From Thermoanaerobaculia bacterium (GTDB taxonomy: Bacteria; Acidobacteriota; Thermoanaerobaculia; UBA5066), in the NCBI GenBank assembly GCA_963719225.1, contig CAVRAY010000002.1, positions 448,001-512,000 of the forward strand: a stretch of DNA of 64,000 bases. The letters are read 5' to 3'. Below the pieces are notes generated by a model that made no database searches, was not told the origin of the DNA, and was given only the letters and a program-made list of their open reading frames with translations. A program made the position numbers and the translations under genes. Shown here piece after piece: positions 1 through 64,000 of the stretch (position 1 is the first letter of the stretch; every line of letters starts with the position of its first letter).

Positions 1-902
1 ACGACGGAGACCAGGCCGATGAGGACGGACAAAGAGATGTCGACGGCGCGTTTGACGAGGAGCGCGACGCCCTCGCCCGGTGTCGTCGAGAACGTGAGGA
101 GCGGCGTCCCCTCGAGCTCCTCGAGCTCCACGCGCGCGAGCACGTGGGGGAAGAAGTCGAGGACGAGCCGCGTCTTGACGCCCATCTCCTCGCAGAGAAG
201 GAAGATGTCCTCGAGCTTCGGCAGGTCGCCGCGGTCCACCGCGAGGATGACCTCGTCCACGGTGAGCTCCGTCAGGATCTTCGGAAAGTCCTGGAGGGAG
301 CCGAGAAGCGGCACCCCGTTCGCGGTCGTCGTCTGGCCGTCCTCGGCGGGCTTCTCGCGCACGAGGCCGAGGAGCTTCAGCCCCCACCACGGGTGCTCCC
401 GAATGAGGCGCGCCATCGAGGCGGCCCGCGGCGTGTCGCCCACGAGGACGACGGTGCGGAAATTGAAGCCCAGCGAACGCACGCGACGCGCGACGAGACG
501 GACCGTGACGCGCACGGACACGAGGAAAAGGACGTTCACGACGAAAAAGATCGCGAGGAACGGCCGCGAGATGAAGTCCCAGCGAAGGCCGAAGACGACG
601 AGGGCGAGGAGGAGGCTTCCGAAGAAGGACGTGCGCGTCATGAGCGCGACCTCGTCCTTGAGGCGCAGCGTGCGGTGGCTGCGATACGCCCCTTCGAGGA
701 AGAGGAGGCCCGAAAAGATCAGCACGATGGGCCCCGCGAGGACGAGGTAAAAGTTGAAGTCGTAGAGCGGCGTGAGCCGGCTGAAAAGGTGGGGCAGGAG
801 CTCGCTGCGAACGACATAAGCCACGGGCAGCGTCGCGAGGGTGACGCTCAGGTCGGCCGCGTACAGAAGGGCGGCGATCGTCCGGGCCTGCTGCTTCAGC
901 AT
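1..902 (-). CDS. Polyprenyl-phosphate glycosylphosphotransferase (WcaJ/CpsE-type sugar transferase), 3' end outside window
   Basis: Not in the ORF track. Manual translation from ATG at 902: MLKQQARTIAALLYAADL..., four TM helices, a CoA-binding-like region (VVLVGDTPRA...LLGSLQDF...VDEVILAV) and KRAVDI at the start of the transferase domain. Confidence 0.85.
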   Translation of the reverse strand, partial: MLKQQARTIAALLYAADLSVTLATLPVAYVVRSELLPHLFSRLTPLYDFNFYLVLAGPIVLIFSGLLFLEGAYRSHRTLRLKDEVALMTRTSFFGSLLLALVVFGLRWDFISRPFLAIFFVVNVLFLVSVRVTVRLVARRVRSLGFNFRTVVLVGDTPRAASMARLIREHPWWGLKLLGLVREKPAEDGQTTTANGVPLLGSLQDFPKILTELTVDEVILAVDRGDLPKLEDIFLLCEEMGVKTRLVLDFFPHVLARVELEELEGTPLLTFSTTPGEGVALLVKRAVDISLSVLIGLVSV

Positions 903-958
903 TCGGAGACGGGGGGCCCCGCCTGCCGAATGCTAGCAAGGGCCGGGATTTCCGGGTT

Positions 959-2059
959 TCAGGGAGGCGTCAGGAGGGTCTCGTAGGCGTCGGCCACCGC
1001 CTCCCACCGGTAATCCCGGCGCGCGCGCTCGAGCGCCGCTTTGCCCGAAGACTCGCGAGCCGAGGGATCCGAGAGGAGGGCCGCCAGGGCGGCGGCGAGG
1101 TGGGGAGCGCTTCGCACGTCCACGTAGAGCGCGGCCTTCCCGGCCGCCTCGCGATTCTCCTGGGTGTCGTGGACGACGAGCGGCCGGCCGAAGCCCATCG
1201 CCTCGACGAGCGCCGGGTGCGTACCCCCGACTTCGGTCGCGTGCACGTAGACCGCGGCATGCGCGAGGAGCTCGCGGTAAGACTCCCCGTAGAGCGCCCC
1301 GGGAAGGAGAACCCGCGGGTCCCGCGACGCCTCGGCGCGGACGCGGACGAGAAAGTCGTCCGCGTACGGCGCATGGCCCACCAGGACGAGCTTCGTGTCG
1401 CCCGGCACTTCGCGGAACGCGCGCACGACCGCGTCCGCGTTGTTCTCCGGCTCGAAGCGGGACACGTAGAGCACGTAGCCGCCGCGTTCGAGCCCGAGAC
1501 GCTGGAGCGTCGTGGAAGACACGGGAGGGGGCAGGTCGGAGCCGTACGGAATGAAGACGGACTCTTTTCCGTATTGCTCGCGGTAATAGGCCTGGATGGC
1601 GCGGGCATCCGTCACGACGGCGTCCGGCATCACGCAGGAGAGCCGCTCCGAAAGCGCATGGACGGCCCGGCCGAGCCGGTTCCACTTGCGGCGGTTGCGC
1701 TCTAGCCCGTCCACGTTCAGGACGATCCGCGAAGGAGCCCCGAGGAGGCGGGGCAGCCGGCAGAGGAGGGCATTCGCCCCGTTGCAGACGAGAACGGCGT
1801 CGTACCCTTCCGCCGCGGCGTGGAGCCCCGAGAGCGCCGAGTGGACGACGGTGTCGAAGTATTTCAGGCGGAGCGTCGGAAGATGGACGATCCGCGCCCC
1901 GCGATGGGCCGAGACGAGGGAGCCGACGCCGTGCGGGCGCGCGTAGACCGTCACGTCGTGCCCTCGGTCCGCGAGGCGGGCCGAGAGCTCCTCGGCGAGC
2001 GTCTCGAAGCCGCCGTAGGCGGCGGGAACGCCGCGCGTCCCTATGATGGCGATTCTCAT
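959..2059 (-). CDS. GT4 family glycosyltransferase (DUF1972-like N-terminus)
   Basis: MRIAIIGTRGVPAAYGGFET N-terminus; SRFEPENN and EVGGTHPALVEAM GT-B motifs. Confidence 0.9.
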   Translation of the reverse strand: MRIAIIGTRGVPAAYGGFETLAEELSARLADRGHDVTVYARPHGVGSLVSAHRGARIVHLPTLRLKYFDTVVHSALSGLHAAAEGYDAVLVCNGANALLCRLPRLLGAPSRIVLNVDGLERNRRKWNRLGRAVHALSERLSCVMPDAVVTDARAIQAYYREQYGKESVFIPYGSDLPPPVSSTTLQRLGLERGGYVLYVSRFEPENNADAVVRAFREVPGDTKLVLVGHAPYADDFLVRVRAEASRDPRVLLPGALYGESYRELLAHAAVYVHATEVGGTHPALVEAMGFGRPLVVHDTQENREAAGKAALYVDVRSAPHLAAALAALLSDPSARESSGKAALERARRDYRWEAVADAYETLLTPP

Positions 2060-3090
2060 GCGCGGCGCGCCTTCTCCTCTTCGGACGTGAACCAGGGAAG
2101 GAGGTCGCGGTCGGTCACGGTGCGCGCGGCGCGGATTGCGGCTCGCTTGGCGAGAAGGCGCGCGCGGTTCTCCGCGAGCCAGCGGAGCGCCGGCAAAGAG
2201 CTCCGTTCCACCGTGAGGCAGGCGGCGACGACGACGAGGTCGCGGACGAACGTGCCCGTGAACGTCGCCAGGAGGTGCGATTTGCCGGCGTTGTTGATCC
2301 TGAGGAGGAAGCGGTTCTTGACGGAATGCAGGTTCGCGGACGGAGACATCTCGCGCCGCCGCTCGGGCAGGTTGCGCCGGCGGTGCCAGGCGAGGGCGGC
2401 GGGGACGCAGCGCGCGGTCCAGCCGCGGCCGCGCAGCCGCCAGGCGAGGTCCACGTCCTCGCGGTAGAGGAAGAAGTCGTCGTCGAAAAAGCCGGTGGCG
2501 ATCTTCACGTCGGCCAGCGCGGCCGTCCGATAGAGCGCGACGCAGCCCGAGACGCCGAAAACCTCCGCCGGCCGGTCGTAGCGGCCGTCGTCCGGGAAGC
2601 CCGCGCCGATGTCGAAGTGCCGGCCGTTCTTCGCCATGCGGATCCCGACCGTGTCGAGCACGGTCGTGGGAAGGAGGTCCGCTCCTTCGGCCCTCAGGAT
2701 CTTCCCGGTGAAGGACCCGGCCCGCGCGCTTTCCGGCCGTTCGGCTTCTGCGAGGAGGCGCTCGAGAAAATCGGGCGCGAGGACCACGTCGGAGTTGAGG
2801 ACGAGGACCCAGGGGCTGCCCTCCTCCACGGCCCTGCCGATCGCGAGGTTATGACCGCCCGTGTAACCGAGGTTCTCGCGCGAGGCGACGACCCGGAGGG
2901 GGACGGGCGTCACCTTTTCGAAGGCGGCGAACGTGGAGCGCGTTCCGTCCTCGGACGCGTTGTCCACGGCCACGATGGAGAAATCGCGGAACGTCTGCGC
3001 GAAGAGAGAAGGCATGAGGCGCTCGACGTCGCGCGACTCGTTGTGCGTCACGATCGAGACGAGAACGCGCCGCGCGTCGAGGGCCGTCAC
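2056..3090 (-). CDS. GT2 family glycosyltransferase
   Basis: C-terminal part of ORF 2056..4137. GTG at 3090 overlaps the upstream TGA (GTGA). Motifs VDNASED, NLGYTGGHN, LNSD and YREDVDL. Confidence 0.88.
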   Translation of the reverse strand: MTALDARRVLVSIVTHNESRDVERLMPSLFAQTFRDFSIVAVDNASEDGTRSTFAAFEKVTPVPLRVVASRENLGYTGGHNLAIGRAVEEGSPWVLVLNSDVVLAPDFLERLLAEAERPESARAGSFTGKILRAEGADLLPTTVLDTVGIRMAKNGRHFDIGAGFPDDGRYDRPAEVFGVSGCVALYRTAALADVKIATGFFDDDFFLYREDVDLAWRLRGRGWTARCVPAALAWHRRRNLPERRREMSPSANLHSVKNRFLLRINNAGKSHLLATFTGTFVRDLVVVAACLTVERSSLPALRWLAENRARLLAKRAAIRAARTVTDRDLLPWFTSEEEKARRA

Positions 3091-4037
3091 GAGGACCGCC
3101 CGCCTTCGATCAGGCTCGAGCGCCAGCCGAAGCCGAGGAGACCGCGAACGACGCGCACGTGAGCTCCCGCCGCGTCCTTGCGCGGGTGGTCGGGCCTCAC
3201 GAACGGAAGGAGCACGAGTCTGAGGACCGCGCCCGCCATCGTCGCGACACGCGCGGCCGCGCGGGCCGGCGGTGACGCATGGCGCGCCAGGTAACGGAAC
3301 ATGTTCCGGACGTAGACGGGGCGGAAGTCGCGATAGAAGAGCGCCTGCATCGTCACGCCGCCCACGTGGGTGGCGCGGCCCTCCGGAACGTACCGGATCC
3401 TCCAGCCCGCTTCCAGGAGGCGCGCGCAGAGATCCACGTCCTCGAACCACGCGGGCGCGAAGGCGGGATCGAACCCTTCGATCGCCTCGAAGGCCGTGCG
3501 CCTCACGAGAAAGGCGGCGGCCGCGGGCTGCTCGACGTCGAAGGCCGTGCGGCGATCCTCGTCGAGATAGCGGTCCCGGCGAAAGCCCGCGTTCTGAGGA
3601 AAGAGACGGTCGACGAGGAGGGCCTCCCGAACGACAGCCCGGAGCGACGGGAGGCGGCGGAGCTGAAAACGGTCCTGTCCGTCGCCCTCGAGCCGCGGCG
3701 ACACGGCCGCGACGGCGGGGTCCGCGTCCAGCGCGGCGAGAAGCGCGGCGAGCGTCCGCACGCCGTCCACGAGGGCCGCGTCGGGGTTCAGGAAGAGGAT
3801 CGTCTCCGACGGACCGCCTTCGCGGGCGGCGCGGTTGCACGCGGGACCGAAGCCGAGGTTCGCGCCGGCTTCGATCACGCGGGCGCCCGCCTTTCGGGCG
3901 ACATCGGCCGAGCCGTCCGACGAGGCGTTGTCCACGACGAGAACGGGCACGCCCTCGGGCACGGAGGCGATCGCGTCGCGCAGGTGGGCGGCGGAGTTCC
4001 AGGACACGATGGCGACGAGAACGCGCGGGACGGTCAA
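3087..4037 (-). CDS. GT2 family glycosyltransferase (rhamnosyltransferase-like)
   Basis: VVDNASSDGS, NLGFGPACN, FLNPD and WFEDVDLC motifs. TTG start lies 8 nt after a TATCAT -10 box. Confidence 0.88.
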   Translation of the reverse strand: MTVPRVLVAIVSWNSAAHLRDAIASVPEGVPVLVVDNASSDGSADVARKAGARVIEAGANLGFGPACNRAAREGGPSETILFLNPDAALVDGVRTLAALLAALDADPAVAAVSPRLEGDGQDRFQLRRLPSLRAVVREALLVDRLFPQNAGFRRDRYLDEDRRTAFDVEQPAAAAFLVRRTAFEAIEGFDPAFAPAWFEDVDLCARLLEAGWRIRYVPEGRATHVGGVTMQALFYRDFRPVYVRNMFRYLARHASPPARAAARVATMAGAVLRLVLLPFVRPDHPRKDAAGAHVRVVRGLLGFGWRSSLIEGGRSS

Positions 4038-4052
4038 GCGGAACGATGATAG

Positions 4053-4154
4053 AGCGGCGCTTGCGGGGCGGCATGCCCTGTTCCTTCGCGCGTGAACTCG
4101 CTTCGCTCAGACAGCACGCGCGTGCGTCGCAGGGCATGCCACCCCCGCGCCGCT
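4053..4154. repeat. ~100-bp imperfect palindrome (REP/MITE-like) between divergent genes
   Basis: Nested arms GGCATGCCCTG/CAGGGCATGCC and CGCGCGTG/CACGCGCG, outer AGCGGC/GCCGCT, and a central loop AACTCGCTTCGCTCAGACAG. Confidence 0.7.
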
Positions 4155-4157
4155 TAG

Positions 4158-5453
<1,296 letters not shown>

Positions 5454-5480
5454 AGCTGACCGGATCGGGATCCCAGTGAA

Positions 5481-6041
5481 TCAGCGAGGGGTGGCGCGGA
5501 TCTCGGTCAGAAGATCGCCCACGCCGCGCTCTGCCGCGAGGCGTTCGAGAGTTGTGAAATCCAGCTTCTCGCCCTGTGCCGCGAGGAGCGCGCGGACGTC
5601 GCGCACATGCTTCGAGGAGCCGCCTTCCTGGAAGAAGAGGAGTTTTCTGAGAATGACGTATTCGGGCGGTGCGACCCAGATCTCGCGCCCGCCGACCTCG
5701 AAGCGGCGGCGAAGGCCGAGAGCCCATTGATGCAACGGATCCTCGCCCGCGAAGTACACGTCAGCCTTGAGCGCCGACGGCGTGTGCAGAATATTCACGT
5801 GCCCGTGCAGGGGCCTTGCGATCTCGACGGCGAGGACGTCGACGGGTGGGCAGTAGTAGTCCGGTTGCCGAAAGGCGCCCCGAAGATCTTCAGGCGCGTT
5901 CACGCGCGCCACCACGTCGACGTCCGCCGTGAAACGTGGCTCGGCGTAGAGCATGCTCGCGACCGAGCCGGTGACCATGTAGAGGCCCCCCGCCCGATTC
6001 AGCGGCAGGACGAAAAGGTCGATTAGATCCGGATCAGGCAC
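5481..6041 (-). CDS. Nucleotidyltransferase, MenT/AbiEii-like toxin candidate
   Basis: YMVTGSVA...EPRFTADVDVV Pol-beta NTase motif (compare EPRFTRDVDIV recalled for M. tuberculosis MenT1), plus VILRKL and KHVRDV C-terminal motifs. Confidence 0.75.
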   Translation of the reverse strand: MPDPDLIDLFVLPLNRAGGLYMVTGSVASMLYAEPRFTADVDVVARVNAPEDLRGAFRQPDYYCPPVDVLAVEIARPLHGHVNILHTPSALKADVYFAGEDPLHQWALGLRRRFEVGGREIWVAPPEYVILRKLLFFQEGGSSKHVRDVRALLAAQGEKLDFTTLERLAAERGVGDLLTEIRATPR

Positions 6042-6261
6042 GCAGGAACTGCCGGCGCACTTCTTCGAGGACGCGCTCCTCGCTCCAGTCGGGATGCTCG
6101 GCTCGCACGCCGGCGCGTTTGACCTCTCGGGCCGTTCGATAGAGGGACTGCGCGACCGCCCACCTTTCGTCGGGCGTCATCGCCGCGAACCTCCGGATCT
6201 GCTCGGGGTCCGGAGCGTCGTCGGGTAGCCGGTGAGTCCGCTTGACCTCGCTCGAAGCCAC
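6034..6261 (-). CDS. Small helical protein, MenA1-like antitoxin candidate
   Basis: 75 aa ([37 protein letters not shown]); overlaps the NTase start by 8 nt; TAGACT -10 box 6 nt upstream of the GTG. Confidence 0.65.
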
Positions 6262-6296
6262 GCCCCGAGTCTATCCCCGAGGCCCTCGACGGTACT

Positions 6297-6384
6297 TGGC
6301 GGAGGAGGAGGGATTCGAACCCCCGGTACCTTGCGGTACAACGGTTTTCAAGACCGCCGCCTTAAGCCACTCGGCCACTCCTCC
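6297..6384 (-). tRNA. tRNA-Ser(TGA)
   Basis: Reverse complement GGAGGAG...GCGGT-CT-TGA-AA-ACCGT, long variable arm, GGTTCGAATCC T-loop, ends CTCCTCC-G-CCA. Confidence 0.97.
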
Positions 6385-6455
6385 GCGCGGATCGCCGATT
6401 CTCCATCGGCGATTATCCACTCTCCCTGCTAGACTTCGCGGCCCGGCGCTCACGG

Positions 6456-6549
6456 GGACAGGTGGGTGAGTGGCTTAAACCAGCGGTTTGCTAAACCGCC
6501 GTAGGGCTTTAAAACCTTACCGGGGGTTCGAATCCCCCCCTGTCCGCCA
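6456..6549 (+). tRNA. tRNA-Ser(GCT)
   Basis: GGACAGG...GCGGT-TT-GCT-AA-ACCGC, long variable arm, GGTTCGAATCC, ends CCTGTCC-G-CCA. TAGACT -10 box upstream (6430-6435). Confidence 0.97.
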
Positions 6550-6567
6550 GCTCGCCGTCCCGGCGGC

Positions 6568-6595
6568 GGAAACTTTCGTCCCTCGAATCGCGTAA
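6568..6595 (+). promoter_or_regulatory. Putative ECF sigma promoter (GGAAAC-N17-CGTAA)
   Basis: Matches the AAC...CGT ECF consensus and lies ~45 bp upstream of the exporter operon. Confidence 0.5.
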
Positions 6596-6638
6596 CAGGT
6601 GGAGGCGTCAAGGCGTTGCTGGAGAAGGGAGTCGTTCG

Positions 6639-7919
6639 ATGACCACGCGGATCAAGGTTTTGATCGGAGCGGGGGCGGTTCTCGTCCTCGGCTTCGTCGC
6701 CTACGCCTCGGTGAAGAGCCGGGACAAGAACCTCGTGCGCGTCACGACGGCGAAAGTCGCGAAGGCCCCGCTCGTCGCCACGGTGAGCTGCAACGGCCGC
6801 GTGCGCGCCAAGACGAAGGTCGACATCTCGTCGCAGGTCATGGGGCAGATCGTGACGCTCGCCGTGGTCGAAGGAGAGCACGTCAAGAAGGGCGACCTCC
6901 TCCTCCAGATCGACAAGGTGCAGTACGACGCCGGCGCTCAGGCGACCCAGGCGGGCCTCGAGGCCCTCTTCGCGCAGCGGGAGGCGGACAAGTTCGCGCG
7001 CGAGCAGGCCGAGCGCGACCTCGCCCGCACGAAGAAGAATTTCGCCGCGAAGATCGAGTCCGAGCAGAACCTCCAGAAGGCCCAGCTCGCGCTCGACTCG
7101 GCCCGCGCGAACGAGCGGGCTGACGAGCGCCGCATCGAGCAGGCGCGTGCGAACCTCCTCGCGAACAAGGACAGCCTCCGGAAGACGACGATCATCTCCC
7201 CCATCGACGGCGTCGTCACCGCGAAGCCCGTCGAGCAGGGCGAGAACGCGATCGTGGGCACGATGAACAACCCGGGGACGGTGCTCCTGACCGTGTCGGA
7301 CATGTCCGTCGTCGAGGGCGAGATGGAGATCGACGAGACCGACATCCCGCACGTGAAGGTCGGGCAGAAGGCGAAGCTGACGTTCGACGCATATCCCGAC
7401 AGGAAATTCGACGGCGTCGTGACCGAGATCGGCGGGAGCCCGATCACGAAGTCCGCGCTCGGCACGGACTCGTCCGCCGTGAACTTCAAGGTGAAGGTGC
7501 AGGTCGAGAAGCCGCCCGAGAACATCCGGCCCGGCTTCTCGGTCTCCGGGAAGATCGAGACCGACCGGCGCGCCGCCGCGCTCGCGATTCCCATCCCCGC
7601 CCTCGTCGTGGCGGACCCGGCGTCGCTCGAGCGCCCGAAGGGCAAGAAGCCGAAGCCCGTCCCGACGCCGACGTCGGCCGCGGCCGAGAAGAAGAAGGAC
7701 GTGGAAGGCGTCTTCATCGTGAAGAAGGACGGCGCCGTCGATTTCCGGCCGGTCAAGACAGGGATCAACGCCGACCTCCAGACCGAGGTGCTCGAAGGGC
7801 TCGCGGACGGCGAGGAGATCGTCACGGGGCCGTTCAAGGCGCTGCGCTCCCTGAAGATCGGGGACCGCGTCAAGGTCGACAACTCGGCGGCGGGTCCAGA
7901 AGCCGCGAAGAAGTCCTGA
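6639..7919 (+). CDS. MacA/HlyD-family periplasmic adaptor subunit
   Basis: N-terminal TM anchor, VKKGDLLLQID, coiled coil, SPIDGVV, DETDIPHVKVGQKA and IRPGFS motifs. Confidence 0.92.
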   Translation: MTTRIKVLIGAGAVLVLGFVAYASVKSRDKNLVRVTTAKVAKAPLVATVSCNGRVRAKTKVDISSQVMGQIVTLAVVEGEHVKKGDLLLQIDKVQYDAGAQATQAGLEALFAQREADKFAREQAERDLARTKKNFAAKIESEQNLQKAQLALDSARANERADERRIEQARANLLANKDSLRKTTIISPIDGVVTAKPVEQGENAIVGTMNNPGTVLLTVSDMSVVEGEMEIDETDIPHVKVGQKAKLTFDAYPDRKFDGVVTEIGGSPITKSALGTDSSAVNFKVKVQVEKPPENIRPGFSVSGKIETDRRAAALAIPIPALVVADPASLERPKGKKPKPVPTPTSAAAEKKKDVEGVFIVKKDGAVDFRPVKTGINADLQTEVLEGLADGEEIVTGPFKALRSLKIGDRVKVDNSAAGPEAAKKS

Positions 7920-7935
7920 GGACGAAGGGTCGGGC

Positions 7936-9156
7936 ATGCTGATCGGGGAGCTCCTGCGCGTTGCCTGGAAGGCGGTGACGGCGCACAAGCTCCGCTCGTT
8001 CCTCACGCTCCTCGGCGTCATCATCGGCGTCATGACGGTCGTCGCCGTCGTGGCCGTCATCTCGGGCCTCAACAACTACGTCGCGACGAAGATCTTCTCC
8101 CTGAACCCCGATGTCTACGTGGTCACCCGATGGGGAATCATCACGTCGCACGAGGGTTTCCTCGAAGCTCTCAAGAGGAAGCCCGTCAAGAAGCCCGACT
8201 ACGAGCAGGTCGTGCGGCTCGCGCGCCTCGCGGAGAAGATCGGCGCCCAGTCGGGAACTCTTCAGCTCGTCAAGTCGGCGAACCACCGCCTTTCGGATGT
8301 CTCGATCCAGGGCACGACGTCGAACATGAGCGAGATCCGGAATCTCGACCTGGAGTCGGGGCGCTTCTTCACCGAGATGGAGAACGAGCACCGGGCTTAC
8401 GTCGCCGTCATCGGCTCGGACGTGAGAGAGGAGCTCTTTCCGCGCGTGGACCCGATCGGCCGGACGGTCACGATCGGCGGGACGCCGTTCGAGATCATCG
8501 GTCTCCTCGCCAAGCAGGGCTCCGTCCTCGGCCAGAGTCAGGACAACGTCGCGTACATCCCACGCGAGACCCTCTGCAAGGTCTGGGGCTCGAACCGCCA
8601 GCTCGGCATGTACATCCAGGCGAAAGGCGGCGTGGCCGGCGTGCCGGCGTCGATGGACGAGATCCGGAGTATTTTCCGGGCGATCCGCCACACGGAGCCG
8701 AGCGCGCCGGATCCCGTCGTCTTCGTGAACGCGGACGCGGTTCAGGTCGTGTGGAAGGCGATCACGGCGGCCGCTTTCGCCCTCCTCGTCTTCATCAGCG
8801 GGATCTCTCTCGTCGTCGGCGCGATCGTGATCGCGAACATCATGCTCGTGTCCGTCATCGAAAGGACGAAGGAGATCGGCCTGCGCCTCGCGGTGGGAGC
8901 CCGCAGGAGGGACGTCCTCTTCCAGTTTCTCCTCGAGGCCGGCCTCCTCGCGCTCGGCGGCGGGTGCCTCGGCGTGTTCTTCGGCTGGGTCATCGCGCTC
9001 GCGGTGGACGCGTTCTCGCCGCTCCCGACGCTCGTGACGCCGGGCCTCGTCGTGTCGGGCCTCGTTCTCGCGACCCTGACCGGCATCATCGCGGGCGTCT
9101 TCCCGGCCATCAAAGCCAGCCGTCTCACGCCGATCGAAGCGCTCCGCTATGAGTAG
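7936..9156 (+). CDS. MacB/FtsX-family ABC permease
   Basis: HKLRSFLTLLGVIIGV, NIMLVSVIERTKEIGLRLAVGA and PIEALRYE. Confidence 0.93.
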   Translation: MLIGELLRVAWKAVTAHKLRSFLTLLGVIIGVMTVVAVVAVISGLNNYVATKIFSLNPDVYVVTRWGIITSHEGFLEALKRKPVKKPDYEQVVRLARLAEKIGAQSGTLQLVKSANHRLSDVSIQGTTSNMSEIRNLDLESGRFFTEMENEHRAYVAVIGSDVREELFPRVDPIGRTVTIGGTPFEIIGLLAKQGSVLGQSQDNVAYIPRETLCKVWGSNRQLGMYIQAKGGVAGVPASMDEIRSIFRAIRHTEPSAPDPVVFVNADAVQVVWKAITAAAFALLVFISGISLVVGAIVIANIMLVSVIERTKEIGLRLAVGARRRDVLFQFLLEAGLLALGGGCLGVFFGWVIALAVDAFSPLPTLVTPGLVVSGLVLATLTGIIAGVFPAIKASRLTPIEALRYE

Positions 9157-9159
9157 GCG

Positions 9160-10431
9160 ATGACGAACGCCCTCGAGACGTTCCGCCGGGTGATATCCGA
9201 GAACCTGCGGTTCGCGCTCACGGCTCTCCGCGCACACAAGCTGCGCGCCTTTCTCACGATGGTCGGAATCGTCATCGGCGTCTGGACCGTGATCGGGATG
9301 GTCGCCCTCGTGACGGGATTCGACCGCTCGCAGACCGAAGCGTTCTCGTCCTTCGGCACGACCCTCGTGCAGTTCCAGAAATTCGAGCCGCGCTTCGGGC
9401 CGGGCCGGCGCTCGGAGGAGGAGAGGAAGCGCAAGGACCTCACGATCGAGGACGCCGACGCGCTCCAGGAGCTCTGCCCCTCCATCCTCGCCGTCTCGCC
9501 GGAGCGCTATTTGTGGGCCGCCTCGCAGGTGAAGGGAAACGGCAACGAGGCGAACTCGCCGACGATCACGGGCGGCAATCAGAACTACGCGATCTGCAAC
9601 AACTGGTCGATCCGGGACGGCCGCAACATCTCCGACATGGACGTCCTCCACGCGACGGACACGTGCGTCGTCGGACAGGACGTCTCGGAGGCCCTCTTCA
9701 AGGGCCGGGACCCCCTCGGGCAGTCCATCTCGGTCAACGGCAAGCGTCTCCAGGTCATCGGCACGTTCGAGAAGAAGGGCTCCTCGGGCTTCGGCGGCCA
9801 GCCCGACAACATCGTCCTGATGCCGATCTCGACGTTCGACCGGCATTTTCCGCAGACGAAGAACTCGCACGACGACACGATTCACATCGCGACGATCCCC
9901 CGATCGCCGGAGCTCGTCGATCGCGTGATCGAGGAAGGCACGAGCGTCCTCAGGACGCGGCGCAAGGTTCCGTTCAACGCGCCGAACGACTTCGCGATCT
10001 TCACCGCCGAGAAGATGCTCGCGCAGATGCAGGCCGTCACGAACGCGATCTCGGGCGTCATGGTGCTCATCGCGGCGATCGCGCTCGTGGTGGGGGGCGT
10101 GGGCGTGATGAACATCATGCTCGTCTCGGTGACGGAGCGGACGAGGGAGATCGGCCTCCGCAAGGCGCTCGGCGCGCTCAGGCGCGACATCTCGCTCCAG
10201 TTCCTGACCGAGGCGATGACGCTGACCGCCCTCGGGGGCGTCATCGGCGTCGGCCTCGGGCTCCTGACGGCGCTCGTCGTGCGCCTCGTCTCGAGCCTCC
10301 GCACGGAGACGCCGCTGTGGAGCATCCTCCTCGGCCTCGGCGTATCGGTGTCGATCGGCCTCGTCTCCGGGATGTACCCGGCCTTGAAGGCCGCGCGTCT
10401 GGACCCGATCGACGCCCTGCGGTACGAATAA
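9160..10431 (+). CDS. MacB/FtsX-family ABC permease
   Basis: HKLRAFLTMVGIVIGV, GGVGVMNIMLVSVTERTREIGLRKALGA and DPIDALRYE. Confidence 0.93.
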   Translation: MTNALETFRRVISENLRFALTALRAHKLRAFLTMVGIVIGVWTVIGMVALVTGFDRSQTEAFSSFGTTLVQFQKFEPRFGPGRRSEEERKRKDLTIEDADALQELCPSILAVSPERYLWAASQVKGNGNEANSPTITGGNQNYAICNNWSIRDGRNISDMDVLHATDTCVVGQDVSEALFKGRDPLGQSISVNGKRLQVIGTFEKKGSSGFGGQPDNIVLMPISTFDRHFPQTKNSHDDTIHIATIPRSPELVDRVIEEGTSVLRTRRKVPFNAPNDFAIFTAEKMLAQMQAVTNAISGVMVLIAAIALVVGGVGVMNIMLVSVTERTREIGLRKALGALRRDISLQFLTEAMTLTALGGVIGVGLGLLTALVVRLVSSLRTETPLWSILLGLGVSVSIGLVSGMYPALKAARLDPIDALRYE

Positions 10432-10453
10432 GAACTCCGTTACCATTCCCGGC

Positions 10454-10810
10454 GTGGCGGCCGTCCCGAAGAACGTTCAGGTCCTCGGCGACGAGCTCGC
10501 GATCGCCTGGAACGACGGGAAAGAGTCGTATCTCAAGCTCACCGACCTTCGCCGCCTCTGCCCCTGCGCGGAGTGCCAGGGTGAGCGCGACCTGCTGGGA
10601 CGGCTCATGAAGCCGCCTCCGCGCCCGCTGACCGCCGAGTCGTACCAGGCGCGCGGCACGACCCCCGTGGGCGGGTATGCGCTTCAGATCTTCTGGGCGG
10701 ACGGCCACGCCGACGGCCTCTACACGTACCAGAAGCTGCGCGAGTGGGGCGAGAATCCGCCCGAGCTTCCGCCGCTCGCGACCGCGTTCCCGCTGCTGCC
10801 CGTGCGCTGA
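10454..10810 (+). CDS. DUF971 / GBBH-like N-terminal domain protein
   Basis: LRRLCPCAEC, VGGYALQIFWADGHADGLY signature. Confidence 0.88.
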   Translation: MAAVPKNVQVLGDELAIAWNDGKESYLKLTDLRRLCPCAECQGERDLLGRLMKPPPRPLTAESYQARGTTPVGGYALQIFWADGHADGLYTYQKLREWGENPPELPPLATAFPLLPVR

Positions 10811-10820
10811 GCCGCGTCCG

Positions 10821-11963
10821 CTACGGCTTCTTCGCCTCGAGCGCCTTCTGCACGCTCTTCGAGAGCTCGGGCATGCGCTTGCCCTTCACGGTCTCGAGGT
10901 AGAGCGACACGACGGCGCGGGGGCCGGCCTGGAGAGCCGAAAGATACTTCTCGCGTCCGGACAGGCGCAGGAGCGCGTCCGTCACCTGCACGCCCACGAT
11001 GGCCGGGTACCGGCTCCAGAAGTCGCCCTTGCCCGCGTTCAGGAGGAGATCCTGGCGCTCGGTCTCCTTCTTCTTCCCTTCGAGGAGCACGTCCGCCGCG
11101 CGATTCCACCGCGCGAAGGCACGCACGATCGGCTCTTCCAGAAGGGGGACGATCGGAAAGAAATCGTCCGGGATGAGGAAGAGAGTCGGAGGCCCCTCGG
11201 CGATCGTCCGCGCGAGGAGGGTGTCGAAATCGGCCGCTTTCTCGTCGGGCCACGCCGGCGCCCTTCGCACGTGCTCGTCGAAGAGGAAGCGCCAGCCTTC
11301 GGCGGAAGCCGCGCGCAGGAGCTTCAGGACCACTTCGCGCGGCAACGGCGCCGAGGCGAGATCGCCCGTGAGGCGCGGCAGGTCCGCGGCGAGGACGAGC
11401 CGGTCTCCGTCACGGACGGTCGCGACTTCGGCGAAGCCGGAGACGCCGAAAAATGGCACGACGACGAAGGACGCCGTCACGGGAGTCGCGGTGGGCAGAA
11501 GCGACGCGATGCGCCGACCCTCCAGGACGGCCCCCGGCGTCCCGTCCGTCTCGATCGCCTCGAGGACCCTCGTGAAATACGGGATCTTCGGAATGAACGT
11601 CGTCAGGAGAGGGTCCGGCGTCCCGGCGATCGTGGAGACGAGACGCCCGTAGAAATCGTCGGGCGAGAGCCCTTCGGCCCGGATCGCCGCCGTGGCGTTC
11701 GCCGACGCCTTGAGGTGCCGAAGCGTCGCCGGCGCGTCCGGAGCGCCGGAGAGAAGCGCGAGAACGTCGCGCGCGGGCGCCGTGTCGATCGTGAACGACA
11801 GGCGGTGCGGCGTCGGAGCCGCGAGGTCGAACGGCGGGCCGGAAGGACGGGCGGCCGGAGACGCGTCGGCCGCCCGCGCCGAAGGAGAAGGCCAGGCCGA
11901 GAAGACGGCGGCGGCCGCGAGGGCCAGGAGATCGAAGCCGCGTGAGAATCTCGAATCAGCCAA
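10821..11963 (-). CDS. Secreted hypothetical protein, possibly a degenerate DUF5700/gluzincin-like fold
   Basis: TTG at 11963 overlaps the end of the HAD gene; signal-peptide-like N-terminus. RTIAEGPPT and the C-terminal VGVQVTDALLRLSGREKYL...LY pattern resemble putative Zn proteases, but there is no HExxH. Confidence 0.6.
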   Translation of the reverse strand: MADSRFSRGFDLLALAAAAVFSAWPSPSARAADASPAARPSGPPFDLAAPTPHRLSFTIDTAPARDVLALLSGAPDAPATLRHLKASANATAAIRAEGLSPDDFYGRLVSTIAGTPDPLLTTFIPKIPYFTRVLEAIETDGTPGAVLEGRRIASLLPTATPVTASFVVVPFFGVSGFAEVATVRDGDRLVLAADLPRLTGDLASAPLPREVVLKLLRAASAEGWRFLFDEHVRRAPAWPDEKAADFDTLLARTIAEGPPTLFLIPDDFFPIVPLLEEPIVRAFARWNRAADVLLEGKKKETERQDLLLNAGKGDFWSRYPAIVGVQVTDALLRLSGREKYLSALQAGPRAVVSLYLETVKGKRMPELSKSVQKALEAKKP

Positions 11964-12678
11964 GGATCGCCTCGAGCGCCCGGGCGGTGTCGGAGAAGTC
12001 CGCGAGGAGCGCGTGCGCCCCGGCGGCGCGGAGGGCGGGCAGCGCGGTGCGACCCGTGCCCACGGCGACGGCACGGGCGCCGAGCGAGAGGCCGCACGCG
12101 ACGTCGTGTCGTGAGTCGCCCACGACGACGCACTCTCTCCCGGTGAAGGAAAGGCCCGTGACGGGCCGGGCACGCATGAGCGCGACGGGACCCAGGTCAT
12201 CGCGGCACGCGCCGTCGTCGCCCCACACGCCGAACGTGAAACGGTGCCAGATGCCCGCGGAAGAGAGCTTGAGCCGCGCGCCGCGCTCCACGTTTCCGGT
12301 CAGGAGCGCCAGAACGAGGCCGGGGACGTTCTCGAGCGCGTCGAGAAGGGCGAGGACCCCCGGCTTGAGAACGGGGGGGCGCTCCTCGAGGGCGGCTTCC
12401 AGCCGGTCGAGGTAGAGCGCGAGCGCGTCGGCACGCCGTGCGGCGATCGTCTCGTCCGCGAGGCCCGCCCCTCGCATGAGGTCGGTCACGATCAGGGGAT
12501 CGAGGCGCCCTTCGAAGGCGTAGCCGTCGACGTCGCCGCTCGTGCCGTAGACCTCCTCGAGCGCCGACGCGAACGTCGTGCGCGCGGCGGGCCCGGTCGA
12601 GAGGAGCGTGCCGTCGACGTCGAACAGGATGAGGCGGTTCCGGGCGACGGCGCCCGGCGCGGCGCTCGTCGCGCTCAT
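11956..12678 (-). CDS. HAD-superfamily hydrolase/phosphatase
   Basis: LFDVDGTL, LLTGN and VVVGDSRHD motifs; ATG at 12678 overlaps the upstream TGA. Confidence 0.92.
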   Translation of the reverse strand: MSATSAAPGAVARNRLILFDVDGTLLSTGPAARTTFASALEEVYGTSGDVDGYAFEGRLDPLIVTDLMRGAGLADETIAARRADALALYLDRLEAALEERPPVLKPGVLALLDALENVPGLVLALLTGNVERGARLKLSSAGIWHRFTFGVWGDDGACRDDLGPVALMRARPVTGLSFTGRECVVVGDSRHDVACGLSLGARAVAVGTGRTALPALRAAGAHALLADFSDTARALEAILG

Positions 12679-13562
12679 CGCGCCCCCTCCGGCGGAGAAA
12701 GATGCGTGGAAAGCGTGCGCACGAATTCGGGAAACACTCGTCTCCAGTACGGCCAGTCGTGCACTCCGGTTTCCAGGACGACGGAATGGGGAATGGAAAA
12801 CGCCTCGAGATAGCGGTCGAGAAAGGATGCGATCTCCGCGAGGCGATACCGGTCCTCCGTGCCGCACCGGACGTGAAGGAAGGGAACGCGCGCCGCGAGC
12901 TGTGGGTCGTCCAGGAGCATGGCGTAGAGATCGTTCTGCCTCAGGACGTTCTTCACCGGGTCGACCCCGAACGCCTTCTCGAGCGACGGCCGGACGAAAA
13001 AGGGCATCGCCTGGACCGCCGGCCAGCACATCTGCTCGATCGCGGGTGACAGCCCGCCGGCCGCGCAGAAGAAAGCGGGCTCCGCGAACGCCCAGCGCAG
13101 GGCTCCATATCCGCCCATCGAGATCCCGGCGACGAGACGGGACCCGCGCGACGCGACCGTACGGTACCGCGCGTCCACGAACGGCACGAGCGTCCTGGTG
13201 AGGAACGTCGCATAGCGCGAGCCGCCCCCCTGCGCGTCGACGAACCAGGTCCCCACGCCGCGCGGCACCACGACGAGCATCTCGGGCAGACGGCCCTCGC
13301 GCATTTCCTTCTCGAGCGCGTCGGCGAGTCCCTGGCCGAAGAAGACGCTCTCGTCGCCGCGGCCGTCGTGGAGGAAATAGAGGACCGGGAATCGCCGCGC
13401 CGAATCGGACGCGTAGGAAGGCGGCGTCATCACGACGACACGCACCCCTTTCGGCAAGGCCGGCACGACCATTCGCTCTTCGAGGCGAGAGGCCGACGCG
13501 TGCGCCCGAAAGGGCATGAGCGCGACGAGAAGGGCGGCGGCGTGGAGTCCTAGTCGCGTCAA
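12675..13562 (-). CDS. Secreted alpha/beta-hydrolase esterase (Fes/antigen-85-like)
   Basis: Signal peptide, FPVLYFLH, GISMGG nucleophile elbow, CGTED and GVHDWPYW. Confidence 0.88.
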   Translation of the reverse strand: MTRLGLHAAALLVALMPFRAHASASRLEERMVVPALPKGVRVVVMTPPSYASDSARRFPVLYFLHDGRGDESVFFGQGLADALEKEMREGRLPEMLVVVPRGVGTWFVDAQGGGSRYATFLTRTLVPFVDARYRTVASRGSRLVAGISMGGYGALRWAFAEPAFFCAAGGLSPAIEQMCWPAVQAMPFFVRPSLEKAFGVDPVKNVLRQNDLYAMLLDDPQLAARVPFLHVRCGTEDRYRLAEIASFLDRYLEAFSIPHSVVLETGVHDWPYWRRVFPEFVRTLSTHLSPPEGAR

Positions 13563-13598
13563 GCGGCCATTCTAAAGCGCCCCTGTTAACCTTGCGGG

Positions 13599-14360
13599 AT
13601 GCCCGGGTTGGAAGGGATGCGCGCGCGGATTCTCGAAGGCGAGACCGCCATCGTGACGGGCGGGGGGCGCGGTCTCGGCCGTGCGATCGCGCTCGTTCTG
13701 GCGGGCGCCGGGGCCACCGTCGCCGTCGCGTCACGCTCCGCCGACCAGGTCGAGCGCACGAAGAGGGAGATCGAAAGCGCGGGGGGAAAGGCGCTCGCGC
13801 TCGCGACGGACGTGACCTCCCGGACCGCGGTCGAGGCGCTCATAGAGAGGACGCGGGAGGCCACGGGGCGCCTCGACATCGTCGTGAACAACGCGGGCGT
13901 CTTCGTGTGGAAGGCGCTCGGCGATCTCGACGAGAGCGAGTGGGACCGCATCCTCGACACGAACCTCAAGGCGAGCTACCTGCTCGTGCGCGCCGCCCTG
14001 CCCTCTCTCGTCGCGTGCGGGCGCGGGCGAATCATCAACGTCGCGTCCATACACGGCACGATCGGCGAGGCGAACGTCGTGGCTCACTGTGCCGCGAAGT
14101 TCGGGCTCGTGGGCTTCACGAAAGCGCTCGCCGCCGAGCTGCGCGGCGCGGGCGTGACCGTCAACGCGATCTGTCCGGGCTCCACGGACAACAAGAGCCT
14201 CGAGATGACCGGCCGGCGCCGCGCGGCGCCTCTCCGGGAAAAGCTCGACGCGCACGACGTCGCCGAGGCCGCTCTCTTCCTGGTGTCCCCCGCGGCAGCC
14301 GCGATCTCGGGAGCGGTCCTCGACATCTGGGGCGGGACCTCGATCTCCATCACGGGCTGA
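13599..14360 (+). CDS. Short-chain dehydrogenase/reductase (FabG-like) with HxxxK in place of YxxxK
   Basis: TGGGRGLG, NNAG, INVAS, AHCAAK and NAICPG. Confidence 0.9.
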   Translation: MPGLEGMRARILEGETAIVTGGGRGLGRAIALVLAGAGATVAVASRSADQVERTKREIESAGGKALALATDVTSRTAVEALIERTREATGRLDIVVNNAGVFVWKALGDLDESEWDRILDTNLKASYLLVRAALPSLVACGRGRIINVASIHGTIGEANVVAHCAAKFGLVGFTKALAAELRGAGVTVNAICPGSTDNKSLEMTGRRRAAPLREKLDAHDVAEAALFLVSPAAAAISGAVLDIWGGTSISITG

Positions 14361-15444
14361 GGCGCTGGCCCGTCTCCGCGTCGAAGAGGTGTAGGGCCGC
14401 CACGTCCGCGTAAAGCGCGAGCCGGGCGCCGGACTCGGGCGGGCGCGCCGGCGCCACGCGTGCCGCCACGGCGGTCCCGGGAGGAGCGCCGACGAATCCG
14501 TGGACGATGACTTCGTGGCCGAGCGGCTCCACCATCGCGACACGCACGTCCAGCGGCGCGCGCCCCGGTCCGGGCTCCTCGTACAGGTGCTCGGGCCGGA
14601 TGCCCACGACCACGCGCAGACCTTCGCGTCCCGCCGTGGCCGCGCGCCGGGCAGGAGGGATCGGGAGGACGAACCCGTCGCCCGACAGGGCCGCCCCTCC
14701 CTCTTCGACCCGGGCCGGCAGCCGGTTGATCGGAGGGGTGCCGAGGAAGCCCGCGACGAAGAGGTTCTGGGGGTTCCGGTACACGTCGAGCGGCGCGCCG
14801 ACCTGCTGGAGAAGCCCGTCGTTGAGAACGGCGATCCGGTGGCCGAGGGTCATCGCCTCGACCTGATCGTGCGTGACGTAGATCGACGTCGTCGCGTAGC
14901 GCTCCTGAAGGCGCGCGAGCTCGGCCCGCATCTGAACGCGGAGCGCGGCGTCGAGGTTCGAAAGCGGCTCGTCGAAGAGGAAGAGCGCGGGCCTGCGGAC
15001 CAGGGCGCGGCCGAGCGCGACGCGCTGGCGCTGCCCGCCGGAGAGCTGGCGGGGCGTGCGGTCGAGGTACGGCGAGAGGCCGAGGTACTCCGCCGCGTCA
15101 CGGAGCCGCTCCTCCGCCTCCTGGCGCGGCACCTTGCGCATCTCGAGGCCGAACGAGAGGTTCTCGCGGACGGTCATGTGCGGATACAACGCATAGCTCT
15201 GGAAGACCATCGCAATGTCCCTTTCGCGCGGCGCGACGCCGTTCACGACGCGGCCCCCGATCGAGATCGTGCCCTCGGTGGGCTCATCGAGGCCCGCGAT
15301 GAGGCGCAGCGCGGTCGACTTTCCGCAGCCCGAAGGGCCCACGAGAACGAGGAATTCGCCCGCGAGAACGTCCAGGTCGAGCCCGGAGAGGACTCGCGTC
15401 GTCCCGTAGGACTTGCCGACCTTGTCGAGACGGACTCCCTCCAC
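14350..15444 (-). CDS. Sugar ABC transporter ATP-binding protein (MalK/UgpC family)
   Basis: GPSGCGKS, LSGGQRQR, DEPLSNLD, YVTHDQVEAM and TOBE C-terminus; GTG at 15444 preceded by a GAGGAGG RBS. Confidence 0.95.
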   Translation of the reverse strand: MEGVRLDKVGKSYGTTRVLSGLDLDVLAGEFLVLVGPSGCGKSTALRLIAGLDEPTEGTISIGGRVVNGVAPRERDIAMVFQSYALYPHMTVRENLSFGLEMRKVPRQEAEERLRDAAEYLGLSPYLDRTPRQLSGGQRQRVALGRALVRRPALFLFDEPLSNLDAALRVQMRAELARLQERYATTSIYVTHDQVEAMTLGHRIAVLNDGLLQQVGAPLDVYRNPQNLFVAGFLGTPPINRLPARVEEGGAALSGDGFVLPIPPARRAATAGREGLRVVVGIRPEHLYEEPGPGRAPLDVRVAMVEPLGHEVIVHGFVGAPPGTAVAARVAPARPPESGARLALYADVAALHLFDAETGQRLSP

Positions 15445-15481
15445 GGGGCCTCCTCGCGGGATGTTAGGCCCGGAATCGCAC

Positions 15482-15525
15482 TTGACATCATTCACCCGGC
15501 TTTTACAGAATGTAAACGTTTACAT
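15482..15525 (+). promoter_or_regulatory. Sigma70 promoter (TTGACA...CAGAAT) overlapped by a perfect 16-bp LacI-type operator ATGTAAACGTTTACAT (15510-15525)
   Basis: Perfect palindrome with central CG, typical of LacI/GalR operators, between the divergent ATPase and LacI genes. Confidence 0.85.
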
Positions 15526-15532
15526 CGGCGCG

Positions 15533-16660
15533 ATGCGAGACTCGCGACTTCCCTCCGGGACCCGGCGTCCACGACCCAGGAGCGGCCGTCGGCAGAGGGA
15601 TGCCAGGACCGCGACGATCCGCGAGGTCGCACGGGCCGCCGGCGTTTCGGTCGCGACGGTCTCCCGCGTCTTGAACGGAAAGGGTCCGGTGCGCGAGGAC
15701 ACGACTCGCACCGTGCGGGCGGCGGCCGACCGCCTGCGGTACGTTCCTCACGGCGGCGCCCGGAGCCTCATCACCCGGCGGACGAACGCGATCGGCGTTC
15801 TCCTGCCCGATCTCTTCGGCGAGTTCTTCTCCGAGGCGATCCGCGGCATCGACCGCGAGGCGCGCCCGGCCGGATACCAGCTCCTCGTCTCGGGCTCCCA
15901 CGGCGACCGGGCCCAGGCCGAAGCGGCTCTCCGCGCGATGCGCGGCCGCGTGGACGGGCTCGTGGTCATGTCTCCGAACGTCGCCGGGCCGACCCTGAGC
16001 GCGAATCTCCCCGAAGGCTGGCCCGTCATGCTCCTGAACTGCGCCGTGGACGGGGCGGCCTTCGATTCGATCAACATCGACAACGAAGGCGGCGCCGCCG
16101 CGATGGTGACGCACCTCGTCGCGCTCGGCCATCGCCGCATCGCGCACGTGACGGGGCCCGCCGACAACTGGGACGCGCGGGAGCGCCTTCGCGGCTACCG
16201 GCGCGCCGTCCGGGCCCGAGGCGTGGAGGACAGACGCGAGCTCGAGGTCGCGGGCGACTTCACCGAGGAGTCCGGCTACCGGGCGGCCCGCCTCGTGCTC
16301 GGGATGAAGCCTGTCCCCACGGCGATCTTCGCGGCGAACGATTCCATGGCGGTCGGCCTCCTGAGCGCCTTCCAGGAGCTGGGGGTCCGGGTCCCAACCG
16401 ACATCGCGGTCGGCGGGTTCGACGACATTCCGATCGCGCGCTTCATGACGCCGCCCCTGTCCTCCGTCGCGGTCTCGATCGCGGACCTCGGCGCTCGCGC
16501 GATGGAGCGCCTGCTGACCGCTCTCGAGGATCCGCGCCGCCACGTCCCCCGCCATGAAACCCTGCCGACCCGCCTCGTCACGCGGCGCTCGTCCGGCAGC
16601 CGCTCGCCAAAGACTTCGGCATCGAGTCGTCACTTTCATACAAGGAGGAAGGATCAATGA
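15533..16660 (+). CDS. LacI-family transcriptional regulator
   Basis: TIREVARAAGVSVATVSRVLN HTH, FAANDSMA, GFDDI and PPLSSV. Confidence 0.95.
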   Translation: MRDSRLPSGTRRPRPRSGRRQRDARTATIREVARAAGVSVATVSRVLNGKGPVREDTTRTVRAAADRLRYVPHGGARSLITRRTNAIGVLLPDLFGEFFSEAIRGIDREARPAGYQLLVSGSHGDRAQAEAALRAMRGRVDGLVVMSPNVAGPTLSANLPEGWPVMLLNCAVDGAAFDSINIDNEGGAAAMVTHLVALGHRRIAHVTGPADNWDARERLRGYRRAVRARGVEDRRELEVAGDFTEESGYRAARLVLGMKPVPTAIFAANDSMAVGLLSAFQELGVRVPTDIAVGGFDDIPIARFMTPPLSSVAVSIADLGARAMERLLTALEDPRRHVPRHETLPTRLVTRRSSGSRSPKTSASSRHFHTRRKDQ

Positions 16661-19473
16661 GACAGCTCTTCACACGTCTTCTTTTCCTGGGTGCGCTCTG
16701 CGCGTGCGTGCCCGCCCTCGCGCAGACCACGACGGCGCGCCTGCAGGGGGTCATCCGCGACGCGCAGGGCCCGCTCCCGGGCGTGACCGTCGCGGCCGTC
16801 AACACGGAGAACGGGCTGCGGCGCGCCACGGTCACGGGGACGGACGGCGCTTACGAGCTCGTCGTGCCGCCCGGGCCGTATAACCTCACGGCGGGTACGC
16901 CCGCGCACCAGGAGCAGACGCAGGCGATCCGGGTCCAGGTCGGCCAGACGTTCGAGCAGAACTTCGAGCTGCAGCCGGGCAAGATGGTCACGGGAGCGGT
17001 TTCGGTCACGGCCGAGCTGACGCCCGAGGTGAAGTCGACGGAGGTCGCGACGAACGTCTCGAAGCAGCAGATCGAGGGCCTCCCTCAGATCAACCGCAAC
17101 TTCCTGAACTTCGTCGTCCTCGCCCCGGGCGCGCAGGTCTCGCACAACGAGCTGCGCCAGGAAATCAGCTACGGCGCCCAGGGCGCGTCGAACACGAACG
17201 TCTTCATCGACGGCACGAGCTTCAAGAACGACGTGACGCAGGGCGGCTCGGTCGGACAGGACGCGAGCCGCGGCAATCCTTTCCCCCAGAACGCCGTTCA
17301 GGAGTACCGCGTCATCACGCAGAACTACAAAGCCGAGTACCAGAAGGCCTCGAGCGTCATCATCTCGGCCGTCACGAAGTCCGGGACGAACGACTACCAC
17401 GGGGACGCCTTCTTCTACTACCAGAACAAGAGCCTCGTCGCCCAGGACAAGTTCACGCAGGCCCAGGGGGTCGCCAAGCCCGAGTACACGCGCTACCAGC
17501 CCGGCCTCTCTCTCGGCGGTCCGATCTCGAAGGACAAGCTCTTCTTCTTCTTTTCGTACGAAGGGAACTACCAGAACCGGGAGAACTCGGTCCTGCTCGG
17601 CGGCGACACGGGCTGGCCGCAATCTTTCCGAAGCACGTTCCAGAAGTACGTCGGGAACTTCCCGAGCGACTTTCGCGAGACAGTCGCCTTCGGCAAATTC
17701 TCGGCAATTCTCTCGGAGGGCTCGACGCTCGATCTCTCCGGCGACTGGAGACACGAGACCGACATCCGCGACTTCGGCGGCCAGACGAGCAATCAGGCCG
17801 CGACGAACGTCAAGAACGACGTCGGCAGCGCGCGCCTGAAGCACACCGGCATCTTCGGCAAGGTCCTGAACGAGGCGACGCTCGGCTGGCAGAAGTTCCG
17901 GTGGAATCCGGTCCCCGAGGACTCGAGTCTTCCCGGCCAGAACTACTTCGGCCTGATGCGGATCGGGTCGAAGGAGACGATCCAGGACATTTCGCAGAGC
18001 CGGTACTCGGTCCGCGACGACCTGACGCTGACGAGCTTCCAGGGAGCCGGCGACCACACCCTCAAGGGCGGGATCACGTTCGACTACCTGCAGTACCACG
18101 TCATCAAGCAGCAGAACGGCGTTCCGGTCTTCAACTTCCGCCCGGCCACCTTCAACGTCACGCCGGGCGACATGCCGTTCGAGGCGTTCTACGGCTTCGG
18201 GAACCCCGACCTCTCGACGAACAACAAGGAGTTCGGCATCTACGTCCAGGACGATTGGCGTATCACGCCGCGCCTGACCGCGAACATCGGCCTCAGGTGG
18301 GACTTCGAGACCGACATGCTGAACAACAACTACGTGACGCCCGCGAACGTGAGGGCCGGATTCTCGTCCGTCTACCCCTCGAACTACTTCACGGACGGCA
18401 CTCAGCGCGACACGTATTACGGCGCCGTTCAGCCGCGCATCGGCCTGTCCTTCGACGTCACGGGAGCCGGCAAGACCATCGCGTACGCCGGATACGGCAA
18501 GTACTACGACCGGACGCTCTACAACGACATCCTGGACGAGAAGTTCCGGCTTCAGTGGCCCACCTACCACTTCTTCTTCTCTGCGGACGGCAGCCCGCAG
18601 GACGGCAACCCCGCGATCAAGTGGGACCCCGCGATTCTCAGCGTCGCCGGCCTGAACAACCTGATCGCGAACGGCACCGCACCGGCGCCCGAGGTCTTCC
18701 TCCTGGACAACAACACGAAGCCGCCGTCTTCCGACCAGTGGAGCGCCGGTCTTCGCCACAACTTCGGCGTCTTCAGCGCGTCCGTCGGCTACATGGGCGT
18801 CCACAGCAAGGACCAGCTCACGTGGACGTGCGGCATCAAGAACTCCACGGGGGGCTGCGACTTCGGCGCGCGTCCGGCGGCGGGGCAGGGCTTCTCGATC
18901 CTCTCCCGCGGAAAGGAATCGTGGTACGACTCTGCCCAGGTCCAGCTCGACAAGCCCTGGAGGTCGGACTCGAAGTGGGCCGCGACCTTCTCGTACGTCT
19001 ACGGCTCTGCCAAGCAGACGGGAAACGACCTCTTCAGCTTCGGCAACCACGACCCGGTCTACGGCATCAAGCAGCGGAGCCCGAACGTCCAGAAGCACAC
19101 GATCACGGCCTCGGCCGTCGTCGGGCTGCCGTTCGACTTCCGCTTTGGAACGTTGATCACGCTCGGCTCGGGGTTCCCCTTCTTCGTCAACGACTGCTCG
19201 AAGGGCTTCGACGTCTGCGTCGAGAACATCGGCGGAGGCGACCCGCCGAAGTGGACGGAGAGCATCGACCTGCGCCTCGAGAAGAACTTCGTCTTCGGCG
19301 GCTCCTATTCGGTCGGCCTCATCGCCGAGGTCATCAACGTCTTCAATTTTTCGAACGAGCAGGGTTACGACAACTTCATCACGAAACTCCCCGAAGTGAA
19401 CGCGAACTTCGGCAAGCCGAACAGCGCCTACAACCCGCGCCGCGTGCAGTTCGGCGCGCGCTTCGCGTTCTGA
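16657..19473 (+). CDS. TonB-dependent receptor (Oar-like, carboxypeptidase-regulatory N-domain)
   Basis: Signal peptide, LPGVTV N-domain, AVTKSGTNDYHG, YVQDDWRITPRLTANIGLRWD and a terminal Phe (QFGARFAF). Confidence 0.93.
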   Translation: MRQLFTRLLFLGALCACVPALAQTTTARLQGVIRDAQGPLPGVTVAAVNTENGLRRATVTGTDGAYELVVPPGPYNLTAGTPAHQEQTQAIRVQVGQTFEQNFELQPGKMVTGAVSVTAELTPEVKSTEVATNVSKQQIEGLPQINRNFLNFVVLAPGAQVSHNELRQEISYGAQGASNTNVFIDGTSFKNDVTQGGSVGQDASRGNPFPQNAVQEYRVITQNYKAEYQKASSVIISAVTKSGTNDYHGDAFFYYQNKSLVAQDKFTQAQGVAKPEYTRYQPGLSLGGPISKDKLFFFFSYEGNYQNRENSVLLGGDTGWPQSFRSTFQKYVGNFPSDFRETVAFGKFSAILSEGSTLDLSGDWRHETDIRDFGGQTSNQAATNVKNDVGSARLKHTGIFGKVLNEATLGWQKFRWNPVPEDSSLPGQNYFGLMRIGSKETIQDISQSRYSVRDDLTLTSFQGAGDHTLKGGITFDYLQYHVIKQQNGVPVFNFRPATFNVTPGDMPFEAFYGFGNPDLSTNNKEFGIYVQDDWRITPRLTANIGLRWDFETDMLNNNYVTPANVRAGFSSVYPSNYFTDGTQRDTYYGAVQPRIGLSFDVTGAGKTIAYAGYGKYYDRTLYNDILDEKFRLQWPTYHFFFSADGSPQDGNPAIKWDPAILSVAGLNNLIANGTAPAPEVFLLDNNTKPPSSDQWSAGLRHNFGVFSASVGYMGVHSKDQLTWTCGIKNSTGGCDFGARPAAGQGFSILSRGKESWYDSAQVQLDKPWRSDSKWAATFSYVYGSAKQTGNDLFSFGNHDPVYGIKQRSPNVQKHTITASAVVGLPFDFRFGTLITLGSGFPFFVNDCSKGFDVCVENIGGGDPPKWTESIDLRLEKNFVFGGSYSVGLIAEVINVFNFSNEQGYDNFITKLPEVNANFGKPNSAYNPRRVQFGARFAF

Positions 19474-19477
19474 CGAT

Positions 19478-20983
19478 GTGACCCTCACGGGCGGCCCTAC
19501 GCTCATCGCCAACCGGACGGGGCGAGCCTCGATCGCTCGCCCCGTCCTCTCTGCGCTCTCCGCCGCTGTTCTCGCGGCCGCCTGTGCGCGCCCGCTCGCG
19601 CCGTCGGTCGAATTCGCGCCCGTCGCCGTCGCGCGGGAGAAGGCCGCCCTCTCGGCCGAAGACGTCGCCTTCCTCGACGATCTCGAACAGCGCACGTTCC
19701 GCTGGTTCTGGGAAAAGACGAATCCGAGGAACGGCCTCGTGCCCGACCGCGAGCCGACGCCCTCTTTCTCGAGCGTGGCGGCCGTCGGCTTCGGGCTCGC
19801 GGCGTATCCGATCGGGGTCGAGCGGGGCTGGGTCACGCGCGAGGCGGCGCGCGAGAGGACGCTGACGACGCTGCGCTTCCTTCGAGACGCGCCGGTCGGA
19901 GAGGCCGCGGCCGGCGTGGCGGGCACTCGAGGCTTCCTCTATCACTTCCTCGACATGGAGACGGGCCGGCGCTTCGAGAAGGTCGAGCTCTCGACGATCG
20001 ACACGGCGCTCTGCCTCGCGGGCGCGCTCCTTTGCGAGTCCTATTTCGACGGACAGGATCCCGCAGAGGCCGAGGTGCGCGCTCTCGCCCAGGAGCTCTT
20101 CCGCCGGGCGGACTGGGAGTGGGCCTCGCCCCGCCCGCCGCGGATCTCCATGGGTTGGGCGCCGGAGAAAGGTTTTCTCGACTACGACTGGCTCGGCTAC
20201 AACGAGGCGATGATCGTCCACATACTCGCTCTCGGATCGCCGACGCATCCCGTCGGTGGGGAAGCGTGGACGGCCTACACGTCGACGTACCGCTGGGCCA
20301 CGTTTCAAGGCCAGACGTTCCTCAACTTCGCTCCCCTCTTCGGACACCAGTACTCGCACGTGTTCCTCGATCTCGAGGGTATTCGCGACGCGTATATGCG
20401 CGAAAAGGGAATCGACTATTTCGAGAACTCCCGGCGCGCGACGCTCGCCCAGAGGGAGTATGCGATCGCGAATCCCGGCGGCTTCGCGGGCTACGGCCCC
20501 GAGGTGTGGGGTCTCACGGCGTGCGACGGCCCCGCGGACGTGACGCTCGACGTGAACGGGCGCCGCGTGCGCTTCTTCAGCTACGCGGCGCGCGGCGCCG
20601 GGGCCGGCGACGTGCGCGACGACGGCACGCTCGCGCCGGCGGCGGCGGCGGGCTCGCTGCCGTTCACGCCGGAGCTGTCCGTGAAGGCGCTTCGGACGAT
20701 GGTGGGGCGCTGGGGCGACGACCTCTACGGCGCGTACGGCTTCCGCGACGCGTTCAACCCGACGTTCACGTTCTCCGCGGCGCTCAAGCACGGCCGCGTC
20801 GTGCCGCAGAAAGGCTGGTTCGACGTGGACGCGCTCGGGATCGACCAGGGACCGATCCTCGCGATGATCGAGAATCTCCGGAGCGGCCTCGTGTGGAAAA
20901 CGATGCGTAAAAACCCGGCAATCGTGCGCGGCCTGGTCCGCGCCGGATTCACGGGCGGATGGCTCGAGCGCGCGATTCCCTGA
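19478..20983 (+). CDS. GH144-like (glucoamylase-family) endo-beta-1,2-glucanase, probable lipoprotein
   Basis: LAAAC lipobox; GFLYHF, ELSTIDT, YNEAM, PLFGHQYSH, WGLTACDG, YGFRDAFN and GIDQGP motifs. Start codon uncertain. Confidence 0.85.
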   Translation: MTLTGGPTLIANRTGRASIARPVLSALSAAVLAAACARPLAPSVEFAPVAVAREKAALSAEDVAFLDDLEQRTFRWFWEKTNPRNGLVPDREPTPSFSSVAAVGFGLAAYPIGVERGWVTREAARERTLTTLRFLRDAPVGEAAAGVAGTRGFLYHFLDMETGRRFEKVELSTIDTALCLAGALLCESYFDGQDPAEAEVRALAQELFRRADWEWASPRPPRISMGWAPEKGFLDYDWLGYNEAMIVHILALGSPTHPVGGEAWTAYTSTYRWATFQGQTFLNFAPLFGHQYSHVFLDLEGIRDAYMREKGIDYFENSRRATLAQREYAIANPGGFAGYGPEVWGLTACDGPADVTLDVNGRRVRFFSYAARGAGAGDVRDDGTLAPAAAAGSLPFTPELSVKALRTMVGRWGDDLYGAYGFRDAFNPTFTFSAALKHGRVVPQKGWFDVDALGIDQGPILAMIENLRSGLVWKTMRKNPAIVRGLVRAGFTGGWLERAIP

Positions 20984-22254
20984 AGCGCGCCGGCGCCGCC
21001 CTCGCGATCCTGCTCGCGGCGGCGGCGTGCGTCCGGGGGCCGGGAACGCGCGCCGTCCGCTTCTGGGGGCTCGGCCGCGAGGGCGAAGTCGTGAAGGAGC
21101 TCCTCCCCGCGTTCCGCGAGCGGTACCCCGACGTCCGCGTGGAGGTCCAGCAGATCCCGTGGACGGCCGCGCACGAGAAGCTCCTGACGGCGTTCGTGGG
21201 CGAGTCGCTTCCCGACGTCGCGCAGATCGGCAACACGTGGCTTCCGGAGTTCCGGACGCTCGGGGCCCTCGAGGACCTCGGCCCGCGCGTCGCGCGCTCC
21301 TCCGTCGTCGCCCCCGAAAGCTACTTTCCCGGGATCTGGGACACGAATCTCGTCGACGGGGTCCTCTGCGGCGTGCCGTGGTACGTCGACACGAGGGTCC
21401 TCTTCTATCGCAAGGACCTCCTGAAGGCCGCCGGCGTCGCGGCGCCGCCGAAGACCTGGGACGAGTGGCTCGACGCGATGCGGAAGGTGAAGGCGCACGG
21501 CGGGCCGGGGCGCTGGGCGGTCCTCCTGCCGACGGACGAATGGGCGCAGCCCGTCATCTTCGGGCTCCAGAAGGGCGCGTCGCTCCTCACGGCGGACGGC
21601 GGCGACGCCGCGTTCCGGACGCGGGAGTTCCGCGAGGCCGCGACCTTTTACGTGAGCCTGTTTCGCGAAGGTCTCGCGCCGGCGCTCGCAAACACGCAGA
21701 TCGCGAACGTCTATCAGGAGTTCGCCGCGGGCGACTTCGCGATGTACGTCACCGGCCCGTGGAACCTCGGGGAGTTCCGGCGGCGCCTCCCCGCGTCGAT
21801 GAAGGACCTCTGGACGACCGCACCCCTGCCCGCGGCAGAGGGTCCCGGCCCAGGCGTCTCCCTCGCCGGCGGATCCAGCCTCGTCCTCTTCCGCACCTCG
21901 AAGCGGGGAGACGACGCCTGGAAGCTCATCGAGTTCCTGTCCGAGCCCGCGCAGCAGGTGCGTTTCTACGCGCTCGCGGGAGATCTCCCGGCCCGAAGGG
22001 ATGCGTGGACGGACCCTCTCCTCTCCGGAGATGCCGAGGCCCGAGCGTTCGAGGCGCAGCTCCATCACGTCGCGGCGACGCCGCGGATTCCCGAATGGGA
22101 GCAGGTAGCCCAGAAGGTCGCCGAGCACCTCGAGCCCGCGATCCGGGGCGTTGCCACCGTGGACGCGGTGCTCGCGTCACTCGACAAGGACGTCTCGGCG
22201 CTCCTCACGAAGCGCCGCTGGGTCCTCGAGAGGAAGGCGGCCCATGCGCGTTGA
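20959..22254 (+). CDS. Sugar ABC transporter substrate-binding protein (lipoprotein)
   Basis: LAAAAC lipobox, QQIPWTAAHEKLLTA, PWYVDTR and SLAGGSSL. Confidence 0.92.
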   Translation: MARARDSLKRAGAALAILLAAAACVRGPGTRAVRFWGLGREGEVVKELLPAFRERYPDVRVEVQQIPWTAAHEKLLTAFVGESLPDVAQIGNTWLPEFRTLGALEDLGPRVARSSVVAPESYFPGIWDTNLVDGVLCGVPWYVDTRVLFYRKDLLKAAGVAAPPKTWDEWLDAMRKVKAHGGPGRWAVLLPTDEWAQPVIFGLQKGASLLTADGGDAAFRTREFREAATFYVSLFREGLAPALANTQIANVYQEFAAGDFAMYVTGPWNLGEFRRRLPASMKDLWTTAPLPAAEGPGPGVSLAGGSSLVLFRTSKRGDDAWKLIEFLSEPAQQVRFYALAGDLPARRDAWTDPLLSGDAEARAFEAQLHHVAATPRIPEWEQVAQKVAEHLEPAIRGVATVDAVLASLDKDVSALLTKRRWVLERKAAHAR

Positions 22255-23146
22255 GGTCCGCGGCGGAAGACCGGCAGAAGTCCGCGCGGCTCTCTTCTTC
22301 CTCGCGCCGGGCCTCTTCGTGATCGTCGTCTTCTTCTTCCTGCCGATCGCGGCGTCCCTCCTCCTCTCGACGACGGACTTCGATCTCTACGCGCTCGCGG
22401 ACCCGTCGAACGCGCGCGTTACGGGCCTCGCGAACTACCGGGCGCTCGTCACGGACCCGGTCTTCCTGACGGCGCTCAAGAACACGCTCGTCTTCGTCCT
22501 CCTCTCGAGCCCGCTCACGGTCGCCGTCGCCCTCGCGGCGGCCCTCCTCGTGAACGCGCGCGTCGCGCGCTTCAAGGGCTTTTTCCGGACGACGTTCTTC
22601 GCGCCCGTCGTCACGACGCTCGTCGCCGTCGCGGTCGTCTTCAAGTACGTCTACCACCCGCGCTTCGGCCTCCTGAACCGTGGGCTCACGCTGCTCGGGC
22701 TCCCGGCCGTCGACTGGCTCGGTGACACGCGCTTCGCGCTCGTCGCGATCGTGATCCTCGGCGTCTGGAAGAACTTCGGGTTCTCGACGATCCTCTTCGT
22801 CGCGGGCCTGCAGGGCATCCCGGAGTCCCTCTACGAAGCGGCGCGCCTCGACGGGGCCGGGCGCTGGCAGCAGTTCCGGCGGATCACGCTGCCGCTGCTG
22901 GCGCCGACGATGCTGCTCGTGGGCCTCACGCGCACGATCGATTACTTCCAGCTCTTCGCCGAGCCTTACGTCATGACGTCGGGCGGGCCGCTCAACGCGA
23001 CGCTCACGATGGCGCTCCTCATGTACAAGGAAGGCTTCCGGTTCTGGAACATGGGGCGCGGAGCCGCGATCGCGTTCGTCCTCTTCGGCGTCATCCTCGT
23101 CGCGACGCTCGTCCAGTTCCGCTTGCAGAAGGGAGGGGAGTCGTGA
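22244..23146 (+). CDS. Carbohydrate ABC permease (MalF-like)
   Basis: LYEAARLDGAGRWQQFRRITLP EAA loop; ATG at 22244 overlaps the end of the SBP gene. Confidence 0.93.
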   Translation: MRVEVRGGRPAEVRAALFFLAPGLFVIVVFFFLPIAASLLLSTTDFDLYALADPSNARVTGLANYRALVTDPVFLTALKNTLVFVLLSSPLTVAVALAAALLVNARVARFKGFFRTTFFAPVVTTLVAVAVVFKYVYHPRFGLLNRGLTLLGLPAVDWLGDTRFALVAIVILGVWKNFGFSTILFVAGLQGIPESLYEAARLDGAGRWQQFRRITLPLLAPTMLLVGLTRTIDYFQLFAEPYVMTSGGPLNATLTMALLMYKEGFRFWNMGRGAAIAFVLFGVILVATLVQFRLQKGGES

Positions 23147-23964
23147 GGCGGCCCGGCGCCGCTCTCGCCGTGAACGCGCTTCTCACGGTCGGAGCGGCGT
23201 TGACGCTCGCCCCGCTCCTCTGGATGATCTCGGCCTCCGTGATGCCCACGGGCGAGGCGAGCTCCTTCCCGCCGGGCTTCATCCCGAGCCGGATCACGTT
23301 CGAGCACTACCGCGATCTCTTCCAGAGGCTCTCGCTCGGCCGCGCGTTCGGAAGCAGCCTCCTCCTCGCGTCCTCGGTCACGTTCTGCTCGGTGATCCTG
23401 AACTCGATGGCCGGCTACGCGTTCGCGAAGCTCCGCTTTCCCGGGCGCGACCGGCTGTTCCGGCTCCTCCTCCTCGGCATGGTCATCCCCGTCCAGATCG
23501 CCATGCTCCCGCTCTTCCTTCTCATGCGCTCCCTGGGCCTCGTGAACACGTACGCCGGCGTCGTGATTCCGACCGCCGCCGGCATCTTCGGAATCTTTCT
23601 CGTCCGGCAGTTCGCGCGGTCCATCCCGGACGAGCTCCTCGACGCGGCGCGCGTCGACGGTGCGAGCGAGTGGAAGATCTACCGGCGCCTCGTCCTGCCG
23701 CTCCTCAAGCCGGTCCTCGTGACGCTCGGCGTCTTCATGTTCCTCGGAACGTGGAACGACTTCCTGTGGCCTCTCGTCGTCCTGACCGATGACACGAAGT
23801 ACACGCTACCCGTCGCGCTCGCGAACCTCGTGGGGGAGCATGCCCAGGACACGGAGCTCATGATGGCGGGCTCGGTGCTGACGGTTCTCCCCGTGCTCCT
23901 CCTGTTCCTCGGGCTGCAGAGGGCGTACATCGAAGGCATCACGGCCGGCGGGATCAAGGAATGA
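23143..23964 (+). CDS. Carbohydrate ABC permease (MalG-like)
   Basis: IPDELLDAARVDGA and WNDFLWPL. Confidence 0.93.
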   Translation: MRRPGAALAVNALLTVGAALTLAPLLWMISASVMPTGEASSFPPGFIPSRITFEHYRDLFQRLSLGRAFGSSLLLASSVTFCSVILNSMAGYAFAKLRFPGRDRLFRLLLLGMVIPVQIAMLPLFLLMRSLGLVNTYAGVVIPTAAGIFGIFLVRQFARSIPDELLDAARVDGASEWKIYRRLVLPLLKPVLVTLGVFMFLGTWNDFLWPLVVLTDDTKYTLPVALANLVGEHAQDTELMMAGSVLTVLPVLLLFLGLQRAYIEGITAGGIKE

Positions 23965-26900
23965 GACGGGCGGTTGTCCTGCTCGGGGCGCTCGTCACCG
24001 GCGCGGTTTGCGGCCGGGCCGCCGGCACCAGCATCGTCACGGCCGAAGCGTGGAAACCGGTCGCCGCCGCGGGCGTCGACGTCTCGCTTTCGCCCCTCGG
24101 TAAGCCGGGAATTCGAATGACGTACGACTTTCACGGCGGCTCGGGCTGGGCGGGCGTGCGACGGGGCCGGGGGCTCGTGTTTCCGGACGACTGGACGCTC
24201 TCCTTCCGCGTACGCGGCGCCGGGACGCCGAACACGCTCGAGATCAAGTTCCTGGACGCGACGGGCGAGAACGTCTGGTGGGCGCGCCGCGAGCGCTTCG
24301 CGCCTCCCGGTGAGTGGCGGGAGATCCGGGTCCGCAAGAGGCAGGTTTCCTTCGCGTGGGGTCCGGCGGGAGGGGGAGAGCTCCGCCGCGCCGCGGCGCT
24401 CGAGATCGTCCTCTCCGCGGGAGAGGGAGGAAGAGGATTCTTGGAGGTGGAAGAGCCCGTGCTCGCCGCGAGGGAGAAGCTCTCGGCTCTGCCGGAGCCG
24501 AGCGTCGCGCGGACTTCCGAAGGAATCCTCGTCGATCTCCAAGGTCTCCGGGAGCTCTCGGGCCTCGTCGTGGACTGGACTGGGCCGGCCGTCCCTGCGC
24601 GGTTCACTGTCGAGATCTCCGAAGACGGCCACACGTGGACGACCGTCCGGCGCGTCGCGCACGGTGGCGCGCGGCGGACGTGGCTCCATCTTCCCGAGAC
24701 GGAGGCGCGGCTCGTCCGGTTCGTCCTGCCGGCGGGGGACTACGGCCTGCCGCGGATCGACGTGAAGCCGGTCGAGTGGGCGCCCACCGTCAACGACTTC
24801 TTCGCCGCGATCGCGCGCGTGGCGCCGCGGGGCCTGTATCCCCGCGCCTTTCTCGGCGAGCAGACATACTGGACGGTGGCCGGCGTCGATGCCGACACCG
24901 AGGAGGTCCTCGTCGGCGAGGACGGCGCGCTCGAGCCGGGGAAGGGCTCGTTCTCGCTCGAGCCTTTCCTCTTCGCGGACGGCAAGCTCGTGACGTGGGC
25001 CGGCGCCGCGATCTCCCAGTCGCTCGAGAGGGGTGATCTCCCGATCCCGACGGTGACGTGGAAGGCGGGGACGCTCGCACTCGACGTCACGGCGCTCGTG
25101 GACGGGCCGGCCGAGGGTTCCGTCCTCCGCGCGCGCTACCGCGTCCGGAACGCCGGCGCGGGGACGGCGCGCGCGCGGCTCTTCGTCGCCGTGAGGCCGT
25201 TCCTCGTGAACCCGCCCACGCAGTTCCTGAACGCGCCGCACGGCGTCGCGCGGATCGCGTCGCTCTCCTTCAGCGGAGCGACCGCTTCCGTCAACGGCAC
25301 GCGCACGATCTCGGCGCTCCCCGCTCCCGATGCGAGCGGCGCCGCCACGTTCGACGAGGGGCCGATTTTGGATTTTCTTCTGAAAGGAAGAGTGCCGGCC
25401 GCACCGGAGATCCGCGACGAGACCGGCCTCGCGTCGGGCGCGTTCGCCTGGAACCTCGAGATCCCCTCCGGCGGCGAGCAAACCGTCGTTCTCGACGCGC
25501 CCCTGCACGCGGGCGCCTCGGTCCCTCTTACCCTTTCTAAGAGAATCTTCGACGACCGTCTCGCTCGCGCATCCGAAGGGTGGGGAGACGCCGTGGACCG
25601 CGTGCGCTTTCGGATTCCCCCTTTCGCAGAATCTCTCGTGGCGACCTTGAAGTCGAACCTCGCGTTCGTCCTCGTGAACCGGGACGGGCCGTGGATCCAG
25701 CCCGGCTCGCGCGCCTACGAGCGCTCCTGGATCCGCGACGGCGCCCTGACGTCGTCGGCGCTTCTCCGGCTCGGGCACGCGAACGAGGTCCGCGAGTTCG
25801 TCCTCGCGTTCGCGGAAAAGCAGTTTCCAGACGGCAGGATCCCGTGCTGCGTGGACGCGCGCGGCGCCGATCCCGTGCCGGAGAACGACAGCCACGGCGA
25901 GTTCCTCTTTCTCGCCGCCGAGTACTTCCGCTTCACGAAAGACGCCGCGACGCTCGGCACGCTGTGGCCTCGAATCGAGAAGACCGTGGCCGCGCTCGAC
26001 GCGCTAAGGAAACAGCGTCTCACGCGCGCCTACGAGACGCAGGAGAAACGCGCGTTCCGAGGGCTCCTCCCCGAGTCGATCAGCCACGAGGGGTATTCCG
26101 ACAAGCCGGTCCACTCGTACTGGGACGACGTCTTCGCGCGGAAGGGCCTCGCCGACGCGGCGGAGCTGGCGGTCGCGCTCGGGCACGAGGACGAGGCCCG
26201 CGGCTTCGCGGCGATTCGAGATGCGTTCGAGGCGGACCTCCTGGCTTCGATTGCGCGCACGATCGAAGAAAACAATCTCGACACCCTCCCGGCTTCGGTC
26301 GAGAAGCACGATTTCGACCCGACCTCGACGACGGCGGCTCTCGCGCCGTGCGGCCTGCAGGAGAAGCTGCCCCGGGCCGAGCTTCTTCGCACGTTCGACC
26401 GCTACGTCAGAGAGGCGCGCGAGCGGCGCGACGGGACGCGGACCTGGGACGCCTACACGCCGTACGAGCTGCGCACGGTCGGCGCGCTCGTGAGGCTCGG
26501 CCGCGTGGCCGAGGCCCACGAGATGCTCGCGTTTTTCCTGAAGGACCGCCGGCCCGCCGCCTGGAACGGGTGGGCGGAACTCGTCGGCCGCGATCCGCGC
26601 GCGCCGCGCTTCATCGGCGACATGCCGCACACGTGGGTCGGAACGGACTTCATCCGTTCGTTCCTCGACTTCTTCGCGATCGAGCGCGAGGCCGGTGACA
26701 CGCGCGGCGCGTCGCTTCTCCTCGGGGCGGGGCTGCCGGAGGAATGGGTGCGCGCGCCGGGAGGCGCCGGCGTGGAGGGGCTTCGGACGATCTACGGGCC
26801 GCTGAACCTCTCCGTCTCGGCGTCGGGAGGTGAAGTTCGCGCGCGAATCGCCGGCGTGCACGTTCCCGCCGGCGGCCTCGCGCTCGCGTGGCCGCTCGCC

Positions 26901-27002
26901 GGCGTTCCACGAGTCGCGACCGTGAACGGAAGGCCGGCCGGAATCCGGCGCGGAGAAATCCTCGTCGACGAAGTCCCCGCCGAGGTCCTCGCCCACCCAT
27001 GA
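23961..27002 (+). CDS. Secreted CBM-like/discoidin + (alpha/alpha)6-barrel glycoside hydrolase-like protein
   Basis: Signal peptide, N-terminal beta-sandwich modules (ISEDGHTWTTV), and a C-terminal QPGSRAYERSWIRDG, ENDSHGE, PESISHEGY, HSYWDD, GDMPHTWV region. Confidence 0.75.
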   Translation: MRRAVVLLGALVTGAVCGRAAGTSIVTAEAWKPVAAAGVDVSLSPLGKPGIRMTYDFHGGSGWAGVRRGRGLVFPDDWTLSFRVRGAGTPNTLEIKFLDATGENVWWARRERFAPPGEWREIRVRKRQVSFAWGPAGGGELRRAAALEIVLSAGEGGRGFLEVEEPVLAAREKLSALPEPSVARTSEGILVDLQGLRELSGLVVDWTGPAVPARFTVEISEDGHTWTTVRRVAHGGARRTWLHLPETEARLVRFVLPAGDYGLPRIDVKPVEWAPTVNDFFAAIARVAPRGLYPRAFLGEQTYWTVAGVDADTEEVLVGEDGALEPGKGSFSLEPFLFADGKLVTWAGAAISQSLERGDLPIPTVTWKAGTLALDVTALVDGPAEGSVLRARYRVRNAGAGTARARLFVAVRPFLVNPPTQFLNAPHGVARIASLSFSGATASVNGTRTISALPAPDASGAATFDEGPILDFLLKGRVPAAPEIRDETGLASGAFAWNLEIPSGGEQTVVLDAPLHAGASVPLTLSKRIFDDRLARASEGWGDAVDRVRFRIPPFAESLVATLKSNLAFVLVNRDGPWIQPGSRAYERSWIRDGALTSSALLRLGHANEVREFVLAFAEKQFPDGRIPCCVDARGADPVPENDSHGEFLFLAAEYFRFTKDAATLGTLWPRIEKTVAALDALRKQRLTRAYETQEKRAFRGLLPESISHEGYSDKPVHSYWDDVFARKGLADAAELAVALGHEDEARGFAAIRDAFEADLLASIARTIEENNLDTLPASVEKHDFDPTSTTAALAPCGLQEKLPRAELLRTFDRYVREARERRDGTRTWDAYTPYELRTVGALVRLGRVAEAHEMLAFFLKDRRPAAWNGWAELVGRDPRAPRFIGDMPHTWVGTDFIRSFLDFFAIEREAGDTRGASLLLGAGLPEEWVRAPGGAGVEGLRTIYGPLNLSVSASGGEVRARIAGVHVPAGGLALAWPLAGVPRVATVNGRPAGIRRGEILVDEVPAEVLAHP

Positions 27003-29386
27003 CGGAAGCGGCTCGTCTCGGCGCCGGCCTGTACGGCCGCTTCTCGGAAGACGGCCGGGAATACGTCATCACCGACCCGAGGACGCCGCGCCCGTGGGCC
27101 AACGTCGTCGCGAACCCGCACGCCGGATTCGTCGTCAGCCAGACGGGGAGCGGTTTCTCGTTCGTCGAGAATTCGCAGCTCGGCGCCGTGACGCGCTGGC
27201 GGCAGGATCTCGTCGAGGATCTGTCTGGAAAGTTCCTCTATGTGAAGGACACGGAGGGCGGGGAGCTCTGGTCCCTGTCGCCCGCGCCGGTCTGGGCGCC
27301 CTTCGATTCCTTCGCGTGCCGGCACGGCCTGGGCTACACGACGTTCGAGACGACGCGGTCCGGCGTCGAAGCGGGCTGGACCCTCTTCTGCCACGGGGAA
27401 GAGATGGCCGAGATCTGGCGCGTGTCCCTGAAGAACGTGTCGGGCCGGCCGCGACGCCTGCGGCTCTGGGGTACTCTCGAATGGTGCTGCGGCGTCGCGC
27501 CATCCCCGCGGCGCGAGTTCACGAAGCTCTTCCTCGAGACGAGGTTCGACGAAGGCCGCCGCGCGATCGTCGCGCGAAACCACATGTGGGAGGTGCCGTC
27601 CGAGCGGTTCGGACACTGGAACACGAGCTTTCCCTTCGTCAGCGCCTTTTCGGCGTCCGAAGCCGTCGTCTCGGCTCACGGCGACAAGGCGGTGTTCCAG
27701 GGCCGGTACGGCAGCCTCCGCGCTCCCGCGGCGCTGCTCGGACACGGTGGGCCGCCGGCGTTCGGGCGGCACGAGGACCCGATCGCGGCGCTCGAGGTCG
27801 AGGTCGCCCTCGCGCCCGGCGAGACGCGGACCATCGGCTTCGCGCTCGCGACTTCCGACTCGGAGGAAAAGGCGATCGCGCTCGGATCCCGCTTCGTGAA
27901 GGACGAGGAGAGCCGCCGCGCTCTCGAGGACGTGACCGCCGGCTGGCGGACTCGACTCGCGGCGCACCGCATGGAGACGCCCGACCCGACGTTCGACGCC
28001 GTTGCCAACGACTGGATTCGTTACCAGGCGATCGCGGCGAGGCTCTGGGGTCGCTGCGGCTATTACCAGCAGAGCGGCGCCTTCGGCTTCCGCGACCAGC
28101 TCCAGGACTCGCAGGTCTGGCTGACGATCGATCCCGCGAAGTGCCGCGATCAGATCCGCCTCCACGCGGGCCACCAGTTCCGGGACGGCTCGGTCTTCCA
28201 CTGGTGGCACCCGCTCACCGAGCAGGGCCTCGTCACGAAGATGACGGACGACCTCCTCTGGCTCGCTTTCGTGTCGGCGAGCTACATGAAGGAGACCGGC
28301 GACTTCTCGATCCTCGACGACGAGGCGCCGTTTCTCGACGACGGGGACCCGTTTGCCCTGAAAGAGCACGTTGCGCGCGTGTTCCAGCGGGTCTTCACGC
28401 GGACGAGCCCTCGCGGCATCCCGCTCATCGGGGCCGGAGACTGGAACGACGGCCTCTCCGCGATGGGCCTCCTCGAGAAGGGCGAGTCGGTCTGGCTCGG
28501 CCACTTCCTCGCGGGCCTCCTCGCCGACTGGAGCGAGATCCACCGTCGCACGGGAGCGCCCGCGCTCGCGGACGATTTCTCCGCGCGGCGGATCGCCCTC
28601 GTCGCCGCCCTCAACGAACACGGTTGGGACGGAAGCTGGTATTCGCGGGGGACTCTCGACGACGGCTCGGTCCTCGGAAGCGCGAGGAACCGCGTGGGGA
28701 AGATCTTCCTCAACGCGCAGACGTGGGCGATCCTGAGCGACGTCGCGCCGCCCGACCGGGCGGCGGCCTGCCTCGCGGCGGTGAAGAAGCACCTCGTGAC
28801 CGAGGCCGGTTCGCTCCTGCTCGCGCCCGCATTCGACCGGCCTGTTCCCGGGATCGGCTACATCACGCGTTACGGGCCCGGACTCCGCGAGAACGGAGGC
28901 GTCTACACACACGCAGCCACGTGGGCGATCGCCGCGGCGGCCAAGGCGAAGGACGCCGCGCTCGTCGAGAAGCTCCTCGTCGCGATCCATCCGGGGAACA
29001 AGGACCCCGAACGCTACGTCGCCGAGCCGTACGTCCTGCCGGGCAACGTGGACGGGCCCGCGTCGCCTCACCACGGGCGTGCCGGGTGGACGTGGTACAC
29101 CGGCTCGGCCGCGTGGCTTCACCGCGTCGTGGCGGAATGGGTCTTCGGCGTGCGGCCCGGATGGGATTCCCTGGCGATCGACCCGTGTCTCCCGCCGTCG
29201 TGGAGCCGCGCGCGGATGGTCCGGCCCTGGCGCGGAGGGACGCTCGAGATCGAGATCGCGAGGGGAGAACCCGCCGCCGGCGCCGACGTGTCGGTCGCGG
29301 TCGACGGCGCCCTTCTCGCGACGAACGTCCTCGCGCCGCCGGAACGGCCCCGTGGCGCGCGCCGCGTCGTGGTGACGGTCCGGTAG
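26999..29386 (+). CDS. GH94 glycoside phosphorylase
   Basis: TPRPWANV, YQQSGAFGFRDQLQD, GDWNDGL (catalytic Asp), ENGGVYTHA, EPYVLP and WYTGSAAW; ATG at 26999 overlaps the upstream TGA. Confidence 0.93.
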   Translation: MTEAARLGAGLYGRFSEDGREYVITDPRTPRPWANVVANPHAGFVVSQTGSGFSFVENSQLGAVTRWRQDLVEDLSGKFLYVKDTEGGELWSLSPAPVWAPFDSFACRHGLGYTTFETTRSGVEAGWTLFCHGEEMAEIWRVSLKNVSGRPRRLRLWGTLEWCCGVAPSPRREFTKLFLETRFDEGRRAIVARNHMWEVPSERFGHWNTSFPFVSAFSASEAVVSAHGDKAVFQGRYGSLRAPAALLGHGGPPAFGRHEDPIAALEVEVALAPGETRTIGFALATSDSEEKAIALGSRFVKDEESRRALEDVTAGWRTRLAAHRMETPDPTFDAVANDWIRYQAIAARLWGRCGYYQQSGAFGFRDQLQDSQVWLTIDPAKCRDQIRLHAGHQFRDGSVFHWWHPLTEQGLVTKMTDDLLWLAFVSASYMKETGDFSILDDEAPFLDDGDPFALKEHVARVFQRVFTRTSPRGIPLIGAGDWNDGLSAMGLLEKGESVWLGHFLAGLLADWSEIHRRTGAPALADDFSARRIALVAALNEHGWDGSWYSRGTLDDGSVLGSARNRVGKIFLNAQTWAILSDVAPPDRAAACLAAVKKHLVTEAGSLLLAPAFDRPVPGIGYITRYGPGLRENGGVYTHAATWAIAAAAKAKDAALVEKLLVAIHPGNKDPERYVAEPYVLPGNVDGPASPHHGRAGWTWYTGSAAWLHRVVAEWVFGVRPGWDSLAIDPCLPPSWSRARMVRPWRGGTLEIEIARGEPAAGADVSVAVDGALLATNVLAPPERPRGARRVVVTVR

Positions 29387-29400
29387 GCTCGGCGCCCTGT

Positions 29401-29426
29401 TAACCGTTCCCGCAGCCGGAGCGTCT
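29401..29426 (+). promoter_or_regulatory. Putative autoregulatory ECF promoter (TAAC-N17-CGTCT)
   Basis: AAC/CGT boxes at ECF spacing directly upstream of the operon that encodes the ECF sigma factor. Confidence 0.6.
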
Positions 29427-29477
29427 CAGGGGTAGCGTCGCATGTGGCGGCGTCTGGAACCTCGAAGGGAGTCACAA

Positions 29478-29963
29478 ATGAACGAGCTCCACGAAGAGAC
29501 CCTGATGCTTCTCGGCCTCGTCGCCTTCGCGGCGTTTCTCGCGTGGCTCTTCTTCCGGAGGTCCCAGCTCGCTGCCCAGAGAAGCCAGCTCGATCTGGAG
29601 CTCCGGAACCGGCTCGTCGACAAGTTCGCGAACGCGCGGGAGTTTCTCGAATTCGTCGAGACCGAGAAGGGACGAGAACTTTTTCAGGGCCTCGCGCCGC
29701 AGCCGCCACACCCATTCCTGAATCCGATGCGCTTCCTGCAGGCGGGCGTTCTGAGCGTCCTCCTCGGGTGCGCCATCCATCTGAACGCCGGACGCTTCGC
29801 CGGACTCACCGACATCAACTTCGTGAACAAGGTCAGGGACCTCGAGTCGTGGGGAACGCTCTTCGTCGCGGCCGGGATCGGCCAGGCCGTGGCGGCGGCG
29901 ATCGGATACGCGTTCGCGCGAAGGCAGGGGCTTGACGCGCGCCACGACGATCGGAAGGGCTGA
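29478..29963 (+). CDS. Membrane protein (DUF6249-like) preceding ECF sigma
   Basis: Three hydrophobic segments and LVDKFANAREFLEFVETEKG; GGGAG RBS before ATG 29478. Confidence 0.7.
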   Translation: MNELHEETLMLLGLVAFAAFLAWLFFRRSQLAAQRSQLDLELRNRLVDKFANAREFLEFVETEKGRELFQGLAPQPPHPFLNPMRFLQAGVLSVLLGCAIHLNAGRFAGLTDINFVNKVRDLESWGTLFVAAGIGQAVAAAIGYAFARRQGLDARHDDRKG

Positions 29964-29983
29964 CGGCGCCTGCGCCGGCGCCC

Positions 29984-30496
29984 ATGGACGAAGATGAGTT
30001 CGAAGCGTTCTACGGCGAGACCCGGCAGGCTCTCCGGTCTTACCTCGTCCGTCTCACGGGGGCTCTCGGCGCGGACGACGTCCTGCAGGACGCCTACATC
30101 CGCTTCTTCAACCACCCGCCCGTGAATCGGGAGGAGCGAGCCATGAAGTCGTACCTCTTCACGATCGCGACGCGCGTCGCCTACGACCGCGGGCGGCGCG
30201 TCGGACGCGAGTCCGCTCCGGACCGTCCCGCCACCACCCAAGCGCGGGTCGCCGACGACCTCGATCTCCGCCGCGACGTCGGCCGCGCCCTCGACGCGCT
30301 CACGGCGCAGGAGCGGAGCCTCGTGTGGCTCGCGCACGTCGACGAGTACGGGCACCGCGAGATCGCGGGAATCCTGGGGCTCGGGGAAAAGAGCGTACGC
30401 GTCCTCCTTTTCCGCGCCCGGCGCCGGCTCGTGGAGACGCTCGAACGCATGGGACTCGGGCCTTCGGTTCGGGGGCCGGCGGAGGGAGGCCGATGA
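29984..30496 (+). CDS. ECF RNA polymerase sigma factor
   Basis: ADDVLQDAYIR and SYLFTIA (region 2); HREIAGILGLGEKSVRVLLFRARRRL (region 4). Confidence 0.93.
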   Translation: MDEDEFEAFYGETRQALRSYLVRLTGALGADDVLQDAYIRFFNHPPVNREERAMKSYLFTIATRVAYDRGRRVGRESAPDRPATTQARVADDLDLRRDVGRALDALTAQERSLVWLAHVDEYGHREIAGILGLGEKSVRVLLFRARRRLVETLERMGLGPSVRGPAEGGR

Positions 30497-30828
30497 GCGA
30501 ATCGCTCGAGTCCCTCTCCCCGTCGGAGATCGAGGTCGTCCGTTCGCTCCGCGACCTCGCGTCCGAAGAGGGAGATGCTGAGCACGCGTATCCGAGCGCG
30601 CGGCTTCTCGTCTTCAAGGCGTCGCTGGCACGCCGGGAAGAGAAGGCCGCCGCCCGTCGGCGGCTGGACCTGGCGCTCCAGGTCGCGACCCTGGCGCTCA
30701 CGCTCGGCGGCGTGTCGCTCGCGGTCGTCGAGAGATGGCCGTTGCCGCAAGGGATGTCGATCTGGGTCCTCGCGGGTCTCGCTTTTCCGGCGGCCCTGTG
30801 GAGCCCGCTGCGCCGTCCGGAGATCTGA
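30493..30828 (+). CDS. Putative membrane anti-sigma factor
   Basis: ATG overlaps the sigma stop (ATGA) after GGAGG; two C-terminal TM segments. Confidence 0.6.
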   Translation: MSESLESLSPSEIEVVRSLRDLASEEGDAEHAYPSARLLVFKASLARREEKAAARRRLDLALQVATLALTLGGVSLAVVERWPLPQGMSIWVLAGLAFPAALWSPLRRPEI

Positions 30829-30902
30829 CCCCGCCGCCGTCCGTTCAACCCGCGACCGTCGTCCCCGAGCTCACCAGACCACCGAAGCAAATTGGAGAAA
30901 CC

Positions 30903-31997
30903 ATGCGAATGCTCCGTCTTCTTGCGCCCCTTCTCATCTGTTCCACGCTCGCGTTCCCGGCTGTCGCGCGCGCCGGCGACGACCCCGACCTGCCGATCGA
31001 CGCCGCGACGCGGAACGCCGTCCTCGAGGGCGTGGCCGAGAAGATCTCCGCGCTGTACGTCCTGCCCGACGTGGGCGCGCGGGTCGCGCAGGAAGTCCGG
31101 GCACGCGCCGCGCGCGGCGAGTTCGGCGGGTTCACGAGCGCCAGGCCATTCTGCGAAAGGGTCACGGCCGTCCTCGTCGAGGCGAGCCGCGACAAACACC
31201 TCAAGCTCGTCTACTCCGTGCGCCCGCGGCCGCTGCCGAAGGCAGGCGAGGAGGATTCGCCCGCGGAACGGGCCCGAAAGCGGGCGGACGCGGCGTTCGT
31301 GAACTTCGGCTTCCACAAGGCCGAGCGCCTGCGCGGCAACATCGGCTACCTGGAGTTCGAGCGCTTCATGGACCCGTCGATGGCCGGCGAGACGGCGGCG
31401 GCGGCGATGGCTTTCCTGTCCCACACCGACGCACTCATCTTCGATTTGCGCGGCAACGGAGGCGGGACCCCGATGATGGTGGCGTTTCTCGCGAGCTACC
31501 TGTTTCCGGAGCCGGTTCACCTCAACGACATCGCGAGCCGGACCGAAAGCGGGACGAAGCAGATCTGGACGCTGCCGTACGTCCCGGGTTCGCGGTTCGA
31601 CGGCAAGGACGTCTACGTGTTGACGAGCCACTTCACGTTTTCGGGCGCCGAGGAGTTCTCGTACGACCTCAAGAGCCTCAAGAGGGTCACGCTCGTCGGA
31701 GAGACGACGCGGGGCGGGGCGAACCCGGGCACTTTCGAGATGCTGAACGAGCACTTCGCCGTCTTCGTGCCGAGCGGCCGCGCGATCAACCCCGTCACGA
31801 AGACGAACTGGGAGGGAACGGGCGTGACCCCCGACATCGCGGTGCCGGCCGATCAGGCGCTGAAGACCGCGTACCTGGACGCCCTGGAGAAAGCCGCGAC
31901 GCGGACGACCGACCCGCAAAGGCAGGAGTCGTTCCGGGAGTGGATCGCGACGACGAAGAAGGAGCTCGAAGAACTGAAGACGAAAGGTTCGAAGTGA
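30903..31997 (+). CDS. S41 family peptidase (IRBP-like)
   Basis: Signal peptide, NIGYL, IFDLRGNGGG, TFSGAEEF, VGETTRGGANP and WEGTGVTPDI. Confidence 0.93.
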   Translation: MRMLRLLAPLLICSTLAFPAVARAGDDPDLPIDAATRNAVLEGVAEKISALYVLPDVGARVAQEVRARAARGEFGGFTSARPFCERVTAVLVEASRDKHLKLVYSVRPRPLPKAGEEDSPAERARKRADAAFVNFGFHKAERLRGNIGYLEFERFMDPSMAGETAAAAMAFLSHTDALIFDLRGNGGGTPMMVAFLASYLFPEPVHLNDIASRTESGTKQIWTLPYVPGSRFDGKDVYVLTSHFTFSGAEEFSYDLKSLKRVTLVGETTRGGANPGTFEMLNEHFAVFVPSGRAINPVTKTNWEGTGVTPDIAVPADQALKTAYLDALEKAATRTTDPQRQESFREWIATTKKELEELKTKGSK

Positions 31998-32008
31998 TCC
32001 GGGGCGAC

Positions 32009-33391
32009 TTAGACGTTCGCCATTGATCCGTCGAGCGCGGCGCCGGCGGTCCGGATCACGTCCGCGTAGAAGCGGGCGCTCGCCTTCGGGGTTCGCCGCT
32101 GCGTGGCGTGGTCGACGTGCACGATCCCGAAGCGCTTCGAGAAGCCGTAGGACCACTCGAAGTTGTCGAGGAGCGACCATGCGAAATAGCCGCGGACGTC
32201 GACGCCGCGCGCGATGGCCGCGCGCGTCGCGCGGAGATGGTCTCGCAGGTACGCCGCGCGGAGAGGGTCCGCGACGCGGCCGGGCGGCGCCACGGGCGGG
32301 TCGGGGAAGGCCGCGCCGTTCTCGGTGACGTAGAGGGGCAGGTCTCCATAGCGGGACTTCACCCACGTGAGGATCCCGAGGAGTCCCGGTGCATAGACCT
32401 CCCAGTCCATCTCGGTGTGGAGAGCGCCGTCCTGCCGGACGCGCGAAGCCCGCGTGAAGACATCGGGATCGTCCTTCACGACGCTCCGCGTGTAGTAGTT
32501 GATCCCGAGAAAGTCGATCGGCGCCCGGATGAGATCGAAGTCGGCGGCGGGCAGCCGGGGCCACGCCTCTCCGAAGATCGCGGGCAGCTCTTCGGGCGTG
32601 CGGCCGAGAAATACCGGATCGAGGAACTGCCGGTTCATGTAGGCGTCGGCACGCGCCACGGCCGCGGCGTCGGCGGGGGAGTCCGTCGCCGGGAACTTCG
32701 GCTCGAGGTTGACGACGAGGCCCAGGCGCAACCCGCCTTCCGCGCGGCAGGCGGTGACGGCCGCCGCATGCGCGCGCAGGAGATTGTGAGCGACGACCGG
32801 CGCCTCGGCGAGGCTGCGGTGTCCGGGCGCGTGGATGCCGTGCACGTAGCCGCCGTCCATCACGACCCACGGCTCGTTCAATGTCGCCCACGAGCCCACA
32901 CCCGGAAGCGCGCGGCAGACGGCGCTCGCGTACTCCGCGAACCACCCGGCGACGTCGCGGTTCAAAAAGCCGCCTCGGTCGTCGAGAGCCGCCGGCAGGT
33001 CCCAGTGAAAAAGCGTCCCGAACGGCTCGATCCCGGCGTCCAAAAGAGCGTCGACGAGCCGCCGATAGAAGTCCAGCCCCTTTTCGTTTACGCGCCCGAC
33101 GCCTTCGGGGAAGACGCGGCTCCAGGAAACGCTGAAGCGGTAGGCGCTCAGCGAGAGGCTTTGCATGAGGGCGACGTCCTCGGGAAAACGGTGGTAGTGG
33201 TCGCACGCGACGTCGCCGTTTTCGCCGCCCGTCACGGTGCCCGGCGTGTGCGCGAAGCGGTGCCAGTTGCTCGGCCCGGCCCCGTCGGCCAGAGGCGAGC
33301 CCTCGATCTGATAAGCCGACGTCGCGGCTCCCCAGAGAAATCCCTTTGGAAATCCCAGGTTCGGCGACACGAGCAGGTCCGCGGCAGGCAA
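32009..33391 (-). CDS. GH1 beta-glucosidase
   Basis: FLWGAATSAYQIEG, TLNEP (acid/base), YVTENG (nucleophile) and WSLLDNFEW. Confidence 0.96.
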   Translation of the reverse strand: MPAADLLVSPNLGFPKGFLWGAATSAYQIEGSPLADGAGPSNWHRFAHTPGTVTGGENGDVACDHYHRFPEDVALMQSLSLSAYRFSVSWSRVFPEGVGRVNEKGLDFYRRLVDALLDAGIEPFGTLFHWDLPAALDDRGGFLNRDVAGWFAEYASAVCRALPGVGSWATLNEPWVVMDGGYVHGIHAPGHRSLAEAPVVAHNLLRAHAAAVTACRAEGGLRLGLVVNLEPKFPATDSPADAAAVARADAYMNRQFLDPVFLGRTPEELPAIFGEAWPRLPAADFDLIRAPIDFLGINYYTRSVVKDDPDVFTRASRVRQDGALHTEMDWEVYAPGLLGILTWVKSRYGDLPLYVTENGAAFPDPPVAPPGRVADPLRAAYLRDHLRATRAAIARGVDVRGYFAWSLLDNFEWSYGFSKRFGIVHVDHATQRRTPKASARFYADVIRTAGAALDGSMANV

Positions 33392-33449
33392 CGAGGCCAG
33401 TCTATGACGCGCGAGCGGTGGCGCTAAACTGCCCGCGGCCGCACCGCGT

Positions 33450-33527
33450 CTGCCCGTAGCTCAGCTGGACCAGAGCATCGGCCTTCTAAGCCGAGGGTCG
33501 TCGGTTCGAATCCGACCGGGCAGGCCA
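33450..33527 (+). tRNA. tRNA-Arg(TCT)
   Basis: CTGCCCG-TAGCTCAG...TCGGC-CT-TCT-AA-GCCGA...GGTTCGAATCC...CGGGCAG-G-CCA. Confidence 0.97.
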
Positions 33528-33641
33528 TAGATATTCAGCGGTAAGAACCGGCGACATTGGGGGTGCGTGGGCGAAGCCCCCGCCTCACGTCAGTAGCGGC
33601 AGCCGGGCGACGATTCCATTGCTCGCGAAGCGAGCGTCGCC

Positions 33642-33668
33642 CGGTTCGAATCTCCCCGGGCAGGCCAT
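33642..33668 (+). repeat. Direct repeat of the tRNA-Arg 3' end (att-like scar)
   Basis: CGGTTCGAATCtccCCGGGCAGGCCAT matches 33502-33528 at 24 of 27 positions, exactly 140 bp downstream. Confidence 0.85.
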
Positions 33669-33712
33669 GCTTTCTGCGCAAGTGCGAGCGCGGCGGCCGT
33701 ATGGTGCGCGTC

Positions 33713-34702
33713 ATGAAGGCGTTGGTCGCCGCGCGTTACGGTGGTCCCGAAGTCCTCGCGATCGCCGAGCGGCCTGAGCCCGAGGTCGGCCCGCGCGACG
33801 TCCTCATCGCGGTCAAGGCAGCGAGCTTGAACCCGCTCGACTCCAGGATCCGCGACGGCAAGGTCAAGCTGGTGCTGCGGCTGCGCCCACCGATCGCGCT
33901 CGGCTGCGACGTCGCAGGCGTCGTCGATCGGGTCGGTGCCGCGGTCACGAAGTTTCGGGCCGGCAATGAGGTCTATGCACGACTCGAGGAAGATCGGATG
34001 GGCGGGCTCGCCGAGCGCGTTGCCGCCGCCGATCACGTCGTCGCGTTCAAGCCGGCGCGAGCCTCCTTCGAGGAAGCAGCTGCGGTCCCGCTCGCGGCGT
34101 TGACGTCGCTGCAGGCGTTGCGCGAGGCGGCCGGGCTGGTCGCCGGGCAGCGCGTGCTGATCCACGCTGGCGCCGGCGGCGTCGGCAGCCTGGCGATCCA
34201 GATCGGGAAGATCCTCCAACTCCACGTCACCACGACGACCAGCGCAAAGAACGTCGACTTCGTCAAGCAGCTCGGCGCCGATGACGTCGTCGATTACACC
34301 AAGCGCGAGCCGTTACCCACCGGCGTCGACGCCGTGTTTGACACGCTCGGTGCCGAATCGGAGCTCGCTTCGCTGGCCGCGGTCAAGCGAGGTGGCATTG
34401 TCGTCGGAATTGCCGGGATGCCCGACGCCGCTTTCGCCAGGCAACGGCTTCCGGCATTCGCGCGGCCCGTAATCTGGCTCGCAACTCTCAAGCGCCGGCG
34501 TGCGGCGTCACATGCGAACGCTCGCTTCATCTACTTGTTCATGCGGCCCGACGGAGCGCAGCTCGCCGAGCTCGCGAGCTGGATCGATGCCGGCCGCTTG
34601 AAGCCGATCCTGCACCGTATCTATCCACTGGCCGAATCGCGAGAAGCCTTCGCGGAGCTCGAGCGCGGGAGGGCCCGCGGAAAGATCGTCATCACGATCT
34701 AG
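33713..34702 (+). CDS. NADP-dependent zinc-type (MDR) quinone oxidoreductase
   Basis: YGGPEVL, ASLNPLD, GCDVAGVV, LIHAGAGGVG and GRARGKIVI; TATGGT -10 box 7 nt before ATG 33713. Confidence 0.92.
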   Translation: MKALVAARYGGPEVLAIAERPEPEVGPRDVLIAVKAASLNPLDSRIRDGKVKLVLRLRPPIALGCDVAGVVDRVGAAVTKFRAGNEVYARLEEDRMGGLAERVAAADHVVAFKPARASFEEAAAVPLAALTSLQALREAAGLVAGQRVLIHAGAGGVGSLAIQIGKILQLHVTTTTSAKNVDFVKQLGADDVVDYTKREPLPTGVDAVFDTLGAESELASLAAVKRGGIVVGIAGMPDAAFARQRLPAFARPVIWLATLKRRRAASHANARFIYLFMRPDGAQLAELASWIDAGRLKPILHRIYPLAESREAFAELERGRARGKIVITI

Positions 34703-34860
34703 AACGCACCGGCGGCCGCGAGCCCACCACCCTCGGGCGCGATCCGGCTGTCCCGCCGCGGTATCGATCAAGCCGCCTTCATAACCTCCGGGAGCCTCTC
34801 GAACAGCCGACTGAGCTCGGGCGGCGGGTCTGCCAGGGTAGTTCAATACGTATCAACGAA

Positions 34861-34870
34861 GGCAGGCCAT
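34861..34870 (+). repeat. Third copy of the tRNA-Arg terminal core GGCAGGCCAT
   Basis: Exact 10-bp match to 33519-33528 and 33659-33668, at the boundary between two accessory genes. Confidence 0.5.
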
Positions 34871-34890
34871 TGATCTCGATGGTACGGGCG

Positions 34891-35316
34891 TTACGGGGGC
34901 AGCCGCCAGAACCACAGCTCCGTCGCGTCCAGGGTTGTCCAGCTCATGGTGTTGTCAACTCCAGGATCCCACCGCGGCAGGCACATGTTCGTGGTCCAGA
35001 GATCGATGTGAGGCGTGGCGCCTGCGGGCCTCTTATAGAACAGGATCCCCTGACCCTGGATGTTTCCTCGATGACTCGGCCGCTCCGATCCGCCCAGCCT
35101 GTCGTCGAGATAGCGGGCCAGAGCCGGGGCGCCGCGCACGTGGCCGTGCGGACATACGTTGTGCCCGAATCCGGCCAGGAAAGTCGGATCGACTCCCACG
35201 AGTGCGATGCTCATCCGGATCGCGCACTGGTTCTCGTAGCGCGGCTGGCCGGCCGCCGTTCTGCAGGGGTGGGCTTCGTGCGGGAAGTTCTGGACCAATT
35301 GGCTGAACAGGATCAT
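34891..35316 (-). CDS. Tae4-like (T6SS amidase effector family) peptidoglycan amidase
   Basis: ENQCAIRMSIAL (catalytic Cys motif NxCAxRxS), GILFY, HIDLW (catalytic His) and terminal LWFWRL; GGAGG RBS before ATG 35316; TTGCAA-N18-TACGCT upstream. Confidence 0.8.
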   Translation of the reverse strand: MILFSQLVQNFPHEAHPCRTAAGQPRYENQCAIRMSIALVGVDPTFLAGFGHNVCPHGHVRGAPALARYLDDRLGGSERPSHRGNIQGQGILFYKRPAGATPHIDLWTTNMCLPRWDPGVDNTMSWTTLDATELWFWRLPP

Positions 35317-35417
35317 GAGACCCTCCGCAAAAGGAGCGACTGGGTTTGATCCGAGCGTATCCAACGTCGTCTTCATGTTGCAAGTTGACTTCAAAGTCGC
35401 TGCACTACACTGCGGCC

Positions 35418-35700
35418 GTGAAGGCCGCGCGGACCGGGCCGAATGCGTTCACGATCGACTTCGAGAACGAGGCGGAACTCCGCGAGGAGCACCGGACGAA
35501 CCTGAGCCGGCCCTATGAGCGATCGGCGAGGAGACCACATACCTTCGTCGGGCTCGTCCTATTCTGGAACGCTCTCCTCCGGGTTCGCCGACGAGTTCGC
35601 TCGGCTCTTCAAGAAGAACCACCTTCTGATCCTGAAGAAGCAGATCGAGTCGGGGAGATTTCTCGAGGTCGCTCGTCGCCGCCCCGGAGGTGGCGCCGTA
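35418..35700 (+). pseudogene. Probable chimeric gene remnant(s)
   Basis: TACACT -10 box then GTG 35418 gives a protein-like start (KAARTGPNAFTIDFENEAELREEHRTNLS) that degenerates; a second protein-like stretch (FARLFKKNHLLILKKQIE) lies in another frame. Confidence 0.35.
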
Positions 35701-35704
35701 GCCC

Positions 35705-36112
35705 TTACGGCGGCGGCGTGCCCGGGTTGCTCTTGAATTCCACGCTCGTGAAGTTGAGCGAGAGGGACTCCATGGCGTCACGCCCGCTCCCGGAAATGTT
35801 GTAGCTGGCGATCAGCGTGTTCGACATCGTGAGTCGGAGATAGACCGCCCCGTCTTTGACGAAATCGATGAACACCGTACCCCCTTTTCCGGTAAGCGCT
35901 TCACTAAAGAGGTGAACCGATGAGCAGTCCTGAGGCTTGGTCACGACGATTTCGCTCACCTTTGATGGGCCCTCTCTCGATGCGGACCCGCCGCTTGGAG
36001 AGGAAATATTTCTCCCGACTCCGAACTGTGCGCTGCTCAGCTCGATCCACCCGCGGTGAGCCGATTCCGTCACCTCGCCTTTGATGTCGGTGATCTTCAT
36101 GAACATGGGCAT
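35705..36112 (-). CDS. hcp: Type VI secretion tube protein Hcp (orphan)
   Basis: FMKITDIKGEVTESAHRGWIELSS, SEIVVTKPQDCSSVHLF and ESLSLNFTSVEF are Hcp/TssD signatures. Confidence 0.92.
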   Translation of the reverse strand: MPMFMKITDIKGEVTESAHRGWIELSSAQFGVGRNISSPSGGSASREGPSKVSEIVVTKPQDCSSVHLFSEALTGKGGTVFIDFVKDGAVYLRLTMSNTLIASYNISGSGRDAMESLSLNFTSVEFKSNPGTPPP

Positions 36113-36177
36113 GGGGCTCTCCCGCCGTTGCGATTCGTTCTCAAGAGCCTAGCACAGGGTTCGAGGGCTCTCGACGC

Positions 36178-36376
36178 CACGTCCACCTTCGTGCCGTCGG
36201 CTGATTCGTAGTTCGTGCCGCAGAAACAGATATGAAGGACATCGTGATCTCCCCGCTTGCGATCTTCTCGCCGGCGGCGACGACGCCCCCGGCGGAATGC
36301 CAGGCGGTCGAGCAAAGGGGGTCTTCTCCGACCCGCTCGAGAAGGTCGGGTGATAGAAGACGCCGGTCGTGCGCGT
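36178..36376 (-). pseudogene. Histone-deacetylase-family remnant with internal deletions
   Basis: Three colinear fragments with a frame change at each junction: RTTGVFYHPTFS / PDLLERVGEDPLCSTAWHSAGGVVAAGEKIASGEI / DVLHICFCGTNYESADGTKVDV. The start position reads ACG after a GGAG RBS. Confidence 0.6.
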
Positions 36377-36378
36377 GC

Positions 36379-37158
36379 CTACTCCCATTTAGGCGGGCGC
36401 TTCTCGAGGAAGGCGTGGAGGCCTTCGGCGAAGTCGGGCGTGCCCGCGAGGTGAACCGCGGCCTCGAGCTCGAGGGCGAGTGCGTCGTCATAGGGCAGAT
36501 CGAGACCCAGCGTGATGCAGCGGCGAATGGCGGCGAGTGCCGCCGCCGGCTTTGCGGCCAGGGCCGCGGCATAGGCCTGCGCTTCCTCGCGGAGTTTCTC
36601 GGGAGGCACGACGAAGTCCACGAGCCCCATCGCGAGCGCCTCCTCGGCCGTGACGAGGCTCCCTTCGTAGAGAAACCGCAGGGCGCGAGGCCGCCCGAGA
36701 AGCCTGGACAGGGATTGCGTGGTGCCCACGGGGGGAATGAAGCCGATGTTGATCTCCGGCTGCCCGAGGCGCGCATCCTTCGCGGCGAAGCGGACGTCGC
36801 AGTTCAGCACGATCTCGAGCCCGCCGCCGACGGCCGTCCCGTGAATGGCGCCGACGAGCGGCTTCGATGCCTCGCGGATCTGGCGGACGAGACGGTGACA
36901 GATCTCGACCCACTCTCGCATCTCGCCCGGCCGCATCGCCGCGAGGACTTTGAGGTCCGCCCCGGTGGAGAAGAACTTCTCGAGCGCACTCGCGATCACG
37001 ACGACGCGTACGCCGGAATCCCGGAGGAGCTCGTCAAGCGCCAGCGGGATTTCGCGAAGCATCTTCCAGTCGATCGCGTTGAGGGGCGGGCGCCGGTACT
37101 CGAGCCAGCCGACGCGGTCGTCCACGCTCGTTTTCAGGAACTCGTAGCTCATGGCCAC
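36379..37158 (-). CDS. Enoyl-CoA hydratase/isomerase
   Basis: FSTGADL, AVGGGLE, GQPEINIG and AFLEKRPP. Confidence 0.95.
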   Translation of the reverse strand: MAMSYEFLKTSVDDRVGWLEYRRPPLNAIDWKMLREIPLALDELLRDSGVRVVVIASALEKFFSTGADLKVLAAMRPGEMREWVEICHRLVRQIREASKPLVGAIHGTAVGGGLEIVLNCDVRFAAKDARLGQPEINIGFIPPVGTTQSLSRLLGRPRALRFLYEGSLVTAEEALAMGLVDFVVPPEKLREEAQAYAAALAAKPAAALAAIRRCITLGLDLPYDDALALELEAAVHLAGTPDFAEGLHAFLEKRPPKWE

Positions 37159-37227
37159 CTCGCCGGTTCATCTTCTCCCAGAATCATCGGGCCGGCTTAC
37201 CATCCCCAGCGAGACTGAGGAGGCCGG

Positions 37228-38382
37228 ATGGCAGAGCACGCGGATGTAGCGATCATCGGCGCGGGAGTCATCGGCTGCAGCGTCGCGTTCCATCTCGCGC
37301 GCCTCGGCCGGTCCGACGTCCGCCTGATCGAAAAGGAGCCCCTGCCGGGCGCGGGCTCGACGTCGAAGGCGAACGGCGGCATCCGGGCGCAGTTCACGAC
37401 GGAGATCAACATCGCGATGTCCCTCGCGTCGATGACGATCCTCGACGCGCTCGCGGACGAGATCGGCGAACCGCCCCTCTACCGCAAGGCCGGCTACCTC
37501 TTTCTCACGGGCGATCCGGCGAAGCTCTCCGCGATGTCAGCCGCCGCCGCATTCCAGAAGGCGCGCGGCGTCGGCGTCGAGGTGCTCGACGCCGCCGGCG
37601 TCCGCGCGCGGGCTCCATACGCAGCGGGGCCGATCGTGGGCGGGACCTTCGGCCCTCGCGACGGGTTCATCGATCCCGGCGGCCTGACGAATTTCTTCCT
37701 CCGCGAAGCCACGCGGGCCGGCGTGAAGACCCGCTACGGAGCCGAGGTGACGCACGCGGAGAGGGATTCCTCCGGCGGGTTCCTTCTGCACACCGAGGCG
37801 GGTGAGATCCACGCCTCCGTCGTCGTCGACGCCGCGGGGCCCTTTTCCGGCGGTGTCGCCGCGCTCTTCGGCGTCGACCTTCCCGTCGTGCCCGTCCGCC
37901 GCCACATCCTCATCACCGGCCCCTGCGCTTCGCTTCCGCAGACGATTCCGATGACGATCGACGCGGACAGCGGCGTCCTGATCCGCCGCGAGGGGAACCG
38001 CGTCCTGATCGCGTACTCGAATCCCGACGAACCTGCCGGCTTCGACACCTCTTTCGATCCGGACTTCCCGCTCCGCATCGCCGGACCGCTGGAGGCGCGC
38101 TTCCCCGAAGTCGCCGAGGCCGGCCTCGACCTCAGGCGGAGCTGGGCCGGCCTCTACGAGGTGACGCCCGACCACCACGCGGTCATCGGCGCCGTTTCCT
38201 CCCTGCCCGGCTTCTTCGTCGCCTCGGGCTTCTCCGGCCACGGCATCATGCACGCGCCGGCCGCGGGCCGGGCCGTCGCCGAGATGATCGTCAAGGGACG
38301 GAGCGAAAGCGTGGACGTCGGCGCGCTATCGATCGAAAGGTTCGCGCGCGGCGAAGCGATCCACGAGACGATGGTCCTCTGA
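37228..38382 (+). CDS. FAD-dependent oxidoreductase (DAO/sarcosine oxidase beta family)
   Basis: IIGAGVIG, WAGLYEVTPDHH and GFSGHGIMHAP. Confidence 0.93.
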   Translation: MAEHADVAIIGAGVIGCSVAFHLARLGRSDVRLIEKEPLPGAGSTSKANGGIRAQFTTEINIAMSLASMTILDALADEIGEPPLYRKAGYLFLTGDPAKLSAMSAAAAFQKARGVGVEVLDAAGVRARAPYAAGPIVGGTFGPRDGFIDPGGLTNFFLREATRAGVKTRYGAEVTHAERDSSGGFLLHTEAGEIHASVVVDAAGPFSGGVAALFGVDLPVVPVRRHILITGPCASLPQTIPMTIDADSGVLIRREGNRVLIAYSNPDEPAGFDTSFDPDFPLRIAGPLEARFPEVAEAGLDLRRSWAGLYEVTPDHHAVIGAVSSLPGFFVASGFSGHGIMHAPAAGRAVAEMIVKGRSESVDVGALSIERFARGEAIHETMVL

Positions 38383-38402
38383 GGACGGGAAGTTGGACCC
38401 CT

Positions 38403-38924
38403 TCAGGGTGCCGCCTTCACCGCCAGCCATTCGCGGCGAGCTCCAGGCGGCAATGTGTCCAAGTGCTTCGCAAAAAGCGCGACCTCCCACATCTCCCGAT
38501 CAGACAGAGTCCCGCCGTAGGCCGGCATCCCCGTGAATCGAATGCCGTGGGCGACCTTCCAGTACGTTACTTCCACGGGATCATCCTCGACGCCGTGTTT
38601 CGCGAGCTGCGGCGGGTTCGGCGTCAAGCCTTTCGCGATCGACGACATTCCACCATCGGCACCTCCATGGCACACCTGACAGTTGGCGCGGTAGAGCGCG
38701 ACGCCCGAGGTGAGACTTTCGTCCGTGGGCAGAACGGGACTCTTGAGTGCCGTGGCCTCTCGGCGCATCGTCGCCTGCAGCGATCTCTTCGCGGCCCACT
38801 TTTCCAGCCTGCTCGGCTTCGAGTCCTGTCCGGCCGGCAGGGCGCCGGTCGTCACGAAGAAGTAGCCGGCGGCAATCGCCGTGGCGACGGCAGCGACAAA
38901 GCCCAGGACAAATCCCTTTCCCAC
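38403..38924 (-). CDS. Membrane-anchored cytochrome c
   Basis: C-terminus of the long antisense ORF; AAGGAGG RBS and GTG at 38924; N-terminal TM, CQVCH and GIRFTGMPA (distal Met). Confidence 0.9.
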   Translation of the reverse strand: MGKGFVLGFVAAVATAIAAGYFFVTTGALPAGQDSKPSRLEKWAAKRSLQATMRREATALKSPVLPTDESLTSGVALYRANCQVCHGGADGGMSSIAKGLTPNPPQLAKHGVEDDPVEVTYWKVAHGIRFTGMPAYGGTLSDREMWEVALFAKHLDTLPPGARREWLAVKAAP

Positions 38925-39008
38925 GGCGACCTCCTTGCAACGAGCAGACGAAACCTGGCGTCGCCGCTTTTGACGTTGCCGCCCGGCGCATATCATCCTG
39001 CGCGGGAC

Positions 39009-42000
39009 ATGAAAACGCGATCGGAGATCGGAAGCGTCGAGAACCGCGTCCACGAACGGGGAGAGCTCGTTCAAGCGGCGGCTTTCCGGATCGCCGAGGC
39101 CGTCACCGAGACGGGGAGCCTCCAGGAGCTTTTCTCGAGGATCCACGCGATCGTGGGCGGCCTGATGGAGGCCGCCAACTTCTACATCGCTCTCCACGAC
39201 CCGGACCGCGACGTCCTGAGCTTCCCCTACTTCGTCGACCTGGTGGACAAACCGTTTCCGCCGAAGCGCGTCGGCAAGGGGCTGACGGAGTACGTGCTCC
39301 GGACGGGCCGGCCGCTGCTCGCGTCTCCCGACGTCTTCCTCGGGCTCGTCGCCTCCGGCGAAGTCGAGCAGATCGGAACCGACTCGGTCGACTGGCTCGG
39401 CGTCCCGCTGCGCGGACGCGACCGGCCCATCGGCGTCCTGGCGGTGCAGAGCTACACGGGCAAGGTCCGCTACACCGAGGAGGATCGCGACCTCCTCGTG
39501 TACGTCTCCTCCCAGATCGCGCAGGCCATCGAGCGGAAACGTTCCGAGGAGGCGCTCAAGGAGAGCGAGCTGAAGCTGCGGGCCATCGTCGCGGCTCTCC
39601 CCGATCTGGTCCTGGTTCTCGACCGGGAGGGGCGTTACCGCGAGATCCACGCCACGCGGGCGGAGAACCTGGTCCTGCCGCGCGAAGTCCTCCTCGGGCG
39701 CACGATCCCGGAGTTCCTGCCCGCTCCGGTGGCGGAGCTGTGGCTGGAGAAGATCGACACGTGCCTCCTCACCGGAACGATGCAGACGGTCGAGTATTCG
39801 CTCGACGTCCAGGCGGGCCTGCGGGTCTTCGAAGCCCGCGTGGTTCCCTATGGGCCGGATGCCGTGATGACCGTCGTGAGGGACGTGACGGAGGGAACGC
39901 GCGCGGCGGAAGCTCTCGGCTCGGCCCAGGCGGATCTGAAGCGATTGACCGACAACATGGTCGACGTGATCAGCCAGGTCGATCTCGAGGGAAACTTCCA
40001 GTTCGTCAGCCCGTCGCACGAGCTCGTCACGGGATGGACGTCGGGAGAGCTCCTCGGCGCGAACGCCCTCGACCTCGTCCACCCCGACGACCACCGGATG
40101 ATCCGCGAGAAGCTGGCGCGCGGGGCGGCGACCGGAAAATCGGGCTCGGCGGAATACAGGTACCGGGTCCGAGACGGCAGGTATATCTGGGTCGAGACGG
40201 TTTCGAACGTCCTGCGCGGTCCCGACGGCAAGCCGCAGGCCTTCGTCCTCGGGTCGCGCGACGTGACCGCCCGAAAAAGGGCCGAAGCCGTCCTCGGGGT
40301 CCTCCACGAGACGGGAAGGAAGATCCTCCGCCACGACCCGATCGAACAGATCCTGCAGTTCATCTGCGACGAGGTCGCGGGCCGGTTCGAGTTCGCCGTC
40401 GTTTGGATCGGCATCCGGGAGACGGACGGCACCATCACCCAGCGCGCCGTGGCGGGTCCGGCCGCAGACTTCGTGAGGCAGAACCGCTTCAGGTGGGACG
40501 GCACACCCGAAGGGAAGGGCCCGAGCGGCGAGGCGATCCGCACGGGCCGGCCCGTGGTGATCTCGACGGCCGCGGACGAGAGGGTCGCGCCCTGGCTGGG
40601 CGGGGTCGAGAAGTTCCGGCTCGGCTCCGCTCTTTCGATCCCGCTCGTCGTCGACGAGTCCGTGCTCGGCGTCGTTTCGAGCTATTCGGACCGGCCGAAC
40701 GCCTACGGCGAAGAGACGATCCGGCTTCTCGCGCGCTTCGCCGACCAGGCGGCCCTCGCCCTCTTCGAGGCGCGGCAGCACGAGCGGATCGACCTGCAGA
40801 CCGCTGCGCTCGAAGCCGCCGCGAATGCGGTCCTCATCACGGACCGCGAGGGCGTGATCGAGTGGGTCAATCCCGCGTTCACCGACCTGACGGGATGGCA
40901 GAGGGAAGAGGTCGTCGGGCAGACCCCGCGGATCCTGAAGTCGGACATCCAGCCTTCCTACTATTACGAAACGCTCTGGGAGACGATCACGGCGGGGAAC
41001 GTCTGGCGTGGCGAGCTTCACAACCGCCGCAAGGACGGCGTGGTCTACGTCGAAGAGCAGACCATCACGCCGGTCCGGTCGGCGGAGGGGGAGATCCGCC
41101 ATTTCATCTCGATCAAGCAGGACGTCACGGCCCGCAGGCAGAACGAGGAGAAGATCCGGCACCTCGCGCTGCACGATCCGCTCACGGACCTCTCCAACCG
41201 GCACGCCTTCGAAGAGACGCTCGCGCGGACGGTGTCCCGGGCCCAGCGGGGATCGCCCTCCACTCTGCTCCTTCTCGATCTCGACAACTTCAAGATCGTG
41301 AATGACGCGCTCGGGCACCCGGCCGGCGACCGGGTCCTCGTCGAGGTGGCCCGCCTCATCGTGGGACTCGTGCGCCCCGGCGACGACGTCGCCCGGTTCG
41401 GAGGCGACGAGTTCGCCGTCCTGCTCGAAGGAGTGGCGCTGGAAGGAGCGCGAATCACCGCGGAGCGCCTTCGCCGATGCGTCGACGAGCATCGGTTCTT
41501 CGTCGGCGACCGGGCCTTCGACCTCGGGATCAGCGTCGGCGTGGTCCCGGTGGACGGGTCTGCGGACGCGCCGTCTCTGATGGCCCTGGCCGACTCGGCC
41601 CTCTATGCGGCCAAGGAGAAGGGCCGGAATCGCGTGATGGTCGTCGAGAACGTGACGGGCGGTTCGTCTCCGCTTTCCGAGGCGAGCCGCTGGGCGTCGC
41701 GGATCAAGGAGGCGCTGCGGGAAGACCGCTTCGTCCTTCACTACCAGCCCATCTTCCATTTCAAGTCGGGCCGGGCGGCCCATTTCGAGGCTCTCCTCCG
41801 GCTGAGGGAAGGGAACGACCTCATCGCGCCCGCCGTCTTCCTCCCCGCCGCGGAGAGATTCGGCCTGATGCCCCAGGTCGACGGCTGGGTCGTGGACCAC
41901 GTCGTCGAGCTTCTCGTGAAGAATCCCGAGGCGGAGATCTTCGTCAATCTCTCGGGCACGAGCCTCGGAGACGAGTCTCTTCTCTCGCACATCGAGGAGC

Positions 42001-42416
42001 GCGTGACGTCGGCCGGACTTCCGGCAGGACGCCTGGCCTTCGAGATCACCGAGACGGCGGCGGTGAGGGACATCGTCGTCGCCCGCGAGTGGATGCGCCG
42101 GCTGAAGGACCGGGGGTGCCGGTTCGCGCTCGACGATTTCGGGATCGGGTTCTCGTCTTTCTCTTACCTGCAGAGCCTGCCGGCCGACTACGTGAAGATC
42201 GACGGCTCCTTCATCCGGGGCGTGGAGACCGACCTCGCGGCCCGTGCCCTCGTGAGGGCGATCGACACGGTGGCGCACACCCTGGGAAAAGAGACGATCG
42301 CCGAGTGCGTGGAGAGCGTGGATTCCGTGAAGATTCTCCAGGAGCTCGGCGTGGAATACGGTCAGGGGTTCGCGTTGGGAAAGCCGTCTCCGGCCCACGT
42401 TCACTTCGGCACGTGA
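39009..42416 (+). CDS. GAF-PAS-PAS-GAF-PAS-GGDEF-EAL c-di-GMP signalling protein
   Basis: HPDD PAS, HDPLTDLSNR, RFGGDEF, EALLR, FEITET and DDFGIG; ATG at 39009. Confidence 0.93.
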   Translation: MKTRSEIGSVENRVHERGELVQAAAFRIAEAVTETGSLQELFSRIHAIVGGLMEAANFYIALHDPDRDVLSFPYFVDLVDKPFPPKRVGKGLTEYVLRTGRPLLASPDVFLGLVASGEVEQIGTDSVDWLGVPLRGRDRPIGVLAVQSYTGKVRYTEEDRDLLVYVSSQIAQAIERKRSEEALKESELKLRAIVAALPDLVLVLDREGRYREIHATRAENLVLPREVLLGRTIPEFLPAPVAELWLEKIDTCLLTGTMQTVEYSLDVQAGLRVFEARVVPYGPDAVMTVVRDVTEGTRAAEALGSAQADLKRLTDNMVDVISQVDLEGNFQFVSPSHELVTGWTSGELLGANALDLVHPDDHRMIREKLARGAATGKSGSAEYRYRVRDGRYIWVETVSNVLRGPDGKPQAFVLGSRDVTARKRAEAVLGVLHETGRKILRHDPIEQILQFICDEVAGRFEFAVVWIGIRETDGTITQRAVAGPAADFVRQNRFRWDGTPEGKGPSGEAIRTGRPVVISTAADERVAPWLGGVEKFRLGSALSIPLVVDESVLGVVSSYSDRPNAYGEETIRLLARFADQAALALFEARQHERIDLQTAALEAAANAVLITDREGVIEWVNPAFTDLTGWQREEVVGQTPRILKSDIQPSYYYETLWETITAGNVWRGELHNRRKDGVVYVEEQTITPVRSAEGEIRHFISIKQDVTARRQNEEKIRHLALHDPLTDLSNRHAFEETLARTVSRAQRGSPSTLLLLDLDNFKIVNDALGHPAGDRVLVEVARLIVGLVRPGDDVARFGGDEFAVLLEGVALEGARITAERLRRCVDEHRFFVGDRAFDLGISVGVVPVDGSADAPSLMALADSALYAAKEKGRNRVMVVENVTGGSSPLSEASRWASRIKEALREDRFVLHYQPIFHFKSGRAAHFEALLRLREGNDLIAPAVFLPAAERFGLMPQVDGWVVDHVVELLVKNPEAEIFVNLSGTSLGDESLLSHIEERVTSAGLPAGRLAFEITETAAVRDIVVAREWMRRLKDRGCRFALDDFGIGFSSFSYLQSLPADYVKIDGSFIRGVETDLAARALVRAIDTVAHTLGKETIAECVESVDSVKILQELGVEYGQGFALGKPSPAHVHFGT

Positions 42417-42515
42417 AAAAGCACCGCATCGCCACCGCGAGGCCAGGCAAGGCGGTGGCCGCGGCGGCTTGGTCCGGCTCGCGCTAGGATTGGACGAAGC
42501 GGAGGAGGATCAATC

Positions 42516-43433
42516 GTGAATAAAGCTCTTCGGCTCGCCCGCATTCCCGCGTTCGTGTTCGCTGCGCTCTCACTCGCGAGCTGCGCGTGGAAGAAAGATC
42601 TCGACCAGGTCAAGGCCGAGAACAAGACTCTCAACGAAGAGAAGCAGCGCGCCCAGAGGGAGCTCGGCGCCGCCGGCGCCGCGACGGCCGAGATGCAGTC
42701 CACCCTCGACGAGGTGCAGAGAAGCCTCGAGGACCTGCGCGTCAAGGAGCTCAAGGCCGTCAAGACCTCGATCGCCGTCGCCCAGGAAGGCAAGTCCGCC
42801 ACCGCTCAGAGGCGCGCGGAACTGAAGACGGAGATCGAGGAGATCCGCAACGTCGTCAAGGCCAACCTCGCGAAGCTCGAGGCCCTGCAGAAGCAGAAGA
42901 AAGCGTCGGACGTGAAGGCCACGACGCTCGAGCGCCTCGTCGGCGAGCTGCGCCGCTCCCTCGAGGAGAAGGAGGCCACGATCGCCGCCCTCGAGCTGAA
43001 GACGCAGGAGCTGACGAAGACGGCGGAAGACCTTCGGGGAGTCGTGCAGGAGAAAGAAGCGGTCGTCAAGGAGAAGGAAGCCGTCATCGCGGACCGCGAA
43101 ACGCAGATGTCGACGGCCTATGTCCTCATCGCGACACAGAAGGAGCTGAAGAAAGCCGGCCTCGTCGAGAAGAAGGGCTCCGTGCTGGGTCTCGGCGGCA
43201 ACTGGCAGCGGACGGGCCAGTTCGACGAAACGCTGTTCAAGCAGATCGACACGCGCAAGGACTCGGAGTTCCAGGTGGGCGCGGCTCCCGCCAAGGCGCG
43301 GGTCCTCTCGGACCACCCGAAGGACAGCTACACGCTCGTGGCGACGGGCCCGAAGGCGAGCACGCTGACCGTGACCGACGCGGCGCGTTTCTGGAGGGGC
43401 AGCAAGTACCTGGTCGTCATGCTGCCGGATTGA
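42516..43433 (+). CDS. Coiled-coil lipoprotein, Cbp1-like C-terminal domain
   Basis: LASC lipobox, long heptad region, AYVLIATQKELKKAG...HPKDSY...FWRGSKYLVV tail. Confidence 0.7.
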   Translation: MNKALRLARIPAFVFAALSLASCAWKKDLDQVKAENKTLNEEKQRAQRELGAAGAATAEMQSTLDEVQRSLEDLRVKELKAVKTSIAVAQEGKSATAQRRAELKTEIEEIRNVVKANLAKLEALQKQKKASDVKATTLERLVGELRRSLEEKEATIAALELKTQELTKTAEDLRGVVQEKEAVVKEKEAVIADRETQMSTAYVLIATQKELKKAGLVEKKGSVLGLGGNWQRTGQFDETLFKQIDTRKDSEFQVGAAPAKARVLSDHPKDSYTLVATGPKASTLTVTDAARFWRGSKYLVVMLPD

Positions 43434-43549
43434 GGCCGCTGCACGGTTTCGTGTGCCGGCTCACCCCATGTGGTCTCCGGGGAGCGTCCGGACGGGTTCC
43501 GCCTCGGGCCATCGGCTTGCAGGCCAACGCGATCGGCTGTCTCGCGGCT

Positions 43550-43565
43550 TGGCACCTCGATTGAA
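43550..43565 (+). promoter_or_regulatory. Possible sigma-54 promoter (TGGCAC-N5-TTGAA)
   Basis: Perfect -24 box and a variant -12 box (GA for GC), ~40 bp upstream of the small cytochrome gene. Confidence 0.45.
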
Positions 43566-43603
43566 CGAAAAGCGCCGGAGCCCGGGTACGGGCAGGAGGA
43601 AAA

Positions 43604-43864
43604 ATGAAGAAAACCACCACCGCCGTCGTCGCCACTCTCGCCGCGATCGCCCTGGGCAGCGGAGCCCTCGCCACCATGGACATCCAGAAGGAATACAAGG
43701 CGAAGGACCCGAAGGCCAACTGCAACACCTGCCACGTCGCGAAGCTCCCGAAGAAAGAAGCCGCCGACCTGAACGACTTCGGGAAGACCGTGAAGGCCGC
43801 CAAGGGCAAGGACGGGAAGGTCGACTGGTCGAAGGTCAAGGCGCCCGCAGCGCCGAAGAGCTGA
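43604..43864 (+). CDS. Small secreted monoheme c-type cytochrome
   Basis: AGGAGG RBS, signal peptide, CNTCH and LNDFGK; Lys-rich. Confidence 0.85.
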   Translation: MKKTTTAVVATLAAIALGSGALATMDIQKEYKAKDPKANCNTCHVAKLPKKEAADLNDFGKTVKAAKGKDGKVDWSKVKAPAAPKS

Positions 43865-43907
43865 ACGAGCCGAGCGCTCGTTCCCAACGGCCGCACGGCG
43901 GCTGTCG

Positions 43908-43938
43908 CCCCCGGACCCGCAAGGTCCGGGGGTTTTTT
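43908..43938 (+). terminator. Rho-independent terminator
   Basis: CCCCCGGACC-CGCAA-GGTCCGGGGG stem followed by TTTTTT, between convergent genes. Confidence 0.9.
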
Positions 43939-43949
43939 CGTTCAGGGCG

Positions 43950-45326
43950 TCAGCCGGCCAGCGGCGCGAAGCGCGCCGTGAAGTGGCGGAGGACGCGCGG
44001 AGCCTCCGTGATGCGGTACCCCGTGAGCTTGGACGCGTTCTTCGCGACCTCGAGGACGGCCTCGGCCACGTAATCCACGTGCGACTGCGTGTAAACGCGG
44101 CGCGGGAACGCGAGGCGCACGAGGTCCATGGGCCCCGGCTGCTCGGTGCCGTCGGGCCTCAGCCCGAACATGACCGTTCCGATCTCCACGCCGCGCACGC
44201 CCGCGACCTCGTAGAGCGCGTTCACGAGCGCGATGCCCGGGTACTGGAGCGGCGGGATGTGCGGAAGCAGCCCGCGCGCGTCGAGGTACACGGCGTGTCC
44301 GCCCGGCGGCCGGATCATCGGGACCTGCGCCGACTCGAGCTTCTCGGCGAGGTATTCGATCGAGCGGATGCGGTAATGCAGGTACGGCTCCTCGACGACC
44401 TCCTCGAGGCCGCGTGCGATCGCCTCGAGGTCGTAGCCGGCCAGGCCGCCGTACGTCGGAAACCCTTCCGTGAGGATGAGGAGGTTCCGCGCGTTCTCGG
44501 CCCACGCGTCGTCGTTCATGGCGAGGAAGCCGCCGATGTTCGCGAGCCCGTCCTTTTTCGCCGACATCGTGCAGCCGTCGGCGAGGGAGAACATCTCCTG
44601 CGCGATCTCCTTCGGCGTGCGGCTTTCCTGTCCCTTCTCGCGACGCTTGACGAGGTACGCGTTCTCGGCGAAGCGGCAGGCGTCGAGGAAGAAGGGCTTG
44701 TGAAAGCGGTCGCAGAGGGCGCGGACGCCGCGGAGGTTCTCGAGCGAAACGGGCTGTCCGCCTCCGGAGTTGTTCGTGATCGTGACCATGACGAGCGGAA
44801 TCCGATCCCCGTCCTTCTCGAGCGCCTCCTCGAGGAGCACGAGATCCATGTTTCCCTTGAAGGGGTGGAGAAGGCTCGGGACGCGCCCCTGAGGGATGAC
44901 GAGGTCGCGGGCCTCGGCCCCTTCGACCTCCACGTTCGCGCGCGTCGTGTCGAAGTGGTTGTTGTTCGGGACGACGTCGCCCTCGTGGAGGATCGTGTGG
45001 AAGAGGATGCGCTCGGCGGCGCGCCCCTGGTGCGTCGGGATGATGTGCTTGAAGCGCGTGAGCTCCTGCACGGCGTCGCGAAACCGGAAATAGGACCGGC
45101 TGCCGGCGTACGACTCGTCCCCCTGCATGAGCGCGCCCCACTGCGCGGACGACATCGCGCCCGTGCCGGAGTCCGTCAGGAGGTCGATGAGGACGTCCGC
45201 CGCGTGGAGGAGAAAGACGTTGTAGCCCGCCTCGGCGATGGCCTTGCGCCGCTCGTGGGGAGTCGTCGCCTTGATCGTCTCGACGGACTTGATCCGGAAG
45301 GGCTCGATGATCGTGCGGAATTCCAC
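43950..45326 (-). CDS. tnaA: Tryptophanase
   Basis: EPFRIKSVE, IDLLTDSGT, THQGRAAE, MSAKKDG (PLP Lys); RGVEIG and LRHFTA favour tryptophanase over tyrosine phenol-lyase; GTG at 45326. Confidence 0.9.
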   Translation of the reverse strand: MEFRTIIEPFRIKSVETIKATTPHERRKAIAEAGYNVFLLHAADVLIDLLTDSGTGAMSSAQWGALMQGDESYAGSRSYFRFRDAVQELTRFKHIIPTHQGRAAERILFHTILHEGDVVPNNNHFDTTRANVEVEGAEARDLVIPQGRVPSLLHPFKGNMDLVLLEEALEKDGDRIPLVMVTITNNSGGGQPVSLENLRGVRALCDRFHKPFFLDACRFAENAYLVKRREKGQESRTPKEIAQEMFSLADGCTMSAKKDGLANIGGFLAMNDDAWAENARNLLILTEGFPTYGGLAGYDLEAIARGLEEVVEEPYLHYRIRSIEYLAEKLESAQVPMIRPPGGHAVYLDARGLLPHIPPLQYPGIALVNALYEVAGVRGVEIGTVMFGLRPDGTEQPGPMDLVRLAFPRRVYTQSHVDYVAEAVLEVAKNASKLTGYRITEAPRVLRHFTARFAPLAG

Positions 45327-45361
45327 GGGGGGCGAGGATAGCAGCGGGCGAGCGCCCGAAT

Positions 45362-47764
45362 TCACTCCACCCGGATCGAGACCGGTGGCGAGGCGAGCTT
45401 CACGAACGGGAGGCGCGCGACGAACGTGTGCGCTCCGGGCGTGACCTTCCAGCGCGCGGTGTAGGGCCATGGCACGGTCGCGAAAGGGGAGCCGTCCACC
45501 CACCAGACGATCTCCCGCACCGCGGGCGAGACGACCGCCTTCAGCGCCACGGTGGCTTCGGCGGCGGGAGTCTCCGGGTCGAGCAGCACGTGCAGCCCGT
45601 TCTCCGGCGCGGTGATTCTCACTCTCGAGGTGATGCCGGCGAGCAGCGTCGTCGGGGGCTCATGGGGGGCGAGCAGCTCAACCGATGCAGAGCCACCGGG
45701 AGGATGGGGGAGGCCCGCGGACGCGGACCAGGCCGCGTACCGCGGACCGAGATCGACGAAGGTCCGCAACCTCAGGAAGCGGCGTGGCGTGGCTCGCGTG
45801 GCGAGGAGACCCGAGCGTGCATCGATCGCGAGACGCACGTGCGACGTGCACGGGTCGAGCGGCTCGTGTCCGGGGTGCAACCACTCCGTGACGATCTTCT
45901 CGCACGCCTCGGTCGCGAGGCGGCCCGTCATCGCGCAGAGGCGGACGCTCACGAACCCACGCGGGGCGGGGAAGGAAAGGTCCCCGAGGCCGTCGGTCTC
46001 GTCGGCATGGAGCGCGACCATTACCCGTTGCGCGAGCTCGGCCGCCGCGCGGTAGCCGCTCAGCTTGTTCATCGGCTTGAAGTCGGGGTGCCCGATCCAG
46101 ACGCCGACGAGATAGCGCGACGAGTAGGCGACGGTCCAGGCGTCGCGGTAGCGCGACGAGGTGCCGGTCTTCACCGCGACCGGGAACGGATACTCCGTGA
46201 CGCCCATCCGCGGGAAGCTCGGCAGGCGCGCCATCGGGTCGGCGAGGTAAAGCGTCACGGCCCGCGCGGTTTCCTCCGAAACAAGCCTCCTGGGACGAGG
46301 GCGCGGCTGCCCTTCCCAGGCGAGCGGCTCGACGAGGACGCCGTCGTTCGTGAAGACGGAGTACGCGCGGACGAGCTCCTCGAGCGTGACGGGCATCCCG
46401 CCGATGGCGAGCCCGAGCCCGTAGCGTTGGACCGGCACGCTGCCGTCGTGCAGCTCGAGGGAGCGGAGGAAGTCGTATCCCTCGGCGAGCCCGATCCGGT
46501 CGAGGAGGTCGGCGGCCGGCACGTTGCGCGAGTTCGCGAGCGCCACGCGGGGAAGGAGCGGACCGAGGAAGAGGTCGTCGGCGTTCGTGATGCCGCCGGC
46601 GCCCCGGTCGAGGTCGGGCAGGATCGTGGCCGGGGTGATCGTGCCGCGCTCCAGCGCGAGCGCGTAGAGGAACGGCTTGAGCGCGCTCCCCGGCGAGCGC
46701 GGCACGCGTGCGAAGTCGATCGCTCCCGCGTGCTCGGCGTCTGCCCACCTCGTCGACCCGACGCGCGCGACGACCTCGTTCCGTCTCCGGTCCACGACGA
46801 TCACGGCGGCGTTCCCCGCACCCTGCTTCTCCCAGGCCGCGACGGCCCAGCGCGCGGCCTGGACGACTCGCCGCTGAAGGGGCAGGTCGAGCGTCAGGCG
46901 GACCACGGTCCGTCCCGAAAGCGCGCGGCGCGTCTCGGGCGTTCGTGCCAGCGAGGCGAACCTCAGGACGGCGTGAATCGCTTCGGGCGGCCGCTCGCTG
47001 CGTGGTGGGACGTGAAGTCTCTCGATCTCGCGTGCGGCGAGAGAAAGCTCGTCGGCGGAAAGCGCGCCCCGCGCGTGAAGGAGCGCGAGGATCCGTTTTC
47101 CGCGCCGGATCGCGCGAAGCCTCCCTTCGGGATCGAACGGGTTCATTTTTCGCGGCGATTGCGGGATGGCGGTGAGGAACGCCGTCTCCGCCCAGGAGAG
47201 GTCCTCCACCGGCTTGTCGAGGTAGCGTCTCGCGGCGTACGCGATGCCGTGGATCCGGTTTCCGTACGGGACGATCTCGAGGTAGTGGCGCAGGACGCCG
47301 GCGCGTCCGTACCACGCCGTCAGGAGGAGCGCGGTCACCGCCTCCTGCGCTTTTCGCAGCAGGTGTCGCCGCCCCGGGTGCTGCAGGCGAGCCACCTGCA
47401 TCGCGAGCGTCGAGCCGCCCGAGACGCGCTTGAGGTGCCGGATGTTCTGGACGACGGCACGGGCGACGGCGAACGGGTCGACGCCCGCGTGCGACGCGAA
47501 CCGGCGATCCTCCACGGCGATCGTCGCGGCGACGACCCGCTCCGGAACTTCCGGCAGCGTCCAATAGCCGAACTCCGGCCTCTTGTCCGCGAACGCGACC
47601 TCGCCGAGGAAGCGATCGTTCCGGTCGCGCAGGAGGAGCGTCGGCTCGGGAGAGACGAAACGCGCGCGCCACACGGCCGGCCCGAGAACCGCGAGGCAGA
47701 GCGCCGCCGCCGCGAGGAGGGCGAGGCGGCGAGGCGGGGACCACCCGGAAAGGCGCATCGTCAT
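45362..47764 (-). CDS. pbpC: Penicillin-binding protein 1C
   Basis: EDRRF and SGGSTLAMQVARL transglycosylase motifs; SALK, SRN and KTGT transpeptidase motifs; C-terminal Ig-like domain; downstream of A2M. Confidence 0.93.
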   Translation of the reverse strand: MTMRLSGWSPPRRLALLAAAALCLAVLGPAVWRARFVSPEPTLLLRDRNDRFLGEVAFADKRPEFGYWTLPEVPERVVAATIAVEDRRFASHAGVDPFAVARAVVQNIRHLKRVSGGSTLAMQVARLQHPGRRHLLRKAQEAVTALLLTAWYGRAGVLRHYLEIVPYGNRIHGIAYAARRYLDKPVEDLSWAETAFLTAIPQSPRKMNPFDPEGRLRAIRRGKRILALLHARGALSADELSLAAREIERLHVPPRSERPPEAIHAVLRFASLARTPETRRALSGRTVVRLTLDLPLQRRVVQAARWAVAAWEKQGAGNAAVIVVDRRRNEVVARVGSTRWADAEHAGAIDFARVPRSPGSALKPFLYALALERGTITPATILPDLDRGAGGITNADDLFLGPLLPRVALANSRNVPAADLLDRIGLAEGYDFLRSLELHDGSVPVQRYGLGLAIGGMPVTLEELVRAYSVFTNDGVLVEPLAWEGQPRPRPRRLVSEETARAVTLYLADPMARLPSFPRMGVTEYPFPVAVKTGTSSRYRDAWTVAYSSRYLVGVWIGHPDFKPMNKLSGYRAAAELAQRVMVALHADETDGLGDLSFPAPRGFVSVRLCAMTGRLATEACEKIVTEWLHPGHEPLDPCTSHVRLAIDARSGLLATRATPRRFLRLRTFVDLGPRYAAWSASAGLPHPPGGSASVELLAPHEPPTTLLAGITSRVRITAPENGLHVLLDPETPAAEATVALKAVVSPAVREIVWWVDGSPFATVPWPYTARWKVTPGAHTFVARLPFVKLASPPVSIRVE

Positions 47765-47765
47765 G

Positions 47766-50700
47766 TCACTTCGTGCGTGAGACCTCGACCAACGCCCCGT
47801 TCGAGTTGCCGCGGACGGCCGCGTCGTACATCAGCTCGCTCTTGGCCGGAGGCTGGATGAAAGAGCCCGGCGTCACGGCGCGGGTCCGGAAGCGGAAGTC
47901 GTACGTGCCCGCCGGGAGCGTGTCGTAGAAATAGGCCACGGCGTCGTCGAGGAACCTGACGTACGTCGGGGCGAGCGTGGGAGGCTTGCTCGGCGCGGCC
48001 TCACGCGGCGCGGTGGCGAGGGCCGGGTTCAGGGGCTCGAGTCCGGCCGCCAGCGGCGCCGTGATCGCCACGTGATGCCGTACCTGGGGATTCACGATCT
48101 GGACGTGCTCCTCCACGATGGCGCCGATCGCGAGCGGCACCGTGATTCCCGGCTCACCCAGGGCGATCCTCTCCGGGGGCGCGCCGTCCACGATCCGGAA
48201 GAGCTCGCGCGTCACGACGAAGCCGTTCGACGCCGACGCGGCGCGGCTCCCGTCCTCGGCGAGGACGTAGCGCGTCTCGGCGGCGAGGACCAGCGGCCGC
48301 GAGGCCGAGGTCACGGCGAGTGGTGTTTCGGCGGGCGCCCTCGAAGCGAGCCTGGCAACCGCGCTCCCGGCCGCGGGGGCGAGCGGCTTGGCCTCGGCAC
48401 CCTCCTTCACGATGCACGTGAAGGCCTCGGGCTTTCCGGAGCCCAGGACGTCCGAGAGCGCGAGGAGAGCCGCGGCGTTTGCGTTCGTCGATCCCCAGCC
48501 GTCGCCGCGCCCCATCGTCACGAGCGCGTTGACGAGCGCGCCGAGACGCGTGTCCCCGGGGACGACGCGGTGGAGAGCACGCAGGACCTCCGCGAGCGCC
48601 CGCGGCTCGCTGCAGAGGAGGACGAGATCGCCGAGCCGGTCGCCGTCCTGGAGGCCGCCGTAGACCGCTTTTCCTTCGCGGCTCCGCCAGATGATGCCGT
48701 CCCAGAGCGTGTTGCCGATGGCGAGAGCCGTCTCGCTCCTGGCCTCCTTCGAGCGTGAGAAAGCGAGGAGCACCTCTGCTTTTCCTTCGAGCCTCAGGAA
48801 CTGGGGTCTCCGCGCCAGCTCGGCGGCGTAGGCCGCGTCGAAGCGGCCGGCGTGCGCGAGAGCGGAGAGCGCCCACGTCCTCTCGAGGAACGACTCGCCT
48901 CCGACGAAGCGGGGGTAGTCGGATCTCAGCGCCTTCTCGAGCGACGTCAGGAGCCGCTCGAGGAGCTTGTCGTCGATCGCGAAGCCCGCCTCCTTCGTCT
49001 CCACCAGAAAATCGACGGACCACGCGGTGAGGGAGACGTATCCGGGCGATCCCGGCCAGAAGGCGACGAAGCCGTTCGGGTCGATCGCGTCTGCGATCGC
49101 CTTCTGCGCGGTCGAGAAGGCGCGGGTCGCCCGCTCCTCGTCGCCCGTCCTTCCGAGGAGGGCGCGCAGCTTCCGCGCCGCGGCGAGAGCGCGCGCGGCG
49201 CTCATCGTCTGCTCCGTGCAGCCGTAGGGATACTCGTCGAAGAAATCGAGGCCATTCGCCATCTTGATGACGGCAGGTTCGGACGAGACGAGGAGCGAGC
49301 GCCGGAGCGTCCCCGCCCGGACCCGGTCCTTGATCTCGGGGACCGTGAACGTCGCCCCCGGGGCGAGGTCGGCGAGGATCCGCTTCAGGACCGGATCGCG
49401 ATCCGCGTGGATCGGCAGCTTCACCTCGAAGGCGTCGCTCGCCTTGTCGCTCGCCCTCTCGACACCGGCGCGGAACGTGACGTGACCGGACGCGTTCGCG
49501 GGCACTTTCACCCCGAACTCGATGCGCTCGGGCTTGTTCGGCTCCAGGGCGAGCGCGCGTGCGGCGGAACCTTCGAGCGAGGCGCCCAGGACCTTGACCT
49601 GGGCGGCGGCCGGGCCGCCTTTCCCTTCCACGATGCGGGCCAGGGCGGCCCCCGTGAAGACGTCTCCGGCACGAACGAAGCGGGGAAGCGCGGGCTGGAT
49701 GATCACGGGCAGCCGGACCGCGATCGTCCCGGTCCCGAAGCCAAAGCGGTCCGGGCCGCTCATCACCTTGGCGCGCACCTTGAAGTTCGTCAGGTTGTCG
49801 GGGAGCTGCACCTGGACGGTTTTCGTTCCGTCGGGTCCGACGAGGATCGCCGGGTCGTAGAAAGGAACGGTCTTGAAATTCCGGCGGACTGTGGCGCGGT
49901 CGATGATCCCGCCCGCGGCCCCGCCGTCCCCGCCGGGCGCCTCCGCGAACGGCAGGAGCCCGAAGACTGAGTTGCGCGTGTCGCGCACGAGGAGGTGCGA
50001 GCGGACCGGTGTGATGAAGTCCGGCAGCGGGTCCAGGCGCTGCTCCTTGCCGAGCGCGAGAACGGCCTGATCCACGAGCCAGAGAGTGACCTCGCCGGCA
50101 AGGGGTTTGCCCTGCGGATCCTTGAGAGTGATCGTCACGTCCACCTTCCGGCCCGGCATCGAAACGTCGGGGTGCGCCAGGGTCACCGCGACGCGGTTGG
50201 CCACGGGCTCCACCTCGAGCCAGGCGGTCGCCGCCATCGTCGAGGGCTTCCCGAGATCCGTGGCGTTTCCGGAGCTCGGGCCGGCTCCGGCGATCCGGCC
50301 GCGCATCAGGACGAAATGCACCGGCACGCGCGGGGCGAACGTCGGGAGGACGTCGAGACGGTACGTTCCGGCGCCCTTCTCAACGTCGAGCCACTCGTAC
50401 CGGTTGCCCTCCGGCGCTTCCACGATCGCAAGCGCGCGTGCCTTCTGGAACGGGCTCTGGAGGACGATCGCGGCCTTCGCTCCGGGCTGGTACCTGGCCT
50501 TGTCCGTCGCGACAGCGAAGACCTTCGTGACGGGCCGGGCCCACGTCACGGGCTCGTCGCCGCCCGCGTAGAGGTCGATGGCGACGATTTGCGCGCGCCC
50601 GAGCCGGTCACGCGCCTCGAGCTCCACGACGTAAACCCCCGACGACGAGATCGGGAGCGGGACGGTCAGCGGCGTGAGCTGGCTCTTCACCGTCTGCTCG

Positions 50701-53468
50701 CTCACTTTTTCGTCGACGACGTCGGTCAGGTACCGGGCGATGCCGTCGGAGAAATCGCTGGCGCGGAGAACCGAGTGCCACTGCCGCTTAAGCAGCCGGA
50801 CCGTGATCGTCTTTCCTTCGATCTCCTTTCCGTCGGGGCCGACCGCGATGACGCGCGGTGAGAGCGTCCGCGCGTGCTCCACGAAGCGCGGCACGTCGAG
50901 GCCGAGGACGAACGGCGGCAGCGCCGCGATGCGCCGCGTGGAGGTGACCGTCTGATCGTCGGCTCCGGTGACGGTGGCCTCCACGACGTACGTGCGCGGC
51001 TGGGCCGTCGGCTCGATGGCCGGGTTGAGCTTGAGCGTCGCGCCTCCGGCGTCGTTCGTGGTGTCGTCCTTCGTCAGGCGGGGAGACGACCGGAAGCGCT
51101 CGGCGCGCGAGAAGCGCCCGTCGGACGAGAAGCGGAATCCCTCGCGCTGCGGGGGACTCCAGTCGTGCGGAAACTGCGTCACGCGCCATTGAACGGGACG
51201 AGAGCTCACCTTCCCGCCGGCGTAGTAGGTCGCGGTGAGGGAGACCTGGAACTCCTTGTCGAGCGCGGCCTGGTCGGGGCCGTGGAGGTCGACCTCGAAC
51301 TCCGGGATCCGGTAAGCCTCCATCCGGAAGCTGACGTGCCCGAACGGGCGCTTCTTCTTGTCCTCGTAATGCGCGTTGTAGATGCCGGTCGGGAGGTTCT
51401 TCTCCTTGAAGAGATGGTAGAAGCTCCCGCTCTCGGAGACCGAAACCGGCAGACGCCAGGCGAGCTCGCCCGGTCCCTCGACGACGATCGTCCCGTCCTC
51501 GGCGGGAAGCGGGTGCAGCAACCCGCGCACCCGTTCGCGGAGATATCCCTTGAGATGCACCTCGTCCTCCGGGCGGTAGACGGGGCGCTCCGTGAAGAGG
51601 TGGCAAAGTGTCTCGGCCCGGGCGCCGCGCGCTTCGAGCGGCTGAAACGCCCAGTCGAGCCAGTTGTCGCGGCTCTTCGCCCACTGGTTGTCGGCATAGC
51701 TCTCGGGCGGGTGCGCCGTGTCGAGAACGAGGAGGTCCTTTCCCTTCGTCACGACGATCCGCCTCGTCGTGCGGCTTTCGTGGACGTTCGGGCGGCCGGG
51801 CGCGTCCCAGCGGAACGTCCCGTCGGGACCGGTCGTCCCTTCCACGAAGGTTTCCCAGACCGACTTGCCGGGCATCCGATGAGTTCCTTCCAGCCGCACG
51901 GCCGCGCCCGGAACCGGAAGGCCCGTCGCGAGCGACGTCACCGTGAAGCGGACCGCCTGCGGCTCCTCGAGGGCCGTGAGCGCGAGGTCCGTCGCCTGGA
52001 TGCGCATCCAGCTCCTCAGGCTTCCCCCTTCGAGCGCGCGAAGGCCGACGAGGTAAGTACCGCTCTCGCCCGGCCCGGAGATCTTCGCGAGGTGCGGTGC
52101 GAGGTCGAGGCCGAAAGCCGCCGCATTGCCGTCGCGCTTGAGCGGGAGCTGGACGATGGCGGAGACCGGCGGCGAGCCGAGGAGCTTCACGTGTCGCGCG
52201 ATGCCCTCGGGCGCGATGTTTTGCTCGGGTGCGTTCCACGCGCCGGGCTCCTCGCCCGGTCCCGGCGGGCGTGTCGACTCGTCCGTCGTGATCGCGCGGT
52301 CGGGGAAAGGCCACAAGCTCCTGTCGAGGGGGTCGATCTTCTGGATCCTCAGGTCGAGCTTTTCGGCGCCCCGCCCGTCCACGGGCACCATTTGCGCGCC
52401 GAGCCGCTCCACGATTCCCTGCCCGGCGCCCCACTTCACGTAGGACGCGCGCCGCGGGAAGACGACGAAGGCCTCGCTCCTGCCGGCCGCATCCAGCGTG
52501 CGGCCGCGCTGATCCGTGAGCTTCGCCGGAAGGATCGAGACGGCGTAGAGAGTGTCGCGCCGGAAGGCGCCCCGGATCTCGAGCGTCCGCGCGCTGGTCT
52601 GGAGCTTCAGGTCTTCGACGGACGGCGTGAACCGGACGAGGTTGCGCGCCTCGACCGGGGAGATCGGGCGCGGCGCGCTCGAGAACTCGACGAGGATCGC
52701 CGGGCTTTCGGTGCCGCACTTGATCGCCTGATCCTTCTCGTAGAGCGTCCCCGACGGGGTGACGGGCAGCTGGCGCTCGCGACAGCCGAAGGAGAGGACG
52801 CGGAACGGCTCACCGGTCGCGAACGAAAGCTCCTTCGCGGCGCCGGCGGCGGCTTCGTCCGCGGAGAGCCGGAGCGTGAGCACCGCGCGGGTGCCGGCGG
52901 GAACCGGGTGCGCGAGGGAGAGGGAATACGAAGGGGCGTCGGCGCGACTCGTCCTCTCGAGCGCCTTGATCCTGATCTCCTCGGGCGGAAGGCGGCGTCC
53001 TAGAGAGACGCCGGGGAGCGGACGCAGCTCGAGCGTCACCATCTTCGCGAGCATCGCGGGAGGGAGCGGCTCGCCGAACGTGAGCGTGATCTCGTCGAAG
53101 GGCTCCAGCCCCTCGGCGCCGTCGTTCGGCACGGTGGCCACCGGCGCTTCGAGGAGCGTGGCGAGCGTTCCGGCCTTTCCTCCCAGCGGCGTCACGCGAA
53201 AGCGCGTCAGCGCCGGCCAGGGCTCGGCGGGGCGGAACTGGAGAGTCCGGGCGTCCAGCCACCCGTACGCGCCGGGTTGCGCGGGATCGATCGACACGAA
53301 GCGCTCGGGCCGGTCTTCCGGTCCCCCCTTCGCGGGGCCGAGGTCCGATGCGAAGAACACGGTCACCGGGTCCCAGCGGCGCAGGAGCCGGTCGGGGACG
53401 ACGCGCGGTCCCGTCTCGGCGGCGCCGATCGGGAGGGCGAGCAGGAAGGTCAGCAGAAGGGGTTTCAT
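47766..53468 (-). CDS. Bacterial alpha-2-macroglobulin with intact thioester motif
   Basis: ATG at 53468 with signal peptide; FTERPVYRP, LPDNLTNF, PALPRF, YPYGCTEQ (CTEQ at 49209-49220), WGSTNAN and TPGSFIQPPAKSELMY. Confidence 0.93.
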   Translation of the reverse strand: MKPLLLTFLLALPIGAAETGPRVVPDRLLRRWDPVTVFFASDLGPAKGGPEDRPERFVSIDPAQPGAYGWLDARTLQFRPAEPWPALTRFRVTPLGGKAGTLATLLEAPVATVPNDGAEGLEPFDEITLTFGEPLPPAMLAKMVTLELRPLPGVSLGRRLPPEEIRIKALERTSRADAPSYSLSLAHPVPAGTRAVLTLRLSADEAAAGAAKELSFATGEPFRVLSFGCRERQLPVTPSGTLYEKDQAIKCGTESPAILVEFSSAPRPISPVEARNLVRFTPSVEDLKLQTSARTLEIRGAFRRDTLYAVSILPAKLTDQRGRTLDAAGRSEAFVVFPRRASYVKWGAGQGIVERLGAQMVPVDGRGAEKLDLRIQKIDPLDRSLWPFPDRAITTDESTRPPGPGEEPGAWNAPEQNIAPEGIARHVKLLGSPPVSAIVQLPLKRDGNAAAFGLDLAPHLAKISGPGESGTYLVGLRALEGGSLRSWMRIQATDLALTALEEPQAVRFTVTSLATGLPVPGAAVRLEGTHRMPGKSVWETFVEGTTGPDGTFRWDAPGRPNVHESRTTRRIVVTKGKDLLVLDTAHPPESYADNQWAKSRDNWLDWAFQPLEARGARAETLCHLFTERPVYRPEDEVHLKGYLRERVRGLLHPLPAEDGTIVVEGPGELAWRLPVSVSESGSFYHLFKEKNLPTGIYNAHYEDKKKRPFGHVSFRMEAYRIPEFEVDLHGPDQAALDKEFQVSLTATYYAGGKVSSRPVQWRVTQFPHDWSPPQREGFRFSSDGRFSRAERFRSSPRLTKDDTTNDAGGATLKLNPAIEPTAQPRTYVVEATVTGADDQTVTSTRRIAALPPFVLGLDVPRFVEHARTLSPRVIAVGPDGKEIEGKTITVRLLKRQWHSVLRASDFSDGIARYLTDVVDEKVSEQTVKSQLTPLTVPLPISSSGVYVVELEARDRLGRAQIVAIDLYAGGDEPVTWARPVTKVFAVATDKARYQPGAKAAIVLQSPFQKARALAIVEAPEGNRYEWLDVEKGAGTYRLDVLPTFAPRVPVHFVLMRGRIAGAGPSSGNATDLGKPSTMAATAWLEVEPVANRVAVTLAHPDVSMPGRKVDVTITLKDPQGKPLAGEVTLWLVDQAVLALGKEQRLDPLPDFITPVRSHLLVRDTRNSVFGLLPFAEAPGGDGGAAGGIIDRATVRRNFKTVPFYDPAILVGPDGTKTVQVQLPDNLTNFKVRAKVMSGPDRFGFGTGTIAVRLPVIIQPALPRFVRAGDVFTGAALARIVEGKGGPAAAQVKVLGASLEGSAARALALEPNKPERIEFGVKVPANASGHVTFRAGVERASDKASDAFEVKLPIHADRDPVLKRILADLAPGATFTVPEIKDRVRAGTLRRSLLVSSEPAVIKMANGLDFFDEYPYGCTEQTMSAARALAAARKLRALLGRTGDEERATRAFSTAQKAIADAIDPNGFVAFWPGSPGYVSLTAWSVDFLVETKEAGFAIDDKLLERLLTSLEKALRSDYPRFVGGESFLERTWALSALAHAGRFDAAYAAELARRPQFLRLEGKAEVLLAFSRSKEARSETALAIGNTLWDGIIWRSREGKAVYGGLQDGDRLGDLVLLCSEPRALAEVLRALHRVVPGDTRLGALVNALVTMGRGDGWGSTNANAAALLALSDVLGSGKPEAFTCIVKEGAEAKPLAPAAGSAVARLASRAPAETPLAVTSASRPLVLAAETRYVLAEDGSRAASASNGFVVTRELFRIVDGAPPERIALGEPGITVPLAIGAIVEEHVQIVNPQVRHHVAITAPLAAGLEPLNPALATAPREAAPSKPPTLAPTYVRFLDDAVAYFYDTLPAGTYDFRFRTRAVTPGSFIQPPAKSELMYDAAVRGNSNGALVEVSRTK

Positions 53469-56400
53469 CGCGGGCTTCCTTTTTCTTCGTCGGGCGTCTC
53501 GGCGTCGGGCTCGCCCTCGCCTTTCGACGCGGCAGCCTCCTCGTCGCTCTCCTCGACCCGTGCGGCGCTTGCACTCCTGGCGGGCGGCTCCGCGAGGACG
53601 TACGTTCGGATCACGTCGGCAGGCGGACCCGTGCCGGGCGGGTCCACGCCTGCCAGCGCGGGACGGATCCTCACGGGCGCGGCGTCGGCCGGGGCGCGGA
53701 CGGAAACGAGATAGTCGCCGACGGCGAGCTCCGGCATCTGGACCAGCCCCTCGCCCAGCCGGGCGCCGCCGGCCGATAGAAGCGTCGCGGTGACGAGGTC
53801 CGAGCTCGCGCGAACTCCGAGGCCGACGGCGCCTGAGCGCGCGACGTGGAATCCGTAGAGCCGCGCCTGACCCGCGCCGAGGAGGATCTCGGGTCCAAGT
53901 CCTTCGGCGATCTTCGTGACGGGCGTTGCCGTCAGCGTGGCGCGGCCTGAGAGCGATCCGGAGCCGAGCGCCCTGAGGAGGATTCGCGCCGAGCCGGAAG
54001 AAGCGTAGAGGTCGAGCCTCACGCCGCCTTGGTGGATGGCCACTTCGGGCGGGGCGCCGTCGCGCGTGACGAGCGAAAGCGCGGGGCCCGCGGAACGGAA
54101 CGAGAGAAGTGACGGCGCGCTCGAAGCGACCGTGAAAGTCGCGACCTCGCCCGAGAGCGTCACGGCGACCGGCGGCGCGAGCGCGACGGGCGGCGTTCCC
54201 GCTCCGTCGCCGAAGAGGTCGGCGGCCTCGCTTCCCGGACGGTCGACCCAGGCGAGAACGAGACCGGGAGCGTGCGGCAGCAGGAGCGTGCCGCCTTCCA
54301 CGGGGACCACGAGGTCGGCGCCGCGGAGGTTCCGCGCGTCGGGAGAGAGGAGCGTGACCGGGCCCGAAGCGCCCCGCACGTGAAGGGTGCGCGTCTCCCC
54401 CGAAGGGGGAGCGGCAACGGGGATCCGAAGCGTCCCGCCGTCGGGGAGAGACGCGGCGAAAGGAGCGCGCGGGACGAGCGCGGCCGGCGCCCCCGACGTC
54501 GCGAAGACGTCGAGCGCGAACCGGGTCTCGGAGAGAGACGCCGAAAGGAGGGCGATCTTCTCGCCGTCCGTCTCGAGCGTCTCGTCGGCCGGAGCGTCCG
54601 TCGTGCCGAGGAGCGCGAGTCCGTCGCGACCCTTCGAGACGAGAGCAAAGAGCCCCGCACCGAGCGCGACACGGAGCCTCTTCACGCCGGAGGGAAGGAC
54701 GAAGGCGCGCGCCGCGAGGCCGGCGACGGCGCCGTCGAACGAGAGGCGCGCGGGAGTCTCGGTGCGTGGGTTCGCGAAGGCGATTCGCGAAAGGACCACG
54801 TCCGAGAGGGGCTCGCCCGGGCCGGCGGCCAGGGAAACGGCCGGCGGCGCCTCGAGCGCGGCGGCGAACCCCGTCCGCTCGCCTGCGGTCGCGGCTCCGC
54901 GAGTGAGAAGGAGGCCGGGCTGACCCGTTGCCGCCCGGGCTCGCACGAGGACCGGCCCCTTGGCGACGGCGAGGTCGCAGAGCGCCCCAGATGCGTCGAG
55001 CGTCACCTCCTTCTCGTCGAGCTTCACGCGCGCACCGCGCACCGGGCCCTCGGAGACGATGACGATTCGCTTTCCTCCGCCCGCGACGAGCCCCTCGACC
55101 TGGAGGGCCGGCGCGTCGGGAGCGGTGCTGACGCGCAGAGCAGAACCGGAAGTCTCGAGGCGGAAAACGCCGGGGCGCTCGAGCGCGACTGCGACGGCGC
55201 CGTTCGGGAGCGCGCCGCCTTTCTCGAGCTGGCGCTCTTTCCACTCGACGAGCGGCACGCTGGAGGCCGCGACCTTCACGGACCCGCCGCGCCCGTCCGC
55301 CGAGAAGAGACCGATGCGAAGCATGCGCGCCGCGCCGGTCGGAAGGAACACGCGGGCGGCGCGCCCGGTCTCCTGCGCCAGGAGCGCTCCGTCCTCCGCC
55401 ATGACGGAGAGTCCCACGCTCTCGGAGGCGGTGGCCGAGATCGAGAGGAGCGATCCCGCCGCGACGGATACCGGGATCTCGAGGACGCCTCGCCCCGGCT
55501 CGAGCTCGCGCGCGATCGGAAGCGGCTCCAGGGGGAGCGCGCTCCGCACGAGCTCCCGGAGCGCGATCGCCGTTCGGGCCGTCGGCGCTCCGGCCGGGTC
55601 GACGCGGAGCGTGTAACGCCCCGGCGCGAGCGGGCGCGCGATCGCGAAGTTCCAGTCGTCGGCCCGGTCGTCGTTCTCGGCCACGACGTTACCGGCCGAG
55701 TCGCGGAGGCGTGCGCGAACGTCGTCCACCCCGCTCGAGGCGAGCTCGTAGAGACCGGGACTTCCGATCGAAATCGGGATCTCCGCGGGGGCGGTCACGG
55801 CGCGGGAGAGACCGGCGACGAGCGGCTCGGGTGTCACCGAGACCGCGTACTCCACGCGGCTGTCGCGGCGCGCGGCGGTCGCTTCCAGGACGTACGAGCC
55901 AGGCGCGAGTGATCCGTGGAAGCCCGCGCCAGACGAAACTTCGACGGTGGCAGCGCTGTCCCTCAGGAGGCGACCCTGCATGCCGGCCGTCAGGACGACT
56001 TTCACAACGGCGGGCGCGGGCAGCGTGAAGCCGAAGCGGTCGGGGATGCGATCGGCTCCCTCGGCCGGCTCCATCCAAAGCGCAGCGGCGCTCACACCGA
56101 GCGGGAGCGCGTGCGGACCATGCCCGCGAAAGCGAAGCGGGCCGGCCTGCCGGTCGAGCGAGACGACCGCGCGCGCGGAGACCGCGAAGGGAAGGACCAC
56201 GAGGCGATACGTCCCCTTCGCGAGCGTCCGGCGGAGGTCGCCGTCCACGCCCGGCTTGAGGAGCGGCCAGCCGTCCTTGTCCTCGAGGCGAACCGGAAAT
56301 TTTCTTTTCAGCCCGAGCGCGCGAATCCGGTAGGTGCCGGCCTTGCGCACGTCGAGCCGGAGCTCCGCCGCTTCTCCGGCGCCGAGCGAAAGGCGCGCCG

Positions 56401-58645
56401 GGACGCCGTCGGTGACGTCGCCGCCGTTCACGACGGCCGTCTTCGAGAGGACGACGCCGACGTGGCCGGCGGAGAGCCCGCGAGGCTGCACGGTCACCTG
56501 GTAGTCGCCCTCCCTGAGGTAGTCGGCGACGAGCGCGTTTCGCCCGACGCCGTTCTCCGCTTCTTCGCGAAACTTCGTGACGGTGCGCGTGCGCAGGAGC
56601 GCGTTCGTCGCGAGGAGGCCGGTCGTCTCGATCCTGTAGAGGCCCGGCTCCGGCACCTTCACGTCGAAGGTCGCGGCTTCGTCCTTCGCGAGGTCGAGCG
56701 TCCGCGGCGTCTCGGGCAGGAGGTCGGGGAACTTCGGGAGTGCGGCGATCGCCTGATCGGGAAGCGGCGGCAGCGGAGCGTCCTTCGCGAGCGACCGCGT
56801 CTGCGCCGCGATCGAGAGGACCCGTGGCGCGTCTCCAGAGAGCGTCACGGCCGCTTCGTGGGCGCCGGGCGCAACCCGCGGGCGCGGAACGGCCGGCGCG
56901 CCGTTGAGCGAGATCGCGAGCGGCGTGCCGTCCTCGGTCTGCGCCACGAGAAGCGATTCCTCGGCCGTGACGAACGGAACGCTCACTGTCTCGCCGGGGC
57001 GCGCGGCGACGGCGAGCGGGTCCGTCAGGTCGAGCGGCAGCTTCCGGAAGACGAGACCCGAGACGACGCCCGGGCGTTTCCCGACGACGAGCGTGTACCA
57101 CGCGGTCTGCGAGAGAGAAACCTTCGGAAAGAGGACGCCGCCGCGAGGGGCGTGCGGCGACGGGGCGGCCTCGCCCGCTGCGCGGATCGAGAGAGTGACG
57201 ATCCCCTTCTTGACGGGGTGGACCGTGAGCTCCCAGAGCCCCGCGTCGAGATCGACGGTTCCCTTCCCGCGAAGGGCCACCGGCTTGATCTCGTTCGACC
57301 GCCGCGCGAGAGCCGGGAGGATCTGCATTCTCGCGTCGACTCCGGCCGCCTCCAGCTCGTACTTCCCGGCCGAGGCGGTCCGAAAGAAGAGCGACAGCGG
57401 GCCGTCGAGGTTTCCGCGCCCGGCCCACGGACGTCGCGGGGCGACTTCGACTTCCGCGCTCCTGAGCGGCACGCGTTGGCCGCTCTCCACGAGCACGCCG
57501 GTCTCGTCGACGGCGTCGCGCGAGTCGGCGGACGGGATGCTTCCGATCCACCAGTCGCCGCTCCCGCGCACGGCGTATTCGTCGCGCATCTCGAAGTGCG
57601 TCAGAACGTACGGCTGTCCGGCGTCGCCGCGGACGGTCACGAGCGTGAATCCGTCGGTCCGGCCGGCGACGCTCAGAGATGCAGCGGGCGGATTCGTCTT
57701 CTTGCCGATGGACGCGCTCTCCGCCGCTTCGCGGAAAGGCTGTGCGTCATCCCATGGCGCGCCGTTGAACGAGATCGGCCGGGCCTCGGGGACCTCGAGC
57801 CCCACGAACGTCGCCGCGCCCGCGATGAGGAAGCGGTCGATACCCGAGGCGCCCAGCTCGTGTCGCCCGCGCCCCGCGACGCCGTATCGCGGAATCCCCC
57901 ACACGAGAGAAAGCGGATGCTCGGCGCTTTCCTCCGCCCAGGGCTCGCCCGGAGAGCCGTAGGCGGAAAGCAGGTACAGGCCGGGCTCGAGGGCGGCCCA
58001 GAGCCGCATCACGCGAAGCGGGCGCCCGGCGCTCGGAATCGTGACCTCGCTCTCGGGCTCGGCGGCGACGAGCCAGCTTCCGCCGTTCCAGAGGCGGAGG
58101 TCGGCGAGGTTCCGGCCGGCCGCCTCGAAGGCGACCTTCCGTCGCTTGTCGATCGAGATCCACCAGGATCGCTTTTCGAAATCGGCCAGCGCCGTCTCGA
58201 CGGGCTTCGTCTCCACGAGTCGGGGCGGCGTGTCGCCGTTTTTCTCGACGAACTCGTGAACCGCGAGCTTCGCCCGCCCCTTGGCCTTCGGGTCGCCGTT
58301 GAGGACGAGGCGAACCTGTCCGCGGTCGAGGAAGACGTCCGCGCGGCCGTCCTCTTCCCCCGGCATCCCGAAACGCGGGCCGGGACCCGCCATCCGGTCG
58401 ACGACCGTCAACGCGACGCCTTCGTCGCTCTTCGCGGTCAGAGCCCAACGGCCGAACCGGGGAATGGTGACGACCGCCACCTGGCGGCCCGCGGCCGCGA
58501 TCTGCGCGGGGACGACGCGAGCCTCCTCGGCTCGGAGCGCGAGCGGAAGGAGAAGCGGGAGGAGCCACTTCCTGCGTCGCCCTGTGCGGGATTCCAATGG
58601 AAACGAGAATAGCAGCGGAACTTCGTGTGCCTTCTTGTGGCTCAT
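53465..58645 (-). CDS. Giant (~1726 aa) secreted multi-beta-sandwich protein of unknown function
   Basis: C-terminal part of ORF 53465..61339; signal-peptide-like N-terminus; repeated PPC-like modules (PGLYLL, PGLYRI, AGTYRI, PGSYVL, PGRYTL, VGDYLV; VVAENDDRADDWNF); its stop overlaps the A2M start. Exact start uncertain. Confidence 0.8.
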   Translation of the reverse strand: MSHKKAHEVPLLFSFPLESRTGRRRKWLLPLLLPLALRAEEARVVPAQIAAAGRQVAVVTIPRFGRWALTAKSDEGVALTVVDRMAGPGPRFGMPGEEDGRADVFLDRGQVRLVLNGDPKAKGRAKLAVHEFVEKNGDTPPRLVETKPVETALADFEKRSWWISIDKRRKVAFEAAGRNLADLRLWNGGSWLVAAEPESEVTIPSAGRPLRVMRLWAALEPGLYLLSAYGSPGEPWAEESAEHPLSLVWGIPRYGVAGRGRHELGASGIDRFLIAGAATFVGLEVPEARPISFNGAPWDDAQPFREAAESASIGKKTNPPAASLSVAGRTDGFTLVTVRGDAGQPYVLTHFEMRDEYAVRGSGDWWIGSIPSADSRDAVDETGVLVESGQRVPLRSAEVEVAPRRPWAGRGNLDGPLSLFFRTASAGKYELEAAGVDARMQILPALARRSNEIKPVALRGKGTVDLDAGLWELTVHPVKKGIVTLSIRAAGEAAPSPHAPRGGVLFPKVSLSQTAWYTLVVGKRPGVVSGLVFRKLPLDLTDPLAVAARPGETVSVPFVTAEESLLVAQTEDGTPLAISLNGAPAVPRPRVAPGAHEAAVTLSGDAPRVLSIAAQTRSLAKDAPLPPLPDQAIAALPKFPDLLPETPRTLDLAKDEAATFDVKVPEPGLYRIETTGLLATNALLRTRTVTKFREEAENGVGRNALVADYLREGDYQVTVQPRGLSAGHVGVVLSKTAVVNGGDVTDGVPARLSLGAGEAAELRLDVRKAGTYRIRALGLKRKFPVRLEDKDGWPLLKPGVDGDLRRTLAKGTYRLVVLPFAVSARAVVSLDRQAGPLRFRGHGPHALPLGVSAAALWMEPAEGADRIPDRFGFTLPAPAVVKVVLTAGMQGRLLRDSAATVEVSSGAGFHGSLAPGSYVLEATAARRDSRVEYAVSVTPEPLVAGLSRAVTAPAEIPISIGSPGLYELASSGVDDVRARLRDSAGNVVAENDDRADDWNFAIARPLAPGRYTLRVDPAGAPTARTAIALRELVRSALPLEPLPIARELEPGRGVLEIPVSVAAGSLLSISATASESVGLSVMAEDGALLAQETGRAARVFLPTGAARMLRIGLFSADGRGGSVKVAASSVPLVEWKERQLEKGGALPNGAVAVALERPGVFRLETSGSALRVSTAPDAPALQVEGLVAGGGKRIVIVSEGPVRGARVKLDEKEVTLDASGALCDLAVAKGPVLVRARAATGQPGLLLTRGAATAGERTGFAAALEAPPAVSLAAGPGEPLSDVVLSRIAFANPRTETPARLSFDGAVAGLAARAFVLPSGVKRLRVALGAGLFALVSKGRDGLALLGTTDAPADETLETDGEKIALLSASLSETRFALDVFATSGAPAALVPRAPFAASLPDGGTLRIPVAAPPSGETRTLHVRGASGPVTLLSPDARNLRGADLVVPVEGGTLLLPHAPGLVLAWVDRPGSEAADLFGDGAGTPPVALAPPVAVTLSGEVATFTVASSAPSLLSFRSAGPALSLVTRDGAPPEVAIHQGGVRLDLYASSGSARILLRALGSGSLSGRATLTATPVTKIAEGLGPEILLGAGQARLYGFHVARSGAVGLGVRASSDLVTATLLSAGGARLGEGLVQMPELAVGDYLVSVRAPADAAPVRIRPALAGVDPPGTGPPADVIRTYVLAEPPARSASAARVEESDEEAAASKGEGEPDAETPDEEKGSPR

Positions 58646-58794
58646 CGCCGCGTATTCATCAAGGCGGGTGCCGGAGAGCCTCGGGCCTGCGGCCGCGCGG
58701 CGACGTGTCCCGCCTGCTTCCTTCCGCGGTATGCATCTCCATTCCGGAGATGAAAGGGCGCCGATTAGACTCCCCGCTCCGAACGGAGGTGTCC

Positions 58795-61711
58795 GTGAAC
58801 CGGTCTCGACGCCGTGCCCTCTCGCCCCTTCCTCTCGCCGCGCTTCTCGCTCTCGCCGGCGCCGCCGCCGCGCAGCCGTTTTCCGAGACTCTGTTCTCGG
58901 AGATGCGCTGGCGGATGATCGGCCCGTTTCGCGCAGGGCGCACAGTCGCCGCGAGCGGCATCCCCGGCAACACGAACGTCTTCTACGCCGCCGCGAACAA
59001 CGGCGGGGTCTGGAAGACGACGGACGCCGGACGCGTCTGGACTCCGATCTTCGACGACCAGCCCACGGGCTCGATCGGCGCCCTCGCCGTCGCGCCGTCG
59101 CGCCCCGACACGCTCTACGTCGGGAGCGGGGAAGGCCTGCAGCGCCCCGACCTCTCCGTCGGCGACGGCATCTACAAGTCGACGGACGCGGGGAAGACCT
59201 GGGTCGCACCTCGGCCTGCGCGACGCCCAGCAGATCGCGGGCCTCGCCGTCCACCCGCGCGACCCGGACCGCGTTTACGCGGCGGTCCTCGGCCACCCGT
59301 ACGGCGCGAACGCCGAGCGCGGCGTCTTCCGGTCGACCGACGGCGGAAAGACGTGGACGAAGGTCCTCTACAAGGACGAGAACACGGGCGCCTCGGCCGT
59401 GACGCTCGACCCGTCGAATCCCGACGTCGTCTATGCCGTGCTCTGGGCCGCGCGGCTCGGCCCGTGGGAGAACGGCGAGTGGCAGGGGCCCGAAAGCGGC
59501 CTCTTCAAGAGCACGGACGGCGGGACCACGTGGAAGAAGCTCGTGAACGGTTTGCCCACGTTCGCCGACGGCCTCGGGCGCATCGGCGTTTGCGTCTCCC
59601 CCGTGGATCCGAAACGCCTCTACGCCACTGTCGACGCGACGCCCGAGAAGGCGGGCATCTACGTGTCCGACGATGCCGGGGAGAGCTTCACGCGCACGAA
59701 CGGCGAGTCGCGCGTCTGGGGCCGCGGCAGCGACTTCGCCGAGCTGCGCGCGCACCCGAAGAACCGCGACGAAGTCTGGGCCGCGAACATCGCGACGTAC
59801 CGGTCGACCGACGGCGGAAAGACGTTCGCCCCCGTGAAGGGCGCGCCGGGCGGAGACGACTACCACACGATCTTCATCCACCCCGAGAATCCCGACGTCA
59901 TCCTCCTCGCGGCCGATCAGGGCGCGACGATCTCCGTGAACGCGGGCGCGACGTGGAGCAGCTGGTACAACCAGCCGACGGCGCAGCTCTACCACGTCTC
60001 CACGGACGACCGCTTTCCGTACTGGGTGTACGGAGGGCAGCAGGAAAGCGGCTCCGTCGCGATCGCGAGCCGGGGCGACGACGGGGCGATCACCCATCGC
60101 GACTGGCACCCCGTCGGCGCGGAGGAGTACGGCTACGTCGCGCCGGATCCGCTCGACCCCGACGTCGTCTACGGCGGAAAGCTCACGCGCTTCCGCCATT
60201 CCACGGGCCAGGTGCAGGACGTCTCGCCCGCGCCGCTCCGCGGCACGTACCGCTTCCTGCGCACGGCGCCCGTCCTGTTCTCGCCGGCGGACCCGCACAT
60301 CCTCTTCTATGCGGGCAACGTCCTCTTCAGGACCAGGAACGGCGGGAAGACCTGGGACGTCGTCAGCCCCGACCTCTCCCGCGAGGCGCCGGACGTGCCC
60401 GAGTCGATCGGCGTCTACCGCAAGCCCGAGATGGCGACGCAGAAGCGCCGCGGCGTCATCTACACCGTCGCGCCCGCGAAGAAAGACGTGAACGTGATCT
60501 GGGCGGGCACGGACGACGGCCTCATCCACCGCACCGCGGACGGGGGAAAGACGTGGGTCAACGTCACGCCGCCCGGCCTCACGGCCTGGAGCAAGGTGTC
60601 GCTGATCGACGCCTCGCCGTTCGACGACCTCACGGCCTACGCCGCCATCAACCGCATCCGCCTCGACGACCAGCAGCCCCACGTCCTGCGCACGCACGAC
60701 GGCGGAAAGACGTGGAAAGAGATCGTGAAGGGCCTTCCCGACGATCCCGTCAACGCCGTGCGCGAGGATCCGGTCCGGAAAGGGCTCCTCTACGCGGGCA
60801 CGGAGCGCATGGTCCACGTCTCCTTCGACGACGGCGAGAGCTGGCAGCCGCTGCGCCTCAACATGCCGGCCACGTCCATCCGCGACCTCGTCGTCCACGG
60901 CGACGACCTCGTCGTCGGCACGCACGGGCGGAGCTTCTGGATCCTCGACGACGTCACGCCGCTCCGCCAGCTCGACGCGAAAACGGCCTCGAGCGCGCCG
61001 TTTCTCTACGCGCCCCAGACCGCGATCCGCGTGCGCCGGAGCCGCTGGACCGACACGCCGCTTCCGCCGGAAGAGCCCGCGGGCCGGAACCCGCCGGACG
61101 GCGCGATCCTCGACTACGTCCTCGCCGTGAAGCCGGCGGCGCCCGTGACTCTCGAGATCCTGGACGACAAGGGCGCTCTCGTCCGGCGCTTTTCGAGCGA
61201 CGATGCGCCCGAGCCGCTCGTCGACCCTCTCGTCGTCGCGCCGTACTGGGTGCGGCCGCCGCGCATCCTGCCGGCGGCGCCCGGCATGCACCGCTTCGTC
61301 TGGGACCTGCGCTTTCCGCCCCCGCGCACGAACCAGCACGAGTACCCGATCTCCGCGATCCCGGGCGACACGCCGAAGGAGCCGCTCGGGCCGTTCGTTC
61401 TGCCCGGGGCGTATACCGTGAAGCTGACCGTGGACGGGACGTCCTTCACGCGAAGCCTGACCGTGAAGCTGGATCCGCGGGTCCGGATGTCGCCGGCCGA
61501 CCTCGCCGCTCAGCTCGCCCTCCTCAACCGGTTGAGCGCGGCGCTCGAGCGCGTCGCGTCGGAGCCCGCCCCTCGGGAAGCGGAGGCGAAGAAGAAGCGC
61601 GGCTCGCTGGAAGACAAGCTCGTGCGTCTCTGGGGAATCATCGAGGGTGCGGACGAGGCGCCGACGGCGCAGGCCGCGGCCGCGGTCGACGAGCTGGCCG
61701 CCGTTCCATGA
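58795..61711 (+). pseudogene. BNR/Asp-box (VPS10/GH74-like) beta-propeller protein with a +1 frameshift at 59201-59203
   Basis: Repeated S/T-x-D-x-G-x-T-W boxes on both sides; removing one G from TGGGTCG restores GKTWSHLGLRDAQQI and joins the two frames. Confidence 0.85.
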
Positions 61712-63135
61712 GCGGCACCTCCACGAACGCGCCGCCGGGGGCGGCGCCCGGCGCGCCCGTCCTCGTCTGCGGCCTCGGGCACGTCGGCATTCGGGTCGTC
61801 GAGCTCCTCGCCCGCCTCGGCGAGCGCGCCGTCGTCATCACGCGGGAGACACGGCCCGAGTGGCGCCGCATCGCCGAGGCCGCGGGGGCGACGGTCGTCA
61901 CGGGCGACGCGCGCGACCCGGACCTGCTGCGCGCGTCGGGTCTCATGCAGGCGCGCGCCCTCCTCGCCGTGACCGACCACGACCCGGTCAACCTCGAGAT
62001 CGCGCTCGACGCGTCGCGCGTGCGCCCGGACCTCCCCGTCGTCGCGCGCCTCTTCGACCAGAATCTCGCGCAGCAGCTCGAGGCGAGCGGCGCCGTCCGG
62101 CGCGCGCTCTCGGTCTCGGCCCTCGCGGCGCCGGCGTTCGCGGGTGCGGCGCTCGGGGAGTCGGTCCTCGCGTCCTTCACGATCGACGGCAAGCTCGACG
62201 TCGTCGTGCGGGAAGGCGAGGACCTCCTCGTCTTCGAGGAGCTCGAGGCGAAGAAGCGTTTCGAGCTGCACGTCGAGGCCTCCCAGGTCGCGGCCCGCCG
62301 CGGGCCCGCCTCAGGCCTTCTCCGCGTCTGGAAGAGCGCACCGCTCGGGCTGCGGTACGTCTTCGCCGCGCTCGTCGCGCTCACGGCGCTCTCCGTCTTC
62401 GTCTTCTCGTGGGCGATGGACCTCGGCCTCGTGGACGCGTTCTACTTCGTCGTCACGACGGTCACGACCGTGGGCTACGGCGACATCACGCCGCTCAAGG
62501 CCGCGCCGGCGCTGAAGCTCTACACCTCTTTCCTCATGGTCCTCGGCTCTGCGACGCTCGCGACGCTCACGTCCATCCTCACGGCCTTCGTCGTGACCGA
62601 GCGCTTCGAGCGCCTCCTCGGCCGGGGCCGCATCCCGGCCGGAGGCCACGTCGTCGTGATCGGCCTCGGCAACGTCGGGTCGCGCACGCTCGCGGCGCTC
62701 CAGCGAGCGGACGTCCCCGCCGCCGGCGTCGAGCTCGACCCCGCAGCGGCCCGCGGCGTCGCGCCGGGGACCGCCGTCGTGACGGGAGACGCCCGCCAGG
62801 CCGGCATTCTCGAGCAGGCCCATGTGGCCACGGCGCGCGCCGTCGTCGCCGTCACCGGTGACGACGCCGTCAATCTCGGCGTCGCGCTCCTCGCCGAGAA
62901 GCTCAACCCGAAGATCCGCACCGTCGTGCGGCTCTTCGACGCGGGCCTCGCCGAGAAGGTGCAGGCCGCTCTCGACGTGGACGTCGCGATGGGCGCCGCG
63001 CGCGTCGCCGCGCCGATGTTCGTGGCGGCGGCGCTGGAGGACGGCGTCGCCGCAGCCGTCGTCTCCGGCGGCGCGCTCCACGTCCTGAAGAGGAGCGCGT
63101 CCGGCCTCGCCTGGACGAAGCGAGCGCTGAACTGA
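61708..63135 (+). CDS. Potassium channel with N- and C-terminal RCK/TrkA-N domains
   Basis: VCGLGHVG, TTVTTVGYGD selectivity filter and VIGLGNVG; ATG overlaps the upstream TGA. Confidence 0.9.
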   Translation: MSGTSTNAPPGAAPGAPVLVCGLGHVGIRVVELLARLGERAVVITRETRPEWRRIAEAAGATVVTGDARDPDLLRASGLMQARALLAVTDHDPVNLEIALDASRVRPDLPVVARLFDQNLAQQLEASGAVRRALSVSALAAPAFAGAALGESVLASFTIDGKLDVVVREGEDLLVFEELEAKKRFELHVEASQVAARRGPASGLLRVWKSAPLGLRYVFAALVALTALSVFVFSWAMDLGLVDAFYFVVTTVTTVGYGDITPLKAAPALKLYTSFLMVLGSATLATLTSILTAFVVTERFERLLGRGRIPAGGHVVVIGLGNVGSRTLAALQRADVPAAGVELDPAAARGVAPGTAVVTGDARQAGILEQAHVATARAVVAVTGDDAVNLGVALLAEKLNPKIRTVVRLFDAGLAEKVQAALDVDVAMGAARVAAPMFVAAALEDGVAAAVVSGGALHVLKRSASGLAWTKRALN

Positions 63136-63142
63136 AGACCTT

Positions 63143-64000
63143 TCAGCCTGCGATGGACGCCCGGCTCAGTTTTCGCCCGAGGACGAACAGCGGCCACCCC
63201 GTCACGAGGATCGCCGTTCCAGCGAGCGCGAGGCGCGGCTCGGTGATCGCCACGTGCGCCGCGACGGCGGCGAGCGCGAGGACGTAGAGCGCGGGGAGGA
63301 CGGGGAACCCCGGGATCCGGAACGTGCCGGTGCCGCCCTCGCCGCGTTTCCTCAGGACGAACAGAGTCGAGGAGACGACGACGAGCGTCAGCATGTCCGT
63401 GAAGATCACGTAGTTGAGGAGCTTCTCGAAAGAGCCGAGGAGGAACGCAGGCACGAGCATCGTCGCGCCGAAGAGGAGGAGCCCGGCCATCGACACCTGC
63501 GTCCGTGGCGCGACGCGCAGGAAGACGCGCGGCAGAACGCCGTCCTCGGCCATCGCGTAATAGCTCCGCGGCATCTGGAGGACAGTCGCGTTCACGAAGC
63601 CGGCCGCCGAGAGGAAGATCAGCGCCGACACCACGGCTTCCCCGACTCCCCCGAGGCTCACCCGCGCGAGGGCGGCCGCGACGAGCTTCGACTCCGCGAC
63701 GCCGCCCGCCCCGAGAGACCTGACGTACGCGAAGTTCAGGACGAGGTAGAGCCCGACGACGGTGAGCATTCCCGCCGTCACGGCGATCGGAAAGCGCCGC
63801 CTCGCGTCCTTCACGTCCGCGCCGAGGTTCATCGTCATGTGGTACCCGCCGTACGCGTAGAAGACGGGGATCAGCGCGGCGGCGAGGCCGGCCGGAACGG
63901 CGGACGGAGCGACTGCCTGTCCGGCCGCCTTCGGAGCGAGGGCGAGAGCGACGGCCGCCAGTCCCACGATCATCACGATCTTCAGCATCGAGAGAACGTT
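63143..64000 (-). CDS. APC-family amino acid permease (5' end outside window)
   Basis: FYAYGGY, PRSYYAMAEDGVLP, FRIPGFPVLP and many TM helices. Confidence 0.9.
   Translation of the reverse strand, partial: NVLSMLKIVMIVGLAAVALALAPKAAGQAVAPSAVPAGLAAALIPVFYAYGGYHMTMNLGADVKDARRRFPIAVTAGMLTVVGLYLVLNFAYVRSLGAGGVAESKLVAAALARVSLGGVGEAVVSALIFLSAAGFVNATVLQMPRSYYAMAEDGVLPRVFLRVAPRTQVSMAGLLLFGATMLVPAFLLGSFEKLLNYVIFTDMLTLVVVSSTLFVLRKRGEGGTGTFRIPGFPVLPALYVLALAAVAAHVAITEPRLALAGTAILVTGWPLFVLGRKLSRASIAG

Follow-up and report, generated by a model that had tools for sequence, protein, structure and literature searches.

The DNA analyzed here, a stretch of 64,000 nucleotides from a Thermoanaerobaculia bacterium (referred to as the window), carries a three-gene cassette in which a giant protein of an unnamed family is encoded in front of a thioester alpha-2-macroglobulin (A2M) and a PbpC-type penicillin-binding protein. 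We propose that the giant protein probably serves one clade of type I A2Ms as an obligate co-subunit without enzymatic activity, exported together with its A2M and forming with it an approximately 1:1 complex in the periplasm, beside PbpC. By the precedent of the Mag system, this reading fits best because the pairing of the two genes is exclusive in both directions, the genes are tightly spaced, and the giant protein has a packed, non-catalytic structure; the binding of the giant protein to the A2M, as a complex, is predicted. Judged from its sequence, the A2M-PbpC core of the cassette is ordinary, and the part that is likely new is the undescribed obligate third gene.

The three genes are consecutive on the minus strand (Table 1), and their third-position GC of 0.86-0.89 is as expected for real genes in this DNA. 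The stop codon of the giant gene overlaps the start codon of the A2M gene, and a 1-bp gap separates the A2M stop from the pbpC start. The gene trio, this overlap and gap, the CTEQ motif and the lack of a lipobox in the A2M had all been described in an earlier note on this DNA, and each was reproduced from the sequence. The ATG at position 58645 was taken as the start of the giant gene, a choice that is uncertain in view of the shorter leaders of close homologues; the signal-peptide-like N terminus predicts that the protein is secreted. PbpC appears from sequence to be the only membrane-anchored product of the cassette. Neither a sigma-70-like promoter nor a convincing terminator was found at either end of it.

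Table 1. Features of the A2M cassette (positions in the window; residues numbered within each protein)
Feature	Positions	Strand	Basis
ATGA overlap of giant stop and A2M start	53465..53468	-	same overlap possible in 22/46 scored loci
Giant protein, 1726 aa, ~17 predicted beta-sandwich domains, unnamed conserved family	53465..58645	-	sequence and models
Giant leader, signal-peptide-like: basic n-region, short hydrophobic core, no lipobox; start codon uncertain	58529..58645	-	sequence; putative cleavage
Giant D1-D10 (residues 43-1032), more conserved part	55550..58519	-	models, profile and structure comparison
Giant D10 PPC-like acidic motif (residues 975-1000, contains ENDD); possible calcium site	55646..55723	-	conservation
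Giant arm D11-D16 (residues 1040-1576), less conserved	53918..55528	-	model, conservation
Giant D17 and C-terminal helix (residues 1585-1686), conserved; helix of low confidence in C-half model	53588..53893	-	model, conservation
Giant acidic tail, not constant across family	53468..53563	-	sequence, homologue comparison
Long thioester A2M, 1900 aa: N-terminal Ig-like domains, MG2, bMG6, bait-region, A2M, MG10; no lipobox	47766..53468	-	domain search
A2M Trp/Pro-rich segment (residues 378-408), highly conserved in partnered clade; candidate partner-binding arm, speculative	52245..52337	-	sequence comparison
A2M bait-like Gly/acidic loop (residues 1171-1201)	49866..49958	-	sequence
A2M thioester motif CTEQ (residues 1417-1420)	49209..49220	-	sequence
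PbpC-type class A penicillin-binding protein, 800 aa: N-terminal membrane helix, transglycosylase, transpeptidase, BiPBP_C	45362..47764	-	domain search

Five Pfam families scored above cut-off in the A2M (PF01835, PF17962, PF07703, PF00207 and PF17973), and a sequence match to the YfhM structure 4ziu extended across the thioester (E 3e-08). The CxEQ motif was kept in all of the 120 best A2M homologues and in 52/56 locus-linked copies. On the grounds of CxEQ, the MG-domain scaffold with bait-region domain and MG10, and the adjacent pbpC, the A2M is assigned to type I and predicted to trap its targets covalently. PbpC contains transglycosylase, transpeptidase and BiPBP_C domains with their active-site motifs, and its best model by far was the PBP1C equivalog TIGR02073, at 453.5 bits against a cut-off of 494.2.

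The proposal that the giant protein is dedicated to one A2M subtype was checked for strict co-occurrence and held both ways. Two scans gave 77 loci, 50 of which were informative, with a complete giant gene and at least 500 bases downstream, and 27 of which were too short to score. An A2M of the partnered clade lay directly downstream of the giant gene in 49 of the 50, counts that are not independent, given the shared descent of the loci and an overlap between some sets (L006 and L140 come from a single contig); giant homologues thus do not mostly occur without an A2M. In the exception, L038, a giant gene lacking D11-D12 is followed by a decarboxylase gene rather than by an A2M. A transposase lies between the giant gene and the A2M gene in L002 and L014, and a small gene pair does so in L131; these three loci with insertions show that the pair can do without strict translational coupling. 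Within the host phylum, a long match to the giant protein turned up in 13 of 301 genomes, and exactly these 13 also had an A2M scoring at least 1411 bits, with the next one, below the partnered clade, reaching 323 bits; in one of the 13 the two genes fell on two broken contigs. No full-length giant gene was found in 122 further host-phylum genomes with other A2Ms. Searches of 401 genomes from a second phylum with the giant protein and with the A2M returned the same 4 genomes, and when 72,556 plasmid records were searched, both genes marked an identical set of 7 from Rhizobium, in unchanged order where annotated. Conversely, the genome and plasmid sets contained no partnered-clade A2M that lacked the giant gene. 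PbpC then follows in 37/38 scorable loci and in 9/11 genome regions, a linkage that is slightly looser than the giant-A2M pairing.

The exclusivity of the pairing was also apparent in a quick tree of 26 partnered loci, the window and the 17 nearest unpartnered A2Ms, where the partnered A2Ms formed one side of a long branch (SH-aLRT 100). Pairwise distances of the giant protein and the A2M correlated closely (r = 0.97, 69 pairs), as expected of any co-inherited operon. Covariation between the two proteins (69 pairs, Neff 54) was uninformative, with a failed within-protein control. One outlier pair, giant 1459/A2M 399 (z 22), was discarded as an artifact, its z falling to 2.6 on removal of L039 or of L040, two nearly identical rows. 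No giant-A2M fusion occurred among 2689 scored candidates of 3022-5000 aa, which is weak evidence.

We then characterized the giant protein itself. A word search found 134 relatives, all of them called "hypothetical protein" at source, and a profile of the first 900 residues retrieved 767 representatives (50% identity, fragments included) at E 1e-30 or better. Pfam, NCBIfam, PADLOC and PDB sequences gave no match above cut-off, and no phage match was found. The only family hint was PPC (PF04151) at residues 958-1016 (E 0.0047; 18.2 bits against a gathering score of 25.9), the gathering score being reached by 1/24 giant homologues (P0097). A search of the Atlas listed unnamed clusters of 1743/1766 aa first and PPC clusters next. 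In none of these searches did the giant protein match an already characterized family. Motifs read earlier from the sequence were found again: (P/A)GxYxL strands recur in 7 copies (14 copies of the looser xGx(Y/W)xL), and the PPC-like ENDD occupies residues 990-993. The acidic tail is present in the protein of the window but is not family-wide, as D/E makes up 25% or more of the last 40 residues in just 35% of 252 giant homologues.

The positions with 95% conservation hold Arg, Asp, Glu or Asn, apart from one Ser and one Thr, and none holds His or Cys; D975, D992 and D993 are each at least 95% conserved. We infer that the conserved residues are structural or calcium-binding, not catalytic. Lack of a recognizable catalytic motif, as the earlier note had it, was thus confirmed by the absence of conserved His or Cys and of a family match, and the nearly all-beta models described below could not accommodate a peptidase domain.

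AlphaFold2 models of residues 40-935 (pLDDT 92.9, pTM 0.84) and 836-1690 (pLDDT 91.5, pTM 0.76) were almost entirely beta, and suggest that the domains are packed rather than strung like beads. The tandem beta-sandwich modules anticipated from the sequence took the form of ~17 PPC/collagen-binding-type domains in fixed order, counted from the strand pattern with approximate boundaries, one of them split by an inserted domain. All domains are kept in order in 227/252 homologues, most of the others being cut at an end, and several domains match one another as profiles at 90-96%. Mean column conservation was 0.41-0.46 in D11-D16 versus 0.46-0.64 in D1-D10 and D17. One homologue naturally lacks D11-D15 and retains its A2M, indicating that any interface would sit in D1-D10 or D16-D17. 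Covariation inside the giant protein (190 rows) gave weak signals that suggest contacts of D17 with D2/D5 (ranks 72-123), to be taken as a lead only. Compared over the whole chain, the half models matched no solved structure overall (TM-score 0.14 or less); Foldseek matches to A2M/complement structures, with TM 0.05-0.09, were treated as noise from many beta-sandwiches.

Taken singly, D7 (Z 12.7, rmsd 3.3, 99 aligned) and D9 (Z 13.2, rmsd 1.9, 97 aligned) resembled PPC/collagen-binding domains, in a comparison that covers few domains and barely touches the others. PliG, a periplasmic inhibitor of g-type lysozyme, was also matched by single domains, at Z 10.8 (rmsd 2.6, 93 aligned) and Z 12.8 (rmsd 2.2, 99 aligned). 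Such matches would be expected if the giant protein worked in parallel with the A2M as a multivalent inhibitor of, or decoy for, wall-degrading enzymes such as lysozymes and lytic effectors, in a three-arm defense that blocks muramidases, traps proteases and repairs the wall. The same idea draws on the N-terminal LprI domains that head 9/252 homologues and occur in 11 loci, including three fetched Rhizobium loci; these heads, absent from the giant protein of the window, point to cell-wall protection. However, collagen-binding, GOLD and SID1 domains share the fold at similar Z, and an independent inhibitor need not be confined to a single A2M clade. Sequence kinship to PliG was looked for and rejected (hhalign probability 8.5% at most against the single E. 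coli PliG sequence). We therefore consider a parallel inhibitor unlikely.

Membrane or lipid anchoring was addressed in both proteins. The giant protein has no transmembrane segment, a C-terminal hydrophobic segment was found in 0/252 homologues, and a lipobox pattern was present in 1/252. The signal peptide of the A2M in the window contains no Cys, and the lipobox pattern occurred in 1/121 A2Ms of the partnered clade. The 17 nearest unpartnered long A2Ms, 6 of which adjoin a PbpC gene and none of which has a giant gene, likewise had a canonical lipobox in 0/17 cases, or a lipobox-like Cys in 3/17 when judged by eye. By these sequence patterns, the missing lipobox is not specific to the partnered clade. 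Long A2Ms lacking both lipobox and giant partner thus exist, so that a soluble A2M does not in general need the giant protein, and since the giant protein has no anchor of its own, it is not a simple replacement for a lipid. The earlier suggestion that it anchors the A2M is therefore not supported.

The same lack of any lipid or membrane anchor would suit secretion of both proteins beyond the periplasm into a surface or matrix structure, where the thioester would fix the A2M to the surface, to the giant protein or to other cells, and where the task would be adhesion or coat building, not protease defense. PPC/collagen-binding folds are typical of extracellular binding modules, and archaeal A2M homologues sit among Ig-domain surface proteins, according to excerpts of PMC8416519. 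We nevertheless consider this improbable: the surroundings of the cassette show no conserved gene for a secretion system, an autotransporter or sorting, the PbpC that nearly always follows is a periplasmic enzyme, and the bait loop is retained.

A further way to read the obligate pairing is that the giant protein serves for recognition and activation, setting off the A2M thioester on a target with the bait uncut, as in complement, and the less conserved arm D11-D16 and the CUB/PPC-like folds could be seen in that light. The pattern of variation argues against it, as neither domain shuffling nor a hypervariable cassette was seen and D11-D15 are dispensable in one homologue. In addition, the cassette has no protease or convertase-like gene, and the giant gene outlasts the thioester: the thioester Cys was lost in 4/56 partnered A2Ms, in at least two separate events, with the giant gene retained each time. 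The complement-like recognition put forward in the earlier note thus found no positive evidence, and we regard a trigger of this kind as quite doubtful.

The taxa named at source include Acidobacteriota, Alpha-, Beta- and Gammaproteobacteria, Deltaproteobacteria, Myxococcales, Nitrospirota and Elusimicrobia, and cultivated Rhizobium strains are among the hosts, with CIAT894 and R. acidisoli FH23 carrying a cassette whose A2M has lost the thioester Cys. The closest named relative of the cassette belongs to a Thermoanaerobaculia genome (78-87% identity), while three genomes of the host genus lack both the giant and the A2M gene. Flanking genes differ everywhere. This patchy presence, together with the changing flanks and the wide range of taxa, suggests that the cassette is gained or lost as a unit. 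That the giant gene is a mere passenger of a mobile cassette, functionally unlinked to the A2M, would agree with the patchiness and with the Rhizobium plasmids but is highly improbable and already largely excluded, given that the two genes stay paired at identities as low as 30% and in several phyla, with all flanks changing, and that the genome and plasmid sets yielded no A2M of the partnered clade without the giant gene.

How the favored co-subunit would work can be outlined from what is established for type I A2Ms, in which a protease cleaves the bait, the thioester is exposed and the protease is linked, with wall repair as the proposed task of PbpC. Coupled translation would yield equal amounts of the giant protein and the A2M, and Sec would export both across the inner membrane. 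Domains D1-D10 and D17 would form a conserved core that holds and stabilizes the A2M, otherwise soluble, in the way MagB acts on MagD, and that probably also offers incoming hydrolases a rigid wall or a surface to dock on, while the variable arm D11-D16 and the optional LprI head would face the wall or attackers. Upon cleavage of its bait by a protease, the A2M would expose its thioester and link to that protease, and PbpC would repair the wall, as proposed for the known systems. A membrane tether, if there is one, would come from PbpC or another protein and not from the giant protein. For A2M-PbpC itself, a role in defense has the status of a hypothesis in published work.

Bacterial A2M gene neighborhoods were reportedly first surveyed by Budd et al. 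in 2004. Our literature search, which covered mostly open-access papers, found no description of the giant gene or of the three-gene cassette, in agreement with the earlier note, whose author knew of none. Neither is mentioned in the excerpted text of two 2026 A2M reviews (PMC13069473, PMC12939704), the excerpts of a Gallionellaceae genome paper mention A2M and PBP1C only (PMC10734482), and those of the archaeal VARTIG paper do not mention the giant protein (PMC8416519). Bacterial A2Ms are described as being of two types, either with a thioester and PbpC or thioester-less with small Mag partners. The cassette would add a third arrangement, in which a large unnamed family accompanies a single A2M clade, across several phyla and mostly in environmental bacteria. 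The obligate partner, the thioester-less and domain-deleted variants, the LprI fusions and the cultivated Rhizobium hosts make the targets of A2Ms and their link to PBP1C testable. A more ambitious picture, which we think unlikely as a whole, is a two-chain complement-like machine of ~370 kDa, in which the variable arm and optional LprI head of the giant protein would capture incoming wall- and protein-degrading effectors, be they from predators, phages, competitors or hosts, and either hand these on to the A2M thioester or trigger it allosterically, with PbpC tethering the complex and repairing the lesion. If true, a recognition subunit dedicated to a thioester protein would be a first among prokaryotes.

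Among known systems, several share single traits with the giant protein. The fold of its single domains is that of the PPC/clostridial collagen-binding domain (PF04151; ColG s3 and Bacillus collagenase PPC; Z 12.1-13.2), but it strings together ~17 diverged copies in fixed order and has no peptidase domain, unlike PPC-containing secreted peptidases. With the cell-wall protection proteins PliG and LprI it shares, respectively, a domain fold and, in a minority of homologues, an N-terminal fusion. Archaeal VARTIG proteins and archaeal A2M neighborhoods are alike in having large exported multi-beta-sandwich proteins near or related to thioester proteins, with a proposed immune role (excerpts of PMC8416519). 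VARTIG proteins are, however, hypervariable and of Ig fold in that text, whereas the giant family has a fixed architecture, a PPC fold and a link to PbpC; a VARTIG-type hypervariable module was considered and rejected, as shuffled terminal domains were not seen.

Closest to the A2M of the window are the type I A2M-PBP1C systems (E. coli yfhM/ECAM-pbpC, Salmonella Sa-A2M), which share with it the CxEQ thioester, the bait region, the MG-domain set and the adjacent pbpC. It differs from them in its length of 1900 aa, its extra N-terminal Ig-like domains and its lack of a lipobox, ECAM being a lipoprotein; the lipoprotein anchor of ECAM is not shared by all thioester A2Ms. Type II A2M systems include the yfa operon of E. 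coli. Type I A2Ms trap proteases through bait cleavage and thioester linkage, and the pairing with PBP1C has been proposed to serve periplasmic defense and repair (PMC5764988, excerpted). To the two-gene system, as the excerpts of PMC5764988 and PMC3735191 describe it, the window adds a partner gene in front, whose products have 1,700-1,900 residues in the family.

In Pseudomonas aeruginosa, the type II Mag system, a six-gene operon (magABCDEF), resembles the cassette in that a non-lipidated A2M is co-expressed with accessory proteins, which stabilize and position MagD. In the excerpts of PMC5764988, MagD forms 1:1 complexes with its operon partners and is degraded without MagB, which is required for both its stability and its membrane location (PMC5764988 and PMC3735191, in excerpt). 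According to the former, MagD has neither CXEQ nor pbpC, and the Mag partners are of 26-60 kDa, MagB having a predicted membrane helix. The cassette of the window, in contrast, consists of three genes, which encode an A2M with a thioester, a PbpC and a single partner of ~180 kDa without a membrane segment.

At one cassette locus, L138 (contig G193:C4, about 6190-13372), the alpha-2-macroglobulin (A2M) lacks its final ~20 residues and its reading frame continues into PbpC, reflecting either a natural fusion or a frameshift; a real fusion would support a physical link between A2M and PbpC. In the partnered A2Ms of L049 and L128-L130 (Rhizobium plasmids), the thioester cysteine was found to be replaced by Gly, Ser or Pro, and these replacements occupy two distinct tree positions; the genes remain flanked by those of the giant protein and PbpC.

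The giant itself varies as well. At L145/L147 (contig G507:C188), it comprises 1337 codons and lacks domains D11-D15, with the A2M gene still next downstream, and this natural minimal form could be of use for structural work. The giants of L134-L136, L138 and L139 form one sub-clade with 16 to 20 cysteines each, versus 0 to 9 in the other giants, and are probably stabilised by disulfides. At three loci, other genes lie between giant and A2M; the small ORF pair of L131 looks, as judged by eye, like a toxin-antitoxin-type insertion.

Features of the window and of other cassette loci (L002, L014 and L131)
Feature	Location	Strand	Remark
TonB-dependent receptor, glucoamylase-like (PF10091) protein, sugar-binding protein, F5/8-domain protein	window 16657-29403	+	glycan uptake cluster
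1333-codon ORF	window 38403-42404	-	cytochrome c domain at C-terminal end, the only Pfam match
Beta-eliminating lyase (tryptophanase/tyrosine phenol-lyase-like)	window 43950 to about 45320	-	directly 3' of pbpC, same strand
BNR/Vps10-repeat secreted protein	window 58794-61711	+	divergent, upstream of cassette
IS200-like transposase	L002:11072-11647		between giant and A2M
IS200-like transposase	L014:12492-13082		between giant and A2M
Small ORF pair	L131 about 9930-10600		between giant and A2M

Regarding the flanks of the cassette in the window, the lyase gene is not conserved next to the cassette in other loci, and the reading frame of the BNR/Vps10-repeat gene is broken by a frameshift near 59200, representing either an assembly error or a pseudogene.

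The host genome carries a second, distant A2M-like gene (G000:C1:1460745-1463051; E 2e-10). A sister group of the partnered A2Ms (L111-L127) consists of long thioester A2Ms of about 1900 aa with N-terminal Ig-like domains, encoded without a giant and mostly devoid of a lipobox, which are frequent in the host phylum.
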